Shown: positions 1-58,116 of the stretch, in pieces | Layout of the letters: every line of letters begins with the position of its first letter | Numbering within the stretch: position 1 is the stretch's first letter | From: an uncultured Candidatus Saccharibacteria bacterium | Lineage (GTDB): Bacteria > Patescibacteriota > Minisyncoccia > Phycocordibacterales > UBA5272 | Assembly (NCBI GenBank): GCA_964544935.1 | Contig: CAZJDZ010000006.1 | Span: 1-58,116, forward strand | Reading direction: 5' to 3' | Length of the DNA: 58,116 nt | Position numbers and translations under genes: made by a program | Notes under the pieces: model-generated | Database searches by the model: none | What the model saw: only the letters and a program-made list of their open reading frames with translations | What the model was told of the DNA's origin: nothing

Positions 1-1088
1 CTATCGGAATCGTTGGTCTTCCAAACGTTGGTAAGTCAACACTTTTTAACGCTATTACTAAGAAATCTGTTCCAGCAGATAACTATCCTTTTTGTACTAT
101 CGACCCATCGGTTGGTATTGTTCCTGTTCCAGACGAAAGACTTGAGAAGCTCTCAAAAATTTCTGGATCAAAGAAAATCATTCCAGCAATTGTAGAGTTC
201 GTAGACATCGCAGGGCTTGTAAAAGGTGCGAGTGAAGGACAAGGACTTGGTAACCAGTTCCTATCTCATATTCGTGAGACAGATGCTATCGCAGAAGTTG
301 TGCGTATCTATGAGAATGGTGACCTCATCCACGTGGAAGGGACAGTTGACCCACTGCGTGATATCGAGATCATCAATATGGAGCTTATCCTAGCTGACAT
401 GCAAACCGTCGAGAAGCGTACTCAGACTATTGGACGCGATGTGAAGCGTGGTGACAAGGACGCTATCAAGCTGCAAGGGATTCTTGAAAGACTCAAAGTT
501 CATTTTGAAGAAGAGAAGCTCGCTAATAGACTTTCTCTTGATGAAGATGAGAAGAAGCTCGTGAAAGAACTTCATCTTATTACTATGAAGCCATTCCTGT
601 ATGTACTCAACAAGCAGTCGGGTGGAAAGAACTTGGACGAGATGAATGACGACCGCTTCACTAAACTTACTCAGTACTTTAAGGATAATAAATTCCATTA
701 TGTGGTAGTGGATGCGAAGATTGAAGATGAGCTCAAGGAGTTTGAAGGTGAAGAAAAAGAAATGATGCGTAGTGAACTCGGTGCACATGATAACGGAGTG
801 GACGGACTCATCAAAGCCGGATATGACCTCCTTGGGCTTGAAACATATCTCACAACAGGTGAGATGGAGACGCGCGCTTGGACAGTGAAAAAAGGTTCTA
901 CTGGACCAGTTGCTGCAGCTGCTATTCACTCTGATTTTGAGGCGAAGTACATTCGCGCGGAAGTTGTGGCGTGTGAAGACTTGGTTGCATGTGGAAGTTT
1001 TGCAGAAGCAAAAGCACAAGGTAAGCTCCGAACAGAAGGGAAGGAATATATAGTGAAGGATGGGGACGTCATAGAATTTAAAATTTGA
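1..1088 (+). CDS. ychF: Ribosome-binding ATPase YchF (5' end outside the window; reading frame starts at nt 3)
   Basis: Translation from nt 3 gives [17 protein letters not shown] (P-loop). It runs without a stop into the 300..1088 ORF, which ends in the TGS-like C-terminus ...[15 protein letters not shown]. Confidence 0.9.
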
Positions 1089-1336
1089 TTACAAATTTTA
1101 AATTCTCGCGGACTGACGCGGACTCTACGCAGACTATCGCGGAAGGAATGCAGATACTCTAATTCGTTGCATATTCTCTCTCGTGCATTTGACGAGATAA
1201 AGGAGTAGATGAATGCAGTCTTTTGGTATAAGGATTTTTGGGGAAAAGGCTTTGCTTCGCGTGGCCTTTTTTATTCCCATCTTTCTTAATTGAAATAAAA
1301 TCAGTGCTACTATAGTACTATAAAGTAATCCTCATT

Positions 1337-1909
1337 ATGAATACTATTTTGCCAACATCTACAGATGAGGAGATTGTACGTTTGATAACATCAGGGGATA
1401 AAGATCTTTTTGGAGAGCTTATTGATAGATATGAAGATAAACTCACTCGATATGTGAAGCGTTTTATCCAACAACCTGATGATGTATCAGATATTATCCA
1501 AATTGTTTTTATAAAAGCATATACAAATTTACAGAGTTTCGACGTAGAGCGATCTTTTAATAGTTGGATATATCGTATTGCTCATAATGAAAGCGTTACC
1601 TATCTTAAGAAAAAGAGTAATGAAAAAGTTTCTTTTATTGATTTTGATACATTCTTACCTCATCCATTTACAAAAGAAGGAGCAGATGACAGAACTTTGA
1701 AGCGTGAAATGAAGGAGCTTCTCGAGACCTCACTCTCTGATATTTCCCCCAAATACCGTGAAGTGCTCGTACTGTATTATTACGACGAGCTATCATACCA
1801 AGAAATTGCAGACGTGCTCCAGATTCCAATAGCAACAGTCGGTGTCCGTATCAAGCGCGGCAAAGAATCACTTGAAAAAATGTTAACTAAGAACCACTAC
1901 CAATCATGA
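1337..1909 (+). CDS. ECF-type RNA polymerase sigma-70 family factor
   Basis: 190 aa. Region 2 (FIKAYTNLQSFD...SWIYRIAHNESV) and a region 4 helix-turn-helix (LSYQEIADVLQIPIATVGVRIKRGKESL) are both recognisable. Confidence 0.85.
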   Translation: MNTILPTSTDEEIVRLITSGDKDLFGELIDRYEDKLTRYVKRFIQQPDDVSDIIQIVFIKAYTNLQSFDVERSFNSWIYRIAHNESVTYLKKKSNEKVSFIDFDTFLPHPFTKEGADDRTLKREMKELLETSLSDISPKYREVLVLYYYDELSYQEIADVLQIPIATVGVRIKRGKESLEKMLTKNHYQS

Positions 1910-2679
1910 CAAATCTTAAAACAAAAATTCTCGAAAGTGTGCAGAAAAATAACCTGAAAATGATTCCAAAGTGGAAGTTTTTGCTGTATTCATCACTTGG
2001 TATCATCGGATTAGGGTTTATCTTCATGCTCATGGTATTTGTTTTTAGTTTGATACTGTTCCTTCTTTCTCGATACGGCTTCATGTACCTCCCATTGTTT
2101 AATTTTATGGCAAGTATTCATGCTCTCGCTGCTATCCCGCTTGTACTACTCTTCTGCACTATCGCACTTCTCGTATTGATTGAAATTATTTCAAGGTACT
2201 ATTCGTTTTCTTTTAGACGACCGCTTGCAGTGACACTTCTTTTCAGTACTAGTTGTGCGACAATTATTAGTTTTATTATTAGTGAAACACCGATGCATGA
2301 ATATATACGAGATTATGTAGAAGAGCATGATATTAGTGTGGTGTCACGTATCTATGAGAGACCGATGCCATTTAAAGGTAATGGTATGCAAGATGTATTG
2401 CGAGGAGAAGTTATTGAAGTATATGCAACAGGAACTAAATTACGCCTTTTTAATGGGATGCTTGTTACAGTCTATGCATCAACAACATTAGAAAGAAAAT
2501 TAAATATGCCTGAAGTTGGTGATGATATTATTGTGTTTGGTAAAGTGTACAACGGTACATTTGAACTTGTCGGCATTAGACCTGCTCCACGAACACCATT
2601 TGGTGGTCCAATGCATCCGCGGGAGCGAAATGATCCAAGTCATCAAGATCTGTGGCAAAGGGAACCAATAATGAAATAA
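1906..2679 (+). CDS. Multi-pass membrane protein, putative cognate anti-sigma factor
   Basis: Its start overlaps the sigma-factor stop (ATGA), suggesting translational coupling. It has several hydrophobic helices and a soluble C-terminal domain. No family motif recognised. Confidence 0.5.
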   Translation: MTNLKTKILESVQKNNLKMIPKWKFLLYSSLGIIGLGFIFMLMVFVFSLILFLLSRYGFMYLPLFNFMASIHALAAIPLVLLFCTIALLVLIEIISRYYSFSFRRPLAVTLLFSTSCATIISFIISETPMHEYIRDYVEEHDISVVSRIYERPMPFKGNGMQDVLRGEVIEVYATGTKLRLFNGMLVTVYASTTLERKLNMPEVGDDIIVFGKVYNGTFELVGIRPAPRTPFGGPMHPRERNDPSHQDLWQREPIMK

Positions 2680-2769
2680 AAAGATATGCGCATGTGTAGT
2701 AATAAGTGCAGGAGCACGAAGAGTTCCTGTATACATAACTAAAAACACGGACAATATCTATCTTTCAAC

Positions 2770-2805
2770 AAAAAGAGCACTTGCATGAGGTGCTCTTTTT
2801 GTTTT
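2770..2805 (+). terminator. Rho-independent terminator
   Basis: Arm aaaaagagcac, loop ttgcatgag, arm gtgctcttttt, followed by a T-rich tail. Confidence 0.6.
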
Positions 2806-2873
2806 GCAAAACCAGTACAAACCATGTAGAGTGTTGACTAGATTCGCGTAGGTCGCGGAAGAGGGGTTTTGCC

Positions 2874-3185
2874 ATGTCCAAGCGTACTCGTTGGTTTGCG
2901 GTAGAAGTTGTTGTCGCTCTTCGAAACCAGGAACGTGTTCAGTATGCACAAGACGACATCAAGACAGAAACTAGGCCAGGTGTAAGAGATCATAGTTTTC
3001 TTGTTTTGCTTGAAGCAGATGAAGGTTGTCAAGAAGAAGATCTTCAGGCTTTGATACAGTTCAAGATTGCAAGGATGTTTTGTTATCAACCTCGATTGGA
3101 AGATGAGAAGCCGAGAACTTTTGAAATCAAGAAAGTGACGTTTAAAAAAGTTGATGCAGTATTTCGTGCGGTATCTGAACTCTGA
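2874..3185 (+). CDS. Hypothetical protein (103 aa)
   Basis: Isolated ORF bracketed by two terminator hairpins. No recognisable motif. Confidence 0.45.
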   Translation: MSKRTRWFAVEVVVALRNQERVQYAQDDIKTETRPGVRDHSFLVLLEADEGCQEEDLQALIQFKIARMFCYQPRLEDEKPRTFEIKKVTFKKVDAVFRAVSEL

Positions 3186-3200
3186 ATCCTTTCCTCAGAT

Positions 3201-3235
3201 AAAAAAGCCAGACCATGTCTGGCTTTTTGTTTTTT
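3201..3235 (+). terminator. Rho-independent terminator
   Basis: Stem gccagac / gtctggc with a 3-nt loop, flanked by an A-run and a long T-run. Confidence 0.75.
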
Positions 3236-3246
3236 CCCTTTAAAAT

Positions 3247-5196
3247 TTGTATACTATTCATATGTCTACACAAAATCTCACTGTCAATCAGATTCGAGCA
3301 AAATTCCTTGCATACATGGCTTCCAAAGGTCATGCAGTTATTCCATCTGCTTCACTTGTACCAGAAAATGACCCTACAACACTTTTCACAGGTTCTGGCA
3401 TGCAGCCGATGGTTCCATACCTTCTCGGTCAACCTCATCCACTTGGGAAGCGTATCACTGACTCACAGAAGTCATTTCGTTCACAAGATATCGAAGAAGT
3501 AGGCGATAATCGCCATACAACATTTTTCGAGATGCTCGGTAACTGGTCATTTGGTGATTACTTCAAAGAAGAAGAAATTAGATGGATGTTTTATTTTCTT
3601 ATTGAAGAACTCAAGCTTGATCCAAAGAACTTCTATGTAACCTGTTTTGCTGGTAATGAATCACTCGGTGTTCCACGAGATACATTTTCTGCGGAGTTAT
3701 GGCAAAGACTGTTTAGAGAAAAAGATGTTGATGCACTTATTAATGAAACTCCAGAAGAGGGAATGAAAGCCGACGAAAGAATCTTTTATTATAATGAAAA
3801 GAAGAATTGGTGGTCACGAAGTGGAGTGCCAGCTAATATGCCAGAAGGTGAGCCAGGCGGACCAGACTCTGAAATGTTTTATGATTTTGATCCGTATCTT
3901 TCTAAAAGAATACATGCGAATTCAAAGTGGGCAAGCGAGCCATGTCATGTGAACTGTGACTGTGGACGTTTTCTCGAGATTGGGAACAACGTGTTCATGC
4001 AGTACAAGAAGACAGCACATGGTTTCGAAGAACTTCCTCAGATGAATGTAGACCATGGTTCTGGTCTTGAGCGGTATGCTGCCGCGCTTCGTAATGATCC
4101 AGATATGTTCAACATCGATGTGTTTGATGTTCCAAAAGAAGTTATTAAGCGTCTTTCTGGAAAAGAATATGGAGCAGATGAGCAGACTGTGTATGCATAC
4201 CGCGTGATTCTCGATCATATTCGTTCAGCAACATTTTTGATTGGGGATGATGTGTTGCCAGGGAACAAAGACCAGATGTACTTTGTTCGTCGCCTCATCC
4301 GTCGTGCTGTACGCTTTGCTCGTAACTTGGGTGTTGAGACTAACTTCACCAAGGAGATTGGTGCTGCGTTTATTGCTGTGTACAAAGATGAATACAAGAA
4401 TCTTCTCGAAAAAGAAGTAACTATTCTTACAGAGCTTGATAAAGAGGAGAGTAAGTTCAGAAAGACACTTGAGAATGGAATGAGAGAGTTTGAGAAGATT
4501 GCTACAAGTCATATTTCAGGCGTGAATGCATTTAATCTTCTTCAGTCATTTGGTTTTCCAATTGAACTCACAGAAGAGCTTGCACATGAACGTGGAATTG
4601 AAGTTGATAGAGAAGCATTTGAAAAAGAAAAACAAGCACACGCTGACCAGTCACGCACAGCAGCAGAAGGAAAGTTCAAAGGAGGTCTAGGAGGAGATGG
4701 AGAAATGGAAGTGAAGTATCACACAGCGACCCACATGCTTCATCAGGCGCTACGTGAGGTACTTGGTGAGTCAGTAGCACAGAAAGGTTCTAACATCACT
4801 CCTGAGAGACTTCGTTTCGACTTCTCATTTGATCGTAAGATGACCGATGAAGAAAAGAAACAAGTAGAAGATATCATCAATGCTCGTATCAAGGATGCTC
4901 TTCCTGTTATTCGCGAAGAAGTTTCTATGGAAGAAGCGCGCGCTCGGGGAGCTATCGGACTTTTTGGTGATAAGTATGGAGATATGGTAAGTATCTATCG
5001 TATAGGTGAAGGAAAGAATAGAGGAGATGAAGATCTTTTTTCAATGGAGTTCTGTGGAGGTCCTCATGTAGAAAATACTCGTGATCTCTCTATCGCAAAA
5101 GGTCCAAATGGTCTTCCAATCGAAGATGTCTTCAGAATTGTAAAAGAAGAAGCAGTGAGTGCGGGGGTTAGACGAATTAAGGCGGTGTTGCAATAG
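3247..5196 (+). CDS. alaS: Alanine--tRNA ligase, short form lacking the C-Ala domain (true start may be the ATG at 3262)
   Basis: N-terminus FLAYMASKGHAVIPSASLVPENDPTTLFTGSGMQP. Editing-domain HxxxH (HTATHMLHQALREVLG) and CGGPHV motifs are present. The protein ends after the editing domain at 649 aa. Confidence 0.93.
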   Translation: MYTIHMSTQNLTVNQIRAKFLAYMASKGHAVIPSASLVPENDPTTLFTGSGMQPMVPYLLGQPHPLGKRITDSQKSFRSQDIEEVGDNRHTTFFEMLGNWSFGDYFKEEEIRWMFYFLIEELKLDPKNFYVTCFAGNESLGVPRDTFSAELWQRLFREKDVDALINETPEEGMKADERIFYYNEKKNWWSRSGVPANMPEGEPGGPDSEMFYDFDPYLSKRIHANSKWASEPCHVNCDCGRFLEIGNNVFMQYKKTAHGFEELPQMNVDHGSGLERYAAALRNDPDMFNIDVFDVPKEVIKRLSGKEYGADEQTVYAYRVILDHIRSATFLIGDDVLPGNKDQMYFVRRLIRRAVRFARNLGVETNFTKEIGAAFIAVYKDEYKNLLEKEVTILTELDKEESKFRKTLENGMREFEKIATSHISGVNAFNLLQSFGFPIELTEELAHERGIEVDREAFEKEKQAHADQSRTAAEGKFKGGLGGDGEMEVKYHTATHMLHQALREVLGESVAQKGSNITPERLRFDFSFDRKMTDEEKKQVEDIINARIKDALPVIREEVSMEEARARGAIGLFGDKYGDMVSIYRIGEGKNRGDEDLFSMEFCGGPHVENTRDLSIAKGPNGLPIEDVFRIVKEEAVSAGVRRIKAVLQ

Positions 5197-5246
5197 AGGC
5201 AGGTGGTAGGTATCAGGTGTTAGATTTTAAAAAATAGAAATATACG

Positions 5247-5687
5247 ATGAAGCAATTAATTCTTGTACGATACGGTCAGTATGAAAATGGCCATCTTACC
5301 GAAGAAGGTGTCTCTTCTATGTCTAGAGCTACAGAGAGACTCAGGTCTTATATCTTGGGCAAGAAAGTGTACCTTTTGGCTGCAGCTGTTCCAAGAGCTA
5401 TGGAAAGTTGTGAGGTTATCGGCGATAGATTTGATTTGAAAGTAAAAGCTTTTCCTGCACTGTATGCAGCCGAAGAAGAAGGTATTTTTGCTGATTGTGA
5501 AAATGTAAACAAGCTCCTTCTTTCTATTTCAGATACATGTGATGTGGTTGTTGCTGTTACATCTAGGGAGTATATTGAAACGCTGCCCTCGTACATAGTA
5601 AAAAAAGAAATAAAGACAGAACTTGGAAGAGGTGAATGTCTAGTTATTGATTATGAGACGAAAGAAATTACGTATTTGAAGGATTAA
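5247..5687 (+). CDS. Histidine-phosphatase-fold-like protein with substituted catalytic residues (tentative)
   Basis: N-terminus LILVRYGQYENGHLTEEG resembles the RHG motif with His replaced by Tyr. The later VAVTSREY sits where the second catalytic His is expected. Confidence 0.4.
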   Translation: MKQLILVRYGQYENGHLTEEGVSSMSRATERLRSYILGKKVYLLAAAVPRAMESCEVIGDRFDLKVKAFPALYAAEEEGIFADCENVNKLLLSISDTCDVVVAVTSREYIETLPSYIVKKEIKTELGRGECLVIDYETKEITYLKD

Positions 5688-5712
5688 AGTTTAAAGGAGA
5701 ATAGTAAACACA

Positions 5713-5740
5713 AGCGGCGCCGTAGGCGCCGCTCTTTTCT
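5713..5740 (+). terminator. Rho-independent terminator
   Basis: GC-rich stem agcggcgcc / ggcgccgct with loop gta, followed by cttttct. Confidence 0.7.
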
Positions 5741-5838
5741 TATCGTCTTAATGTCTTATCATCGGGCCCCTGTCTTGTCTCCTGTCTTTCCGTTCTCCAC
5801 TATTAACTATCAATTATTAGCTATATACTATTAATAGT

Positions 5839-6231
5839 ATGGAACAAACTAATCCATTTCTTTCTGTTGCAGTAGGTGATACATCAACACTCATTAACTA
5901 TATTGTTGATGGGCATATTCTTGTTTCGCATGTACATCCGATAGGGTATAAACATATCGAAGCTGAAGGAATGAATATAATTGCCGGATCAAAATTTATG
6001 GACGGTATTTTGTATACACTCGAGTTCATTTCTCTTTCAGATAGAATACCAACAGAATTCAGATTAATCGCACCACGATACTCTACGTGGATAGGCGAGA
6101 CGATCGAACGCTCATCTTATACACAGTTCTATACAAATGATATTCCGGTAAGTGTTACACTAGAAGGTATAAAGGACGTTCCTCTTTCATATGCAAGACA
6201 TTCGCAAACCATACACTCGTTCAAGGTCTAG
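5839..6231 (+). CDS. Hypothetical protein, weak actin-fold (FtsA/PilM-like) resemblance
   Basis: The 130-aa ORF contains LSVAVGDTSTLINYIVDGHILVSHVHPIGYKHIE. This is reminiscent of the IDIGGGTTDIAV...IPIGG phosphate-2 region of FtsA-type ATPases. Confidence 0.35.
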   Translation: MEQTNPFLSVAVGDTSTLINYIVDGHILVSHVHPIGYKHIEAEGMNIIAGSKFMDGILYTLEFISLSDRIPTEFRLIAPRYSTWIGETIERSSYTQFYTNDIPVSVTLEGIKDVPLSYARHSQTIHSFKV

Positions 6232-7594
6232 TAATGATCTACAGTCACGTGTAGAGCAATTTGAAGCTGCGCGGTACAGAAGAGATGACTATGATGAAGA
6301 CCCTGTACAAATTCCAGTAAAAAGAAAGCGTAGAGACATTACAGAGATGGATATGTACCCCACTCGAAGAGGCGGAAGAGAAGAGGACTTGTATGACGAC
6401 GAAGAAGAAATTGATGAAAGAAGACCTGTTCAAAGAGATACTCGATCACGCTATCCAAAGAAACGAACATCTCTCAGTACAGTTGGATTTATTTTTGTTG
6501 TCATTGCTCTTGTTATTGGTGTGAGTCTTTATACATATGTTTTTGATAGTGCAACAATCACTATTGTTCCTAAGTACAAAGATATTACCGATGTCAAGCA
6601 AGCATTTCTTTTTTCAAAAGAGGGAACAACCGGTACTGGTATCCCATTTGCTGTAGCTTCGACATCTCTTTCAAGAACAAAGACGCTTACTCTCTCAGAA
6701 TCAAGAAAAGTAGAAGCAAAAGCATCTGGTAAAATAACCGTATACAATAATTACGATAGCGCACCTCAGAAACTGATTAAAAATACCCGTTTTGAATCTT
6801 CAAAGGGTAAGATTTATCGTATTAACCAGTCAATTGAAATCCCAGGGAAGAAAGGAACCGTTCCAGGAACTATTGATGTAATGATATATGCTGACAGTAA
6901 TGGAGCAGATTACAATATTGAATCAAGTAATTTCACCATCCCAGGGTTTAAAGGAACGTCACGTGAAAGTGGCTTCTATGCAAAAACAAAAACTCCTATT
7001 GCTGGCGGTGCTTCTGGGAACATGTCACTCGCATCACTTTCTGATTTAAATGCAGCAAAGGACTCCCTCGCTCTTGAGCTCGACAAAGCTATTCTAGAAG
7101 AATCAAAAAAAATAAAGAAGGAAGGGTATATTCCTATGTATTCCACAACAGAAGTTACCTATGAGGATAATGAAAGCGAAATTACAAGTGGAGCAACTGG
7201 TGTCTATAAAGTAACCGCAACTGCACATATCATGTTTGCAAATGAAGCAAAGCTTGCAGAAGCACTTGCAAAGACATTTGGTGATTATGATAATGCTCCT
7301 GTGCGTCTTGCGTATGCAGACACACTTACCTATACCAGAAAAGAAAATGAACATATTAACAGCGGGGATTCACTTTCTATTTTTATTGAAGGGAAGCCTC
7401 GGGTTGTATGGGAGAGTAATGTTGAAAGTATCAAAGAACTTGTAAAAGGAAATGGTCGTGATGAGTTTAAACCTCTCATGAAGACAATTGATTCTATAGA
7501 AAGTGCTGAAATAAGCTTCTCTCCTATATGGTTATCACACTTCCCGTCAGATGTTTCTAAGCTTACGGTAATTGAATCACTCCCAAAACGTTGA
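6191..7594 (+). CDS. Single-pass membrane protein with a charged N-terminal tail and a large extracytoplasmic domain
   Basis: 467 aa. An Arg/Asp/Glu-rich N-terminus is followed by one TM helix (VGFIFVVIALVIGVSLYTYVF) and a long beta-rich domain. It overlaps the upstream ORF by 41 nt. Confidence 0.6.
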   Translation: MQDIRKPYTRSRSSNDLQSRVEQFEAARYRRDDYDEDPVQIPVKRKRRDITEMDMYPTRRGGREEDLYDDEEEIDERRPVQRDTRSRYPKKRTSLSTVGFIFVVIALVIGVSLYTYVFDSATITIVPKYKDITDVKQAFLFSKEGTTGTGIPFAVASTSLSRTKTLTLSESRKVEAKASGKITVYNNYDSAPQKLIKNTRFESSKGKIYRINQSIEIPGKKGTVPGTIDVMIYADSNGADYNIESSNFTIPGFKGTSRESGFYAKTKTPIAGGASGNMSLASLSDLNAAKDSLALELDKAILEESKKIKKEGYIPMYSTTEVTYEDNESEITSGATGVYKVTATAHIMFANEAKLAEALAKTFGDYDNAPVRLAYADTLTYTRKENEHINSGDSLSIFIEGKPRVVWESNVESIKELVKGNGRDEFKPLMKTIDSIESAEISFSPIWLSHFPSDVSKLTVIESLPKR

Positions 7595-7633
7595 TTATAA
7601 AGGAATAGTTTGATACACTGCATACTCTTACCT

Positions 7634-7852
7634 ATGGACGAAAAAGAAACAGATATTGAAACAATAGAAGGGCGCATTATTGAAGCGCTCCCAAGTACAC
7701 TTTTCCGTGTTGAAACAAGTGTTGGCAAGGTACTTATTTCATATCTTGGTGGACGTATGCGCGTTCATAAAATTAAAGTACTCGTAGGCGATAAGGTATT
7801 GGTTCAAGTTGATCCATACGGAGGTAAAGGAAGAATCATTAAACGTCTCTAG
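7634..7852 (+). CDS. infA: Translation initiation factor IF-1
   Basis: S1-like sequence IEGRIIEALPSTLFRVETSVGKVLISYLGGRMRVHKIKVLVGDKVLVQVDPYGGKGRIIKRL. The ATG at 7634 is preferred over the upstream start of the listed ORF. Confidence 0.9.
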   Translation: MDEKETDIETIEGRIIEALPSTLFRVETSVGKVLISYLGGRMRVHKIKVLVGDKVLVQVDPYGGKGRIIKRL

Positions 7853-8029
7853 GATAGTTGCTAGAGGTTAAGGACTAGGGGGTAGAACAATAAAACAATA
7901 CCGAAATCAATCCACAAGATAGGAGTTCAGTGTTGGAGTATACCTCTAGTCCCAAGTCCCTAACTACTAATAACTGCCCAATAGTTGCATTATTTATCAA
8001 GTTATAGTATAATTTAACCCACATTTCTC

Positions 8030-8143
8030 ATGAAAGTAAGATCATCAGTCAAGACTATTTGTTCTAAATGCCAAATGCTTAAACGCGGTGGTGTTCTTCG
8101 TGTAATTTGTGAGAATCCTAAGCACAAGCAAGCTCAAGGCTAA
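8030..8143 (+). CDS. rpmJ: 50S ribosomal protein L36 (37 aa; below the ORF-track cutoff)
   Basis: Manual translation gives [37 protein letters not shown]. It sits in the canonical position between infA and rpsM. Confidence 0.9.
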
Positions 8144-8192
8144 TTGAATTTACTAGTCCTTAGTCCTTAACTATTAATAATCTCTACCAACT

Positions 8193-8573
8193 ATGCGTAT
8201 CTCAGGTATCACCCTCCCAGAAAATAAAAGACTCGAAATTGCTTTGACTGCAGTATACGGAGTTGGACGTCCACGTGCCAAGATAATAATTGAAAAACTC
8301 GGTCTTGATCTTGGAATGAGAACAACAGAGCTTACTCCTGAACAAGAAAATCTTATCCGTCGCGAAATTGAGCTTTTCAAAACAGAAGGAGATCTCAAGC
8401 GTGAAGTTCAGCAAAATATCAAGCGTCTTAAAGATATCAAAGCTTACCGCGGAATCCGTCATGTTCGCCACCTTCCTGCACGTGGTCAGCGTACAAAGAC
8501 TAACAGTCGAACAGTACGTGGAAACGTTCGTCGTACTATGGGAAGCGGACGCCGTAAGACAGAGAAGACCTAA
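8193..8573 (+). CDS. rpsM: 30S ribosomal protein S13
   Basis: MRISGITLPENKRLEIALTAVYGVGRPRAKIII...YRGIRHVRHLPARGQRTKTNSRT. Confidence 0.95.
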   Translation: MRISGITLPENKRLEIALTAVYGVGRPRAKIIIEKLGLDLGMRTTELTPEQENLIRREIELFKTEGDLKREVQQNIKRLKDIKAYRGIRHVRHLPARGQRTKTNSRTVRGNVRRTMGSGRRKTEKT

Positions 8574-8595
8574 AAAATAAATTAATATTAATACT

Positions 8596-9030
8596 ATGGG
8601 AAAGAAACGTATCGTAAAAAAGAATAGCTCAGGAGTTGACAGTGCTCTTAAGGCGCGCTCACTTGCTAAGGCAATCAAGAAGAAGATTGTTGAAGGAACA
8701 CTCTTTGTTGAGTCTTCTTACAACAACACTCGTCTTTCACTCGCAGACCGCGGTGGAAACGTGATTGCTTGGTCTTCATCAGGAGCACTCGGATTCAAGG
8801 GGGCAAAGAAAGGAACACCTTTTGCTGCTTCAAAGATCGGAGAGCTTATTGGGGAAAAAGCACAGCAGTTTGGAATCAAGGAAGTTAACGTTATTGTTAA
8901 AGGAGTTGGTTCAGGACGTGAGTCAGCTATCAGAGGTTTTTCAACCTTTGGTGTAGACATTGTTTCAATTATTGATAAGACGCCGGTTCCACACAATGGT
9001 CCAAAGCCACCTAAGCCTCGTCATATATAA
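8596..9030 (+). CDS. rpsK: 30S ribosomal protein S11
   Basis: SYNNTRLSLADRGGNVIAWSSSGALGFKGAKKGTPFAA...DKTPVPHNGPKPPKPR. Confidence 0.95.
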   Translation: MGKKRIVKKNSSGVDSALKARSLAKAIKKKIVEGTLFVESSYNNTRLSLADRGGNVIAWSSSGALGFKGAKKGTPFAASKIGELIGEKAQQFGIKEVNVIVKGVGSGRESAIRGFSTFGVDIVSIIDKTPVPHNGPKPPKPRHI

Positions 9031-9035
9031 CATCT

Positions 9036-9656
9036 ATGAGTAGAATTACCTGTAAAACATGTCGCCGTCTCGGAGAGTCACTTTGTGGCCGTGAGAAGTG
9101 CGCCTTCAAAAAACGCCCATATGCTCCTGGAAAGCTAGATAGTGAACGAAAGCATCGTTCTAACGTTTCAGAATACGGAGAGCAACTTCGTGCTAAGCAA
9201 AAGATGCGCCATACCTACGGGCTTATGGAGAAGCAGTTTGCTATGTACGTGAAGCGTGCAACAGCAACTCATGAATCAGGTGAGGGGTCTATTACTCCTG
9301 CACTTAAGCTTGCTCGTCAGCTTGAGTCACGTCTTGATAATATTGTATACCGTGCTGGATTTGCCAACACTCGAGCTCTTGCTCGCCAGATGGTTTCTCA
9401 CGGACACATTATTGTTAATGGTCGTCGTATTAATATTGCTTCACATCAGGTAAAAATTGGTGATGTTATCGCTATCCGTGAGGGTAGTAAGGTAACAAAG
9501 CTCTTTACTAACCTTGAGGAGAAGTTAACAGCACTTGCGCCAAGTTACGTACTTACGCTTGATCCGAAAGCTTTCAAAGCAGAAGTTAAAGCAGAAGTTC
9601 GTGAAGTTGAGGGTATGTTTGATACACAGAAAGTTCTCGAGTACTACTCACGATAG
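9036..9656 (+). CDS. rpsD: 30S ribosomal protein S4
   Basis: N-terminal zinc-ribbon-like CKTCRRLGESLCG. The S4 domain reads RLDNIVYRAGFANTRALARQMVSHGHIIVNGRRINIASHQVKIGD. Confidence 0.95.
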   Translation: MSRITCKTCRRLGESLCGREKCAFKKRPYAPGKLDSERKHRSNVSEYGEQLRAKQKMRHTYGLMEKQFAMYVKRATATHESGEGSITPALKLARQLESRLDNIVYRAGFANTRALARQMVSHGHIIVNGRRINIASHQVKIGDVIAIREGSKVTKLFTNLEEKLTALAPSYVLTLDPKAFKAEVKAEVREVEGMFDTQKVLEYYSR

Positions 9657-9756
9657 TAAGCATCTAGCTAGTAGCTACAGACAACTTACTTTTTGTGTGA
9701 ATATTAGTTTTGCTTTAGAATTTTCCAAAAGCCACAAGCTATCAACTAACACACAC

Positions 9757-9785
9757 TTGCATATTTTGCAATTTCGGGTTAGAAT
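9757..9785 (+). promoter_or_regulatory. Candidate sigma-70-type promoter upstream of rpoA
   Basis: TTGCAT (9757-9762), a 17-nt spacer, then TAGAAT (9780-9785), within the 200-nt rpsD-rpoA spacer. Confidence 0.4.
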
Positions 9786-9857
9786 AAAGCAACTTTACTT
9801 ATAAGGTGCAAAAGTGTGCGTCACTATTAACTTAAGGATACTATAAATACTGCATAT

Positions 9858-10820
9858 ATGTCTTCACATTCCATTATTTTGCCATCAAAACCAAGAATTG
9901 TTAAAGAAGATGCTACTTCAGGTGTGTACGAAATCGACGGTCTCTACCCAGGATACGGTCATACTCTCGGCAACTCACTTCGTCGTATTATTCTCTCATC
10001 TATTCCTGGTGCTTCTATTACAGCACTCTCTATCGACGGTGTAAAGCATGAGTTCTCATCAATTGATGGTATTAAGGAAGATGTTATTGCAATTATTCTT
10101 AATCTTAAGAAGACTCGTTTTAAACTCCATGGAGATGACGCTCAGAAGGCAACTCTTCATATCAAAGGAGCAAAGACAATCACTGCAGCTAATATCTCAG
10201 CACCTTCACAGCTTGAAGTTATGAACGGAGATCAGTACATTTGTGAATCAACAGCAAAAGATATTGATATCGCAGTTGAAATCACTGTAGAAAAAGGTCT
10301 TGGGTATGTTCCTCGTGAAGTTCTTCAGAAGGAAAAAGCTGACATTGGCACTATCTTCCTTGATGCATCATTTACACCTATTCGTCGCGCAAGTTACGAA
10401 GTAGAAAACATGCGTGTTGGTGATCGTACTGACCATAACCGTCTTCGTGTTACTATTGAAACTGACGGAACTATTACTCCTCACGAAGCACTTGAGAGTT
10501 CAATTCATACAATGATCACACAGCTCCAATCTATCGTTGGATTCCGTGCTGAGGTAATCGATATGCCAAAGGAAGCTACTCCAGTATCTAGTGCTGAACT
10601 AGAATCACTTGATATTACTGATGCAAGTAAAGTAAAGATTGAAGACCTAGGTCTCTCAACTCGTACAGAGAACGCACTTGTAACAGCAGCTATTCGTACA
10701 GCAGGAGGACTTGCTCGCAAGTCAGAAGAAGATCTTCTCTCTCTTGATGGACTTGGAGAAAAAGGAATTACAGAAATTAAAAAAGCATTAGTAAATCTTG
10801 GACTTGAACTTAAGGCCTAG
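9858..10820 (+). CDS. rpoA: DNA-directed RNA polymerase subunit alpha
   Basis: N-terminal domain [28 protein letters not shown]. C-terminal HhH domain [26 protein letters not shown]. Confidence 0.95.
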   Translation: [320 protein letters not shown]

Positions 10821-10864
10821 ATATAGACCGACCGTAAGGGAAGGAAAGACATAACACACGACGT

Positions 10865-11218
10865 ATGAAACATCATAAAGCATTCAGAAAATTCGGACGA
10901 GAAAAGAATCAGCGCAAGGCATTTGTGCGAAGTCTTCTTATTAACCTTATCCGACATGGACGTATTGAAACTACGCTTGCAAGAGCTAAAGAAATTCGTC
11001 CTATGGTAGAGAAGCTAGTTACACTTGCAAAAGAGGATACAGTAGCACGTCGCCGCCTTATTATGTCTCGTCTCCTTAATCAGGATATCGAAGTGAAGAA
11101 GCTTTTTGCTGAGTATGCTCCTAAGTTCAAAGATGTTGAAGGTGGATATACTCGTATCCTTAAGCTCCCTACACGTCTTTCTGATGGTGCAGAGAAGGCT
11201 ATCATTGAATTCGTTTAA
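10865..11218 (+). CDS. rplQ: 50S ribosomal protein L17
   Basis: MKHHKAFRKFGREKNQRKAFVRSLLINLIRHGRIETTLARAKEIRP...GGYTRILKL. Confidence 0.93.
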   Translation: MKHHKAFRKFGREKNQRKAFVRSLLINLIRHGRIETTLARAKEIRPMVEKLVTLAKEDTVARRRLIMSRLLNQDIEVKKLFAEYAPKFKDVEGGYTRILKLPTRLSDGAEKAIIEFV

Positions 11219-11236
11219 TCTTTTAATATTACTACT

Positions 11237-11581
11237 ATGAATCACACAATTGACGCAACAGACAAAGCTCTCGGAAGAATCGCATCAGAAGCGGCGGCAC
11301 TTCTCAATGCAAAGGACAGTGTTAACTTCGTTAAGAACCGTGTAGCTGATGTAACAGTTACAGTAACTAACGCAAGTAAGCTTAAGGTAACAGGGAACAA
11401 GATGAACGAAAGTGTTCACAAGTCTTACTCTGGCTACCCAGGAGGTCTTAAAGAGATGCCTCTTAAGTACGTTGTAGAAAAGAAAGGATATGCTGAACTT
11501 ATTACTCACGCAGTAATGGGAATGCTTCCAAAGAATAGACTCCAAGATATTCGTATTAAAAACCTTATTATTAAGGACTAA
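11237..11581 (+). CDS. rplM: 50S ribosomal protein L13 (short, 114 aa)
   Basis: IDATDKALGRIASEAAALL...YSGYPGGLKE...AVMGMLPKNRL. It precedes rpsI, as in the conserved rplM-rpsI pair. Confidence 0.9.
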   Translation: MNHTIDATDKALGRIASEAAALLNAKDSVNFVKNRVADVTVTVTNASKLKVTGNKMNESVHKSYSGYPGGLKEMPLKYVVEKKGYAELITHAVMGMLPKNRLQDIRIKNLIIKD

Positions 11582-11605
11582 CCTCACACCTAGAATTATT
11601 ATCGT

Positions 11606-12013
11606 ATGTCAGTAGAAACTAAAAACCGTTATATCGAAGCAGTAGGTCGTCGTAAGACAGCTATCGCTCGCGTGCGCATCACTCCTTCAACCAAGGCGTC
11701 ATTTGTTGTAAATGACAAAGATGTTAAGGAATACTTCGTAACAGAAGACCTTCAGATGATCGCTCAGGAAGCTATCTCTAAATCAGAAATTGCTGAGAAG
11801 TTCACAGTAACTGTACACGTTCTAGGTGGAGGTATTCATGCTCAGGCTGAGGCTGTTCGCCACGGACTCTCTCGTACTCTTGTAGAACGTGATGAGCAAG
11901 TGAAGAACACACTTAAGAAGCTTGGCTTCCTTAAGCGTGACTCACGCCAGGTTGAACGAAAGAAATTCGGTCTCAAGAAAGCTCGTAAAGCTCCTACATG
12001 GAGTAAGCGCTAA
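11606..12013 (+). CDS. rpsI: 30S ribosomal protein S9
   Basis: AVGRRKTAIARVRI...GGGIHAQAEAVRHGLSRTL...LKRDSRQVERKKFGLKKARKAPTWSKR. Confidence 0.95.
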   Translation: MSVETKNRYIEAVGRRKTAIARVRITPSTKASFVVNDKDVKEYFVTEDLQMIAQEAISKSEIAEKFTVTVHVLGGGIHAQAEAVRHGLSRTLVERDEQVKNTLKKLGFLKRDSRQVERKKFGLKKARKAPTWSKR

Positions 12014-12063
12014 ATTAAAAAACCACCTCGTACGAGGTGGTTTTTTAATTTAGCGCTTACTCC
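12000..12063. terminator. 64-nt perfect palindrome (31-bp stem) acting as the rpsI terminator
   Basis: ggagtaagcgctaaattaaaaaaccacctcg-ta-cgaggtggttttttaatttagcgcttactcc. I checked the reverse complement by hand. The 5' arm contains the last rpsI codons and the stop. Confidence 0.75.
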
Positions 12064-12172
12064 CGCTGACCACGCAGACAGACACTGATGCCTTTATTGT
12101 TTAAAAATTTCTCGCGCCTTGCATTCATTTCAATATGTATAATGTTTATAAAAGCGTTAATTACACAAAACA

Positions 12173-12204
12173 GAAAAACCGTCTCTCACGAGACGGTTTT
12201 TCTC
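12173..12204 (+). terminator. Second rho-independent terminator-like hairpin in the rpsI-grpE spacer
   Basis: Arm gaaaaaccgtctc, loop tcac, arm gagacggtttttc. Confidence 0.6.
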
Positions 12205-12224
12205 AACCTTAACCAGATAGATTC

Positions 12225-12253
12225 TTGACTTTTTTTTAGTAATAGTTTATAAA
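12225..12253 (+). promoter_or_regulatory. Candidate sigma-70-type promoter for grpE-dnaK
   Basis: TTGACT (12225-12230), a 17-nt spacer, then TATAAA (12248-12253). It lies about 130 nt upstream of the grpE ATG. Confidence 0.5.
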
Positions 12254-12386
12254 AATATAGTACAGCAAAGAAGTGAAATTTCTGATATGATTAGGTAAAG
12301 AGAGCACGACAGACACGAAAGAACGACACAATGAACAAGATGTATTTTTAATTGATATTTAGTAATTTTTGAACCTTTAGAATTAT

Positions 12387-12986
12387 ATGCACAATGAACA
12401 CAACGATGATATTCTAGATGTTAATGAAAATGAAACAGCTACAGAGCAAGACGATGTCTCGTTCGAGGATGTTGATGAAGATGGTGAAGAAAACACTCGC
12501 ACAACTATCAAAAAGTTGCGAGAAAAAATCAAGAAATTAGAAGCTGAAAAGCAAGAGTATCTAGACCTTTCTCAGCGAACCCGTGCAGATTATGCAAATT
12601 ATAAAAAGGAGGTAGAAACGAATCGTATTAGTGACCGCAAGTTCGCAACAAAACGATTTATTGAAGATCTTCTTCCTGTGCTCGACGCATATGATATGGC
12701 ACAGGCCAACAAAGAAGCGTGGGAGAAAGTTGATGCAAATTGGCGTATGGGAATCGAGTACATATTCAATCAGATGAAGACAGTGCTTGAAGGAGAAGGT
12801 GTTACTCAGTTCGGAAAAATAGGTGATACGTTTGATCCACTTCTTCACGAGACAATGCAGTCAGTTCCAGTAGAGAATGAGAGTGAAGACGGAAAAGTTT
12901 TCCGCATCCTCCAGAATGGATATAAGATGCACGACTCGATACTGCGCCCAGCACGTGTTCATGTAGGAAGTAAGAAAACAGATTAG
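12387..12986 (+). CDS. grpE: Nucleotide exchange factor GrpE
   Basis: Acidic N-terminus, coiled coil, then RTRADYANYKKE...LLPVLDAYDMA...FDPLLHETM...GYKMHDSILRPARV. Confidence 0.9.
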   Translation: MHNEHNDDILDVNENETATEQDDVSFEDVDEDGEENTRTTIKKLREKIKKLEAEKQEYLDLSQRTRADYANYKKEVETNRISDRKFATKRFIEDLLPVLDAYDMAQANKEAWEKVDANWRMGIEYIFNQMKTVLEGEGVTQFGKIGDTFDPLLHETMQSVPVENESEDGKVFRILQNGYKMHDSILRPARVHVGSKKTD

Positions 12987-13083
12987 ATAGACGTCACAAT
13001 ATATACAAAGAAGACGACAAGAGAAAGAAATGGTACATGTACCAACAACTAATTACGAATAACTAATAACAAGAATTTATATT

Positions 13084-14964
13084 ATGGCAAAAATAATTGG
13101 AATCGACCTTGGAACAACCAACTCAGCTGTTGCTATCATTGAAGCAGGACAGCCAAAAATAATTGAGAACCTTGAAGGAAATCGCACAACACCATCTGTT
13201 GTTTCTGTGAACAAGAATGGTGAGCGTTCTGTTGGGCAGATAGCAAAGCGCCAAGCTGTAACTAACCCAAAAGACACTGTCTATGGAGTAAAGCGCTTCA
13301 TGGGGCATTCATTTTCTGACAAAGAAGTTCAGGCTGATATTCCACGTGTAGCATACACGATCAAGAAAGGAGATAACGACGGGGTGCTAATCACTCTTGG
13401 TGGTAAAGATTCTCGCCCAGAAGAAATTAGTGCGATGATTCTTCAGAAGATCAAGGCAGATGTAGAAGCGAAGCTTGGTGAGACTATCACAGAGGCTATC
13501 ATCACTGTACCTGCGTATTTTAATGATACACAGCGTCAGGCAACAATCGACGCGGGTAAGATCGCAGGACTTGATGTTAAACGTATTATTCCTGAACCTA
13601 CTGCAGCTGCGCTCGCGTATGGATTTAACAGTACAAAGAATGAAAAAATTGCTGTGTACGATTTTGGAGGAGGAACATTTGATATTTCTATTCTTGAAGT
13701 AGGTGATGGTGTTGTTGAAGTAAAGTCAGTTGACGGTGACTCACACCTTGGAGGCCGTGACATTGACCAGAAGTTCGTACAGTACATCGCTGCAGAATTT
13801 AAGAAAGATCAAGGTATTGATATCACTACTGATGCACTCGCTCTTCAGCGTCTTGATGAAGCTGCAGAAAAAGCAAAGCATGAGCTCTCAACTCAGATGG
13901 AAACAGAAATCAATCTTCCGTTCATCACATCAGGTGTAGATGGACCAAAGCACTTGGTTGTAAAAGTTACACGAGCAAAGCTTGAAGAAATTTCAAAAGA
14001 ATTTGTTGACCGTTCAATTGAGATTGCAAAGCGCGCAATCGCAGCATCTCCATTTAAGAAAGAAGAAATCAACGAAATTATTATGGTTGGAGGACAGACT
14101 CGTATGCCTATGATTGTTGAAGCCGTGAAAGAGCTCTTCGGTAAAGAACCTAACCGATCAATCAATCCTGACGAAGTGGTTGCTCTTGGTGCAGCAGTTC
14201 AAGCTGGTGTTCTACAGGGGGATGTGAAGGATGTTCTTCTTCTTGATGTGATTCCACTTTCACTTGGTATCGAGACTATGGGAGGGGTTGCAACAAAGCT
14301 TGTAGAAAAGAACATGACTATTCCAACATCGAAGTCTCAGATTTTCTCAACTGCAGCTGACAATCAGACATCTGTAGAAATTCATATCACACAAGGTGAG
14401 CGTCCACTTGCAGCTGATAATAAGTCTCTTGGAAGATTTATTCTCGATGGTATTCCACCAGCACCACGTGGAGTTCCACAAGTAGAAGTTACCTTTGATG
14501 TGGACGCTAACGGTATTCTTAATGTGACCGCAAAAGATAAAACATCAGGCAAAGTACAAACAATTCGTATCGAAGCATCATCTGGTCTAAGTGATGAAGA
14601 CATCAAACGTATGCAGTCTGATGCAGAAGCTCATGCTGATGAAGATAAGAAGAAGATGGAACTTATCGAAGCAAAGAATATTGCTGACTCAATGGTGCAC
14701 ACTGCAGAGAAGTCACTCAAAGATGCGGGAGATAAAATAACTCCTGAACTACGCAAGGAGATTGAAGATGCTATCAATGATGTGAAGACTGCACGCGGTG
14801 GAGATAATATCGACACTATCAAAAAATCATCTGAGACTCTTTCAGACAAGATGATGAAGATTGGTGAGGCGATGAAGACTGCAAATGATAACGCATCACA
14901 AGCTGAGCAACCAGCACCAGAAGCTACTGCTGAAGAAAAGAAAGAAGGGGAAGCAACTGCATAG
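13084..14964 (+). CDS. dnaK: Molecular chaperone DnaK (Hsp70)
   Basis: [26 protein letters not shown] and [10 protein letters not shown] signatures over a full-length 626 aa. Confidence 0.97.
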
Positions 14965-14993
14965 TATTTTTTGGTTTTTAAAGTTAAATAGGA

Positions 14994-15026
14994 AAAAGGC
15001 GTAGTGAGTAGTCACTACGCCTTTTA
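14994..15026. terminator. Bidirectional rho-independent terminator (dnaK on + and paralog A on -)
   Basis: Stem ggcgtagtga / tcactacgcc flanked by an A-run and a T-run. The stop of the minus-strand gene abuts it at 15024. Confidence 0.75.
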
Positions 15027-15686
15027 TGTTTCAGGTTGAATAAAGTGCTCAAGTTGTTTGAAACTAAAAAATATTTCTCCTGTCCTGAGCCATTCATCAA
15101 GTTGTTGAATATTGATAAAAGAAACAGCATCTCGGTATGGTCTATTGATTGTAGGTCTACCAGCACATGTTGAGATTCTTCCAAGGTGGTGAGAAAGAAA
15201 AGGTATACCTTTTTTACTCATAGCAGCTTGTGCAACATCATTAAGTTGTTGTATTAGAAACAAAACTATTGCCGAAGCCGAAGCTTCAAAAAGACCTTGA
15301 GAGTTTGCGTACTCACGAAGAAGTATGACTTGTCGATCTTCTTTTTCATTATCAAATTCTTCAAATGAGTAAGCCCTCACAACACAAGCTTTTCCAAGAC
15401 TCAAACTTGCAACCTCATACGGAGGTAGAGATCTGTACACAAAAACCTTAGAAGGTGTTTCTCTCCCGATGCCGAGTTCTTTCGGGTCAAAGAAATAAAC
15501 ACCACTTTTCTTCTTTGGTCTTTGTTCACGAAGAGCAAGTTCAATTTTATTGATATACCCTTTCGAGATATCTGGAATTACTGATACAACAAAAAGCTCT
15601 TTTGTGGTTGGATCAATGTAGACACCATCCTCAATTCGCCTTGTACCAGCCGCATCTATTGCAATTACTGAAAGCACTGCGCTCAT
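15024..15686 (-). CDS. Uncharacterised protein, paralog A of a tandem pair (220 aa)
   Basis: ATG start with its own promoter and terminator. It shares blocks with the 15810..16463 product: AID..G.RRI.DG, FFDP, P.K.FVY.S.PP, YSF.EF, IPFL, G.PTINRP...AVS.IN..QLD.WL. Confidence 0.65.
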   Translation of the reverse strand: MSAVLSVIAIDAAGTRRIEDGVYIDPTTKELFVVSVIPDISKGYINKIELALREQRPKKKSGVYFFDPKELGIGRETPSKVFVYRSLPPYEVASLSLGKACVVRAYSFEEFDNEKEDRQVILLREYANSQGLFEASASAIVLFLIQQLNDVAQAAMSKKGIPFLSHHLGRISTCAGRPTINRPYRDAVSFINIQQLDEWLRTGEIFFSFKQLEHFIQPET

Positions 15687-15716
15687 GATCGTTCCCTTAA
15701 AAGTTCGACTATATTT

Positions 15717-15744
15717 AAACTATCATGTTTAATTTAAAAGTCAA
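15717..15744 (-). promoter_or_regulatory. Candidate promoter of paralog A
   Basis: The minus strand reads TTGACT-N16-TAGTTT, preceded by TGA (extended -10). The same arrangement is conserved upstream of paralog B. Confidence 0.45.
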
Positions 15745-15760
15745 TTTTTCTAGAATAGAA

Positions 15761-15793
15761 AAAAGGCGCAGCGATACTCGCTGCGCCTTTTGG
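15761..15793 (-). terminator. Rho-independent terminator of paralog B
   Basis: Arm aaaaggcgcagcga, loop tact, arm cgctgcgcctttt. Confidence 0.7.
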
Positions 15794-15809
15794 CAATTTG
15801 AGGAACTTT

Positions 15810-16463
15810 TTATTTTTTGAGTAGTTCCTCAAGCTGTGAAAGTGAGAATGGAAGCGGTTGATTGCTAAGCCAAGCATCAAGCTGCTCTGCATTGATAGCA
15901 GAAACAGCATTTTGGTTTGGTCTGTTGATCGTTGGTTGACCCCGAGAGACAACCACTTTTTCTGATTGGTATCCGAGAAAAGGAATGTTCTCTGCTTTAA
16001 ACATATCCGCAGCCGCAGCATTCACTTGTCCAACAAGGAATGTGATGATCTCTTTGGAAGGCGCTCCCTGCTTTCCTTGAGAATCTGTGTAGCCGCGAAT
16101 CAGTCTGGCTTGCAGGTCTTCGATGGCATCAGTGAATTCGTCAAACGAGTACTTTTGTGCGACAAGACCCCAGCCGAGTCGAATCCTTGTAGACTTGTTA
16201 GGAGGGGAAGAACTGTACACAAAGATTTTTGTTGGGGCATTTTTCTTGATACTGGAATCGAACGGATCAAAGAAGTGAGAGCCCGGCCCCCTCGGCGTTT
16301 GGTTGCGAAGTGCCTCTTGCACTTTGGCTGAGGAACTCTGTGAAAATACAGGTACTACCACCCCAATGTTTACCTCAAAGGTTTCTGGATTAACAAATAC
16401 ACCATCCGTAATTCTTCGGGCACCAGGGATGTCAATTGCAGTGAGTCGAAATATGGAGGTCAC
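15810..16463 (-). CDS. Uncharacterised protein, paralog B of a tandem pair (217 aa, GTG start)
   Basis: Homologous along its whole length to the 15024..15686 product. It has its own promoter-like and terminator elements. Confidence 0.65.
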   Translation of the reverse strand: MTSIFRLTAIDIPGARRITDGVFVNPETFEVNIGVVVPVFSQSSSAKVQEALRNQTPRGPGSHFFDPFDSSIKKNAPTKIFVYSSSPPNKSTRIRLGWGLVAQKYSFDEFTDAIEDLQARLIRGYTDSQGKQGAPSKEIITFLVGQVNAAAADMFKAENIPFLGYQSEKVVVSRGQPTINRPNQNAVSAINAEQLDAWLSNQPLPFSLSQLEELLKK

Positions 16464-16492
16464 AGTGTTTCCTTAAAAGTTCACCTACATTT

Positions 16493-16520
16493 AAACTATC
16501 ATGTTTTATATAAAAGTCAA
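16493..16520 (-). promoter_or_regulatory. Candidate promoter of paralog B
   Basis: The minus strand reads TTGACT-N16-TAGTTT with an upstream TGA. The surrounding roughly 70 nt are near-duplicates of 15690-15760. Confidence 0.45.
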
Positions 16521-16568
16521 TTTTAGACTTTTATTCTAAACCTAAATATGGTATAACAATACATACAT

Positions 16569-17654
16569 ATGACAAAAAATTATTATGATGTACTTGGTGT
16601 AGATAAGGGCGCTTCTAAGGATGATATTAAGAAGGCCTTCTATAAACTTGCTGCCAAATACCATCCTGATAAGAAAGGAGGGGACGAGGCTAAGTTTAAG
16701 GAAATTAACGAGGCTTATCAAACGCTTTCTGATGAAAAGAAACGAAAAGAGTATGATACCTACGGACAAACCTTCAACGGACAAGGTCCTCAAGGTGGTG
16801 CAGGGTTCGGAGGTTTTGGTGGATTCAATCAAGGTGACTTTGCTGATATGCAATTTGATTTTGGTGACCTTGGAGATATTTTTGGTGACATGTTCGGTGG
16901 TGGATTTGGAGGTGGTGCACGCCAGAAGCGCGGACGCGACATCTCGCTTGAAATCGATGTGCCATTTACAGAGGCTATTTTTGGAACAGAGCGTAATGTG
17001 CTTATTTCAAAAGTTTCTACCTGTGTTACATGTTCTGGATCAGGAGCAAAAGTTGGAACCAAGAAGAAGACATGTACTACCTGTAATGGTCAAGGAAAAG
17101 TTCATGATGTTAAGAAGACATTCATGGGTAACTTTCAAACAGTACACACCTGTTCTACATGTAATGGTGTAGGACAAATCCCAGAAGAGAAGTGTCATGA
17201 TTGTAAAGGTAATGGTGTTGTAAATAAACGAGAAGAAATTAACATTTCAGTTCCTGCAGGAATCTCAAATGGTGAAATGATTCGCATGACAGGAATGGGT
17301 GAGGCGGTTGCACAAGGTGTTACTGGTGACTTGTATGTGAAGATTAATGTTATTCCTCATAAAATATGGAAACGAGAGGGTAATGACCTTACGATTACTC
17401 ATGAGATTAAACTAACTGATGCACTACTTGGTGTAAAGCACACCGTTGACGGGCTAGACGGAAGTATTGAGATTGAGATAGCTCCAGGTGCTCAAGCTGG
17501 CGAAATCTTGCGTGTGAAGGGTCGCGGAGTCCCACATGTACACGAGAAGAATAAGAGAGGTGATGTACTTGTAAAGCTTCATATTGCGATGCCAAAGAAA
17601 CTTTCAAAGAAAGCACAATCGTTTATCGAAGGGTTGAAGGAAGAAGGGCTTTAA
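16569..17654 (+). CDS. dnaJ: Molecular chaperone DnaJ (Hsp40, type I)
   Basis: J domain (DYYDVLGV...KYHPDK), a G/F-rich linker, and four CxxCxGxG zinc motifs ([32 protein letters not shown]). Confidence 0.95.
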
Positions 17655-17689
17655 AACAGCTGTTAGCTTGTAGGTTAGTAGCTTGATAC

Positions 17690-17735
17690 AAAAATACAGA
17701 GGGTGCGGCCTTCGGCCGCACCCTCTGTATTTTTC
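17690..17735 (+). terminator. Rho-independent terminator (21-bp perfect stem)
   Basis: Arm aaaaatacagagggtgcggcc, loop ttcg, arm ggccgcaccctctgtattttt. Confidence 0.8.
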
Positions 17736-17789
17736 TTTTCCGGTATCTCATGTACACTAATAGCTATATAACCTAAATAACGTATTTAT

Positions 17790-19196
17790 ATGGTACTTGC
17801 AATATCAGTCCTTGTGTATGCAATAGTGATGATTTTAATCGGAGTCTATGCTGCACGTAAGGTAAAAAATTCTGAAGACTACGTGCTTGCTGGACGTTCA
17901 CTCCCATTTTATATGGCACTTTCAACCGTGTTTGCTACATGGTTTGGTAGTGAAAGTATTTTAGGAGCAGGGAGTAAGTTTGCAGAAGGTGGTTTTTCAA
18001 ATGTCCTCGAAGATCCTTTTGGTGCTGGTCTCTGTCTCATTATTGCCGGTATCTTTTTTAATCGCAAACTCTACCGCCTCAATTTCCTCACTATCGGAGA
18101 CTATTTCAAATCGCGGTACAACACGATTATTGCTATATTTCTTTCTTCAGTAATTATTGTGAGTTACTTTGGATGGGTGGCTGCACAGTTCTTAGCACTC
18201 GGCGTTGTCTTACATACGATTATTCCTGCGCTTGCTATTACGACGTGGGTAGTTATCGCTGCTATTGTTGTTGCATGTTACACAATTCTCGGAGGGATGG
18301 TCTCTGTTGCACTTCATGATACGGTGCAGTCTGCAATTATTATCATTGGGCTTATCGTAATTCTTGTTGCTGTGCTTCCTCTTGTTGGAGGAATATCTGG
18401 TTTTATGAATATTATTCCAGAAGGACATCTTACTATTTTTCCACAAACAGATTCTATGCTTGCATGGGTTGTATTCTTTACTGCACTGATGACGCAAGGC
18501 TTTGGAAGCATCCCACAGCAAGACATCTATCAGCGTGCCATGAGTGCGCGCAATGAAAAGGAGAGTATGTGGGCATCAATCATTGGGGGACTTCTCTATT
18601 TCACAATCGTTATGATTCCTATCGCGATTGCAACCATTGCGGGGCACCTCTATCCAGATATTTTGCAGACTGATTCTCAACTCCTTATTCCGAAATTAAT
18701 TAGTGAACATACAAGTGAGCTCCTGCAGATAATATTTTTTGGTGCACTTATCTCTGCTATTTTATCAACAGCCTCTGGTGCGCTTCTTGCCCCAGCTACA
18801 CTTCTTTCTGAGAACATTATCAAACCCTTCTTTAAAGAAATGAGTGACAGATTGCGTATGATGATTATTCAGGTAGGTGTTGGGATTTTTGCAGTTGGTG
18901 GAATTATTCTTGCATGTAATCCAGATGCGCACATTTATGAACTCGTCGGTGGGGCATATTCGGTGACTCTTGTTGCAGGGTTTATACCACTTGCGTTTGG
19001 ACTCTATTCGTCAAAAGTAAACAGCTTTGGAGCTCTTGTCTCTATTGTACTTGGAATATCTTCATGGTTCATCGCCGGAGAATTGGAAACAGAAGTCCCA
19101 AGTACATTTATCGGATTCATGTTCTCATTTGTAGGTATTCTTGTTGGTTCATATGTTGGGAGATTTATTGAAAAAGAAGAAAAAATTATTACCTAG
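17790..19196 (+). CDS. Sodium:solute symporter family (SSF) transporter
   Basis: 468 aa with about 12-13 TM helices. The N-terminal motif DYVLAGRSLPFYMALSTVFATWFGSESILG is typical of SSF/PutP-like carriers. Confidence 0.85.
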   Translation: MVLAISVLVYAIVMILIGVYAARKVKNSEDYVLAGRSLPFYMALSTVFATWFGSESILGAGSKFAEGGFSNVLEDPFGAGLCLIIAGIFFNRKLYRLNFLTIGDYFKSRYNTIIAIFLSSVIIVSYFGWVAAQFLALGVVLHTIIPALAITTWVVIAAIVVACYTILGGMVSVALHDTVQSAIIIIGLIVILVAVLPLVGGISGFMNIIPEGHLTIFPQTDSMLAWVVFFTALMTQGFGSIPQQDIYQRAMSARNEKESMWASIIGGLLYFTIVMIPIAIATIAGHLYPDILQTDSQLLIPKLISEHTSELLQIIFFGALISAILSTASGALLAPATLLSENIIKPFFKEMSDRLRMMIIQVGVGIFAVGGIILACNPDAHIYELVGGAYSVTLVAGFIPLAFGLYSSKVNSFGALVSIVLGISSWFIAGELETEVPSTFIGFMFSFVGILVGSYVGRFIEKEEKIIT

Positions 19197-19258
19197 CGAG
19201 TAGTGCATTTTTTACGGAGTAGAGACATAAAAAGGATATCTTGGTATACTACAAAGCA

Positions 19259-20443
19259 ATGAAAAAAGTATTAGTCTCAGGAATTCAGGCAACAGGGAAG
19301 CTTCATTTTGGTAACTATTTTGGCGCGATGAAGCAGAATATAGAGCTCGCAAATAGTGGTGAGTACGAGTCATATATCTTCGTGGCAGATTACCATGCGC
19401 TCACTACCGTGAAGGATAAGGATGCACTTAAACAGAGTTCTCTTGAGATTGCTGCAGCATATATCGCATGCGGACTGGACCTTAGTAAAGCAACACTTTT
19501 CCGTCAGTCATCAGTTCCTGAGCATACTGAACTTGCAACTATTTTTAATAACGTGGTGACTATGCCATACCTTATGCGTGCACATGCGTTCAAAGATAGA
19601 CAATTCAAAGAGCTCTCTGAAAGTCTTAAAACTCACCCTTTATACGAAAATATGATGCGATTTATTATGGAGTATAAAGATAAAATTAATGAACCTATTG
19701 CTGAATTAATTTTTAAAGATAGAGATGGTCCAGAAAAATATGAAAAGGAATTTGGACTCACTCCTCAATTAGTTGAAACATGTATTAATAATATTGTTAA
19801 TATAAATAATTTTAGTAATACAATTAATGTTGGACTACTCGACTATCCAGTACTTATGGCAGCGGATATTCTCATCTACCAAGCAGATGTTGTGCCTGTT
19901 GGTCAGGATCAGAAGCAACATATCGAGTATGCTCGTGATATCGCCGGGTTCTATAACCGTGCATGGAACGTAGAGCAGTTCAAGTTACCAAAGGAGCACA
20001 TCATGGATGCTGTCGCTATCGTCCCTGGAGTAGATGGAGCCAAGATGAGTAAGAGTAAAGGCAATGTCATCTCACTCTTTGGAACTGATGAAGAGGTGAA
20101 GAAGTCTGTCATGGGCATAGTAACAGACTCAAAAGCACCAGAGGAAAAAAAGGATCCAGATACTAACAATGTCTACAACATCCATAAACTTTTCCTAACT
20201 GATGAAGAAGTAACTGCACTTCGTACAAAGTTTGAAGATGGTGGCTATGGCTACAAGCAAGCAAAGGATGATCTCTTAGCAACAATCATGAAGTGGCGAG
20301 AAGGGAAGAAAGAAATCTTTGACGATCTCATGAACAATCAGGATAAGCTACGAGCTATTCTAGTAGATGGTGGTACTCGTGCTCAATCTAAAGCTAAAGA
20401 AACAATTGCGCAAGTACGAGAGCAGATAGGTCTTGAGATGTAA
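19259..20443 (+). CDS. trpS: Tryptophan--tRNA ligase with a roughly 70-aa insertion in the CP1 region
   Basis: HIGH-type motif (GKLHFGNYFGA), LDYPVLMAADIL, VPVGQDQKQH and KMSKS (GAKMSKSKGN). The ATG at 19259 is preferred over the TTG at 19241. Confidence 0.9.
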   Translation: MKKVLVSGIQATGKLHFGNYFGAMKQNIELANSGEYESYIFVADYHALTTVKDKDALKQSSLEIAAAYIACGLDLSKATLFRQSSVPEHTELATIFNNVVTMPYLMRAHAFKDRQFKELSESLKTHPLYENMMRFIMEYKDKINEPIAELIFKDRDGPEKYEKEFGLTPQLVETCINNIVNINNFSNTINVGLLDYPVLMAADILIYQADVVPVGQDQKQHIEYARDIAGFYNRAWNVEQFKLPKEHIMDAVAIVPGVDGAKMSKSKGNVISLFGTDEEVKKSVMGIVTDSKAPEEKKDPDTNNVYNIHKLFLTDEEVTALRTKFEDGGYGYKQAKDDLLATIMKWREGKKEIFDDLMNNQDKLRAILVDGGTRAQSKAKETIAQVREQIGLEM

Positions 20444-20472
20444 TATAATCTAGCACTACGTCAAGTAGATTA

Positions 20473-23400
20473 TTGGTTGCACTTCATGCTATAATCTTTT
20501 CAATTACATATTTTATGAAGTATATTGCTTTTGGTTTGAACGTAATCAAAGTATCTTTTTCAAAAGCGGTCTATTTTGCCTCTCGTTCTCTCAAGAAAAG
20601 AAAAGCACTCATGGTGAGTGCTTTTCTTATTTTCCTTCAATTAGCAACACCACTTACATCAGCTATCGTGTATGCAGCTGCAACTGCTTCTAATGATGTA
20701 GGTTCAAGTGCTGCACTTGATCCAGTAGGGAACAAAGCAACCCGTCTTCAGACGCAAGGCTCACAAGGAGTTGATCAATCAACAGGGGCACTTACCTACA
20801 GTTATCCTCTTACAATTCTTGCTGGAAGAAATGGAATGGCCCCATCACTAGCACTTTCATACAACTCTCAGAACAATGATACAGGATGGTTTGGGTACGG
20901 ATGGGTGATGAGTGTTCCATATATTGAAAGAACTACAAAATTTGGTACAGATAAACTCTATGCAACAAGCACATCGTTTGTATCGTCACTCCACGGAGAA
21001 CTTATTTCGACTAATGGTCTCAATTATGAACAAAAAATAGATGATGGTTCGTATGCAAACTACACGCTTACAGGCAGTAGTTGGCAAATGACTGACCGTG
21101 ATGGAACTACGTATTACTTTGGTAATTCGTACGTTAGTCGAGTTCAGAACGATGCAGGGACAAAGATTGGACGATGGTATTTGACGGAAGTCAGGGATAA
21201 GTTTGGTAACGGAATTGTTTATGACTATGTAAAAGATTCTGGAACCGTATATCCAAGCACTATTTCATATACAGAACATGCCCTTGCCCATCCCCTTAAC
21301 TTGGTTACTTTTAATCTTGAAAGTAAGAATGACAATCTTACAAGTTACAAATATGGTTTTAAGACTATTGATACCAAGCGAGTATCATATATAAAAGTAT
21401 CTACAAATGGCAGGGATAATGCATACTTTTCATTTACGTATGGTACAGGTGCAAATGGAGTACGTTCCCTTCTTCAGGGTGTTGAAGAAAAGCACTTGAG
21501 TACCAATGATGACTGGACGGTGTTACCAAAAACAACCTTTGAATACGAGAACTCATCAAGTACATTTTCTGGAACTATTTCAAATACTCAGAATCCATAT
21601 GGAACTGGAGCCAGTCTTAATACAGTTATTGATACTAATAACGATGGTATTTTGGACTTATATAATGCAGGAGATGGATTTTTCCCTGTTGATATAAATG
21701 GAGACTATAAGAAGGATTTAATGCAGAGTGATGTTTTTTATCTGTATGCATTTTCCGATGGAAGAAATATTATTTTTAAATATAACCAAGGGGGAAGTTT
21801 TTATACAAGAACTTTTAAATTGCCTGGAAGTACCGGAAGATATTCTCTTTCCTCCGGAGAAATAATACCCCCTGTTCGTTATAAAATGGATCCTTATATC
21901 CTGACTCCACAGCAAGAATCTGCTATTGCCGATGTGAATGGTGATGGGTTTGATGATGTTATTTATAACGATCCACTTGGACAATATGGGGTTGCAATAA
22001 ATACAACAAATAATACATTTGATTATAGTACTTCAAGTAGTCTTACTTTTTCTATTTCTAATAGTCAAGTAGCGGATGTTAATGGGGATGGGCTTCAAGA
22101 CTTGATCGTAAAGTGGTACACGTCAACCTCTACACTTTTTGGAGTTTTTCTTAATGATGGAATTAAATATCAACCTATAGCAGATTTTGTATATGATGCA
22201 AAAGTTGCCTCTACAACACCCGATTCTGGTGTTCGTTTTGTTGATATTAATAATGATGGATTAGTGGATATCATTAGGTCGTATACCTCATCATATTCAA
22301 AATTTTCTGGTCCAAGTTGCAGTCTTCCATATACATATATTCCTAGTGATAGTGGTCCAGCAGCTCAAACTGTTAATGATGCACTCTTTAACACTGGGTC
22401 GAGTTTTGTAGCTGCTTCTACCACACTTTCTGGGTATGTGCTTTCATACAGTAGTTGTAATGTTGGAGGTGCCCAAGGGTATATTGTAACTAATGCAACG
22501 AAGGAATATGACGTCAACGGTGATCTAACAACAGACTATGATGGAGCTACCAACAACACAAAGAAACAAGATGTTCTTAAAAAAGTGAATACCTCACTTG
22601 GTTCTACACTTGATGTTTCATACAGATGGACTACACAGTCAGGACTCAATCCGACACTCCCAGTTCCAATGTATATTGTGGCCACAACAACTGAGAAGCT
22701 TTCAGTATCTGATGCTAATCCTCATAGTGTTGGATACAACTTTTACAATGGTCAGATGTATTTTGATGCTACAAGTCCTCGAGATCATAAGTTTGCAGGC
22801 TTTGGTAAAGTCGAGGTGATAGATGGCAAAAATAAAACAACAACTTACTACCATCAAGGAAATGGTGATGATTACACGACTGGTGAAAAAGGGGATTCAT
22901 ATTACAACATTGGTCGTGCATACAGAACAGACACATTTGATCTTTCGAGTGGCTCTTCTACTCTAGTTAATAAAAATCTTTCACTCTATACAACATACAG
23001 CTATGCATCTTCTTCGTTTACATATCTTGATTCACAGATAGTAAATGCATATAACAGTGATGGATCATTCGTATCCTCAGGAAGTAAGAGTCTCTATGAT
23101 GAAACCAAGCGCCTCATCAAGACATCGTATAAGTATGGTGATATCGAACCATTTGTTTCTTTTGCATCCTCAACGATTACTGACAGAGAAACTGATCTCA
23201 TTACTACGCAGTATCAGTACTCAAACACTCGCCCCCAAAGACTTGTAAAAGAAGTAAGCACTGACTACGCAGGTATATCTATTGGCACAACTAACTATTA
23301 CTATGACGGTCTTCCTTTTGGGCTGGTTGATAAGGGTGCGCTCACCAGTACCACAAATACAGTCTATAATCCTAACGGAACAATTAATTCTACGAGTACC

Positions 23401-26400
23401 ACGCAAATATCGTATGATCCTACAGGAAATGCTATTCAAAGCATAGATGGATTAAACAATAAAACAAAAGTCACCTATGATAGCTCATACACGTTTCCAA
23501 TAACGAAAGTTGATGCACTTAATGGCACTACAACTCTCACATATGATCCATACACTCTTAATCTTCTTACTTCAAAAGGACCAGACGGTATCACGTCAGT
23601 AAAAGAAACAGATGGATTAGGGAAAGTAACACGTTCATATCTTATTAACACAGCAGGGGGCATCACAGATGAAGTAAGAACTAACTATGTCTATGGAAAT
23701 GGAATTACAGTGTATGGAAGACGATTAGGAAATCTTGGGACAAGCGCGCGAACACTTGAAGTGTATGATAGTTATGGAAGACTTATTCAGTCAAAAAAAG
23801 AAACACAGCCAGATACTTTTTCTACTCAAGATACTAAGTACGATGCAAATAGTAATGTCATATCAACTTCTCTCCCATATACAACAACAGGATATGGATT
23901 TACTACTGATACACCTTCAAATGGGAGTAGTATATACACCTATGATGGTCTTGGAAGAGTGATATCAAAATCTGTTTTTGGTACAACGCTCACATACCAG
24001 TATGGTGCGAGAAATTTGACGGTCTATGATAATGCTTCAACTCAGCACAAAAAGTTCTACGCTTATGACGCAAACAGTAATCTCTCTCAAGTAAGAGAAT
24101 ATAACGCAACCAGTACTTACACCACAAACTACAACTATACTCCTCAAAATAAACTCACTAGTATCACTGATGCAAACGGTAACACTCGTAACTTTGCATA
24201 TCTTTCAAATGGGCTTCTCATATATCAGGAAGATCCTCATCCAACAACTGATACCACGTTTACTACATACTCATACACATACAATGTACTAGGTAATCTC
24301 CTTTCCAAGGTTGGATCCCTCGGTACTACTACCTATGCCTATGATGCATTAAGTCGCCCGACAACACGAACACTTCTTGATAGTGTATCTGGCACAAGCA
24401 CTGTTACCTTTGCCTACAACGGATGTTCAAATAACTACCTTGCACCATGTACTGTTGCAAGAGATACAACATCTTCCACAACATTTACATATGACACTTC
24501 CGGTAAGGTAAGTAATGAAACTATGGTTATAGGTTCTAAGAGTTTTGCACGATCGTATACCTATGATATTTATGGTAATCCAGAAACTATTACCTATCCT
24601 GATAGTGGTAAGGTTACCTACACCTACACACTTGATGGCAAACAGTCGACACTTACGTATCTATCTCCAAACGGAACAACCAAAAATATTGTTACCGGCT
24701 CAACATACAATTCACTCAATTCACTCGCATCACTAACCTATGGAAATGGGGTTCAATTCTGTAATACTTACACCAGTACGTCAGCAGATGGGGTTATTAG
24801 TCCAAAACTTGCAAAATCAGTATACCTTTTTAACTCCACAGGATGTTCACCAGTAGTTAATCAGGTAGAACTTTATAAAGACGAATTCACTTATAAAGAT
24901 GCTCTTACTCCAAGTAGTATTCTTTCTACTTACAAAGATATAGTAGGAACTACACATACAAAGAGTGACACACTTACCTATGATAATCTCGTACGACTTA
25001 CACAAGTGTCCACTTCATATGATGGTGGAAGCGCCGTCGTAGATACTCTCGTGTATGATCCAATCGGAAATATTTTAAAAGAAAATGATGTTTTGTATCG
25101 CTATAGTCAAGATGGAACACAGAATGCTCATGCAGCTACTTCCATTGGAGGCTACCACATTACCTATGATGGACAAGGGAACAAGACTCAGGCAGGGGAC
25201 AATGTCTACACATGGAATGCGCTCAATCAGATGCTCACCGCATCAAGCTCAAATGGTCTTGAAACATATACCTATGACGAAAATGGTGAAAGGATTAAGA
25301 AAGTTGTAACTGCTACTACTGTTGTCTCACAGAGAGCAACTCCAGCCACAAGTTCCTCAACATCCCCAGCTTTCACTCAAGGAGATCTTCTAACACCATT
25401 TGCAACATCGAGTACATACATTGCGACGTCTACATACAACACACTCAGTTCACTTGCACTACTCGATAAAGGGACACTCACAACACTTGTCGATAAGTAC
25501 TACGGCTCACCTTTCATTAGTAAATTTTGTGCAACTGAAATCACATCACTTGATCGTCAAATTTGTACCGCATCAACAACACGACAACTAATTGGTAACG
25601 ATATTAATAACAGAAGTACAAGTACAATTGCAACATATGGTCTTGTTGTCGATCTAATCAAAATTGTAACAGGGGAGTACCTTATCCCTACTACCTATGT
25701 GGGACTTGCTACAAGTAGTATCGCAGTCAGTCTTACTGGTAACTTGAAAGTAAAAACCGCAACAATTACCTCATTCAACACCTTCGTGGCTACAGGTATT
25801 GTGGTCCCAATGAGTGAGTATGAAGACCTTCCATATGTTTCTAGTAGTACCTACTCATCACTTACTCAAGTTGGTTTAACAGATACAAGTAAAGTGCGAG
25901 CACTTCTTGTACTTACTGGGTGTACATCACTCACCACTTCTTGCGCTACAGCAAAGAAAGTAGTCTTTGAAAAGTTTTATAAAGAAAATGGTTACTTGTT
26001 AGCCGATAAAGCACTTGAAGAAATATGGTATGTCTTTGCAGTAAAGGCACGCCTCCCTTCTAACTCTGGAGAGTTTACTTCAACTTCAACTATACTTGGA
26101 AATATAACAGTGCCAAATATTACAGGAATAGGTACGAGCACAGCTACATCTACATATTATTCAGGACTCTATTTCACTACAGAATATACTAATCAGAATC
26201 TAAGTGAGCCACGACTTACCTACTTCAATATACTTCCATATTATGTAACTCAGTCAGCATTTACAGAGCTACAACAAGCAGGGATTACTCAGGTGACACT
26301 TGAAAATTATCAATCACTCATTACAGATTTATTCAGTGTCAAACTTGCATCGTCGACAGAGTATATGGTGGCGCTTAAGGATTTTGCTTTGTATGATAAA

Positions 26401-29400
26401 AAAGTAACCCTGTCCCAAAATGCCCTTAAGGAGCTCTATCTTGTATCTCTAGGTGCGGCAAGTATTCCAAATAATCTAACTGACTATATATCTAATGCAA
26501 CGTTTGATCTTACGGGCTACTTGAGTACAAATAGCTATCAATATAATCCTACATTGGGCACATGGTTCCTATATGGATCTTCGGTTTGTAACGCAGGAGC
26601 ATTTGAATATTATGGGTCAATTGCAGTTACTCGATGTATAGTAACTAATTCATCGTTTACGCTACCTGTAGCTACAAGTTCTACTGTCAGCTATATTTTA
26701 TCAACTACAATTCCTCCTCAACCAGTAGAAAATCCACTGATTGTTGGTAAATCTTCAAGAGGGACAGTGGAGTTACGACTTACATCTTCAAGTAGTCTTG
26801 CTTATCTTTATGATAATCAATATTCAACAACAATTGCAAATGATGGGAGTAAATTAGAAGTAGATATTACACCAGTAGTTGTTGCAAGACTTGCTGGATC
26901 AACAACCACAGCACTTATTGTTAACCCTAGTGAATATGGACCTTATGCATACTCTTGGCAAGCAACGTCTGTTACTCTAAAAGCATATGTTGCCACTCCT
27001 AAACTCACTCTTGCTTCTACAACACTTGTCTCAGGGGTAACGAATGCTACTTCATCTATCTTTACTCCAGCAATTGATAGTGCTATCTCTGCATACTTTG
27101 GTGAAATCTACGATAGTTCTAGTCTCGTAACCGTGAGCACTTCAACAGCTACAGTTATTTCACCAGAAGCATATGGAGAATTTGCTTCTACAACACTGAG
27201 AGATGTATATGACATCTCTCAGGTATTTCTAGCAACCAGTACCCCATGGTGTGAAGCGAATGCATCCACCACTGAGTGTGATAAACAGGCGCGTATATCA
27301 TTCTTTAGAAATGTCATCAGTAATCTTACAGGGTTTGTTCCTAGTCAAGCGGGTGTAGAAGAATTCTGGATGGTCCATAAAGGGATACTTACTCTACCTA
27401 ATATTAATTATGCTTCAACAACAGGCACCACCACAATCCCAGGATTCTTTGCTGCAAGCACTACATTAAATGCCTATCCAAATGCCTATGTGTACAGTGT
27501 TGATCCAGGGCACTATGACTATCAATATGTCGCAACTACAACTGCTAGTACAACAGTAACCATTCTTAATACGCAAGCAGGTGGTACGACATTTACAGCA
27601 GCTACAGGATCCCAGTACATCCTTTCCTTCTGTGGTTCGTATTGTAATACTCCAACATTCAATGGGGTGTCCATGACAAACTTGGTTACGAGGGCTAGTC
27701 CAAATACTAATTCAGATATAAGGGTCTTTGGTTTAGCAACAACAACATCACAGTCAGTTCCTGTAACAAGTAATTGTGGTACTAACTGTGGCAATGCAAC
27801 AGATCATTATAGATGGGTGTCTTTAAGTGGAGTTAGTACATCTTCATATTATTACGATACACAAAGTGCCGCGGGAAACAATGCTTCTTCCTTGTCAGTA
27901 ACTGAAAATCTTCAAGATAAAAATAATCTTACAATTATATCTTCCAACATCTCTACTGTAGGCACAAGTGGAGGAACAGGTTCTTCACCACTTGTAGCAA
28001 CCACATCAAGTAGACTTTGGTATCACTATGCAACTACTACAGGCAACTTCACCTATTCTATAACTGGACTAGGTAGTACAGATGCAGAAATCGCCAGTAT
28101 TCAAATTAATCATAACCCAAATGATACAGTAACTCCTGGATACTATACTGCAAACTATATTGCAACAACAACGCTTTATTATATAGCGACAACTAGCCAG
28201 CAATTGCCAGGTATCTTTACAACTGTACTTGCTACGTATCCGGTATTCTCTCGATCAAGTTTACCAACATCACTTTCAACATCTACTGTTACAAATATTT
28301 CTACAAGTACTGTACCTGGGCACTGGGCAACTGAATGGGATTCACTGGACTATATTGCCACCTCAACTGCAACTTCTACAGGTGGAACCATAACTAATCT
28401 TGGTTCTGTTTACTTCCATACATTTACCGCAACCGGAACATTTTCAACAAGTAACTATTTCCCTGCAAAAGTCCTTGTGCTAGGTGGAGGAGGTGCATCA
28501 AATGGAGGCCCTGGAGGAGGTGGAGGGCAGTATGTTTATAACGGAGCATTTGCAATGGCTTCTTCCTCGTATTCAGTCATAGTTGGTGCTGCTGGTGCTA
28601 CGTCTAGCTTTGACACACTCATTGCTCCTAAAGGAGGAGATGGTGTTGGAGGAACTTTTACTGGAGGTTCAAGTATGACATATACAGGAGGAACAGGAGG
28701 AAGTAATGGAATGGGTGGTGGAGCAGGGGCTGCAGCTAATGGCTCTAATGGATCAGGTAATTTTGGAGGTGGAGGAGGAAATGGTTTTATTAATCCAATT
28801 CCAGGATCTACTCATGGTCAATACTCAGGGGGTAATTATTATCTTGGAGGTGGAGGTGGCGGATATGGAAATACCGGACATGCATCTGGTGGACTTGGTG
28901 GAGGAGGATTAGGTAATTATGGTGGAGCTGCAACTGCAAATTTTGGAGGTGGAGGCGGGTCATATTCATCTGGTAGTTCTGGTGTAGTTATTGTTAGCTA
29001 CGATAGTGTTGTTACGCCTGGATTTTGGCTTACCGTACACCACTCTTCCACTACTCCTGTGTATATTGCAACAACTACGCTCACTCAAGTAGTAACGAAT
29101 CTTTCTCTGGTACCAGCAGGGCTATTGTCTGATCTCCAGTACAATGCTACGTACTCAACTTCTACATTTGCACAAGCGACAAGTACAAAAGCAGTGAGCG
29201 AAGATACCTACAACGAGCTTCTTCGTACTCCTATTCGCCTCAACTCTGATGTCGATACTATCTTTGATTACGCACTTCCATTTGCAACAAGTACCTGTCC
29301 CGGACAAGCAGCAACGAGTTCTTGCGTGGTAACTGCACAAAAATCAAAAGTAAAGGATGTAGTCAGTCAGTTCTCTGGCTTCGTACTCTCTGATGCTGCA

Positions 29401-31371
29401 GCAGAAGAACTTTACAGAGTTAAGACAGGTGAACTCTCGATTATCCCTATATCACTATCAACTGCCACTCTCTCTACTTCATCACAATCAGTTACAGTAC
29501 CTCTTGATCCTTCTGTAACATACACAACCTTTACGCAAGGAACATCTACTCCAACAAAAGGTGATTGTTCCTTCGGTACCCAAGGTGGAGTGACTGATAG
29601 TTGCTATATCGAGCTTCCATACATCAACTCTCCTATCTCATCACTCCAGATGACCTATCAAGCACTTCCAAAGACGCTTGGAACAAGTACCATGGCTACA
29701 ACTTTGGTTTCAAGCTATGCAACAACAACTGCAGGTACATCTACTCCTACAATTATTACAAGCACAACAACAGGACTGCTCAATGGTACAAAAGTAGGTA
29801 CTTCTACATTCTTCTTTGATCTCGGTAGTCTCTATCAGCTCTATATCAGTACTTTATCTCCTACACTACAGTTGTATCCAGACGGAGTAGGTACATCATC
29901 TAAGATCTATTCATTAGGCACTACAACACTTAACCTCACTCGTTCTATCCTCATCCCTCGTATTACCTATACACCAGCTACTATGCCAACAAGTGCATTT
30001 AGTAGGACTTCCATCCCATCCTTAGCTACAACAACTGCAACTACTACCGTTGATATGACATCCACCCCAGCACTTACCTTCTCTGCTACCTTCCTCTCTC
30101 CCGTAGGTCCTATAGCTTCCGGTACCACAATATATGCAGGATACATAGTAGACACTACTCCAATTAATCTCCCAGTTCCTCCACAGCAGTCTCTCCCTCC
30201 AGTAAGTTATCCATTCGCTACAAGTACTGCAACCACTACGGTAAACACACTTACTGTATCTACCACCACTTCATACACGGTATATTCTCCATTCACTAAC
30301 TACACTGACGATACTGCACGAGATATACGTACTACCTACTTCACTCTAAATGGAGTACTTGTAGGAGCATATACCTACAAGAAGAATAATGAATCAACTA
30401 CAGGTAAAGTAACCTATATACACTCTAACTATTTAGGTACTCCTGTAATAGAGACAGATGAGAAGGGGGATATTGTAGAGATGGATATTACGGACGTGTT
30501 TGGGAATTATGTACAAAGGGATCAAAGGAATGATAATGCGTATCATAATAAAGGGTATACAAGTCATGAGTATGATGATGTAACAGGACTTACGTATGCG
30601 CATGCAAGATACTTGGATACAAAGACACATAGTTTCTTGAGTGTTGATCCACTTAACTATAGTCTTCCGCAGAGTTATCTTCTTGACCCACAGCAGATGA
30701 ATAGCTATGCGTATGCGAGAAACAATCCAATTGTGTATACAGACCCGACAGGGCAATACACACAAAACTATGGTCCAGTAGGTGATCTTCCAAAATCACC
30801 GACATATCCACAGAACTATGGATATTCAGGTTTCAAAGGTCCACAAATATCATCTTACACTGGGATGAATCTAAGGAGTCAAACTACTATCACATTCAGA
30901 AAATCAGATGTGGATGATCTTGTTCTGTCTGGGTATGGGCAAGCAGCAAAAGATGATTGGCTGGCAGGGAATTATGGGTATGCGATTGGTCTTGGTTTCC
31001 TAGGTGGTACAGCCGCTATTTCGAGTGTAGTTAGTTCACCAGAGAGGGTGGGTGTAAACATAACAGCAAAGGTTTTAAGAGGGGCAAACAATCCAATAAC
31101 TAGAAGTACTGCCGCGTATGGTCGTGATGCACATAAGTTTTATAAGATAGGTATTGCAAATGGAGAAACTCTTGTTAAAGAATTTAATAAAATTCCTGGG
31201 ATAAGGCCTGATTTTGTTGACTTAGAAAATAAGATTATTTATGAATTAAAACCAGATAATTTGAGAGCTATAAAGCAAGGTGAAAAACAGCTCAATACGT
31301 ATATTAAAGCTTTCAAAGATGCTGGGTACGGTGATTTTAAGGGTGTTTTACAAACATATCAAAGAGAGTGA
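20473..31371 (+). CDS. Giant secreted TcB/TcC-like RHS (YD-repeat) polymorphic toxin, 3,632 aa (true start possibly the ATG at 20515)
   Basis: Signal-like KKRKALMVSAFLIFLQLATPLTSAIVYAAA. SpvB/TcdB N-terminal motif STGALTYSYPL...GRNGMAPSLALSYNS...GYGWVMSVPYIERTTKFG. FG-GAP/VCBS-like DxNxDGxxD repeats and dozens of YD repeats (YTYDGLGRV, YAYDANSNL, YTYDENGERIKK). RHS core end ARYLD...SVDP...NSYAYARNNPIVYTDPTGQ. Confidence 0.9.
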   Translation: MVALHAIIFSITYFMKYIAFGLNVIKVSFSKAVYFASRSLKKRKALMVSAFLIFLQLATPLTSAIVYAAATASNDVGSSAALDPVGNKATRLQTQGSQGVDQSTGALTYSYPLTILAGRNGMAPSLALSYNSQNNDTGWFGYGWVMSVPYIERTTKFGTDKLYATSTSFVSSLHGELISTNGLNYEQKIDDGSYANYTLTGSSWQMTDRDGTTYYFGNSYVSRVQNDAGTKIGRWYLTEVRDKFGNGIVYDYVKDSGTVYPSTISYTEHALAHPLNLVTFNLESKNDNLTSYKYGFKTIDTKRVSYIKVSTNGRDNAYFSFTYGTGANGVRSLLQGVEEKHLSTNDDWTVLPKTTFEYENSSSTFSGTISNTQNPYGTGASLNTVIDTNNDGILDLYNAGDGFFPVDINGDYKKDLMQSDVFYLYAFSDGRNIIFKYNQGGSFYTRTFKLPGSTGRYSLSSGEIIPPVRYKMDPYILTPQQESAIADVNGDGFDDVIYNDPLGQYGVAINTTNNTFDYSTSSSLTFSISNSQVADVNGDGLQDLIVKWYTSTSTLFGVFLNDGIKYQPIADFVYDAKVASTTPDSGVRFVDINNDGLVDIIRSYTSSYSKFSGPSCSLPYTYIPSDSGPAAQTVNDALFNTGSSFVAASTTLSGYVLSYSSCNVGGAQGYIVTNATKEYDVNGDLTTDYDGATNNTKKQDVLKKVNTSLGSTLDVSYRWTTQSGLNPTLPVPMYIVATTTEKLSVSDANPHSVGYNFYNGQMYFDATSPRDHKFAGFGKVEVIDGKNKTTTYYHQGNGDDYTTGEKGDSYYNIGRAYRTDTFDLSSGSSTLVNKNLSLYTTYSYASSSFTYLDSQIVNAYNSDGSFVSSGSKSLYDETKRLIKTSYKYGDIEPFVSFASSTITDRETDLITTQYQYSNTRPQRLVKEVSTDYAGISIGTTNYYYDGLPFGLVDKGALTSTTNTVYNPNGTINSTSTTQISYDPTGNAIQSIDGLNNKTKVTYDSSYTFPITKVDALNGTTTLTYDPYTLNLLTSKGPDGITSVKETDGLGKVTRSYLINTAGGITDEVRTNYVYGNGITVYGRRLGNLGTSARTLEVYDSYGRLIQSKKETQPDTFSTQDTKYDANSNVISTSLPYTTTGYGFTTDTPSNGSSIYTYDGLGRVISKSVFGTTLTYQYGARNLTVYDNASTQHKKFYAYDANSNLSQVREYNATSTYTTNYNYTPQNKLTSITDANGNTRNFAYLSNGLLIYQEDPHPTTDTTFTTYSYTYNVLGNLLSKVGSLGTTTYAYDALSRPTTRTLLDSVSGTSTVTFAYNGCSNNYLAPCTVARDTTSSTTFTYDTSGKVSNETMVIGSKSFARSYTYDIYGNPETITYPDSGKVTYTYTLDGKQSTLTYLSPNGTTKNIVTGSTYNSLNSLASLTYGNGVQFCNTYTSTSADGVISPKLAKSVYLFNSTGCSPVVNQVELYKDEFTYKDALTPSSILSTYKDIVGTTHTKSDTLTYDNLVRLTQVSTSYDGGSAVVDTLVYDPIGNILKENDVLYRYSQDGTQNAHAATSIGGYHITYDGQGNKTQAGDNVYTWNALNQMLTASSSNGLETYTYDENGERIKKVVTATTVVSQRATPATSSSTSPAFTQGDLLTPFATSSTYIATSTYNTLSSLALLDKGTLTTLVDKYYGSPFISKFCATEITSLDRQICTASTTRQLIGNDINNRSTSTIATYGLVVDLIKIVTGEYLIPTTYVGLATSSIAVSLTGNLKVKTATITSFNTFVATGIVVPMSEYEDLPYVSSSTYSSLTQVGLTDTSKVRALLVLTGCTSLTTSCATAKKVVFEKFYKENGYLLADKALEEIWYVFAVKARLPSNSGEFTSTSTILGNITVPNITGIGTSTATSTYYSGLYFTTEYTNQNLSEPRLTYFNILPYYVTQSAFTELQQAGITQVTLENYQSLITDLFSVKLASSTEYMVALKDFALYDKKVTLSQNALKELYLVSLGAASIPNNLTDYISNATFDLTGYLSTNSYQYNPTLGTWFLYGSSVCNAGAFEYYGSIAVTRCIVTNSSFTLPVATSSTVSYILSTTIPPQPVENPLIVGKSSRGTVELRLTSSSSLAYLYDNQYSTTIANDGSKLEVDITPVVVARLAGSTTTALIVNPSEYGPYAYSWQATSVTLKAYVATPKLTLASTTLVSGVTNATSSIFTPAIDSAISAYFGEIYDSSSLVTVSTSTATVISPEAYGEFASTTLRDVYDISQVFLATSTPWCEANASTTECDKQARISFFRNVISNLTGFVPSQAGVEEFWMVHKGILTLPNINYASTTGTTTIPGFFAASTTLNAYPNAYVYSVDPGHYDYQYVATTTASTTVTILNTQAGGTTFTAATGSQYILSFCGSYCNTPTFNGVSMTNLVTRASPNTNSDIRVFGLATTTSQSVPVTSNCGTNCGNATDHYRWVSLSGVSTSSYYYDTQSAAGNNASSLSVTENLQDKNNLTIISSNISTVGTSGGTGSSPLVATTSSRLWYHYATTTGNFTYSITGLGSTDAEIASIQINHNPNDTVTPGYYTANYIATTTLYYIATTSQQLPGIFTTVLATYPVFSRSSLPTSLSTSTVTNISTSTVPGHWATEWDSLDYIATSTATSTGGTITNLGSVYFHTFTATGTFSTSNYFPAKVLVLGGGGASNGGPGGGGGQYVYNGAFAMASSSYSVIVGAAGATSSFDTLIAPKGGDGVGGTFTGGSSMTYTGGTGGSNGMGGGAGAAANGSNGSGNFGGGGGNGFINPIPGSTHGQYSGGNYYLGGGGGGYGNTGHASGGLGGGGLGNYGGAATANFGGGGGSYSSGSSGVVIVSYDSVVTPGFWLTVHHSSTTPVYIATTTLTQVVTNLSLVPAGLLSDLQYNATYSTSTFAQATSTKAVSEDTYNELLRTPIRLNSDVDTIFDYALPFATSTCPGQAATSSCVVTAQKSKVKDVVSQFSGFVLSDAAAEELYRVKTGELSIIPISLSTATLSTSSQSVTVPLDPSVTYTTFTQGTSTPTKGDCSFGTQGGVTDSCYIELPYINSPISSLQMTYQALPKTLGTSTMATTLVSSYATTTAGTSTPTIITSTTTGLLNGTKVGTSTFFFDLGSLYQLYISTLSPTLQLYPDGVGTSSKIYSLGTTTLNLTRSILIPRITYTPATMPTSAFSRTSIPSLATTTATTTVDMTSTPALTFSATFLSPVGPIASGTTIYAGYIVDTTPINLPVPPQQSLPPVSYPFATSTATTTVNTLTVSTTTSYTVYSPFTNYTDDTARDIRTTYFTLNGVLVGAYTYKKNNESTTGKVTYIHSNYLGTPVIETDEKGDIVEMDITDVFGNYVQRDQRNDNAYHNKGYTSHEYDDVTGLTYAHARYLDTKTHSFLSVDPLNYSLPQSYLLDPQQMNSYAYARNNPIVYTDPTGQYTQNYGPVGDLPKSPTYPQNYGYSGFKGPQISSYTGMNLRSQTTITFRKSDVDDLVLSGYGQAAKDDWLAGNYGYAIGLGFLGGTAAISSVVSSPERVGVNITAKVLRGANNPITRSTAAYGRDAHKFYKIGIANGETLVKEFNKIPGIRPDFVDLENKIIYELKPDNLRAIKQGEKQLNTYIKAFKDAGYGDFKGVLQTYQRE
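20770..21480 (+). other. SpvB/TcdB-N-like domain segment of the giant protein
   Basis: QSTGALTYSYPLTILAGRNGMAPSLALSYNSQNNDTGWFGYGWVMSVPYIERTTKFGTDKLY. Confidence 0.75.
21630..22545 (+). other. FG-GAP/VCBS-like calcium-binding repeat segment
   Basis: Repeated DTNNDGILDL, DINGDYKKDL, ADVNGDGFDDVI, ADVNGDGLQDLIV, VDINNDGLVDII and YDVNGDLTTD. Confidence 0.7.
23200..25305 (+). other. RHS/YD-repeat shell segment
   Basis: Successive YD-type repeats from YQYSNTRPQRL to TYTYDENGERIKK. Confidence 0.85.
25310..30330 (+). other. Roughly 5-kb Ser/Thr-rich, repeat-bearing insertion between the last YD repeat and the RHS core
   Basis: There are no YD motifs here. It contains five copies of an approximately 85-aa module, four PG[YHF][YW]...Y[IV]ATT motifs and a Gly-rich block (28468-29005). 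Confidence 0.7.
30173..30482 (+). repeat. Direct repeat copy 1 (inside the RHS gene, pre-core segment)
   Basis: About 310 nt, highly similar to 32031-32339. The 3' two-thirds are nearly identical and the 5' third is more diverged. Confidence 0.85.
30331..30756 (+). other. RHS repeat-associated core
   Basis: TYIHSNYLGTPVIETDEKGDIV...GYTSHEYDDVTGLTYAHARYLDTKTHSFLSVDP...YAYARNNPIVYTDPTGQ. Confidence 0.85.
30757..31368 (+). other. C-terminal variable toxin module, PD-(D/E)xK nuclease-like
   Basis: It follows the DPTGQ boundary. The tail reads GIRPDFVDLENKIIYELKPDN...GEKQLNTYI, matching a D...E.K restriction-endonuclease-fold pattern. Confidence 0.55.
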
Positions 31372-31422
31372 TTGTTATTATTTTAAAATAAATTATTAAA
31401 TTTAAATTTTAAATAATAAGAA

Positions 31423-31839
31423 ATGAAAATAACAAAGTTAAATAATTTTTTAGTGAATCTTGGTTTTACTAAAAAAGGCAATAATTACAAAAAAAAAATA
31501 AATGACATCAATTATATAATAAACTTACAAAAGAGTAATTACTCTCCAGAGTGGTATATTAATTGTAGTTTAGATTTTGATGAGGGCAAAAAGGGTAATA
31601 TTTGGATGCGTGTTGGTGATAAAAATAAAATTTTCGAAAAAGATCTTTTTGATTTAATGAATGAAAATAAAGTTGATTTCGTTGTTGAAAAAATTAATGA
31701 AAAGTTTATTATACCTTTCGTTAATATTGGTGATGATAAAAATAAAATAAGAGAGTATGTTTTAACAAAACCAGGTGTTATTGTTAATGAATGGGCTAAA
31801 GATTATTTAGATATAAAATCAGATAGTTTAGTTTTTTAA
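31423..31839 (+). CDS. Candidate cognate immunity protein (138 aa)
   Basis: Starts 51 nt after the toxin stop on the same strand and is strikingly AT-rich. The N-terminus FLVNLGFTKKGNNYKK...YIINLQKSNYS...YINCSL recalls DUF4304-type immunity proteins (from memory, unverified). Confidence 0.6.
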   Translation: MKITKLNNFLVNLGFTKKGNNYKKKINDINYIINLQKSNYSPEWYINCSLDFDEGKKGNIWMRVGDKNKIFEKDLFDLMNENKVDFVVEKINEKFIIPFVNIGDDKNKIREYVLTKPGVIVNEWAKDYLDIKSDSLVF

Positions 31840-32016
31840 AAGTAGCATAATCACTCTATTATTCACCAAATCACTACTCAACTACGATTAGATTAAATAA
31901 TCCAATTAGGAATAATGGGGACAGTCACCATTTAATTTTAAAAAGTGTGTTGTAATATTTTTACTTCAGTGTAAATAAAAGTTAGACTTGAGAAAGTCCT
32001 TTGAAATAATGGTTCA

Positions 32017-32373
32017 GTGATTGGAGTCTCAGTCCCTCCACAACAATCCCTTCCTCCAATTAGTTACCCATTCGCTACAAGTACAGCAACAACTACAGTT
32101 AATACATTAACAGTATCTACTACTACTTCATATACCGTATATTCTCCATTCACTAACTACACTGACGATACTACACGAGATATACGTACTACCTACTTCA
32201 CCTTTAATGGAATGCTTGTAGGAGCATATACCTACAAGAAGAATAATGAATCAACCACAGGTAAAGTAACCTATATACACTCTAACTACCTAGGTACTCC
32301 TGTAATAGAGACAGATGAGAAGGGGGATATAGTGGAGACGATACAAAAGAAAACACCTCTTAGATATATCTAA
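32017..32373 (+). pseudogene. Orphan RHS pre-core fragment (truncated duplicate of giant-gene codons about 3235-3336)
   Basis: It encodes VPPQQSLPPISYPFATSTATTTVNTL...YIHSNYLGTPVIETDEKGDIVE. It then runs into terminator-encoded residues (TIQKKTPLRYI) with no core end or toxin. Confidence 0.75.
32031..32339 (+). repeat. Direct repeat copy 2 (orphan fragment)
   Basis: See copy 1. Aligned by eye base-for-base with 30173-30482. Confidence 0.85.
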
Positions 32374-32389
32374 GAGGTGTTTTCTTTTG
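32344..32389. terminator. Bidirectional terminator, 46-nt perfect palindrome
   Basis: Arm caaaagaaaacacctctta, loop gatatatc, arm taagaggtgttttcttttg. It sits between the orphan fragment (+) and the esterase gene (-). Confidence 0.8.
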
Positions 32390-32402
32390 TGGTTATTTTG
32401 TA

Positions 32403-33641
32403 TTATTTTTTACAATATTCTTCTTTTAGTTTTGCAAGTGTTATTGGTCCAAGGTTTCCTGTTGGGGAAACACCTTTACTTCTTTGATATGCCATAACAG
32501 CTCTTTGTGTTTGTGGTCCAAAGACACCGTTAGCTTGAGGAGTGAATAAACCTCTGTCTTTTAAGAATTGCTGAAGGATAGTTATATATTCTCGTTTTGA
32601 AGCTAATCTATCTCCTCGTTTGAGTGTTGTAAGCGCAGGAATAATACAACGAGGTGTGGTTGTTGCAGTATTTTCTTTTGTTGGGTCAGTAGTAGTGAGT
32701 TCTTTTTGATAATTTGTACAGTCTGCTGTTCTTGTTACCTTACAAGCAAATGATGTGTCGATAAAATTAGTCATGTGCTCAAATATTGTAAGTCCAGTCT
32801 CATGTACTTTCCATTTATATATACCGTCTCCTGCTAATCCATGACCTGATCCGGGAGCAGTAATTCTTTGATACGGAACATTTGCTGCAGATGCTTGGCT
32901 TACAAGACGGTCTGACATAAGATATGGAACGACAGTATCTGCTGTACCGTGAATGATGAGAGCATTTGCATCACCAGAAGAAAGGTATTGTTTTTTATTT
33001 GGGATACCTCCTGAGATCTCGATAATTCCAAGTGGGTTTTCACTCTTATTAAAAACATAATCTGCAAGGTATGCAAGATTGATTGTTGTATATGCCCCAG
33101 CTGATCCACCTTTAATAAACCAGTGAGTGTCGATTTTTCCCATAAATTCTTTTGCAACAAATTCTTTTGCTTTGATTGCATCTTCAAGCGCAGCAAGTGC
33201 AGCGTAGGTCTGATCACGCGGAGTTCCTTCTTCTAGAAATTCTGTAACGAACTCTTGAGCTTTTGTATCACTCAAGGATTCTATAATAGGCTTACTATCT
33301 GACTGAAGGAGTCTGTAATTGATAGCAAAAAGGGCGTACCCTGCTTTTGCAAAATTTGTTTTGTTTTCGATGCCGCTTGATTTGTCTCCTTGAACAAAAC
33401 CTCCTCCATGAATGTCTCCAACAGGAATAGGGAGTTTGTCTGATCCATTTTTACAATCTACAGGTAAATATGCATCAAGATAAAGAGGTATGGTTGATGT
33501 GCCATTTTTTGTGAGAACAAGCCCTGTCCCGTATTGTATATTTTCTACAATACGATAAGAACACTCATCTATTGCACTAGCAGATATATAAGGAAAACTA
33601 AGTGTCGCAGCTACAAGTAAAGTAATTTTTTTAATATTCAT
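32403..33641 (-). CDS. Secreted alpha/beta-hydrolase (esterase/lipase-type) fused to a C-terminal peptidoglycan-binding domain
   Basis: Signal peptide MNIKKITLLVAATLSFPYISASA. HGGGF oxyanion motif (DIHGGGFVQGD) and nucleophile elbow GGSAGA. PG_binding_1-like tail LQQFLKDRGLFTPQANGVFGPQTQRAVMAYQRSKGVSPTGNLGPITLAKL. Confidence 0.75.
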   Translation of the reverse strand: MNIKKITLLVAATLSFPYISASAIDECSYRIVENIQYGTGLVLTKNGTSTIPLYLDAYLPVDCKNGSDKLPIPVGDIHGGGFVQGDKSSGIENKTNFAKAGYALFAINYRLLQSDSKPIIESLSDTKAQEFVTEFLEEGTPRDQTYAALAALEDAIKAKEFVAKEFMGKIDTHWFIKGGSAGAYTTINLAYLADYVFNKSENPLGIIEISGGIPNKKQYLSSGDANALIIHGTADTVVPYLMSDRLVSQASAANVPYQRITAPGSGHGLAGDGIYKWKVHETGLTIFEHMTNFIDTSFACKVTRTADCTNYQKELTTTDPTKENTATTTPRCIIPALTTLKRGDRLASKREYITILQQFLKDRGLFTPQANGVFGPQTQRAVMAYQRSKGVSPTGNLGPITLAKLKEEYCKK

Positions 33642-33812
33642 ATAGAGCTAATTATACTACAAAAATAGTGTAACAAAATATGTAATCCAGAGGTCTTGTT
33701 GGCTTTATGTTGGAGATGAAAGTGATGCTGCAAATATATCAGATTTTAATATTTTTTAATGTGTGATACATTAAGTTCTAATAGTTCATTTGCGTATATT
33801 ATGGAGGTCACA

Positions 33813-34226
33813 ATGAATGCTCGGTATGTACTCGTAATACTCCTTGTGCTCTCTCTGGTGACAGGGAGTGCTCATGCAGGGGAATCGTCGTATTACCTTG
33901 TTCAAGGAGACTATTCTTTTGTTGCTCAAAAAGGGGACAACAAAGGCGCATGGTTCACAATCTCGGTGCGAGCCAAGACAGAAGAAAGCGGAATAACTAG
34001 AGAAGAGCATGGCACTTTCAAGGATCGTATTTCAACAAAAATGAAAACAATCATCAGTGAGATTGATCTCAAGGAAGGTCTTCAGGGGTGTAAGAGTTTT
34101 AATTTTAGAAGCATACAAAATGAATTCTCTGTAGAGTTTGTTGCTTCAGGAGAAAAAATTAAAACTATTGTCATCTACTGTAGAATGCTTTCTGAGAAGC
34201 GACGCAGCGTTGATGGTGATTTTTAA
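33813..34226 (+). CDS. Small secreted protein, paralog 1 (137 aa)
   Basis: GGAGG-like RBS at 33804, then MNARYVLVILLVLSLVTGSAHA as signal peptide. It shares the GC.(S/T)F and I.C.M Cys positions with the 34399..34803 product. Confidence 0.55.
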   Translation: MNARYVLVILLVLSLVTGSAHAGESSYYLVQGDYSFVAQKGDNKGAWFTISVRAKTEESGITREEHGTFKDRISTKMKTIISEIDLKEGLQGCKSFNFRSIQNEFSVEFVASGEKIKTIVIYCRMLSEKRRSVDGDF

Positions 34227-34230
34227 TGCC

Positions 34231-34273
34231 AAAAGCCGACACGTAGAACAATATACGAAGTGTCGGTTTTTTT
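34231..34273 (+). terminator. Rho-independent terminator (interrupted stem)
   Basis: Stem ccgacac / gtgtcgg separated by an 18-nt loop, followed by a T7 run. Confidence 0.5.
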
Positions 34274-34346
34274 ATTGTATTACAGTAATTTATTGTTGCT
34301 ACAAGTATTTTTATATATAGAAAATAATTTACTTTTCTTGTTTTTA

Positions 34347-34355
34347 TGGTATAAT
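34347..34355 (+). promoter_or_regulatory. Extended -10 element upstream of 34399..34803
   Basis: TGgTATAAT at 34347-34355, within an AT-rich spacer. Confidence 0.35.
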
Positions 34356-34398
34356 AATAATTAGTCTTGTTTTTTATTCTTTGACTTAAGAGGGTGCC

Positions 34399-34803
34399 AT
34401 GAAAATCAAAAATATGTGTACGGGTGTCATTCTGCTTATGCTTAGTGTTTGTACTTGTTTTGCTACAATGCAAGGCAATCGAACCTCAGCGTATATGGAA
34501 CCTTTTCATGTTGAGAATGGTTACTACAAGGGGACAACGTTCAAAATTGTTGTCATTGCTGAAGCAAAGCATGGTGGCGTAAGTGAGGAAGACGACTATC
34601 TTTTTGATCAAGAGGTCGGAGTGATTCTCAAAAGTACTGTTGATGACATGAAGCAAAAAGGAAACCCTGGTTGTGAGACATTCAAAGAGAGTTATTTCCT
34701 GAAGACACGGGAGGATATCGTCTCAGTCTTGAAAAAAACAACAACTCTTGCAACCGAGAACTTGAAAATGAGTCTCAGTATTAAATGTGTCATGGTGAAG
34801 TAG
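34399..34803 (+). CDS. Small secreted protein, paralog 2 (134 aa)
   Basis: Signal-like MKIKNMCTGVILLMLSVCTCFA. Its layout and two conserved Cys (NPGCETF, SIKCVM) match paralog 1. Confidence 0.55.
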   Translation: MKIKNMCTGVILLMLSVCTCFATMQGNRTSAYMEPFHVENGYYKGTTFKIVVIAEAKHGGVSEEDDYLFDQEVGVILKSTVDDMKQKGNPGCETFKESYFLKTREDIVSVLKKTTTLATENLKMSLSIKCVMVK

Positions 34804-34839
34804 AAATACTACAGATGTTTCTATGAAACCTCTGCGTAC

Positions 34840-34877
34840 AAAATGCCTGATGGTCTGGAACCATGCAGGCATTTTTT
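34840..34877 (+). terminator. Rho-independent terminator
   Basis: Stem atgcctgatgg / ccatgcaggcat followed by tttttt. Confidence 0.6.
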
Positions 34878-34918
34878 GTACTTTCTCTTTCCATAAAATC
34901 TGTTAGAATGAAAAGACT

Positions 34919-36328
34919 ATGCGTACATATATCAAAGACATTGCTTCATCTATTGGAAGCGAAATTATCGTAAAAGCTTGGGTTGATGTTCGACGTGATC
35001 AAGGGAAGATGGTCTTTCTTGATCTTCGTGATGTAACTGGAAAAGTCCAAGCGGTAGTACTTCCAAACCATGAAGAAGCACTTGTTGTTGCTCAAAAGCT
35101 TCGTACAGAATGGGTGGTAGAAGTGAAAGCTATTGTGAACAAGCGTCCGGAGAGAAACGTGAAGCAGGGAGTTATCAATGGAGATGTAGAGCTTGAGGTT
35201 CTTGCAATTGTTGTGCTTAATGAGTCATCTACTCCAGCATTTGATATTTCTACTGATGGATATGAAGTTGGAGAAGAAGTGCGTCTTGAAAAGAAATATC
35301 TTGATCTACGACGTGCGAGACTTCAGCGTAACATCAGTATGCGACACAAAGTCATTAAGCATGTACGTGACTCTCTTGATGCACAGAACTTTTTTGAAAT
35401 AGAGACACCGCTCCTTACTAACCCTACTCCAGAAGGATCACGATCATACCTTGTACCATCACGACTCTGGCAGGGGGCATTTTATGCGCTTCCTCAGTCT
35501 CCTCAGCAATATAAACAGCTCCTCATGTCTTCTGGTTTTGAGCGATACTTCCAGATCGCTAAGTGTATGCGTGATGAAGATACCAGAGGGGATCGTCAGC
35601 CAGAGTTCACTCAGATGGACCTTGAAATGAGTTTTGTAACACGCGAGGATGTCATGAAGGTGAACGAAGAGCTGCTCATTAGTATCGTCACAAAACTTTT
35701 CCCAGAGAAGAAGATTCAGCAGGTACCGTTCCCTATACTTACGTACAAGGAAGCAATGGAACAGTACAATTCTGATAAACCTGACCTTAGAGAAGATAAG
35801 CATGATCCTAATCTGCTTGCATTCTGTTGGGTAGTTGATTTTCCTGCATTTGAAAAAACAAGTGAAGACAATGTTGATGACACAGGGGCGTGGACATTTA
35901 CCCATAATCCATTCACGGGGGTGAAGGAGGAGTTTGTTGCTGATCTTCTTGAAAAGAAAAATATTGGAGAGATTGTTTCTACGCAGTATGATGTGGCACT
36001 CAATGGATACGAAATTGGAGGTGGGGGAATACGCCTACATAATCCAGTAGCACTCAGGCGAGTATTTGAAATCATGGGATACTCAGATGAGAGAATTGAG
36101 AGTAACTTTGGGCACATGTTAGAAGCACTCGGTGCAGGAACTCCTCCACACGGGGGTATCGCTTGGGGACTAGATAGACTCCTTATGATACTTCTTAATG
36201 AGCCAAATATCCGTGAGGTAATGGCATTTCCAAAGACAGGCGAGGGTAAGGACCTTCTCATGCAAGCACCGTCTCCTGCGGCTCCTAAGACGCTTAGAGA
36301 GCTAGGGATCGAAGTAAAGGCAAAGTAG
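34919..36328 (+). CDS. aspS: Aspartate--tRNA ligase, bacterial-type sequence lacking the GAD insertion domain
   Basis: OB-fold N-terminus, QSPQQYKQLLMSSGFERYFQIAKCMRDEDTRGDRQPEFTQMDLEMSF (motif 2), then DKPDLRED...CWVVDFPAFE joined directly. Motif 3 reads GGGGIRLH...PPHGGIAWGLDRL. Confidence 0.93.
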   Translation: MRTYIKDIASSIGSEIIVKAWVDVRRDQGKMVFLDLRDVTGKVQAVVLPNHEEALVVAQKLRTEWVVEVKAIVNKRPERNVKQGVINGDVELEVLAIVVLNESSTPAFDISTDGYEVGEEVRLEKKYLDLRRARLQRNISMRHKVIKHVRDSLDAQNFFEIETPLLTNPTPEGSRSYLVPSRLWQGAFYALPQSPQQYKQLLMSSGFERYFQIAKCMRDEDTRGDRQPEFTQMDLEMSFVTREDVMKVNEELLISIVTKLFPEKKIQQVPFPILTYKEAMEQYNSDKPDLREDKHDPNLLAFCWVVDFPAFEKTSEDNVDDTGAWTFTHNPFTGVKEEFVADLLEKKNIGEIVSTQYDVALNGYEIGGGGIRLHNPVALRRVFEIMGYSDERIESNFGHMLEALGAGTPPHGGIAWGLDRLLMILLNEPNIREVMAFPKTGEGKDLLMQAPSPAAPKTLRELGIEVKAK

Positions 36329-36361
36329 AGATACAGGGAATAGAATATAGGTACTAGATGA

Positions 36362-36400
36362 AAGTAAATACCAGCGGCCGAAGGCCGCTGGTATTTACTT
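36362..36400 (+). terminator. Rho-independent terminator (18-bp stem)
   Basis: Arm aagtaaataccagcggcc, loop gaa, arm ggccgctggtatttactt. Confidence 0.8.
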
Positions 36401-36456
36401 ATATTAAAATTTATTGTATAATAAATTTCTTGTTCATTGCAATTCAGAGGATACAA

Positions 36457-36882
36457 ATGAAAGAATTTTTTGTAGGCCTTATGATTCCCCTTCTTTCGAT
36501 TGATGTAACAGCACAAGCCAGAAAGTGCCCACCAGAAGCAATTCTCGAAGCTCGCTGTCATCAGGTTCCAGAACAACAGATGCAACCGCTTCCAGAAAAA
36601 AAGAAACAAAAAAGGGTTGTTGCTGTCGGTGAGTTCATGCCTGGAGAAGGCTGTCTCGCAGGGTTCAGACGGCTCGGGTATACGGTCACCGTTGCTCAGT
36701 GTCAGAAAGCTGCCAAAGAAAGTTCACTCGGAGTGCTATGGGTCGAAGATCCCAAAAAACCTTCCCAACCAGATACACTTGTTGTTGACGTTCAGCCTGG
36801 AGAACCTTTTGTCGTTCTTGAGGCAAGAGGAGTCAAAGCAACCAAAATCAAGCTGTACAAGAGGCCGAAGAGCCCCTCGTAA
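36457..36882 (+). CDS. Small secreted Cys-containing protein (141 aa), visibly more GC-rich than its neighbours
   Basis: AGAGGA RBS at 36446 with the ATG at 36457. Signal-like MKEFFVGLMIPLLSIDVTAQA and four Cys. The longer listed ORF start (36358) would include the aspS terminator. Confidence 0.55.
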   Translation: MKEFFVGLMIPLLSIDVTAQARKCPPEAILEARCHQVPEQQMQPLPEKKKQKRVVAVGEFMPGEGCLAGFRRLGYTVTVAQCQKAAKESSLGVLWVEDPKKPSQPDTLVVDVQPGEPFVVLEARGVKATKIKLYKRPKSPS

Positions 36883-36889
36883 GTCAACC

Positions 36890-36928
36890 TTGCCGCTACA
36901 GAATACAACTGTGGCGGCAAACTTTTTA
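36890..36928 (+). terminator. Rho-independent terminator
   Basis: Stem ttgccgctacag / ctgtggcggcaa (one G-U pair) followed by actttttat. Confidence 0.55.
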
Positions 36929-36952
36929 TGGTATTATACATATATACTTACA

Positions 36953-38119
36953 ATGAAAAAATATGTAGCATTTATATTTTTAATATGTTTTTCTCTACAA
37001 ACTGCAACTGCAGTTACTGTGACGACTTTTGACAAAGCTATATGGATACCATATTGGAGAAAGACAGAAGGGGCAAGTACAACACTTCAGAATCTAAATA
37101 CACTCACACAGATCAGCCCTTTTGCTTTTGAGTTACAAAGTGACGGAAGTATCAAGAACGCACTGAGACTAGAAGCAGAACCATGGACAACACTCATAGC
37201 AGAGGCAAAGAAAAAAAATCAACCTGGACGGCCTGCGATGGGAATAAAAATATACCCAAGTATTCTGTCGTACCCTCAAAATGAAACTGCAAAGTATGAA
37301 TTCTGGCTTCTCATGGCTCAACGCGCGAGAAGAGCAGCTCATGTAAAAGAGATTGTTGCGCTTGTGAAGAAATATAATGTTGACGGTATTGATATTGACT
37401 ATGAGAATAAGAGTGCAGAGACACGACCTTACTTTTCTGCATTTTTGAAAGAACTTTCGCTTGCACTTCATAAAGAAAAGAAGCAGCTTATCTGTACTAT
37501 AGAGGCCCGTACACCTCCTGAGAGTAGATACGCTACGACTTCAAAAGAAATTCTCGCAAGAGTCGAATACTCAAATGACTACAAAGCGATCGGTACCGTG
37601 TGTGATCAAGTGCGTATCATGGCGTATGATCAAGCAGGAGATGACCGCAAGCTTGTTAACCAAAACGCAGCTCTTGGAAATACGTACAAACCTGTTGCAG
37701 ATATCGATTGGGTAGAAAAAATCGCAACAGTTGCACTCCGTGATATCCCTGCAAAAAAAATAATTCTCGGTATTCCAACATATGGGTATAAATATGAAAT
37801 CAAATCTCAACCGGGAACCTCTACAGTTACCTATAGTCGTATAGGTTCGATGAACTTTAATTATGCAGATGCGCTTGCAAAGAGTTTGAATATTACACCT
37901 ACCCGCAATTCAGCAGGCGAACTTAGTTTTACGTATTCTACATCAACAGATATAGAGGGTAACCCACTTGGAAGCACTAAGCAGTACCTTGTCTGGTACT
38001 CTGATGCTCAAGCTATTGCTGATAAAGTGCGAATCGCAAAATTATACAAGTTAGGTGGTGTTGTTATTTTCAAAATAGATGGAGGTAACGACCCAAAGGT
38101 TTGGCAAGTGCTTAAGTAA
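36953..38119 (+). CDS. Secreted glycoside hydrolase family 18 protein (chitinase / YaaH-like)
   Basis: Signal peptide MKKYVAFIFLICFSLQTATA and the catalytic DxxDxDxE motif (VDGIDIDYEN). The ATG at 36953 is preferred over the listed 36617 start. Confidence 0.8.
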   Translation: MKKYVAFIFLICFSLQTATAVTVTTFDKAIWIPYWRKTEGASTTLQNLNTLTQISPFAFELQSDGSIKNALRLEAEPWTTLIAEAKKKNQPGRPAMGIKIYPSILSYPQNETAKYEFWLLMAQRARRAAHVKEIVALVKKYNVDGIDIDYENKSAETRPYFSAFLKELSLALHKEKKQLICTIEARTPPESRYATTSKEILARVEYSNDYKAIGTVCDQVRIMAYDQAGDDRKLVNQNAALGNTYKPVADIDWVEKIATVALRDIPAKKIILGIPTYGYKYEIKSQPGTSTVTYSRIGSMNFNYADALAKSLNITPTRNSAGELSFTYSTSTDIEGNPLGSTKQYLVWYSDAQAIADKVRIAKLYKLGGVVIFKIDGGNDPKVWQVLK

Positions 38120-38176
38120 AAGGGGTACCCATGTATTCCCTAGTCTGGTATCAAGAGGGATTGTATACTGTCTAGT

Positions 38177-38920
38177 ATGGAATTTACTATTAAGCTTGAT
38201 CGTTACGAAGGACCATATACGAAACTTCTCGATCTTATCAGTTCTCGTAAGCTTTCGATAACCGAAGTAACACTTGCAACTGTAGCTGATGATTACATAG
38301 CATACATACGCTCTCTTGATCAAAAAAATATCATCGATATTTCACAATTTATTGTAGTTGCTTCTACGCTCATGCTCATCAAAGCAAAGTCACTACTTCC
38401 TGGGGTTGTGTTTACAGAAGAGGAGGAAAAGCAAGTGCATGATCTTGAGCATAAGCTTGAGTTGTATGCACTTCTTGTGGAAGCATCTTCACAAGTAAGA
38501 CAGGTATACGGAAAGAATCAGCTTTTTACACGACCCCATATTCTACAGAAGAATTTAGTTGTTTTTGTTCCTGATGAACGAGTCACTCAAGCATTTCTAC
38601 AGTCTATTATCTCACTCACACTACGCTCATTTATTGCACCAAAAGCACTCACTGCTGTTGCTGTTGAACAAACGCTTCGTCTCGAAACAGTTATAGAAAA
38701 TCTTCTCACTCGTATACAAAACACACAAGCAGTAAGCCTGCAGTCACTTGCAGAAAATGGCACAACTAAAGAAGAACAGAAAAAACTACTCATTGTTAAT
38801 TTTATTGCACTCCTAGAGTTGTTACGTACAGGGTCAATTGGTGTTGAACAGCATGCAGACGGCGGAGATATTACAATTCTGAGTACTAACACCACATTCG
38901 GTGCAAAGACTGCTTCCTAA
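38177..38920 (+). CDS. scpA: Segregation and condensation protein A (kleisin)
   Basis: FEGPYTKLLDLISSRKLSITEVTLATVADDYIAYI... and it immediately precedes scpB. Confidence 0.85.
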   Translation: MEFTIKLDRYEGPYTKLLDLISSRKLSITEVTLATVADDYIAYIRSLDQKNIIDISQFIVVASTLMLIKAKSLLPGVVFTEEEEKQVHDLEHKLELYALLVEASSQVRQVYGKNQLFTRPHILQKNLVVFVPDERVTQAFLQSIISLTLRSFIAPKALTAVAVEQTLRLETVIENLLTRIQNTQAVSLQSLAENGTTKEEQKKLLIVNFIALLELLRTGSIGVEQHADGGDITILSTNTTFGAKTAS

Positions 38921-38955
38921 ATTCTTTGTGATACACTAGAACATATTTATACACT

Positions 38956-39462
38956 ATGCTTGAAAAAGTCATCACCCTTCTTTTTTTATCAGGAGATCCA
39001 ATTGCTACAAAGAAACTTGCTCAATTTCTTCAAATTTCTGAACAAGAGATTATAGAAAATGCTCCATTTGTAAAATCAAAGTTAGAAGAAATTGGACTCA
39101 CACTTCTTGTTAGTAATGAGGGACTTTCAATAGCTACTAAACCAGAGCAAGCTGCACTTCTTGAAAGTTGGACAAAAACAGAACTACAAGGGGAGCTTAC
39201 TCCGGCGGCGCTACAGGTTCTCACACTTGTTGCGTATCTTGGATATCCAACACGGGAACAAATTTCATATATTCGTGGAGTGCAGTCATCACAGTCAATT
39301 CGCACTCTTGCGGTACGAGGACTTATCACCCGTGTAGGAGAGATATGTTCTCTTACAGCTGATTCACTTAAGCAGCTTGGAATTACTAAGGTAGAAGACC
39401 TGCCAGACTATCAAAAGATGCATGCTGATTTATTAGAAAAATTACAATCCCGTAATCTGTAA
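38956..39462 (+). CDS. scpB: Segregation and condensation protein B
   Basis: ITLLFLSGDPIATKKLAQFL...LSPAALQVLTLVAYLGYPTREQISYIRGVQSSQSIRTLAVRGLI. Confidence 0.85.
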   Translation: MLEKVITLLFLSGDPIATKKLAQFLQISEQEIIENAPFVKSKLEEIGLTLLVSNEGLSIATKPEQAALLESWTKTELQGELTPAALQVLTLVAYLGYPTREQISYIRGVQSSQSIRTLAVRGLITRVGEICSLTADSLKQLGITKVEDLPDYQKMHADLLEKLQSRNL

Positions 39463-39469
39463 AATATGT

Positions 39470-40393
39470 ATGGTGCGTAAAGCAAACAATGAACATTTTT
39501 CGTTTCTGTATATCTACCTATTCTCAGTAGTGGGGGTTATATTTTTAGCGATGTTTAGTATTGCTACTAATCATCAAAAACAAAAATCACAAGTAGTCAC
39601 AATCACACAAGCACCAATTATTCTTTTTAATACTAATGTGTTTAAAAATATTCAGATAGAAGGTAAGGCATTTGTTGTGTATGATCTTGTTGATCAAAAA
39701 GTTCTTGCCTCAAAAAATGGAACTACTACACTCCCTCTTGCAAGTCTGAGTAAAGTAATGACCGCAGTGAGTGCAACACTACATACAAGTAAAGACACTA
39801 TGATACCTATTACTCCAGAAAGTATTGAGGGTGGATATGATTTTGGTTTAGCGCAAGGACAAGTGTGGTCATTACGTGAACTTTTAAAATATACGCTTAT
39901 TATTTCTTCTAATGATGGAGCAAGTGTTGTTGCAGATAGTTTCGGGGGGAAAAAAGTATTTTTAGACCAGATGAACAAAGATGCGCAAGATCTCGGACTC
40001 AATCTTTTTTTTACTGATCCAGCAGGCAGAGATGTAGGAGACGCAATTGGTGGGAAAGGAGATGCGTATGATGTTGCAAAATTATTTGGTATTGCACGCC
40101 AAAGAATTCCTGAGATACTCGATGCTACAACACGAAAACGCGAAACCGTAGCAACAACTAAAGGTAAGCTCTCAGGAATACCAAACACCAACCAAACAAT
40201 AGAATCATACCCAGGAGCTGAAGCGTCAAAGACAGGGTTTACTGATATGGCCGGAGGAAATCTCGGGGTTATTGTTGATGTCAGTGTTGGGCGTCCTATT
40301 GTTATTATTGTATTAGGTTCTACACGAGAAGGGAGGTTCCGCGATGTGGAGATTTTGTATCAAACCCTTAAACAAAGCCTATATCATAACTAA
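39470..40393 (+). CDS. D-alanyl-D-alanine carboxypeptidase (serine-type, S11 PBP)
   Basis: SxxK (ASLSKVMT), SxN (SSNDGA) and KTG (SKTGFTD) motifs, with an N-terminal membrane anchor. Confidence 0.8.
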   Translation: MVRKANNEHFSFLYIYLFSVVGVIFLAMFSIATNHQKQKSQVVTITQAPIILFNTNVFKNIQIEGKAFVVYDLVDQKVLASKNGTTTLPLASLSKVMTAVSATLHTSKDTMIPITPESIEGGYDFGLAQGQVWSLRELLKYTLIISSNDGASVVADSFGGKKVFLDQMNKDAQDLGLNLFFTDPAGRDVGDAIGGKGDAYDVAKLFGIARQRIPEILDATTRKRETVATTKGKLSGIPNTNQTIESYPGAEASKTGFTDMAGGNLGVIVDVSVGRPIVIIVLGSTREGRFRDVEILYQTLKQSLYHN

Positions 40394-40435
40394 CAGGTCC
40401 CTCCTGAAGGATGTGGTATACTTTCAGTATATTTT

Positions 40436-41506
40436 ATGACAGTTCTTGAACCAGCTAAAGCCCTTCTTCCGGCCGTTGTTTCTTTTGCAGTAGGTTTTTC
40501 TGTAGCTCCTTTGATAGGTGCTTTTCTGGTTAAACATAAGGTTTGGAAGAAGAAAAATGTTTACAAAACAATTGACGGTAAAGAAGCAACAATTACCGCA
40601 TCGCTCCACAATGATGAAAAGGAGCCAGTTCCTCGTATGGGGGGTATTGTTGTCTGGTTCTCTGTTTTTGTAACAGCACTTATTTTTTGGGGTCTTTCCA
40701 AAATATATCCAACAGTAACAACAGAAAAGCTTGATTTTATTTCTCGTAAACAAACATGGCTTCCGCTTTTTGCTATGTTTGTTGGTGCTGTTGTTGGAGG
40801 AATAGATGATCTGTTGGTTACAGAAGTTGTTAAAAATAAATTCGGTTCGTATGTCGGTGGAGGGCTCTCATTTCCTATACGACTCCTTGCAGTATCTTCA
40901 CTTGGATTTTTTGCTGGGTGGTGGTTTTTTGTAAAACTTGGAATTGATTATGTATATTTGCCTTTCTATGGCGATTTTCATCTAGGAGGATTTTTATTTA
41001 TTCTGTTTTTTATTATTGTGACACTCGCCACGTTTTCAACAGGGGTTATTGACGGGGTTGATGGGCTTTCAGGAGGGGTAACTTCTGCAGTGTTTACTGC
41101 GTATGGGATTATCGCATATGTACATGGTCAAGTTGATATTGCAGCACTCTGCTTTGTTATTGTTGGAGGAATTATGGCATTTCTCTGGTTCAATATCCCT
41201 CCCGCCCTTTTTTATCTTACGGAAACGGGAATGCTTTCACTTTCGCTTGCTCTGTCAGTAATAGCATTTCTTACTGATGCTGTTATTTATTTACCAATCA
41301 TTGCATTCCCCCTTGTTATTACAACACTCTCGGTTATCTTGCAGCTTTTTTGGAAAAAGTTTTTTAAGCGTAAATTATTTTTGGTGGCACCACTGCATCA
41401 TCATTTTCAGGCAAAGGGTTGGCCTGCAGCAAAAGTTACTATGCGCTACTGGATTGTGTCATATATTTGTGCTGTGCTCGGTGTTGTAATAGCTCTCATT
41501 AGTTAA
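40436..41506 (+). CDS. mraY: Phospho-N-acetylmuramoyl-pentapeptide transferase
   Basis: Ten-TM profile with PRMGGIVVW, GGIDDL, IDGVDGL and APLHHHFQ motifs. Confidence 0.92.
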   Translation: MTVLEPAKALLPAVVSFAVGFSVAPLIGAFLVKHKVWKKKNVYKTIDGKEATITASLHNDEKEPVPRMGGIVVWFSVFVTALIFWGLSKIYPTVTTEKLDFISRKQTWLPLFAMFVGAVVGGIDDLLVTEVVKNKFGSYVGGGLSFPIRLLAVSSLGFFAGWWFFVKLGIDYVYLPFYGDFHLGGFLFILFFIIVTLATFSTGVIDGVDGLSGGVTSAVFTAYGIIAYVHGQVDIAALCFVIVGGIMAFLWFNIPPALFYLTETGMLSLSLALSVIAFLTDAVIYLPIIAFPLVITTLSVILQLFWKKFFKRKLFLVAPLHHHFQAKGWPAAKVTMRYWIVSYICAVLGVVIALIS

Positions 41507-41508
41507 AT

Positions 41509-42609
41509 ATGTTTGAAAGAGTAGACAAGCCACTTTTTTTTACTGTTATCATTCTCCTTTTTTCTGGTCTTATTATTTTTGGATCAGCTGCACTCGGGGT
41601 TCTTGCAAGTAATGAAATAAAATTTTTTAATGTTGTTAAAACACAGCTTGTCTATGCGCTTATCGGAGGAGGGTTTGCTCTTTGCTTAGGGATACTTATT
41701 CCTCATGACTTTTATCGAAAATATGCATACTTTCTTTTTGGAATAGCTCTTGTACTTACGCTTCTTGTTTTTGTTCCAGGGCTTTCTCGATATCATGGAG
41801 GAGCACACAGATGGCTTGATCTTGGGTCCTTCTCTGTTCAGCCAAGTGAAATGTTAAAATTTTCTTTTGTTGGTCTTGTTGCATTTTGGTGTACTCATTA
41901 TCGTAATCAATTTAAAAATTGGAAGTATGGACTTCTCCCATACCTCCTCTCTCTTGGTGTTGTGAGTGCTGTACTCCTTGCGCAGCCTGATTTTGGAACA
42001 TATCTTGTGATTATTGGTGCATCTTTTATTACCTATTTTGTAGGAGGTGCAAGAAAAAGACATATTCAGTATTTATTTTTGTGCGGAATTGTAGGGTTTA
42101 TGGTTTTGCTCCTCGTACGACCATATATGCTCGAACGTGTTAAAACATTTTTCAATAATGAACATGACCCACGAGGGTCCTCTTGGCAGCTTAACCAGTC
42201 ACTTATCGCTCTTGGTGGAGGTGGTTTAACGGGGCGAGGGCTTGGTCAAAGTGTACAAAAATTCAACTATCTTCCTGAGCCAATTGGTGACTCCATTTTT
42301 GCCGTACTCGGTGAAGAATTGGGATTTTTTGGAGCAGTGTATCTCATCATACTGTATGCTATAGTAAGTGTACGGGGATATGTTATAGCAAAAACCGCAG
42401 GGGATCAATTTGGAAGACTTCTTGCTTCTGGAATTGTTTCAATCATTCTTATTCAGGCAACACTGAATATTGGATCAATGCTCGGAATTTTACCACTCAC
42501 AGGAGTTCCGTTGCCTCTTATTTCCCATGGAGGGACGGCGCTTATGGTGGCACTGTTTGAGCTAGGGGTATTGCTTAACATTTCTAAATCAACGAATAAT
42601 TATTTATGA
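41509..42609 (+). CDS. ftsW: SEDS-family peptidoglycan polymerase FtsW/RodA
   Basis: FSVQPSEMLKF, QPDFGT, LPEPIGDSIFAVLGEELGFFG and PLTGVPLPLISHGGT motifs. It lies between mraY and murG. Confidence 0.85.
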   Translation: MFERVDKPLFFTVIILLFSGLIIFGSAALGVLASNEIKFFNVVKTQLVYALIGGGFALCLGILIPHDFYRKYAYFLFGIALVLTLLVFVPGLSRYHGGAHRWLDLGSFSVQPSEMLKFSFVGLVAFWCTHYRNQFKNWKYGLLPYLLSLGVVSAVLLAQPDFGTYLVIIGASFITYFVGGARKRHIQYLFLCGIVGFMVLLLVRPYMLERVKTFFNNEHDPRGSSWQLNQSLIALGGGGLTGRGLGQSVQKFNYLPEPIGDSIFAVLGEELGFFGAVYLIILYAIVSVRGYVIAKTAGDQFGRLLASGIVSIILIQATLNIGSMLGILPLTGVPLPLISHGGTALMVALFELGVLLNISKSTNNYL

Positions 42610-43715
42610 AAATAGTAATCACAGGTGCAGGAGGGGGGCATTTTTATCCGCTAATTGCGGTTGCTGAACGTGTACGTAAAGAGACTTTTGTTCAAAAAAT
42701 TGAGCAACCTGAAATTTATTTTTTTTCTGATAAACCGTATGATGAAGAAGCCCTTTTTTCTATCAATTGTAAATTCATTCAAATTCCAGCAGGGAAGCTA
42801 CGAGTATATCCATCAATAGAAACAATTAAAGATATTTTCAAAACAATATGGGGTTGTTTTGTGGCGATCGGTAAGCTGTACGCTATATATCCAGATGTTG
42901 TTTTTGCAAAAGGGGGGTATGCTAGTTTCCCTACGCTTCTTGCTGCAAAAATTCTCTCTATTCCGGTGATTGTGCATGAGAGTGATACTGTCCCTGGAAG
43001 AACAACTGTGTGGGCTGGTAAATTTGCACTTCGTGTAGCACTCTCATATCAAGAAGCTGTGCCATTTTATCCACAAGAAAAAGTAGCACTCACAGGACAG
43101 CCTATACGAGACAATCTACTTCCTCCTGTAGATTTTACAAGAGTTTATACAAAAAAAGAACGCCCTGTTATCCTTATTGTTGGGGGTTCACAAGGAAGTC
43201 AAAAGATTAACACGGTTATCCTCCAGATTCTTCCTGTGCTCCTTAATACCTGTGATGTAGTTCATCAGGCTGGAAAGGAAAATTTTGAAGAAGTTAAAGA
43301 AGCTGCTAAAAAGATTTTAGAAGGTCATGAATTTAAAGATAGATACTATGTTGATGGGTTTATAGACACAGGAATATTTTATCCAAAAGTTGATCTTGTC
43401 ATTACTCGTGCTGGGTCCGCCATGTTTGAAATGGTTCTCTGGCAGCTTCCGATGATTGTTGTCCCTATTCCAGAAGATATTAGTAGAGATCAACGAAGTA
43501 ATGCATACGCTATGGCTTCTCACGGATTTGCTTCTGTGCTAGAGGAGAATAATTTAAGTGCAAACATCCTTATGTCTATGATTACAAGAATTCTTGACGA
43601 AGAAAAAACATACATGGGGATGATACACAACAGTGAACAGTTTAATAATTCCTTTACAGCAGCAACAGTTATTGCTCGAGAGCTTGTGCGCATCGGGTTA
43701 AGTCACAAACAATAA
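42606..43715 (+). CDS. murG: UDP-N-acetylglucosamine--N-acetylmuramyl-(pentapeptide) pyrophosphoryl-undecaprenol GlcNAc transferase
   Basis: ITGAGGGHFYPLIAVAE, HESDTVPG, GGSQGS and ITRAGSAMFEM motifs. It overlaps the ftsW stop (ATGA). Confidence 0.9.
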   Translation: MKIVITGAGGGHFYPLIAVAERVRKETFVQKIEQPEIYFFSDKPYDEEALFSINCKFIQIPAGKLRVYPSIETIKDIFKTIWGCFVAIGKLYAIYPDVVFAKGGYASFPTLLAAKILSIPVIVHESDTVPGRTTVWAGKFALRVALSYQEAVPFYPQEKVALTGQPIRDNLLPPVDFTRVYTKKERPVILIVGGSQGSQKINTVILQILPVLLNTCDVVHQAGKENFEEVKEAAKKILEGHEFKDRYYVDGFIDTGIFYPKVDLVITRAGSAMFEMVLWQLPMIVVPIPEDISRDQRSNAYAMASHGFASVLEENNLSANILMSMITRILDEEKTYMGMIHNSEQFNNSFTAATVIARELVRIGLSHKQ

Positions 43716-43727
43716 GTATACAAATAT

Positions 43728-45053
43728 ATGTCATCACCAATCATCACTCGTATAGCACCAAGCCCAACAGGGTTACTCCATCTAGGGACATATCGTACCG
43801 CTGTTTTCGCATATTTGTTTGCAAAAAAAATGGGAGGAAAATTCATTGTTCGTATCGAAGATACTGATAAAGAAAGAAGTAAAGCAGAATATAAAGATAA
43901 CATTTTAGAAAGTCTGAAATGGCTTTCCCTTGAATATGATGCGCTGTATATACAGAGCGAACATGTTGATTCTCATAGAAAACATTTAGAAAAGCTTATT
44001 AGTGATGGCAGTGCTTACATTTCTCATGAAGAAGCAAAAGATGGTAGTGGGGTAATGCGAGAACTTGTTCGTTTTAAGAATAAAGGAGAGGTAGTTATTT
44101 TTGACGATGTTATCCGTGGAAGAATAGAAACTGATACTACAGATCTTGGAGATTTTGTACTTGCAAAATCACTCACAGAACCTCTCTTCCATCTGGCAGT
44201 TGTTATTGATGATCATGAAGAGGGGGTAACACATGTAATTCGTGGCGAAGACCATATTGCAAATACACCACGGCAAATTCTTATTGCGAGAGCTCTTAGT
44301 TTTCCTTCGCCTGTGTATGCTCATCTACCACTTGTGCTTGCAGAAGATAGAACAAAACTTTCAAAACGAAAGGGGGCACTCCCTGTTACTGCGTACCGTG
44401 ATCAAGGGTATCTTCCAGAAGCGTTACTTAACTTTATGGCTTTCACTGGGTGGAACCCTGGAGGAGAACAGGAAATTTATTCTATGGCAGAATTGGTCGA
44501 TTTATTTGATCTTGCACGTATACATAAAGGTGGAGCAATCTTTAATCAAGAGAAATTACTATGGATGAATAAAGAACACATGCGACTTAAATCGTCAAGT
44601 GAGCAGCTCGAAGCAATCACTCCATACTTCAAAGACTATCCACAAGATCTTCTATTTAGACTTCTTCCGACTATTATTGACCGTATTTCTGTATATGGAG
44701 AGCTACCAAATATTGAGCCTTTAGAATTCCGGTTTTTCGTTAATTCGCCTCACTTTGATTCTGACTCTATAGAAAAAGTTACATGGAAAGATTCAGGTAA
44801 AGCAGAAGCTAAAACACACCTAGAAACAGTTTGTGCACTTCTTAATGAATCTGACTATACAAGTCCTGCTGCAATTAAAGAAATAGTTTTCCCATATGCA
44901 GAGATTCATGGCAAAGGCAATGTCTTGTGGCCACTTCGTATGGCACTTTCAGGTCAAGAAAAATCTGTTGACCCATTCACCATTTGTTTTGTGCTAGGTA
45001 AGGAAGAGGTGCAAAGAAGAATTAGTAATGTATGTAAGACTCTTGATTCATAA
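43728..45053 (+). CDS. gltX: Glutamate--tRNA ligase
   Basis: RIAPSPTGLLHLGTYRTAVF (HIGH-type), RIEDTD, HVIRGEDH and KLSKRKG (KMSKS-type). Confidence 0.92.
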   Translation: MSSPIITRIAPSPTGLLHLGTYRTAVFAYLFAKKMGGKFIVRIEDTDKERSKAEYKDNILESLKWLSLEYDALYIQSEHVDSHRKHLEKLISDGSAYISHEEAKDGSGVMRELVRFKNKGEVVIFDDVIRGRIETDTTDLGDFVLAKSLTEPLFHLAVVIDDHEEGVTHVIRGEDHIANTPRQILIARALSFPSPVYAHLPLVLAEDRTKLSKRKGALPVTAYRDQGYLPEALLNFMAFTGWNPGGEQEIYSMAELVDLFDLARIHKGGAIFNQEKLLWMNKEHMRLKSSSEQLEAITPYFKDYPQDLLFRLLPTIIDRISVYGELPNIEPLEFRFFVNSPHFDSDSIEKVTWKDSGKAEAKTHLETVCALLNESDYTSPAAIKEIVFPYAEIHGKGNVLWPLRMALSGQEKSVDPFTICFVLGKEEVQRRISNVCKTLDS

Positions 45054-45072
45054 GAAACGTAAATCTTAATGT

Positions 45073-46359
45073 ATGTCATACCGCTCTTTTAGTTCATCAA
45101 TCATCATCAGCATTCTCTTGCTGAGCATCATGTCTACACCACATGTGTATTCTCAGACTGCAGATGAGCTTAAGAATAATCTTGATGCGCTTACTGCACA
45201 AATTAAGGCGCTGGACGAGGAAATAAAAGCATACAATACAAAAATTAGTGGTACCCAAGGTGAAGCAAAAACACTCAGGGCAGCACTTGCCCAACTAGAA
45301 GCTCGCCATGCGGGATTAACAAAGGATATCTCATATACACGTCTTCGTATTCTAAAAGCTGAAGATAATATCGCGTTTACAAAAAATAAAATAGATAGCA
45401 CAGAGTCGAAGCTTGACGAAACAAAGGCAGCACTAGCAGAGTCGCTCCGTTCACTTATTCACAATGAACAGTCAGTACCTTCTTTTGTTGGAGTGCTTGC
45501 TCCACATGCTCATTTCTCTGATATTATCGATATTGCCAAGAGAACAAAAGATGTAACGGTCGCTATCAATGAAAAAGCAAGAGCTCTTGCTGATGTAAAA
45601 ACAACTCTTGCAATTCAGAAGGCTTCCTATGAGGAGCACAAAAATACTCTGCTTAACCTTAATGAAACACTTAACGACCAGAAGGAGCTTGTTGATCAGA
45701 GTTCAAAAAGTAAAAGTACTCTGCTTGCACAAACCAAAAACAAAGAAGCTGAGTACCAAAAGTTAGTTGCTGACCGTAAGAAAAAGAAAGGTGCTCTTGA
45801 AGCGGAAATGCTTGACGTAGAATCAAAACTTAAAACAATTGTTGATGTAAGTAAGATTCCAAAGTATGGTAAAGGAGTACTTCAGTTTCCAGTTGATAAT
45901 GTGATTATTACACAGTATTTCGGGAATACACCTTTTGCTAGCCAAAACCCACAGGTATATAACGGGTCAGGTCATAATGGTATCGATTTAGGTATTAAGA
46001 TAGGTACACCTATCTACTCTGCTGCTCCTGGAGTTGTTTTGGGAACAGGGAATACAGACGCATCTTGCGCAGGTGTTTCTTACGGTAAATGGGTGCTCGT
46101 AAAGCATAATAACGGATTAAGCTCATTGTACGCTCACCTCTCTCTTGTTCAAGTCAAAGCAGGGGACGTGCTCACCGGCCGACAGAAAATCGCCCTTTCA
46201 GGAAATACCGGATACAGTACTGGCCCACATCTCCATTTCACCGTATACGCGTCTGATGCAGTGCAAATTACTAATTATGTGAGTAAGGTGTGTGGGACAA
46301 ATATGACAATGCCAATTGCACCACGTGCTGGGTATCTTAACCCTCTGAGTTATTTATAA
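45073..46359 (+). CDS. Secreted M23-family peptidoglycan endopeptidase with an N-terminal coiled coil (EnvC-like layout)
   Basis: Signal peptide, a long Q/K/E/L-rich coiled coil, then GHNGIDL (HxxxD) and GNTGYSTGPHLHF (HxH). Confidence 0.85.
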   Translation: MSYRSFSSSIIISILLLSIMSTPHVYSQTADELKNNLDALTAQIKALDEEIKAYNTKISGTQGEAKTLRAALAQLEARHAGLTKDISYTRLRILKAEDNIAFTKNKIDSTESKLDETKAALAESLRSLIHNEQSVPSFVGVLAPHAHFSDIIDIAKRTKDVTVAINEKARALADVKTTLAIQKASYEEHKNTLLNLNETLNDQKELVDQSSKSKSTLLAQTKNKEAEYQKLVADRKKKKGALEAEMLDVESKLKTIVDVSKIPKYGKGVLQFPVDNVIITQYFGNTPFASQNPQVYNGSGHNGIDLGIKIGTPIYSAAPGVVLGTGNTDASCAGVSYGKWVLVKHNNGLSSLYAHLSLVQVKAGDVLTGRQKIALSGNTGYSTGPHLHFTVYASDAVQITNYVSKVCGTNMTMPIAPRAGYLNPLSYL

Positions 46360-46390
46360 TATACTTAGAATAAGAACTGCCATAACTACA

Positions 46391-46498
46391 ATGATCACAC
46401 TCACTACGCCAGCAACAATATTGATTTTCCTGATTGTTTTTTTAATGGGTATTGGTTTTGGTATTTGGTTTATATGGATGAAAGTTTTTCCAAAATAA
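46391..46498 (+). CDS. Tiny single-TM peptide 1 (35 aa; below the ORF-track cutoff)
   Basis: MITLTTPATILIFLIVFLMGIGFGIWFIWMKVFPK. It is a paralog of the next small ORF. Confidence 0.45.
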   Translation: MITLTTPATILIFLIVFLMGIGFGIWFIWMKVFPK

Positions 46499-46506
46499 AA
46501 CAAAAT

Positions 46507-46608
46507 ATGCTTACATTTACATTACCAGCATTTATACTTGGACTCATAATTACTTTTCTTGCAGGTATAGCTCTAGGTATTTGGATCAGCCTTAATAAGT
46601 TTAAATAA
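46507..46608 (+). CDS. Tiny single-TM peptide 2 (33 aa)
   Basis: MLTFTLPAFILGLIITFLAGIALGIWISLNKFK. It shares M.T.T.PA.IL...I.FL.GI..GIW with peptide 1. Confidence 0.45.
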   Translation: MLTFTLPAFILGLIITFLAGIALGIWISLNKFK

Positions 46609-47390
46609 TAGAGTGTAAAACAGAATTGAGTTTAAGTTGAGAATAGCTTGATTATGAAACTATATCAAGCTTATTGTCGTAAAAGATATATTGTGCGACA
46701 TTACCATATAATAAAACCCCTGCCAAAATACTCTATAAATAAAGGCTTTTTAATATTGTCTCTAATGACATACATATTGTTTTGTTAACTAACATTTGTT
46801 AGCACCCTCTCCTGTCACTCGGCAGAAGTTCATCCCTGGAATAGTAAATCTTAAACATATTTAAATAAATCTTGCATTTCTATATAATCCGAAAATTCCA
46901 ATATTCTTCCTAATTCACACTCTAGTACCTTTTATAGCTCATATAGCATAATAATGATGATATTGGGCTTAAATAGCCTTGTATGCCTACGTCTACCTAG
47001 TTTACTTGTTTAGTAGTATATGAGTCTTGCTGTAGTAGTTGTTAGGTATACTAGGCTAACCATAATCATCAATCCTATATGAATGTTATTGCTAATAGTT
47101 ATTGATCTATAATATTTTTTCCAAGCTTATAGTATCTAGATCTCTTACTAAATTTATAACAATTGCCCTTGTATCTGTATTACATATAATTACCTTTGGC
47201 ACATAAAATATTTAATTATTTATATAAATATTTCAGTAAATTTTTATACAACAAAAATATTTTGTAACAAATATGTTCAAAGTTTAATTGCTATAATAAC
47301 CTTATTTTTATATATATATTGAACTATTAGATATAGCAGAATGTGTATAAACTGTGTCACTAGTATACACATTAACTAACTGTCTCATAT

Positions 47391-47426
47391 AAAAGACCAA
47401 GATAGTTTTAGGTATCTTGGTCTTTT
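47391..47426 (-). terminator. Rho-independent terminator downstream of proS
   Basis: Arm aaaagaccaagata, loop gttttagg, arm tatcttggtctttt. Confidence 0.7.
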
Positions 47427-47457
47427 GGTCGATTTCTCGTCAGAGCTTTATATGATA

Positions 47458-48714
47458 CTACTCACAGTTTCTTTTGTAAGTTGTGTAAAGTTCTTCTATG
47501 GTAACAATTGAACTTTCAGTAGATGTTCGTTCTTTTAGTTCTACCCCACCCTTTTCAAGTGACTTATCTGATACCACAACTCGCATTGGAATACCGATAA
47601 GATCACTGTCTGCAAATTTTTCACCAGCTGAAGCCTCACGGTCATCGAAGAGAACTTCAACACCACTTGCTGTTAGTGTTGAGTAAATAGATTCTGCGAG
47701 CTTATGAGATTCACTATCTTTCTCTTTTGAAAGAGAAAGAAGATGAAGTGAAAATGGCGCAATTGATGCTGGCCACACTAGACCTTTCTCATCGGAAAGA
47801 GTTTCTGCTATTACACCGAGTATACGTGTTACACCTATTCCATAACATCCCATAACCCCTTTTTGAGGGTTACCTTCCTTATCTATATAATGAAAATCAA
47901 ATGCATCTTGGTAGCGTGTTCCTAAATCGAATACGTTACCAACTTCAGAAGCTTTTCCTTCTTTAAGTAATCCTGACCCATCAGGTGCCTGGTCGCCTTC
48001 TGTGAGTTGTGTAATTTCTTTGTTAATACAAAAATCAGATTTTTCTGAATATAAGATATCATCTTCACCGGCATCAGTAAGTACCATAAATTCATAAGAG
48101 ATTTTTTTGGAAAAACTTCCTCCACTTGCTTCCGTTACTTTTGCAGTGAGTCCAATTTCGGAGTAAATTTCAAGATACTTCTTTTTTGCTTCTGTGTAAA
48201 ACACATCAAATGCTACTTGATTTTCATGTATTGTATACATATCTTTCATAAGGAATTCTCTTCCGCGCATTACGCCAGCTTTTGCTCTTAATTCATCACG
48301 GAATTTCCAGTGGATTTGATAGCCTATAAATGGAAGATCTTTATATGAACGCACATATTCTTTAATGATTGGTGTAACAACTTCCTCTTCACTTTGTCCT
48401 AGTGCATACTCACGGTCTGTTCTGCTATTAATTTTAAAAAGTACATCAACTGAGTCCCATGCACCAGTGGTCTTCCATAGTTCAGAAGGATGTAACATAG
48501 ACATTGTCATTTCTTGGGCCCCCAATTCATTCATCTTTATTCTTACAATATCTTCAATTTTTGTAAGTACACGAAGACCAAGTGGTAGAAATGTATATGT
48601 GCCAGCCATAGTTTTGTGAACAAAACCAGCTCGAATAAGAAGCTGTGCATTTTTACTAGTTTCATCGGAAGGTATATTCTTAATTGTTTTTGTAAAAAGT
48701 TTTGATTGTCGCAT
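47458..48714 (-). CDS. proS: Proline--tRNA ligase, bacterial-type sequence without the INS editing domain
   Basis: MRQSKLFTKT...AQLLIRAGFVHKTMAGTYTFLPLG, motif 2 FRDELRAKAGVMRGREFLMKD, motif 3 GCYGIGVTRILG, and an anticodon-binding C-terminus. Only 418 aa. Confidence 0.92.
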   Translation of the reverse strand: MRQSKLFTKTIKNIPSDETSKNAQLLIRAGFVHKTMAGTYTFLPLGLRVLTKIEDIVRIKMNELGAQEMTMSMLHPSELWKTTGAWDSVDVLFKINSRTDREYALGQSEEEVVTPIIKEYVRSYKDLPFIGYQIHWKFRDELRAKAGVMRGREFLMKDMYTIHENQVAFDVFYTEAKKKYLEIYSEIGLTAKVTEASGGSFSKKISYEFMVLTDAGEDDILYSEKSDFCINKEITQLTEGDQAPDGSGLLKEGKASEVGNVFDLGTRYQDAFDFHYIDKEGNPQKGVMGCYGIGVTRILGVIAETLSDEKGLVWPASIAPFSLHLLSLSKEKDSESHKLAESIYSTLTASGVEVLFDDREASAGEKFADSDLIGIPMRVVVSDKSLEKGGVELKERTSTESSIVTIEELYTTYKRNCE

Positions 48715-48758
48715 AGTGAGGTATAGTGTATCAAAAAATGAGAGTATATCTCTAAAAT

Positions 48759-49868
48759 TTAGATGTGAAGATCGTTATAAGTAACAACAATAAGGAGAAG
48801 CATTAGGAAACCAAAACCAAGCACATTAACCCATGAGTAGTACTTAAATGGAACTTTTCTTCGGCTAATCGTTTCAATTAGAACTACAACTATTCGTCCA
48901 CCATCAAGTGCAGGGAGTGGTAATATATTGAAGATTGCAAGATTAATTGAAAGAGCTGCAACGAGTGTAAGTACCGCAGTATAACCATACTCACTCGTTT
49001 CTCCCACAATTTTTGCTATACCTACCGGACCAGAAAGTGAACTAAGAACACTTTCACCTTTGAAAACTGAAGTGAATACTGAAAGAAGTCCTGTAAACGT
49101 CATCTTGGTAAGCTCTACAGTTCTTTCATATCCAAGAGGAATAGCTTCTAGAGCAGAAATTTTTACAGTCCCTATTTCGTCTACTGCTATGCCAAGTGCT
49201 TTTTTGTTTGGAATAATTCCATAGACTGATGCTATTGTTGTGGACTTCTTTTGGTTATCAGGAGAAATATAGGAGATTGTAAACGGTGTATTTGGGTTTG
49301 TTCCAATAAAAGAAATTAAAGACTCGGTACTTGTGAGGTCTGCTTCTTTTGAACCATTGGTTACACGAAGGAGCGTTGTTCCGGGAAGAATACCTGCTTT
49401 AAACGCTGGACTCTCTTTTGATACTTCAACCACAACAAGTGAGGCATCATGTACTCGAGAACCGTAGATCTCGTCTGCTGTACTCATTTTTACGTCACCA
49501 TATGAAATACCAATAAAGATGACAAGCGCAAGAAGCATATTCATCGTCACCCCCGCAATAAGAACAAGGAGTTGTGCCCACCATGGACGATTACCGAATG
49601 CTCTAGGATGATGAGTTGCTCCGTGTAGTTTCTTATCTTCCTCACTTCCATTTTCTCCAAATATTGAAACATATCCACCAAGCGGGATAAGGTTAATGGC
49701 ATAGAATGTCTCGCCAAACTTTTTACCAAAAAGTCTTGGTGGAAAACCAAAAGCAAATTCGTCCACTCGCATTCCTGTGAGTTTAGCAACAATGAAGTGT
49801 CCAAACTCATGAACAATAACAAGAACAAGTAAAATAATAATGAAAAGCAAAATTGCAGATAACGACAT
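48759..49868 (-). CDS. rseP: Site-2 (RIP) zinc metalloprotease RseP, M50 family
   Basis: HEFGHF zinc motif in TM1, a central PDZ-like segment, and NILPLPALDGG near the C-terminus. Confidence 0.88.
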   Translation of the reverse strand: MSLSAILLFIIILLVLVIVHEFGHFIVAKLTGMRVDEFAFGFPPRLFGKKFGETFYAINLIPLGGYVSIFGENGSEEDKKLHGATHHPRAFGNRPWWAQLLVLIAGVTMNMLLALVIFIGISYGDVKMSTADEIYGSRVHDASLVVVEVSKESPAFKAGILPGTTLLRVTNGSKEADLTSTESLISFIGTNPNTPFTISYISPDNQKKSTTIASVYGIIPNKKALGIAVDEIGTVKISALEAIPLGYERTVELTKMTFTGLLSVFTSVFKGESVLSSLSGPVGIAKIVGETSEYGYTAVLTLVAALSINLAIFNILPLPALDGGRIVVVLIETISRRKVPFKYYSWVNVLGFGFLMLLLIVVTYNDLHI

Positions 49869-49939
49869 AATCAGCCTAGTATATCATGTATTTTTTAGAT
49901 ATTGGGTTATTCATTTGTGTGGGTATATCCACGCAAGCG

Positions 49940-50494
49940 TTACTCCCCCATCACTTCCTTCTCTTTCTTTTGGAAAAGGTCTTCAAGCTCTAGGTTTGCA
50001 GTATCAACAATCTTCTGCATTTCTTCGCGATATCTTCTTTGATCGTCTTCACCGTATGCTCCTTCTTTAGCTTCAGAATCAATTGCTTTATTTGTTTCTT
50101 CACGAAGCGCGCGTACACGTACTCGAGCATCTTCTAGTCTATCCTTAAGAAGCTTTACTAATTTTGATCTTGTTTCTGTTGTAAGCATTGGAAAGTGAAC
50201 TCGGAGTCCTTCTGCGTCAGATGAAACAGAAAGACCGAGGTCTGCATCGTTAATCGCTTTTTCCATTTGACCTATAACACTCTTATCCCATGGAGCAACA
50301 CGAATCGTACGAGGGTCTTCAATGTTAATATTTCCAGCATGAGCAAGTGGTGTACGTGCTCCGTACATGTCGATATGCACGAGATCGAGCACTTGTGGTG
50401 TTGCACGACCTGTCTGAATACTTCTATACTCACTTTTAAGCCATTCAGTAATAGTATTTTTTTGAGTTGTTACATTTGAAAAATCGTAGGCCAT
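49940..50494 (-). CDS. frr: Ribosome recycling factor
   Basis: EYRSIQTGRATPQVLDLVHIDMYGARTPLAHAGNINIEDPRTIRVAPWDKS...LTTETRSKLVK. Confidence 0.95.
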   Translation of the reverse strand: MAYDFSNVTTQKNTITEWLKSEYRSIQTGRATPQVLDLVHIDMYGARTPLAHAGNINIEDPRTIRVAPWDKSVIGQMEKAINDADLGLSVSSDAEGLRVHFPMLTTETRSKLVKLLKDRLEDARVRVRALREETNKAIDSEAKEGAYGEDDQRRYREEMQKIVDTANLELEDLFQKKEKEVMGE

Positions 50495-50590
50495 AGTGGT
50501 AGTTATTAGATAATTGGTTGTTAGGGTTTAGAAGAGGATTTTGAACTGTATTTATACTAACAGGTAATCTCTGTGTTTCTAAATTGTACA

Positions 50591-51244
50591 TTAGACCTTG
50601 AGTTCCGGCAAGAGTAGGCTGAGGTACTCTACAATCGCCTTTCCAGAAGCTGAAGGGTCTCCAGCATACGAAGCCATCTCAATGGTTAGAAGGGTTAGTG
50701 AACTGTACTTGGGGTGCTTCTTAAGTATTGGTACTATGTCAAGAATAAATGACCTGACCCCTTCTCTATTTTTTCGGTCTTCTTCATCGGTTGCAGATAG
50801 CAACGCTACAATTTCTGGTAGTTTCATTCTTTCTCTTGAAGGAGTGCTTAAAAATATGTTTGCAATTGTTGATATAGATAATTCTTCTGCGGATTCTAAG
50901 TGTTGAAGTCTTGAGTAGAGTGTTGGTATAAGTGCTTCCTTGTTAGTTGTAACAAGAATAAATTGTATATTAGCTTTTGGTTCTTCTAAGATTTTAAGAA
51001 GTGCGTTTTGTGCTGGAATGGTGATGGTATGGAATGAGAGGAGTGCAATTTTTTTATGAGCGTACGGAGCATTTGCCCATGAGGTTAATGCTCTTGCTGT
51101 ATCTATATCAAAGACAGTTATATCATGAAGAATGTGAGCTGGAGATTCTGTGTGTAGTTCTTCCCAAATCTGTTGAACAAAACTTTTTCGTTCTGAACGA
51201 ACAAAGAGTGTTGCGTGATGGGTAAGTGTTTGGATAACCGACAT
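50591..51244 (-). CDS. holB: DNA polymerase III delta-prime-like clamp-loader subunit (short)
   Basis: AQNALLKILEEPKANIQFILVTTNKEALIPTLYSRLQHL matches the sensor-1/SRC region. No Walker A segment is present. The ATG at 51244 is preferred over the TTG at 51271. Confidence 0.6.
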   Translation of the reverse strand: MSVIQTLTHHATLFVRSERKSFVQQIWEELHTESPAHILHDITVFDIDTARALTSWANAPYAHKKIALLSFHTITIPAQNALLKILEEPKANIQFILVTTNKEALIPTLYSRLQHLESAEELSISTIANIFLSTPSRERMKLPEIVALLSATDEEDRKNREGVRSFILDIVPILKKHPKYSSLTLLTIEMASYAGDPSASGKAIVEYLSLLLPELKV

Positions 51245-51396
51245 AAGTGATTTCAGTATACCAAATTCCAAAACAGTTTTTATATAGTTTTAGGGAGTGT
51301 AGTTTTTACGGTAACAGCAAAAAGTCCAATAAGTACTACAAAAGCAGATATATAATATTAGTAATGCAAATAATCACATGTAATGCCTCTTTTGTT

Positions 51397-52410
51397 TTAC
51401 CGTTTTGCAAAAATACTTCTCTTGTAGGTATCAAGGTGTTCAAGAGCGATACCTGTGCCTTTTGCTACACAGTAGAATGCATCGTCTGCGAGTACAGCTT
51501 TTACTCCCGTGCGACGTTCTACAAGGTCTGGGAAGTGTCGAAGCATTGATGAACCTCCTGACATAATAATTCCGTTATCGATGATGTCAGATGCAAGCTC
51601 AGGTGGTGTCTCTTGGAGTACGTCACGAATCGCTTTGATCATGATCTTCAGTTCTTTATCAATTGCTTTTACAATTTCATTAGTTCTAATTTCAACAGTA
51701 CGAGGAAGCCCTGCGATGAAGTCGCGACCTTTTACTTTAAGAACTAGTTCATCTTCTACAGGAAGAGCTGAGCCAATTTTAATTTTAATATCTTCAGCAG
51801 TTTGATCACCAATTGCAAGGTTATATGTCTTTTTTACATAATCAATAATAGCTTGATCAATTTTTGTTCCTGCACATTTAACAGAGTTACTGCACACAAT
51901 ACCACCAAGAGAAATCACTGCCACATCAGTTGTTCCTCCTCCGATGTCTACAATCATACGACCCTGAGCTTCGTGAATAGGAATTCCTGCACCAATTGCT
52001 GCTAAGATAGGTTCTTTCACTACGTATGCATTACGAGCTCCAGCCTTAAGTGCTGCCTCAATAACTGCACGACGTTCAGTTGAGGTAACTCCTGCAGGAA
52101 CAGAAACCATGACGTCAGGTTTAAAAAGATTGAATCCACCAAGAGTTTTGTGGATATAGTAACGAAGCATTGCTTCAGTAACACGATAATCAGCGATCAC
52201 TCCATCGCGCATTGGTCGATACGCAATAATAGAGTCAGGAGTCTTCCCTATCATTTCTTTTGCCTCTGTACCAACAGCTAAAATTTTATTTCCTGTTTCA
52301 GAAATAGCGACAACAGAAGGTTCAACAAGTGTGACCCCTTTACCAGGTACGTACACAAGTGTGTTTGCTGTTCCTAAATCGATACCAAGCTTCTTAAAAA
52401 AGAATCCCAT
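51397..52410 (-). CDS. mreB: Rod-shape-determining actin homolog MreB
   Basis: LGIDLGTANTLVYV, VPAGVTSTERRAV, DIGGGTTDVAVISLGG and IIMSGGSSMLRHF motifs. The ATG at 52410 is preferred over the upstream start. Confidence 0.93.
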   Translation of the reverse strand: MGFFFKKLGIDLGTANTLVYVPGKGVTLVEPSVVAISETGNKILAVGTEAKEMIGKTPDSIIAYRPMRDGVIADYRVTEAMLRYYIHKTLGGFNLFKPDVMVSVPAGVTSTERRAVIEAALKAGARNAYVVKEPILAAIGAGIPIHEAQGRMIVDIGGGTTDVAVISLGGIVCSNSVKCAGTKIDQAIIDYVKKTYNLAIGDQTAEDIKIKIGSALPVEDELVLKVKGRDFIAGLPRTVEIRTNEIVKAIDKELKIMIKAIRDVLQETPPELASDIIDNGIIMSGGSSMLRHFPDLVERRTGVKAVLADDAFYCVAKGTGIALEHLDTYKRSIFAKR

Positions 52411-52520
52411 AATAGATACTAGTATAGCATACTTGGATATGCTTGAGTACTCCATAAAATGCTTAATTTATAAGACTTTTTAGTATTTTTTAGGTATTTT
52501 CTGATATACTTAATCTATCC

Positions 52521-54383
52521 ATGTACCTAGCCACTGTCTCACCTCTTGCAGTTGGAATTCCTTATGAGGAGCTTTCGTATTTTTCAAAAGCAGAAATCAG
52601 TCCAGGAGATTTAGTTGAAATAACTATTCGTAAGAGAGTATGTCGCGCCCTTGTATTATCTGTTGTTAATGCTCAAGAAGAAAAGCAATCACTTAAGTCT
52701 GCTTCTTTTGTTACAAAAAAAATTTCAAAGGTACTTGTTAAAGGATTTCTTCATCCAAAACTTTGGAACGCTCTTAGTCATGCCTCGTCATATACTGTAC
52801 GAAATGTTGGGACAATTATTTATGATCTTCTATCTGAAAAATCATTTGATGAAATTGCCCCACTTACTATCCCTATTGAGGAAAGAGGGTTTGAGATACT
52901 GCTGCTTGAACAAAACTACGAGAACCGTATGCTTCGTTACAAAACGACAATACGAGAAATGTTTTCTAAGAAAAAATCATTAGTGCTTTTTTTCCCAACA
53001 ATTACTGATCTTGAAAATGCAAAGGATAATCTCTCAAAGGGTATTGATGATTATGTAGTCTGTTTTCATGGGTCTTTAACAGATAAACAGTACACACAAA
53101 CTCTTGGTACACTTAAGAGTACTGAGCACCCGCTCCTTATTTTGACTACACCATCTCTTGTGCCATGGGTACGTAGTGATATTGGGCTTATTGTAGTTGA
53201 GCGCGAACATAGTCATTACTATTATACACATGGTGATTATGGGTACGACATGCATATTGTTCTTGAGCTTCTCGCTAAGGCATCGGGCATTCCGTGTCTC
53301 TTAGGTTCACATATGCTCTCACTGAGAGCTCATATGCTTTTTAAGAAAAAAGATGCTGTTGAAATTATGCCACTTCAATTTAGGAATGATACTGATCTTA
53401 TGGTGGTTCCAATGACAGAAGAAAATAGAACAGCAAGCCCATACTTATCAAAAATTGCACTCCAGATTCTTCATCATCTCAAAACTACAAAACAAGGTCA
53501 TTATTTTTTCTATGCACACAGAAAAGGTATGTACCCGACAACTATTTGCTCAGACTGCGGAGAACTCTTTACATGTAATAATTGCCAAAGGCCATATGTG
53601 CTACACAAAATAGCTGGTGTGAGAACCTATGTATGTCATGGATGTGAATCAATTATTCAACTTAATGAAGAAACTTCTCTTTCATGTAGACATTGTGGTG
53701 GGTGGAGGATGATGACACTCGGAATTGCAACTACAGGAATTGAGGAGGAATTAATACGACTAGGAATACCTCTTTTTGTTATTGATAGTGAACGTACTCC
53801 AACAAGAGCTAAAGTAAAAAAAGTATACAAAGAATGGAAAGATAGTTCTTACGGAATACTTATTGGGACTGAAATGGCACATAATGTTGTATCGTCATGT
53901 GATGGCATTGTTATTCTTTCCTTAGATTCTCTTTTTTCACTGCCTGAATATAGAACAGATGAAAAAATACTTTCTCTTGTTACAGAAATGTCTGAAAAGC
54001 TTCACAGAGATACTTACACACAAGCTCCTCTTATTCTTCAAACACGACTCAAGAGTAGTCCTGTTATTAAACAGCTTACTGCTCCGTCATTTAGAGAAGT
54101 ATATGCAGATTTGCTTAAAGAACGAGAACAGTTTCTTCTTCCGCCATATTATACAGTAATAAAAGCATCCTTTAATAATCTTCCAGATGATGTGAGAAAA
54201 CGTTTTGAGCAAGAACTTGAGCCGTATACGGTTATCTGGTTTGAGCAAGGTCGTGGAGTAACACTACTCTTTGTCCATATCAAAGAATCTGAATGGGCAA
54301 ACAATGAAGAGGTGCGAGATAAAGTTAAGCGTGTAGTTATGGATGCTCATCCAGTAGTTAATCCACTGCATTTTTTCATCTAA
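52521..54383 (+). CDS. priA: Primosomal protein N' (PriA)-like protein with degenerate helicase motifs
   Basis: PriA N-terminal 3'-DNA-binding-like region and the Cys-rich zinc region (CSDCGELFTCNNCQ...CHGCES...CRHCGG). Walker A and DEEH positions read LLLEQNYENRM and VVEREHS. Confidence 0.75.
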   Translation: MYLATVSPLAVGIPYEELSYFSKAEISPGDLVEITIRKRVCRALVLSVVNAQEEKQSLKSASFVTKKISKVLVKGFLHPKLWNALSHASSYTVRNVGTIIYDLLSEKSFDEIAPLTIPIEERGFEILLLEQNYENRMLRYKTTIREMFSKKKSLVLFFPTITDLENAKDNLSKGIDDYVVCFHGSLTDKQYTQTLGTLKSTEHPLLILTTPSLVPWVRSDIGLIVVEREHSHYYYTHGDYGYDMHIVLELLAKASGIPCLLGSHMLSLRAHMLFKKKDAVEIMPLQFRNDTDLMVVPMTEENRTASPYLSKIALQILHHLKTTKQGHYFFYAHRKGMYPTTICSDCGELFTCNNCQRPYVLHKIAGVRTYVCHGCESIIQLNEETSLSCRHCGGWRMMTLGIATTGIEEELIRLGIPLFVIDSERTPTRAKVKKVYKEWKDSSYGILIGTEMAHNVVSSCDGIVILSLDSLFSLPEYRTDEKILSLVTEMSEKLHRDTYTQAPLILQTRLKSSPVIKQLTAPSFREVYADLLKEREQFLLPPYYTVIKASFNNLPDDVRKRFEQELEPYTVIWFEQGRGVTLLFVHIKESEWANNEEVRDKVKRVVMDAHPVVNPLHFFI

Positions 54384-54424
54384 ACCCACTGTTTTTCTTT
54401 TAGTATCTATGGTAGATTACATGC

Positions 54425-54991
54425 ATGAAAGTTACTGATACAATTATTCAAATTGATGCAAACGAAGGAAACCCTCTTCGTGCTCATTCACGAGAAATCA
54501 CTCAAGAAGAATTTGGTGGTGCTTTTCTTCGTGATGTAATCAAAGCAATGAAGCAATCACTAGCTCGAGAAGAAGATGGTGTTGCTATTGCCGCTCCACA
54601 GATAGCACTTCCATTACGAATCTTTGTGGTTGCTGAAAGCTCGTATGAAGAAGATGCAAAACTCAAGCCTCTTGTTTTTATTAATCCAAAAATTATCAAG
54701 CGTTCAAAGAAAACTGCAATTATGCAAGAAGGATGCCTTTCTGTTCGCTGGGTATATGGTAAGACCAAGCGTTCTGTTGCAGCAACTGTTGAAGCGTACG
54801 ATGAAGAAGGTCGTAAATTTACGTATGGAGGCAATGGTCTTCTTGCTCATATTTTCCAACACGAAATAGATCATTTGGATGGGATTCTTTTTATTGATCA
54901 TGGATTTAATCTCGAAGAGTATACCGAAGAAGAAGTGAAGGAGGCAGCAAGAAAAAGTAAAGAACAAGTAGAATCTACAGAGATAATCTAA
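54425..54991 (+). CDS. def: Peptide deformylase
   Basis: GVAIAAPQI, EGCLS and HEIDHLDG motifs. Confidence 0.92.
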   Translation: MKVTDTIIQIDANEGNPLRAHSREITQEEFGGAFLRDVIKAMKQSLAREEDGVAIAAPQIALPLRIFVVAESSYEEDAKLKPLVFINPKIIKRSKKTAIMQEGCLSVRWVYGKTKRSVAATVEAYDEEGRKFTYGGNGLLAHIFQHEIDHLDGILFIDHGFNLEEYTEEEVKEAARKSKEQVESTEII

Positions 54992-55004
54992 TTGAGAATA
55001 CAAT

Positions 55005-55889
55005 ATGAACACAAATCTAACATATGTATTCTTTGGGACTGGAGCACTCGCTGAGAGTGTGCTCGCTTCTTTGGTTAAAGCTGGTTATGTACCAAAACTT
55101 GTCATCACTAAACCAGACTCACCACAAGGTCGCCATATGCAGCTAACTGCTCCATACATTAAGACATGGGCAGAGATGAAAGGTATAGAAGTATTTCAGC
55201 CAGAAACATTAAAAGATATTTCTTCAGAGTCCCCTCTTCACATGACACATTTTGATGTGTTTATCGTTGCATCATACGGAAAAATTATTCCCGAAGCTAT
55301 ACTTACTCTTCCAAAGCATGGAGTACTGAATGTCCACCCTTCCATGCTCCCAAAATATCGTGGACCATCTCCAATTGAGAGCGCACTTTTGGATGGAATA
55401 ATGACTACCGGTGTTTCTATCATGAAGCTAGACAAAGAAATGGATCATGGGCCAATCTTGATTCAAAATACGTTTACTATTCACCCACTATCTAATGCAG
55501 GAACGCTTGAAGTTGAATGCGGTATGATTGGAGGTGATCTTCTCGTCTCAGTGCTTCCTCATTATCTTGAAGGAACTCTCGTACCAAAAGAACAAGATCA
55601 TACACAAGCAACTGTCTGTAAAAAAATTACAAAAGATTTAGGACTTGTTCATCTTGATGATGATATTGATATTGTTCGTAGAAAGTTTCGTGCACTTACT
55701 CCATGGCCGGGACTATATTTTTTTATTGAGCATGCAGGGAAACCTTTTCGTATAAAGATTAATGAAATAGAGCTTATAGAAGAAAAAGAATCTCGTAAAG
55801 TACAAGACTACATACTTTCAGTGACTCCAGAAGGCAAGAAGCATATGGACTTTGAAAGTTTTAAACGAGGATATACGAACAGCTTGTAG
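55005..55889 (+). CDS. fmt: Methionyl-tRNA formyltransferase
   Basis: FFGTGALA, VASYGKIIP and LNVHPSMLPKYRGPSPIESALL. It follows def, as in the conserved def-fmt pair. Confidence 0.92.
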   Translation: MNTNLTYVFFGTGALAESVLASLVKAGYVPKLVITKPDSPQGRHMQLTAPYIKTWAEMKGIEVFQPETLKDISSESPLHMTHFDVFIVASYGKIIPEAILTLPKHGVLNVHPSMLPKYRGPSPIESALLDGIMTTGVSIMKLDKEMDHGPILIQNTFTIHPLSNAGTLEVECGMIGGDLLVSVLPHYLEGTLVPKEQDHTQATVCKKITKDLGLVHLDDDIDIVRRKFRALTPWPGLYFFIEHAGKPFRIKINEIELIEEKESRKVQDYILSVTPEGKKHMDFESFKRGYTNSL

Positions 55890-55930
55890 CTATCATCCTG
55901 TGTAGCCTGTAACTTTTATAATACCAATAC

Positions 55931-55961
55931 AAAAAAGCGAAGCCGTAGGCTTCGCTTTTTT
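55931..55961. terminator. Bidirectional rho-independent terminator (fmt on + / ppiB-like on -)
   Basis: Arm aaaaaagcgaagcc, loop gta, arm ggcttcgctttttt. Confidence 0.8.
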
Positions 55962-56012
55962 ATCTGTATGTACAAGCTACTAGCTATGAGCTAAAGACTA
56001 CAAGCTGTATGT

Positions 56013-56705
56013 TTATCTTACTTCAACTTTTTCAATAATAACATCTTCAACAGGGCGATCTGACGGTCCAGTTTGAACATTTTGTATAGCAAGAGCAACT
56101 TCTATACCTTTTGTTACTTTACCAAAAACTGTGTAGTTAGGTGGAAGCGGATATCCAGGATTAGCTGTTACGATAAAGAACTGACTACCGTTTGTATTTG
56201 GACCAGAGTTTGCCATTGCAACTGTTCCGAGCTGGTACTGCTCAGCCCCTGTTAGTTCGTCATTGAATTTATACCCCGGCCCTCCTGTTCCCCAAGCGGA
56301 TTGATTTGCTATATCTTTTGAAAGAGGATCACCTGTTTGAATCATAAAATCTTTGATGACTCGATGAAAACGAACCCCATCATAAAACTTAGATGTAGCA
56401 AGTGTGCTAAAGTTTTTCACAGTATTTGGAGTATTGGTTACAAATGAAATCTCGATAGCTCCCTTGTTGGTAGTAATTGTTGCTGATGAAAATGTTTGAT
56501 TGTCCATAGGTTTAGTTGGTGTTGTGCTTGCTGGTATAGTTTTTTGAGGGGTTTGTGAAGTAGCAGTTTTTTTAACAGGTACTTCTACTGTCTTATCGGT
56601 TACCGGAGGAACATTTTGCATTGGTTGAAGATTATATGCAAGCGCCCCAAGAACAATAATAAGAACAGCAATAACACTATATGTAATTTTTGTTTCCTTA
56701 TCCAT
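56013..56705 (-). CDS. ppiB: Membrane-anchored cyclophilin-type peptidyl-prolyl cis-trans isomerase
   Basis: N-terminal TM helix, then FHRVIKDFMIQTGDP...GTVAMANSGPNTNGSQFFI...YTVFGKV. Confidence 0.88.
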   Translation of the reverse strand: MDKETKITYSVIAVLIIVLGALAYNLQPMQNVPPVTDKTVEVPVKKTATSQTPQKTIPASTTPTKPMDNQTFSSATITTNKGAIEISFVTNTPNTVKNFSTLATSKFYDGVRFHRVIKDFMIQTGDPLSKDIANQSAWGTGGPGYKFNDELTGAEQYQLGTVAMANSGPNTNGSQFFIVTANPGYPLPPNYTVFGKVTKGIEVALAIQNVQTGPSDRPVEDVIIEKVEVR

Positions 56706-56717
56706 GTGTATTCTTCC

Positions 56718-57080
56718 TTATACTAATTTTTTAAATAATGCTTTCACTTTATGTGCACTTCTTCGCACAATTGAGCGTTCCTTATCTTTATGCTGAGAAA
56801 GTTCTCGTACAAGCATATCTTTAAGAACATCAATTGCTTTGTACAAATCATCTTGTGTTGTCTTGAGTGCAGTTTCCTTACCTCGTATATGGAGCACGGC
56901 TTCGGCTTGAAATACTTGACCATTAACATGATGGTTAGAAGCTTTTGAAAGTTCAATTGAAAGTTTTGCGCTCGTATCATCGCGAGGAACAAGCTTTTCC
57001 AATGAGCGCATCTTATCCATCGTATATGTATGAATTGCTTCAGTAACTTCCATGTGAACACCAGTGATTATTGTATGCAT
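56718..57080 (-). CDS. hpf: Ribosome hibernation-promoting factor (RaiA/HPF family)
   Basis: ITGVHMEVTEAIHTYTMDKMRSLEKL...AEAVLHIRGKETALKTTQDDLYKAIDVLKDML. Confidence 0.85.
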   Translation of the reverse strand: MHTIITGVHMEVTEAIHTYTMDKMRSLEKLVPRDDTSAKLSIELSKASNHHVNGQVFQAEAVLHIRGKETALKTTQDDLYKAIDVLKDMLVRELSQHKDKERSIVRRSAHKVKALFKKLV

Positions 57081-57235
57081 AGAGCTTTTTGAATTATTTA
57101 CTGAATAATATCTTTAGTATATACCAAAGCAAAAAAGATAGTAGTGTTCTTTTATCTTTTGGAGATAATTATGCACAGTTTATATCCAAAATTTGCTTCT
57201 AAAAAAATTATCTTTGTTATACTGAATGTACACAT

Positions 57236-57874
57236 ATGACAAAGCAACATTTTTCATTCAAAGAAATTTTTATGTTTGGATGGGTAAAGACAAAGCAGCA
57301 TGCTTGGTTTATTGCTCTTACGACAATTATTATTAGTATTATTATGGGTGCAGTGAAGTTTCATCCGTTAGGTGTTCTTGTATGTCTACTTATAGGTCTC
57401 TCTGTGGCTTCTATTTCATTATTAATTTCTCGAGATCATCATTTTACCTTTAGTGACCTCTTCTCCCCACTTCTTTCACCAAAGAAAGTTCTAAAATTTT
57501 TAGCAATAACTGCAATTCTAGCTATTCCAATCGTTGTTCTTGCTTTAACATTTGTTGTTGGTGTTTTTCAACAGAATGCTGTTGTAACTATTATCGGAAT
57601 GATTCTTTTCCTACCGCTTGTCTATCTCAGTGTTTGTTTTAAGCTCTTTCCATTTGTTGTTATTGAACACGAAAATGCATCTATTGTTGAACTTATGACA
57701 ATAACATACAATCTTACAGCCCCTCACTTCCTCCAGATGTTTGCCTTCCTTGTTCTAGCTGCAATCCTTAACCTTGTCGGAGCACTAGTTGTTATCGGTC
57801 TTTTTGTTACTATTCCAATAACTCTTTTTGCTACTGCTCATGTATACGATAAATTAAAAGAGCACTCAATGTAA
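57236..57874 (+). CDS. Integral membrane protein of unknown function (about 5 TM)
   Basis: 212 aa, mostly hydrophobic helices, followed by a terminator hairpin. No family motif recognised with confidence. Confidence 0.6.
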   Translation: MTKQHFSFKEIFMFGWVKTKQHAWFIALTTIIISIIMGAVKFHPLGVLVCLLIGLSVASISLLISRDHHFTFSDLFSPLLSPKKVLKFLAITAILAIPIVVLALTFVVGVFQQNAVVTIIGMILFLPLVYLSVCFKLFPFVVIEHENASIVELMTITYNLTAPHFLQMFAFLVLAAILNLVGALVVIGLFVTIPITLFATAHVYDKLKEHSM

Positions 57875-57904
57875 TCGTTATCGAGATACGGTTTCTAATA
57901 ATAA

Positions 57905-57936
57905 TAGAACCTCTTCTTTCTTGAAGAGGTTTTATT
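57905..57936 (+). terminator. Rho-independent terminator
   Basis: Stem acctcttc / gaagaggt with a 6-nt loop, followed by tttatt. Confidence 0.55.
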
Positions 57937-58065
57937 ATATTCTGTAAGTATTTATACACAAGAAGTCTTCTTGCAGAAAGGTCATTTTTTGTGTATTATA
58001 GTAACTACATTTATGAAGTAATTTGTAGATGTTCTAGCTAGTAATAGGTAGAAAAAAATGTATAT

Positions 58066-58116
58066 TCCGCGATAGCTCAGCGGTAGAGCAGCGCGCTGTT
58101 AACGCGTTGGTCGTAG
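58066..58116 (+). tRNA. tRNA-Asn (anticodon GTT), 3' part outside the window
   Basis: Acceptor arm tccgcga, D-arm gctc-agcggta-gagc, anticodon stem gcgcg / cgcgt, and loop ctGTTaa. Confidence 0.85.

Follow-up and report, generated by a model that had tools for sequence, protein, structure and literature searches.

The giant Rhs gene and its surroundings

The window, that is the whole stretch of 58,116 nucleotides that was analysed, carries one very large gene, and none of its other ORFs exceeds 650 aa. The host belongs to a Patescibacteria (Paceibacteria/Nomurabacteria-type) lineage, and its DnaK shares 94% identity with MAGs of this kind. The gene, its N-terminal features, its shell and its core are as follows.

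20473..31371, + strand: giant gene for a very probable polymorphic toxin of SpvB-propeller-RHS type; 3632 codons from TTG 20473, likely start ATG 20515
20515..20682, + strand: putative signal peptide or anchor at the N-terminus, with a long n-region, the K/R cluster RSLKKRK, a hydrophobic core at aa ~45-67 and a VYA-AA motif
20593..20633, + strand: conserved stem-loop within the signal-peptide coding region; 13 pairs, covariation across five homologues
20770..21612, + strand: SpvB-like N-terminal domain (TcB/YenB N-terminus), from Pfam SpvB and structure-profile matches
21613..22392, + strand: FG-GAP/integrin-like beta-propeller region (aa ~381-640), from Pfam and D.N.DG motifs
22393..25317, + strand: YD-repeat shell (aa ~641-1615), from RHS_repeat, YD_repeat_2x and YD motifs
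30364..30756, + strand: Rhs-associated core in which the two conserved Asp motifs are present (SVDP, D3392; TDPTG, D3424), from TIGR03696

As indicated by the ORF list and the translation, the frame is a single ORF of 3632 aa with a TTG start and zero internal stops, confirming the uninterrupted ORF claimed in the preliminary description. Since homologues begin at M15 (the protein of locus L002 starts at the equivalent position), the ATG at 20515 is the more likely start. Promoter-like matches were not enriched (30 found, 42 expected) and we thus make no promoter claim. In the stem-loop within the signal-peptide coding region, 5 of the 13 pairs show compensatory changes across five homologues, and 92% of cells are paired, compared with 41-55% in slid controls.

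The entire protein contains one hydrophobic segment (aa ~45-70), lying between RSLKKRK and VYAAA. It alone exceeds 1.6 in 19-aa mean hydropathy, and the consensus of the homologues conserves it. This segment, with its K/R-containing n-region, bears out the signal-peptide-like N-terminus that had been described and is consistent with a putative signal peptide or anchor, the cleavage of which we infer. The 22 Cys residues fall into 11 close pairs, nine of them conserved, and the toxin tail has none; together with the single hydrophobic segment, this pairing supports export of the protein.

The HMM matches support a domain order that begins with the signal-like N-terminus and continues with SpvB, the FG-GAP propeller, the YD repeats, the Rhs core and Tox-REase-9. 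The SpvB/TcdB-N-like domain, the DxNxDGxxD FG-GAP/VCBS-like repeats and the canonical RHS core end followed by a variable tail, all proposed in the preliminary description, were each recovered. Pfam SpvB covers aa 103-190 (E 1.9e-15), and in a profile search of solved structures the N-terminus matched YenB (4igl_A, 2e-15), TcdB1 (6l7i_F, 7e-14) and SpvB (6p0x). The propeller is matched by FG-GAP_3 at aa 487-546 (E 5.5e-7, 30.5 bits for a cut-off of 26.9) and by FG-GAP (E 4.2e-5, 23.8 bits for a cut-off of 22.1), with D.N.DG motifs at aa 387, 487, 535 and 591; this region is absent from the homologue of locus L010. The core is matched by Rhs_assc_core TIGR03696 at aa 3341-3428 (E 3.2e-13, 50 bits for a cut-off of 32.5). 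Residues D3392, P3393, D3424 and G3427 are invariant in 8/8 homologues, and a core profile matches the solved Rhs, Tse5, TccC2 and YenC2 cores.

The long YD-repeat shell that had been described holds only in part. Thirteen YD motifs span aa 679 to 1601, RHS_repeat (E 2e-4) and YD_repeat_2x (E 7.8e-8) match at about aa 1270, and the region is kept in all eight homologues (RHS/YD repeat scores of 77-99 bits in homologues P0004 and P0005), but the YD motifs end at about aa 1610 and the following ~1,700 aa do not belong to a YD shell. Among the profiles suggested for this protein SpvB, RHS_repeat and TIGR03696 matched, whereas neither TcdB_toxin_midN nor TcdB_toxin_midC was among its Pfam matches at E<=0.1. 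The reported absence of TcA, T6SS, T7SS and two-partner-secretion genes from the 58 kb was upheld, with no match to the TcA, VgrG, PAAR, T7SS or TPS families among the 30 larger neighbours scanned; no TcA family member was found beside any homologous locus.

A region inserted between the YD shell and the Rhs core

The part of the protein that lacks YD motifs, which we call the arm, contains the following features.

25318..30363, + strand: arm of ~1,680 aa that separates the last YD repeat (YTYDENGERIKK) from the Rhs core, from comparison with homologues
25408..25701, + strand: four-helix Cys-pair module, copy 1 (aa 1646-1743), from an iterated profile search (E 2e-27)
25825..26070, + strand: four-helix Cys-pair module, copy 2 (aa 1785-1866), from a copy-3/copy-4 profile
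27145..27411, + strand: four-helix Cys-pair module, copy 3 (aa 2225-2313), from a reciprocal HMM match with copy 4 (E 1e-12)
27493..29112, + strand: hypervariable block (aa ~2341-2880), from the drop in identity to close homologues
28462..29001, + strand: glycine-rich, Gly_rich_2-like module (aa 2664-2843), a sub-threshold match to Pfam PF21722
29182..29457, + strand: four-helix Cys-pair module, copy 4 (aa 2904-2995), used for the structure model

The arm (aa ~1616-3297) makes up 46% of the protein and is rich in S/T (26-43%). At the position of the ~1,700 aa of the window protein, the proteins of L009 and L010 have ~80-90 aa, with sharp junctions, and the arm is thus, as judged from this comparison, a lineage-specific insertion and not YD shell. 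It is missing from distant relatives of 2083 and 1700 aa. A word-index search with arm residues 1620-2660 gave P0001 as its sole match, a sparse result probably caused by S/T-rich words swamping the candidate list; full-length relatives were recovered by a genome pattern scan. The latter are collinear proteins of 3637-3793 aa, arm included, from four independent Patescibacteria MAGs of different studies (L002, L003, L006 and L007), and P0004 and P0005 have the same segment order. Two further candidates were discarded: P0006, at first sight an arm protein in its own right, turned out to be a contig fragment from a P0005-like giant, and the match of the T9SS-tailed P0007 is confined to the initial ~30 S/T-rich positions of the profile and probably spurious.

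Among homologues the arm is 51-64% identical in its flanks and keeps its Cys pairs. The hypervariable block shows 37-50% identity to close homologues, with large gaps, compared with 57-77% on either side of it. Homologues differ in the number of Gly_rich_2 modules (two in L007, two in L002, one in L006) and of Laminin_G_3 modules (three in L003, one each in L006, P0003 and P0004). No Laminin-G module was recognisable in the window protein, even when the unassigned aa 2341-2640 were searched specifically. Its glycine-rich module lies just under the gathering score of PF21722 (E 1.3e-4, 22.5 bits against 24.3), and the aligned copies in L002, L006 and L007 reach 65-123 bits; the non-glycine motifs HTFT..G.F, VLV.GGGG and SG.VIV.Y are invariant between the window copy and these three. 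Neither BLASTP nor a profile built from L006 and L007 retrieved the window module, because of composition correction.

The arm holds at least four copies of a module of ~90 aa with four helices and a Cys pair. BLASTP self-comparison of the protein detected no internal repeats, and the module repeats emerged with targeted HMMs; copy 2, for example, was matched by the copy-3/copy-4 profile with E 2.5e-4 at the first pass and 5e-24 after iteration. An AF2 model of copy 4, made from a 22-sequence MSA, has a pLDDT of 94.6 and a pTM of 0.84 and consists of four helices with adjacent N- and C-termini. According to this model the module is a true folded domain. No fold relatives of the model were found in PDB or BFVD at E<=0.001, and among 1.84 billion representative proteins only 7 have the module.

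Toxin tail, candidate immunity gene and orphan fragment

Downstream of the Rhs core we identified the following features.

30757..31098, + strand: pre-toxin linker (aa 3429-3542) with the glycine-zipper-like stretch GYAIGLGFLGGTAAISSVV, read from the sequence
31099..31359, + strand: predicted Tox-REase-9 nuclease tail domain (aa 3543-3629), PF15650 (E 6.6e-20)
31423..31839, + strand: candidate immunity gene (DUF4304, 138 aa, GC 22.5%), PF14137 (E 8.5e-10)
32017..32373, + strand: orphan Rhs fragment, truncated just before the core; nt 32027-32338 copy nt 30170-30481 of the gene (aa 3233-3337)
32344..32389, no strand assigned: strong terminator-like hairpin with a stem of 20 bp, located where the orphan is cut off and shared with a convergent gene

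The C-terminal tail is a predicted Tox-REase-9 nuclease. The PF15650 match scores 71.6 bits (cut-off 27.3) and covers 87 of 88 profile positions (2-88). The Tox-REase-9 signature is GxxxH, E, D, ELKP, YxxE (PMC3482391); the window tail has GRDAH (3550), PD (3579) and ELKP (3591). Homologues end in Tox-REase-9, Tox-REase-7, EndoU, LHH or phospholipase-like tails, and tail identity is 10-21%, in contrast with 59-77% in the core. Each differing tail is followed by a unique small ORF. The pre-toxin linker has no family match and is unrelated between homologues.

The DUF4304 gene begins 52 nt past the toxin stop, on the same strand and with no intervening terminator, and its GC content is below that of the window (38.9%). 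Its PF14137 match spans the N-terminal half of DUF4304 only, and no relatives of the ORF were detected in genome or protein collections. We consider it likely to be the immunity gene of the adjacent toxin, since five other, independent metagenomic Tox-REase-9 genes are directly followed by DUF4304 (one each in L091 and L092, two in L094, and one in L095, where three DUF4304 genes stand in tandem). Zhang et al. 2012 list Imm54 as the immunity family of Tox-REase-9 (PMC3482391), with a signature, 'GF, Q', which the LGF...Q of the window ORF appears to fit. DUF4304 is not mentioned in the literature that was searched.

The orphan fragment is 89.7% identical to the gene over 312 nt. Third codon positions account for 25 of the 32 mismatches, and the translations differ at 5 of 103 aa. 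This divergence, biased towards synonymous changes, supports an exchange of the 3' end of the gene; the orphan is the remnant of a diverged allele and records such a past event. P0001 ends at a breakpoint shared with the orphan fragment.

Two alternatives concern the DNA itself. CPR genomes are rich in diversity-generating retroelements (DGRs), and the 312-nt repeat and the variable block could be seen as the template/variable repeat pair of such an element, near-identical repeats being located 1.5 kb apart. The mismatch spectrum effectively refutes this origin, since it shows no adenine specificity (C>T 8, T>C 7, G>A 6) and is concentrated at third codon positions; moreover, the repeat sits at the arm/core boundary, outside the variable block, and the window ORFs that were scanned gave no match to a reverse-transcriptase domain. 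It would also be possible to view the ORF as an assembly chimera or a decaying pseudogene, whose middle 5 kb are foreign to a functional Rhs protein. The first arm homologue found, P0001 in L001, indeed comes from a gene that is broken into two ORFs and cut short ahead of the core, and the sign of the GC skew flips inside the window gene. However, the frame stays open across 10.9 kb, the conservation of the arm in its flanks and in its Cys pairs indicates purifying selection, and the same segment order recurs in the intact ORFs of the four MAGs as well as in P0004 and P0005. With collinear full-length homologues in four independent MAGs, chimerism is very unlikely, and we give hardly any credence to either form of this explanation.

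Proposed mode of action and related systems

Taken together, the Pfam and NCBIfam matches, the structure profiles and the differing tails support the proposal of a fused BC-type Rhs toxin with a Sec signal made in the preliminary description, and the protein is very probably a polymorphic toxin. The TcdB/TcaC class, composed of signal peptide, SpvB, integrin-like beta-propeller, RHS and C-terminal toxin, was already defined by Zhang et al. 2012 (PMC3482391). Every architectural element of this class is found in the window protein, which likewise has a polymorphic nuclease tail, a displaced 3' fragment and, as a candidate, an adjacent immunity gene. They differ in the immunity family, which is Imm54 in the TcdB/TcaC listing and, as a candidate, DUF4304 in the window. 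Patescibacteria are not listed for the class, and no member is described with an insertion of ~1,700 aa between the last YD repeat and the core (PMC3482391).

With the Tc BC subunits (YenB/YenC2, 4igl; TcdB1/TccC2, 6l7i; TcdB2-TccC3) the window protein shares the SpvB-like N-terminus, the propeller, the YD cocoon and the Rhs core with aspartyl-protease motifs. Unlike them, it has B and C fused in one chain, bears the giant arm, lacks TcdB_toxin_midN/midC and has no TcA in the window or beside its homologues; Tc cargo is an insecticidal ADP-ribosyltransferase, whereas the window cargo is a predicted antibacterial-type nuclease with a candidate immunity gene. Sec-dependent Rhs/WapA giants of more than 3100 aa are known in Gram-positives (B. 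subtilis; S. suis) (PMC12704120). They resemble the window protein in their signal peptide, Rhs shell, polymorphic toxin with immunity, very large size and envelope without an outer membrane, but they owe their additional mass to a wall-binding region at the N-terminus (LysM and similar) and work with a sortase (PMC12704120); the window protein starts with SpvB and the propeller, has its additional mass inserted near the core, and gave no match to LysM or LPxTG. Since both the TcdB/TcaC route and the WapA giants are known, the absence of TcA is not in itself anomalous.

Mosquito SGS1 has CBM, lectin and wedge domains that interrupt its Rhs/YD repeats and decorate the exterior of the shell (PMC9935623). 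SGS1 (8fjp, 3364 aa) and the teneurins are, like the window protein, giant single-chain cocoons, with exterior carbohydrate-binding, lectin and propeller insertions, and in a profile search of solved structures the SGS1 core was detectably homologous to the window core (E 1.8e-16). These eukaryotic proteins have several small insertions along the shell, whereas the window protein and its close homologues have one contiguous insertion of 1,680 aa at a single site, made of other domain types (four-helix Cys-pair, Gly_rich_2, LamG) and varying in content among close relatives. Two other likenesses are functional. CdiA combines a variable receptor-binding region with a separately variable toxin tip, and has no homology of sequence or architecture (CdiA/TPS) with the window protein. 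Phage tail fibres carry glycine-rich or lectin-type receptor-binding modules, the glycine-rich domains being receptor-binding tips (PMC9608196).

By analogy with Tc BC and Rhs cocoons, the shell would fold around the C-terminal tail of ~200 residues after export, and the aspartyl protease of the core would free this tail near DPTG/Q (aa ~3427). The nuclease would be held inside the cocoon until delivery and would cleave DNA in the target cell, DUF4304 shielding the producer and its kin. The arm, inserted into the hairpin that joins the last YD repeat to the core, would project outside the cocoon and pick the target cell, possibly rival Patescibacteria or the host bacterium of an episymbiont. 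It combines at least four disulfide-type four-helix modules with S/T-rich stretches and with a block whose Gly-rich (tail-fibre/ALK-type) and Laminin-G (lectin-type) modules are gained, lost and duplicated among close relatives. With an arm of this function, the two ends of the protein could diversify independently, the arm in the cell bound and the tail in the killing mode. Because of the size of the arm, its domain types and the analogy with SGS1 and teneurin, we lean towards an external device for target recognition or adhesion. The statement as a whole, that of a Sec-exported, TcA-independent SpvB-propeller-RHS (BC-cocoon) toxin with an externally projecting targeting arm, appears reasonably likely.

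The arm could also be oriented towards the producer, as a stalk or anchor that crosses or attaches to the wall or S-layer of this same cell and keeps the cocoon at its surface, comparable to the N-terminal wall-binding region of WapA, with Gly-rich and LamG modules binding self-glycans. A wall-binding region is required for WapA-type surface display (PMC12704120), S/T-rich linkers are typical of wall-spanning regions, and PG_binding_1 proteins are encoded adjoining the gene in 4 loci; besides, no LPxTG-like motif or other recognisable anchor was found in the protein, so that a contact-dependent toxin would have to be held at the surface by some other part of its chain. Yet a self-anchor is expected to be conserved, and it is the binding-type modules that vary most among close relatives; the Pfam scan of the protein, arm included, gave zero matches to LysM, SLH, PG_binding and CW_binding. 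A producer-facing arm is, in our opinion, unlikely. Highly improbable is a translocation device replacing TcA, in the form of a hollow or elongated beta-rich conduit with helical modules. A TcA gene is absent from the window and from the surroundings of every homologue, helical modules do alternate with S/T-rich stretches, and other giant bacterial proteins are predicted to form tubules of ~1500 aa, rich in beta structure and with exterior helices at regular spacing, which have been likened to RHS (bioRxiv 10.1101/2023.11.21.568195). The sole model of the region, a single-sequence AF2 prediction of aa 1601-2350, shows some of the S/T-rich stretches as beta but is unreliable and uninformative (pLDDT 30.6). 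In Tc complexes the toxin leaves through the propeller end, and by sequence order the arm is inserted at the core end, opposite to it. Its sequence has no link to channel-forming families, and LamG and Gly-rich modules serve for binding rather than as parts of a conduit.

The cocoons of Rhs and Tc proteins are seen as containers that need another machine (TcA, T6SS, T7SS) or a wall anchor to reach their target. In this small Patescibacteria family the container itself bears an appendage of 1,700 residues, assembled from a four-helix domain and from interchangeable modules of lectin-like and tail-fibre-like type. Should the arm indeed be a targeting device, the family would be a tractable example of how Sec-exported BC-type toxins find their target without TcA, would add target choice to toxin activity as a second axis of polymorphism in Rhs toxins, and would provide a candidate mediator of cell-cell interactions for CPR, whose partners and attack mechanisms are largely unknown. 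A bolder version, which we regard as rather doubtful, is a single-polypeptide, TcA-independent Tc-like weapon of an ultra-small episymbiont. Its arm would take over from the A subunit both target recognition and the positioning or opening of the cocoon, strains would swap its binding modules irrespective of the toxin tip ('doubly polymorphic'), and the weapon might hit the host bacterium and not kin alone, for example to release DNA or nucleotides for scavenging. The gene represents ~1% or more of a typical CPR genome, as estimated from typical sizes, and can therefore be argued to be important to the organism. The four-helix Cys-pair module, a previously undescribed domain of ~90 aa that folds confidently in the model, and the candidate Tox-REase-9/DUF4304 toxin-immunity pairing are two practical by-products of this analysis.

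Domain order and the inserted arm

The giant ORF (20473-31371, + strand) is uninterrupted, as the preliminary description had stated, with 3632 codons and not a single stop, and is by far the largest in the window, the runners-up in the ORF list being 649, 626 and 620 aa long. Its listed start is TTG; the ATG at 20515 is the more likely start, because the close homologue at locus L002 starts at the residue that corresponds to M15. HMM searches with models including SpvB, RHS_repeat and TIGR03696 recovered the order already read from the sequence (SpvB, FG-GAP, YD/RHS repeats, Rhs core), as follows.

Domains of the giant protein found by HMM (gene on + strand)
aa 103-190, +, SpvB (E 1.9e-15)
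aa 487-546, +, FG-GAP_3 and FG-GAP
~aa 1270, +, RHS_repeat and YD_repeat_2x
aa 3341-3428, +, Rhs_assc_core TIGR03696 (50 bits, cut-off 32.5)
aa 3543-3629, +, Tox-REase-9 (71.6 bits, cut-off 27.3)

Solved structures were searched with a profile of eight members of the family: the N-terminus matched YenB (2e-15), TcdB1 and SpvB, and the core matched Rhs proteins (~1e-28), Tse5, TccC2, YenC2, teneurin-like proteins and mosquito SGS1. At the profile level, these matches are as expected of a fused BC cocoon. The earlier observation of such a gene is borne out.

The "long YD-repeat shell" proposed earlier was only partly retained: YD repeats are present, but the last YD motifs lie at aa ~1601-1610 and the next 1,680 residues are an insertion, here called the arm. 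In an alignment of eight sequences (the window protein and its homologues), the shell (aa 61-1615) and the core (aa 3298-3428) were common to all eight, whereas the 1,680 residues between them occurred, besides the window, only in the four close homologues (L002, 3664 aa; L003, 3793 aa; L006, 3637 aa; L007, 3753 aa). The more distant relatives L009 (2083 aa) and L010 (1700 aa) have just ~80-90 residues at this position, and L008 has ~870, mostly unrelated. Because the junctions are sharp (YTYDENGERIKK, then the arm, then ...TYFTLNG...YIHSNYLGTPVIETDEKGDIVEMDITDVFGN), the insertion can be placed in the stretch that joins the Rhs core to the last YD repeat.

The arm has a Ser+Thr content of 26-43% and contains three kinds of elements: a repeated module of ~90 aa, S/T-rich stretches with linkers, and binding-type modules. 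The ~90-aa module carries a conserved Cys pair and the motif G[FY]x[LP]SDxAxEE[LF][WY]xV…LP.

Copies of the ~90-aa module in the giant protein
aa 1646-1743, copy 1
aa 1785-1866, copy 2
aa 1919-2005, weak fifth copy
aa 2225-2313, copy 3
aa 2904-2995, copy 4

Copies 3 and 4 matched each other by HMM at 1e-12, and the others were recruited on iteration. A profile of the window copies and those of P0001, a protein-collection match, retrieved 7 proteins among 1.84 billion representatives; the confident matches (P0001-P0006) were all SpvB-RHS giants or their fragments, and P0007, a weak partial match, is probably spurious. AlphaFold2, run on a 22-sequence alignment of copies, gave a four-helix domain (pLDDT 94.6, pTM 0.84) with adjacent N- and C-terminal strands, a modelled geometry that would suit a bead on a string. 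Foldseek returned no fold relative at E<=0.001 in the PDB (best E 0.9, TM 0.42) or BFVD. The modules are flanked by S/T-rich stretches and Y[IV]ATTT-type linkers. The binding-type modules, Gly_rich_2 (PF21722) and Laminin_G_3, differ in number and position among close relatives.

Binding-type modules in the arm (Gly_rich_2; Laminin_G_3)
Window: 1 (weak); none found
L002: 2; –
L007: 2; –
L006: 1; 1
L003: –; 3, at three different sites
P0003: 1; 1
P0004: –; 1

The Gly-rich module of the window is borderline (22.5 bits against a Pfam cut-off of 24.3) and has invariant non-glycine motifs in common with strongly scoring copies. The variable block (aa 2341-2880) is 37-50% identical to the close homologues, with large gaps, against 57-77% for its flanks. 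No Laminin-G module was detectable in its first half (27493-28390, aa ~2341-2640), which is without family assignment and has two CxxxC pairs absent from the homologues.

Toxin tail, candidate immunity gene and orphan fragment

The homologues have tails that are related neither to each other nor to that of the window (10-21% identity, compared with 59-77% in the core): they include Tox-REase-7 (L003), EndoU (L010), LHH (P0004) and a phospholipase-like domain (P0005), and each homologue has a small ORF of its own directly downstream of the toxin gene. For Tox-REase-9, Zhang et al. 2012 give the signature GxxxH, E, D, ELKP (PMC3482391), and it is present in the window tail (GRDAH at 3550, PD at 3579, ELKP at 3591). 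A DUF4304-matching ORF, the candidate immunity gene (31423-31839, + strand), starts 52 nt past the toxin stop codon, with no terminator-like site found between the two, and is poorer in GC (22.5%) than the window as a whole (38.9%). No relatives of this ORF itself were detectable in the genome and protein collections. The tail has four relatives in the database, on short metagenomic contigs, and in every one extending far enough a Tox-REase-9 gene is followed by a DUF4304 gene within 10-75 nt.

Tox-REase-9/DUF4304 pairs on metagenomic contigs
L091: 2850-3827
L092: 715-1692
L094: 35-635 and 1133-2782 (two pairs)
L095: 9-2058 (Tox-REase-9 and three tandem DUF4304 genes)

This recurrent order makes DUF4304 very probably the cognate immunity family for Tox-REase-9, and the pairs look like a toxin/immunity cassette family, with L095 resembling a poly-immunity array. 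DUF4304 may correspond to Imm54, whose signature is "GF, Q" (Zhang et al., PMC3482391), the window ORF having LGF...Q; there was no mention of DUF4304 in the literature searched. The Tox-REase-9 genes on these four contigs are short and stand-alone. The pre-toxin linker of the giant protein contains a glycine-zipper-like, mildly hydrophobic stretch, GNYGYAIGLGFLGGTAAISSVVSS (30955-31047, aa ~3495-3525), and the L002 tail, though unrelated, has similar Gly/Ala-rich stretches; speculatively, the stretch could help the toxin across the target membrane.

Downstream, an orphan Rhs fragment (nt 32027-32338) repeats nt 30170-30481 of the giant gene (aa 3233-3337, where the arm ends and the core begins) with 89.7% identity. 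Among the 32 mismatches, 25 fall at codon position 3, and the translations differ at only 5 of 103 residues; most substitutions are transitions, without adenine specificity. On this pattern, the orphan is what is left of a diverged allele shaped by coding constraint, rather than a repeat of a diversity-generating retroelement (DGR) or a recent duplication. It breaks off just ahead of the core (…EKGDIVE|) and is followed by a terminator-like hairpin with a 20-bp stem, shared with the convergent gene. P0001, the only protein-collection homologue retrieved with the arm residues, stops at the same point (…DDKGGIV). Together, the orphan and its breakpoint form the classical footprint of Rhs 3'-end displacement (compare PMC3967940). 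At the locus of P0001 (L001 4067-13607, GCA_965192815.1), the homologue is split into two overlapping ORFs (1863 and 1329 aa) and ends just ahead of the Rhs core, at the orphan's breakpoint, with the toxin absent; it is either a decayed or disarmed copy or an assembly error. Where the Gly-rich module would be, it has an unassigned module (…DTNGY.YQ…HYWSR…) in two copies.

Export and proposed position of the arm

The sole stretch of the 3632 residues hydrophobic enough for a membrane or signal segment lies at aa ~45-70, preceded by RSLKKRK and followed by VYAAA, and this N-terminal region is conserved in the alignment of homologues. All 22 cysteines sit in 11 close pairs (spacing 4-46 residues), 9 of which are kept in all four close homologues, and the toxin tail has none, a pattern expected for a disulfide-bonded extracytoplasmic protein. 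Because of the lone hydrophobic segment and the paired cysteines, absent from the tail, Sec export is well supported at the sequence level; the signal peptide is presumably cleaved. No LPxTG-like motif was found in the giant protein.

The signal-peptide coding region also contains a stem-loop, at the n-region/h-region boundary, kept in 5/5 close family members.

Position of the stem-loop
Window: 20593-20633
L002: 10094-10122
L006: 10013-10041
L007: 3608-3634
L003: ~4543-4572

Compensatory changes occur in 5 of 13 pairs, 92% of the cells are paired (compared with 41-55% when the partner strand was slid by 1-3 columns), and just 4 of 500 shuffles reached the observed covariation score. The complementarity is partly due to Lys codons opposite Phe/Leu codons; the central part covaries. 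A terminator of the neighbouring gene was ruled out because the upstream genes differ among loci, and the element could serve to attenuate expression, or to pause translation, of a secreted protein that is very costly to make.

Two points can be considered established: the giant protein belongs to the known signal-peptide/SpvB/propeller/RHS class of polymorphic toxins (PMC3482391), and it comes with a predicted nuclease tip, a candidate immunity gene and an orphan remnant. By analogy with the Tc/Rhs literature, the tail would be encapsulated within the shell, autoproteolysis would take place at the DPxG motif and the toxin would be released upon delivery. In our own reading, the arm would lie outside the cocoon and recognise targets, for which there are four arguments. 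Given cocoon volumes, 1,680 residues are too large to be cargo in a shell of such size. In mosquito SGS1, CBM, lectin and wedge domains inserted in the YD-repeat sequence decorate the exterior of the Rhs shell (PMC9935623). LamG and glycine-rich modules bind ligands or receptors elsewhere and are the most variable part of the arm, glycine-rich modules being receptor-binding domains in tail fibres (PMC9608196).

Rival readings would make the arm a self-anchor or a conduit, the whole giant ORF an assembly artefact, or the repeat a DGR product; misassembly is very unlikely, since four MAGs, each of a different project, have collinear ORFs without interruption. Neither the toxin class nor the tail family nor the displacement footprint is new. 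What is new is the single-site, multi-module insertion of 1,680 aa, its private four-helix domain, the swapping of modules among close relatives, the occurrence in Patescibacteria and, as far as the searched literature goes, the Tox-REase-9/DUF4304 pairing; no description of these elements was found in that literature.

Host lineage and neighbouring genes

The window DnaK is up to 94% identical to those of MAGs labelled Paceibacterota, Nomurabacteria, Parcubacteria or "Saccharibacteria". These matches place the lineage in the Patescibacteria/CPR, in line with the earlier guess of a reduced genome. The remaining genes are of housekeeping type (DnaK, DnaJ, RpoA, ScpA, methionyl-tRNA formyltransferase, and Tyr, Ala, class II D/K/N-type, class I E/Q-type and class II G/H/P/S/T-type aminoacyl-tRNA synthetases) or cell-envelope type (Glycos_transf_4 of the MraY family, FtsW/RodA, MurG, MreB, a PBP-type carboxypeptidase, an M23 peptidase, a GH18 protein and an RseP-like protease). 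The family scan of the 30 larger neighbouring ORFs in the window gave no match to TcA, VgrG, PAAR, T7SS or two-partner-secretion families, as the preliminary description had noted, and comparison of the homologous loci, whose contexts all differ, revealed no accessory gene conserved alongside the homologues. For a toxin of this class the lack of TcA is no anomaly, and Gram-positive bacteria have Sec-dependent Rhs/WapA giants of >3100 aa (PMC12704120).

In at least two homologous loci, a large serine recombinase (441 aa; Resolvase, Recombinase and Zn_ribbon_recom) is encoded just upstream, so the giant gene may travel on an integrative element; no recombinase turned up in the window. In 4 of 5 close loci the giant gene is flanked by a gene for a PG_binding_1-domain protein, which could be coincidence or common island cargo.

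Recombinase and PG_binding_1 genes
L002: 7397-8725, -, recombinase
L003: 2971-4299, -, recombinase
L004: 2715-4043, -, probable recombinase
Window: 32403-33641, -, PG_binding_1, esterase/S9-like architecture
L002: 8953-9912, PG_binding_1
L003: 16808-17632, PG_binding_1 with Big_3
L006: 21240-21743, PG_binding_1 with DUF3761

The largest unannotated window protein is a 620-aa ORF (52521-54383, + strand) with no Pfam match at E<=0.001. Amid the cell-division and wall genes, the GH18 (chitinase-like) protein (500 aa; 36617-38119, + strand) and the M23 peptidase (428 aa; 45073-46359, + strand) are possible envelope-degrading enzymes, relevant to an episymbiotic lifestyle.

Follow-up and report, generated by a model that had tools for sequence, protein, structure and literature searches.

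RHS cocoons are a widespread means of packaging toxins, and little is understood of how those that stand alone locate their targets and get into them. Saccharibacteria and their relatives in Paceibacterota live attached to other bacteria, and the attachment and killing factors of these organisms are largely unknown, which lends interest to the protein arm described here. The Rhs/YD repeats of mosquito SGS1 contain inserted CBM, lectin and wedge domains, which have been read as receptor domains (PMC9935623). Within the Saccharibacteria, an RHS toxin of 2,487 aa from 'T. rhizospherense' carries lectin-type domains (PA14 and galactose-binding; PMC6031116). We analyzed a window of 58,116 nucleotides (the whole stretch of DNA under analysis) from an uncultured Candidatus Saccharibacteria bacterium, in which the shell of one RHS polymorphic toxin carries a single, very large insertion. 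The gene and its immediate surroundings have the following parts:

20473..31371, + strand: whole RHS polymorphic-toxin gene, a single uninterrupted ORF of 3,632 codons/aa
About aa 45-68 of the product: predicted Sec-type signal peptide, cut between ...SAIVYA and AATAS
20779..25302, + strand: TcB/TcC-like shell (SpvB, FG-GAP propeller, YD repeats)
25309..30330, + strand: insert of about 1,675 aa (aa 1613-3286), emerging from a single beta-hairpin turn in the last YD repeat
30331..30756, + strand: closing strand of the hairpin and Rhs-associated core, YIHSNYLGTPV ... RYLD ... SVDP ... NNPIVYTDPTGQ
30757..31368, + strand: variable C-terminal toxin (aa 3429-3632), with Tox-REase-9 at aa 3543-3629
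31423..31839, + strand: candidate immunity gene (138 aa, DUF4304), its putative role read from position only
32017..32373, + strand: truncated orphan copy of the insert tail and core start, matching aa 3233-3336

TTG is listed as the start codon, and the ATG at 20515 is the more likely one. The sole hydrophobic stretch of the protein (aa 45-70, KD scan) is N-terminal and has AxA sites, and an N-terminal signal with AxA sites is also present in relatives. Pfam recognizes the SpvB N-terminal domain (aa 103-190; 57.3 bits) and the FG-GAP propeller (about aa 376-675; FG-GAP_3, 30.5 bits). The YD repeats reach 22.1 bits with Pfam RHS_repeat (cut-off 22; best stretch aa 1270-1300 in the whole-protein scan) and 32.5 bits, over three stretches, with NCBIfam TIGR01643 (cut-off 15.8), and the RHS/YD repeats of relatives score 37-99 bits. 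The shell is similar to the Rhs proteins 7q97, 8h8a and Tse5, to all of which the segment RYLD...SVDP...NNPIVYTDPTGQ can be aligned; the PxxxxDPxG ending and the two catalytic Asp residues are present. The Rhs core (TIGR03696, 50 bits against a cut-off of 32.5, aa 3341-3428) is a predicted aspartyl autoprotease and plug. Tox-REase-9 scores 71.6 bits in Pfam, and relatives end in other toxins (Tox-REase-7, LHH and others). The close neighbors of the gene are dnaK, dnaJ, a symporter and aminoacyl-tRNA synthetases. A TcA-like subunit was not found in the 58-kb window, where the next-largest ORFs (649, 626 and 620 aa) fall far below TcA size, and neither a TcA-like partner nor other delivery machinery was seen.

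The insertion point can be placed with precision. The final YD strand, TYTYDENGERIKK, occupies aa 1598-1610 (nt 25264-25302) and the chain picks up again with TTYFTLNGVLVGAYTY...VTYIHSNYLGTPV at aa 3287 (nt 30331), so that the insert comprises aa 1613-3286. A reading of the sequence alone had placed the insertion after the last YD repeat and ahead of the core, and this holds: when the insert is removed in silico, the two flanks align as a single continuous stretch to the solved Rhs protein 8h8a, in which the equivalent beta-hairpin turn has ~6 residues ('YEYDALGRRTKKITQNGITEFLWEGERLLGE' in 8h8a against 'YTYDENGERIKKVV' joined to 'TATTTYFTLNGVLVGA' here). This splice alignment, together with Gly_rich_2 and LamG domains in the inserts, places non-YD domains within the YD region, as in the SGS1-like shell-decorated Rhs proteins. 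Orthologs with a spacing normally this long would have counted against the sequence-only reading. Within the small clade of this gene they are the rule: in each full-length relative found, the GERIK and core motifs lie 1,630-1,907 aa apart, a comparison that concerns the clade and does not make such spacing canonical for RHS proteins. Consequently, this gene is not alone in having the insert, which constitutes an old, conserved feature of the clade.

Within the insert we recognize modules, spacers, connectors and cassettes, in the following order:

25408..25710, + strand: module copy 1 (aa 1646-1746, Cys pair 1686/1698)
25825..26079, + strand: module copy 2 (aa 1785-1869, Cys pair 1817/1824)
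26233..26490, + strand: module copy 3 (aa 1921-2006, without Cys pair)
26491..27042, + strand: beta-rich spacer 1 (aa 2007-2190, Cys pair 2039/2055)
27145..27420, + strand: module copy 4 (aa 2225-2316, Cys pair 2260/2269), the copy used for modeling
27505..27543, + strand: connector 1, PGHYDYQYVATTT
27544..28122, + strand: cassette A of ~200 aa (aa about 2358-2550, Cys pairs 2387/2391 and 2435/2439)
28135..28368, + strand: connectors 2 and 3 with a short linker between them, PGYYTANYIATTTLYYIATT ... PGHWATEWDSLDYIATST
28393..29016, + strand: Gly_rich_2 (PF21722) cassette (aa 2641-2848)
29017..29079, + strand: connector 4, PGFWLTVHHSSTTPVYIATTT
29182..29466, + strand: module copy 5 (aa 2904-2998, Cys pair 2942/2951)
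29467..30330, + strand: beta-rich spacer 2 and Ser/Thr-rich tail returning to the shell (aa 2999-3286, Cys pair 3032/3044)

The five copies of a module of ~85 aa that had been proposed by eye were recovered objectively. An HMM built from copies 4 and 5 alone finds exactly the five places named, the rest being noise, and iteration with orthologues brings each of the five copies to significance. BLASTP matches copy 4 to copy 5 with E = 7e-12; self-BLAST of the whole protein gave the identity match alone, and the copies emerged with chunked BLAST and HMM iteration. At the DNA level the insert holds no repeats besides one 20-nt pair, TATATTGCAACAAC(T/A)ACGCT at 28156 and 29062, and the modules are old rather than recent duplications. 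The AF2 model of copy 4 (~90 aa; pLDDT 82.5, pTM 0.70) predicts four helices, with N- and C-terminal strands that pair in a bead-like domain arrangement. The module had not been recognized as a described family, and indeed it is unmatched in Pfam, NCBIfam, PHROGs, PDB sequences and PDB/BFVD folds; the best Foldseek matches of its model were E = 1.1 (TM 0.43) in the PDB and E = 0.5 in BFVD. Only 9 of 1.84e9 protein cluster representatives match it, and independent copies occur in the relatives P0006-P0010 (E = 1e-5 to 1e-14). Judged by these sequence and fold searches, the four-helix module of ~90 aa represents a domain family that is new and confined to these proteins. Note that a profile search of the 90% cluster database (alignment A3) came back empty and missed known relatives, its prefilter having probably been swamped by Ser/Thr words.

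Spacer 1 is conserved among orthologues and shows beta strands at low confidence in the AF2 model, and it contains a mosaic hypervariable patch (aa 2076-2175) with 32-76% identity to the syntenic allele L006. The long model (aa 1600-2330 with 6 orthologues) reached pLDDT 52 and pTM 0.33, module copy 3 being its best-predicted portion, and Foldseek matches obtained from it are meaningless. Spacer 2 and the tail are conserved in relative P0001 and in L006, and aa 3003-3286 gave no family match. A repeated unit composed of a module and a homologous beta domain was considered and rejected: the HMM of spacer 1 finds no other spacer, and hhalign among all spacer alignments gives <4% probability. The four PG[YHF][YW]...Y[IV]ATT motif pairs pointed out earlier are present at aa 2345, 2555, 2615 and 2849 (nt 27505, 28135, 28315 and 29017). 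Their two halves far exceed the expectation from shuffles (5 observed against 0.07 for PG[YHF][YW], 6 against 0.05 for Y[IV]AT[ST]), and the idiom of connectors 2 and 3 recurs in four relatives (P0001, P0002, P0004 and P0011).

The insert has 16 Cys residues in 8 close pairs spaced 4-16 residues, and the KD scan reveals no membrane-spanning segment in it, neither hydrophobic nor amphipathic. Its description in the sequence-only reading as extremely Ser/Thr-rich was overstated; it is moderately richer than the rest of the protein (Ser+Thr 29.7% versus 24.3%). What sets the insert apart is the tetrapeptide A-[ST]-[ST]-[ST] rather than bulk Ser+Thr. This motif occurs 35 times compared to 3.5 +/- 1.8 in shuffles, a ten-fold over-representation, and reaches a density of 21 per 1000 aa, whereas a further 25 ORFs from the window have 0.5 per 1000. 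The sequence PFATS[ST] is found in both the first and the last segment of the arm. It may offer a handle on surface-protein modification in this phylum.

The glycine-rich block that had been likened to tail-fiber domains is real and corresponds to the Pfam domain Gly_rich_2. It scores 30.2 bits when aa 2633-2856 are scanned alone (cut-off 24.3) and 22.5 bits within the whole protein; six of six aligned domains match (best E = 2e-21), and the cassette is homologous to both copies in P0001 (99 bits). PHROGs returned a single unnamed family for the insert, for this glycine-rich part. PDB sequences, searched also with profiles, contain no relatives of the glycine-rich domain or of cassette A, and the relation to gp38-type polyglycine adhesins is therefore one of analogy only. 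LamG is absent from this window's own gene.

Cassette A is missing from the near-identical allele L006, and DNA similarity between the two alleles breaks at 27556-28162. Its one match among 5.8e9 proteins (44% identity) lies on an inovirus-like 4-kb contig that is not closed and that carries Zot (28.6 bits) and REP_ORF2-G2P (74 bits). The matching protein has a C-terminal hydrophobic tail or membrane anchor and is followed by a 93-aa, multi-TM, pVI-like ORF; it shows no obvious signal peptide and no homology to known pIII. Gene order and the C-terminal anchor suggest that it may be pIII-like. Viral contigs yielded no relatives of the insert, of this protein or of the cassette alignment, and tblastn found no match in GenBank phages. 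A cassette common to a toxin and an inovirus-like element hints that toxin and phage may use the same receptor.

The comparison of relatives separates a constant scaffold from variable cassettes. In Saccharibacteria and Paceibacterota MAGs, all full-length relatives have the same scaffold and differ in their cassettes (LamG, one or two Gly_rich_2, and other types), a pattern seen in 8 full-length and several partial relatives. When compared to L006, the modules are 95-100% identical with dN/dS of 0.02-0.2 and the scaffold is under purifying selection as strong as that of the shell, whereas another sequence takes the place of cassette A, and dS is saturated in the divergent propeller, spacer patches and toxin. 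Divergence in the toxin starts exactly after aa 3425. We propose that cassettes and toxin tips are shuffled independently by recombination.

The sequence-only reading had suggested that the insertion loops out of the cocoon for display or adhesion. This receives indirect support from its size, which is far too large for the cavity, from the 8 Cys pairs, from the signal peptide and from the exchange of lectin- and adhesin-type cassettes; size and analogy both suggest an arm that faces outward. We consider it rather probable that the insert is an exposed, modular arm with which a polymorphic toxin recognizes its targets, and this is our best reading of an insertion point, domain content, conservation, cassette exchange and export signals that were observed directly. 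The gene product would be a Sec-exported, single-chain cocoon of TcB/TcC type around a toxin of restriction-endonuclease fold, which the autoprotease of the Rhs core would release. In a small clade of the candidate phyla radiation, the hairpin turn in the final YD repeat, directly preceding the core that serves as plug of the shell, would have grown into an arm of ~1,700 aa situated outside the cocoon. Five putatively disulfide-stapled four-helix modules of the new family and beta-rich spacers would form its scaffold and keep the cassettes clear of the shell. The slots between scaffold elements, bounded by PG[YH][YW]...Y[IV]ATTT connectors, would hold interchangeable binding cassettes: in this gene Gly_rich_2 and the domain in common with the putatively pIII-like inovirus protein, in relatives LamG lectin-fold domains, one or two Gly_rich_2 or other types. 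The cassettes would bind surface structures of target cells and in this way set the target range of the toxin, their binding presumably being coupled to toxin delivery. Since the arm holds swappable binding domains, the choice of the cell under attack most likely rests with it.

The same constancy of scaffold and variability of cassettes would also be compatible with a spacer or anchor, for which we see a minor chance: a heavily O-glycosylated stalk, or a module array that ties the cocoon to the envelope or S-layer of the producer, with A-[ST]-[ST]-[ST] as glycosylation sequon and cassette variation as evasion of phages or host defenses. Besides the over-representation of this motif, its enrichment in the inserts of 8 of 8 homologues, the 75% identity of its columns (55% for surrounding columns), its placement at loops and helix N-caps in the module model and the lack of any other visible wall anchor in the protein all fit such a role. 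However, the glycosyltransferases that neighbor the gene are MraY and MurG, with no protein O-glycosyltransferase nearby, and LamG and Gly_rich_2 cassettes and their fast exchange fit ligand recognition better than passive spacing. Anchoring and targeting are in any case mutually compatible. It is improbable that the arm substitutes for the missing TcA, acting by itself to penetrate the target envelope or to translocate the nuclease through it. The window has no TcA-like gene, and no other large part of this toxin, which must reach a cytoplasmic target, lacks an explanation, but the insert contains no membrane segment, its cassettes are of adhesin or lectin type, and it sits at the plugged end adjoining the core, while the cargo of Tc toxins exits via the propeller.

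Two further explanations would deny the insert a separate identity. That it consists of highly diverged YD repeats enlarging the shell might be suggested by a protein that is Ser/Thr/Tyr-rich throughout and by beta-rich spacers that lack an assigned fold. The sequence-only reading had already judged otherwise, and rightly so: the insert has 0 YD-like motifs compared to 8 in the N-terminal part, piecewise Pfam scans of aa 1613-2222, 2323-2639 and 3003-3286 detect no RHS_repeat, the modules are predicted to be helical (pLDDT 82), recognized non-YD domains occupy the region (Gly_rich_2 here, LamG in relatives), and the flanks rejoin precisely on the canonical Rhs template. This explanation is refuted for most of the region and is very improbable for the whole. 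The probability of an assembly chimera or decaying pseudogene is close to nil. While the ORF of P0002 is broken inside the Gly-rich domain near a contig end, intact ORFs of the same architecture (3,499-3,969 aa) occur on independent contigs and in independent samples (L003 and L005-L008 with 3,665-3,817 codons, P0005 and P0006), which refutes a chimera, and the low dN/dS across the modules speaks against decay.

The recognition part of the toxin is seemingly written into the shell as exchangeable cassettes, so that the determinants of target range could be studied in a natural setting. A bolder version of this idea, which we find doubtful, would have candidate-phyla epibionts graft a programmable targeting arm into an RHS cocoon, with a dedicated family of scaffold domains carrying plug-in receptor-binding cassettes that are traded with their filamentous phages, and with the conserved motif hydrophobic-A-[ST]-[ST]-T serving as a new O-glycosylation or processing code of Patescibacteria surface proteins. 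In that case a single toxin chassis could be turned against the surfaces of various hosts or rivals.

Several known systems share parts of this design. Conserved frameworks that present exchangeable or hypervariable binding units are found in phage receptor-binding proteins such as the gp38-type glycine-rich adhesins and inovirus pIII; however, no sequence relation of gp38 to Gly_rich_2 was found, and the arm is part of a toxin and not of a virion. The TcB-TcC pair of Tc toxins (Photorhabdus, Yersinia ABC) shares the SpvB domain, FG-GAP propeller, YD shell, Rhs core autoprotease and enclosed variable C-terminal toxin. Here, in contrast, TcB and TcC are fused, no TcA lies nearby, and the product is predicted to be Sec-exported by a candidate-phyla bacterium; in Tc toxins receptor binding is carried out by TcA domains and not by an insert in the TcC half. 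The contact-dependent RHS toxins of Gram-positive bacteria (Bacillus WapA) and the 'T. rhizospherense' toxin are likewise RHS polymorphic toxins that are exported by Sec and have an immunity gene next to them, but they are about 1,100 aa shorter, and they are not reported to carry a multi-domain insert at the passage from the last YD repeat to the core.

Teneurins and bacterial teneurin-like proteins (9pt5, 9ifo) have a YD shell with extra interaction domains and weak sequence similarity in the repeats. They differ in that NHL and FN-plug are N-terminal to the shell, the toxin-like domain lies outside, and there is no array of helical modules. SGS1 is also a giant single-chain cocoon (about 3,400 aa) that keeps the aspartyl-protease site and whose exterior is decorated by carbohydrate-binding and novel-fold domains from YD-repeat inserts. 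Its inserts are several, separate and of 140-240 aa along the shell, whereas here one hairpin carries ~1,700 aa and at least 10 domains; furthermore, the module family differs, alleles exchange cassettes, and the cargo is a nuclease with a candidate immunity gene instead of membrane helices. Overall, domains inserted in shells are already known from mosquito SGS1 and the teneurins.

The open reading frame at 20473-31371 on the forward strand runs uninterrupted for 3,632 codons, insert included, and family scans identify its predicted product as a complete single-chain cocoon toxin of the TcB/TcC type. Its parts, and the gene that follows, are listed below; connectors are the PG[YHF][YW]…Y[IV]ATTT motifs of the insert.

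Features of the RHS protein and the adjacent gene
aa 103-190: SpvB N-terminal domain (family scan)
aa 376-675, window 21598-22497: FG-GAP propeller (family scan)
aa 1270-1300: best RHS_repeat stretch of the RHS/YD repeats, N-terminal (whole-protein Pfam scan)
aa 2007-2190 and aa 2999-3286: beta-rich spacers of the insert, without family match
between connectors 1 and 2: cassette A, about 200 aa, two Cys pairs
aa 3341-3428: Rhs-associated core, TIGR03696, ending in NNPIVYTDPTGQ (family scan)
aa 3543-3629: C-terminal Tox-REase-9 nuclease (family scan)
31423-31839, forward strand: DUF4304 ORF of 138 aa, directly after the toxin gene

The protein has a single hydrophobic stretch, at aa 45-70 near the N terminus, and it resembles a signal segment; relatives carry clear signal peptides with AxA sites. 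The mechanically assigned start is a TTG at 20473; an in-frame ATG at 20515 (M15) lies upstream of the signal-like segment and is more likely to be the start, relatives having ATG starts. GC skew is negative (-0.06 to -0.16) at window 24000-30000, across the distal shell and insert, and positive in most of the window, which fits a C-rich load of Thr/Ser/Ala codons and not a strand switch.

When aa 1617-3287 were removed and the joined sequence was searched against PDB sequences, the spliced protein aligned with the solved Rhs protein 8h8a in a single stretch spanning the junction, YEYDALGRRTKKITQNGITEFLWEGERLLGE of 8h8a corresponding to YTYDENGERIKKVV and TATTTYFTLNGVLVGA on the two sides of the junction here. 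The alignment indicates that a turn of about 6 residues joins both strands in a canonical Rhs protein, whereas the hairpin turn here holds about 1,675 residues. YD-like motifs numbered 0 in the insert against 8 in the N-terminal part, and piece-by-piece Pfam scans gave no RHS_repeat match in aa 1613-2222, 2323-2639 or 3003-3286. The central claim of the sequence-only reading, that an insertion lacking YD motifs lies between the last YD repeat and the core, is correct, and the alternative of diverged YD repeats is refuted for most of the insert.

The scaffold of the insert combines five copies of a helical module (m1-m5) with the beta-rich spacers. An HMM built from copies 4 and 5 alone recovered the five sites proposed from sequence, and all five copies became significant once orthologous copies were added. 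The accompanying view that this 85-aa module belongs to no described family also held: no match was present in Pfam, NCBIfam or PHROGs, and Foldseek searches with the module model found no relative in PDB (best E = 1.1, TM 0.43) or BFVD. Among 1.84 billion cluster representatives, a 14-copy profile retrieved 9 proteins only; the long ones of these are all SpvB-propeller-RHS giants of 3,499-3,969 aa, and they include the distant relatives P0006-P0010, which had no part in building the profile and gave E = 1e-5 to 1e-14 per module copy. The AlphaFold2 model (38-sequence alignment) is confident (pLDDT 82.5, pTM 0.70) and consists of four helices with short N- and C-terminal strands paired together, so that each module is predicted to be a bead with adjacent ends. 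Most copies contain a Cys pair, and across the whole insert all 16 Cys fall into eight pairs with spacings of 4-16 residues, a pairing that fits an extracellular protein.

The four connector motifs reported earlier are real (5 and 6 occurrences versus 0.07 and 0.05 expected) and coincide exactly with cassette borders; a connector of the same kind flanks cassettes in the related proteins P0001, P0002, P0004 and P0011. The glycine-rich block, flagged at the same time, proved to be Gly_rich_2 (PF21722; 30.2 bits when scanned alone), matched by six of six aligned homologues. A 20-nt direct repeat, 95% identical (window 28156-28175 and 29062-29081), encodes YIATTTL on either side of a linker and this cassette; it could be a short recombination substrate or may merely reflect the conserved connector. 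A first impression that the spacers resemble each other was rejected, no similarity being detectable between the two or to the P0006 spacers. A long AlphaFold2 run on aa 1600-2330 (pLDDT 52) was too uncertain for use.

Candidatus Saccharibacteria MAGs, one Candidatus Paceibacterota MAG and metagenome contigs supplied the related loci, and none was found in viral contigs. All full-length members share one order: GERIK (the motif at the last YD strand), m1, m2, m3, spacer, (slot), m4, (slot), m5, spacer, (slot), core, with a GERIK-to-core distance of 1,630-1,907 aa. Slot contents vary by member: one to three LamG lectin-fold domains, one or two Gly_rich_2 domains, a fourth cassette type (two copies in P0004), or nothing. 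That the insert is an artefact is refuted. The gene for P0002, on contig JGI Ga0558718_03406, has phage-like genes beside it (in 1-10000: serine recombinase, terminase-like protein, N6/N4 methyltransferase, S24 peptidase, SNase). A stop or frameshift close to the end of the contig (17995/18003) interrupts this gene within its Gly-rich domain.

The most informative comparison is with L006, a syntenic allele from a different sample whose DNA is 89-97% identical, starting at the symporter gene upstream. Throughout the shell and the five modules the two proteins share 95-100% identity, with dN/dS of 0.02-0.2 in modules and 0.05 in the shell. Sharp differences occur in five places: the propeller, a spacer 1 patch, cassette A, a spacer 2 patch, and the toxin after the DPxG site. 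Of the long stretches, the propeller diverges most (36-76% identity, dS ~1.4). Since dS is saturated in the propeller and spacer-1 patches (1.0-1.4), these look imported by recombination and not mutated in place; the propeller, which serves as the exit gate in Tc toxins, is a second recombining region and probably an exposed one. In place of cassette A, L006 has entirely different sequence, with the break in DNA similarity at 27556-28162, and a Gly_rich_2 domain occupies its adjacent slot.

Only one homologue of cassette A was found among 5.8 billion proteins, with 44% identity over ~200 aa, long exact blocks and a common PGYY…Y.ATTT connector. It is encoded on a 4-kb contig (L009; ENA ERZ27284535 k141_11145, 1-4062; GC 36%) that appears inovirus-like from its Zot-type assembly ATPase, G2P-type replication protein and small coat-like ORFs:
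L009:92-970: homologue of cassette A, 293 aa (the P0011 call is too short)
This protein has a C-terminal hydrophobic anchor and a 'DLVPA..DL' segment resembling one before module 5, and a small multi-TM ORF comes after it. The gene layout is as expected for a pIII-like adsorption protein, which we infer it to be, and the match suggests that toxin and phage exchange cassette A as a receptor-binding unit.

Tc toxin cocoons have a cavity for roughly 30 kDa of unfolded cargo; the insert is far too large for it and would lie outside. Its size, disulfide richness, lectin- and adhesin-type domains, and constrained scaffold with mosaic exchangeable cassettes argue for an exposed arm that would recognise the target and set the toxin's target range, the toxin tip being exchanged independently. 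This function is inferred; the looped-out display or adhesion role first suggested from sequence is supported indirectly by the same features. The less well supported possibility of a glycosylated spacer or self-anchor draws on a tetrapeptide that the sequence-only reading had not singled out, A-[ST]-[ST]-[ST], mostly with a hydrophobic residue before it. The insert holds 35 (3.5 +/- 1.8 in shuffles), at 40x the density of 25 other window ORFs; inserts of eight of eight full-length homologues are enriched; its columns show 75% identity versus 55% for the remainder; and the module model places it in loops and helix N-caps. A putative glycosylation sequon is one possibility, and no protein glycosyltransferase was found near the RHS gene. 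Also less well supported is an arm substituting for TcA; the window contains no TcA-like gene.

Around the gene for this proposed target-recognition arm lie housekeeping genes (dnaK, dnaJ, symporter, aminoacyl-tRNA synthetases). The DUF4304 protein is a plausible candidate immunity protein for Tox-REase-9. Downstream, an ORF at 32017-32373 (forward strand, 118 codons) nearly copies the insert tail and core start (aa 3233-3336) before divergence and a stop, and L006 has a comparable second copy at 14066-14644. Truncated orphans of this sort are what exchange of the toxin tip typically leaves behind at rhs loci, and this one looks like such an orphan. Beside the locus, 32403-33641 (reverse strand) encodes a 411-aa protein with an esterase / S9-peptidase fold and a C-terminal peptidoglycan-binding domain (PG_binding_1), possibly a wall-acting enzyme. 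The C-terminal half of a 500-aa protein at 36617-38119 (forward strand) contains a GH18 (chitinase-family) domain, and the protein's first 200 aa are without assignment; apart from the RHS gene, this is the sole checked ORF with a pair of A[ST]3 motifs. In Yersinia, chitinases decorate the Tc toxin.

These results should interest researchers who work on polymorphic toxins or on how candidate-phyla bacteria live. Among known proteins, mosquito SGS1 comes closest: its CBM, lectin and wedge domains, interpreted as receptor domains, are likewise non-YD insertions in Rhs/YD repeats (PMC9935623). An RHS toxin with lectin-type domains has also been described from a soil Saccharibacteria genome (PMC6031116). 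The present protein differs in carrying at least ten domains in one hairpin, directly before the core plug, with a new scaffold family, swapping cassettes and candidate-phyla carriers. It is a shell-decorated RHS toxin, of a known kind, that contains a new domain family.
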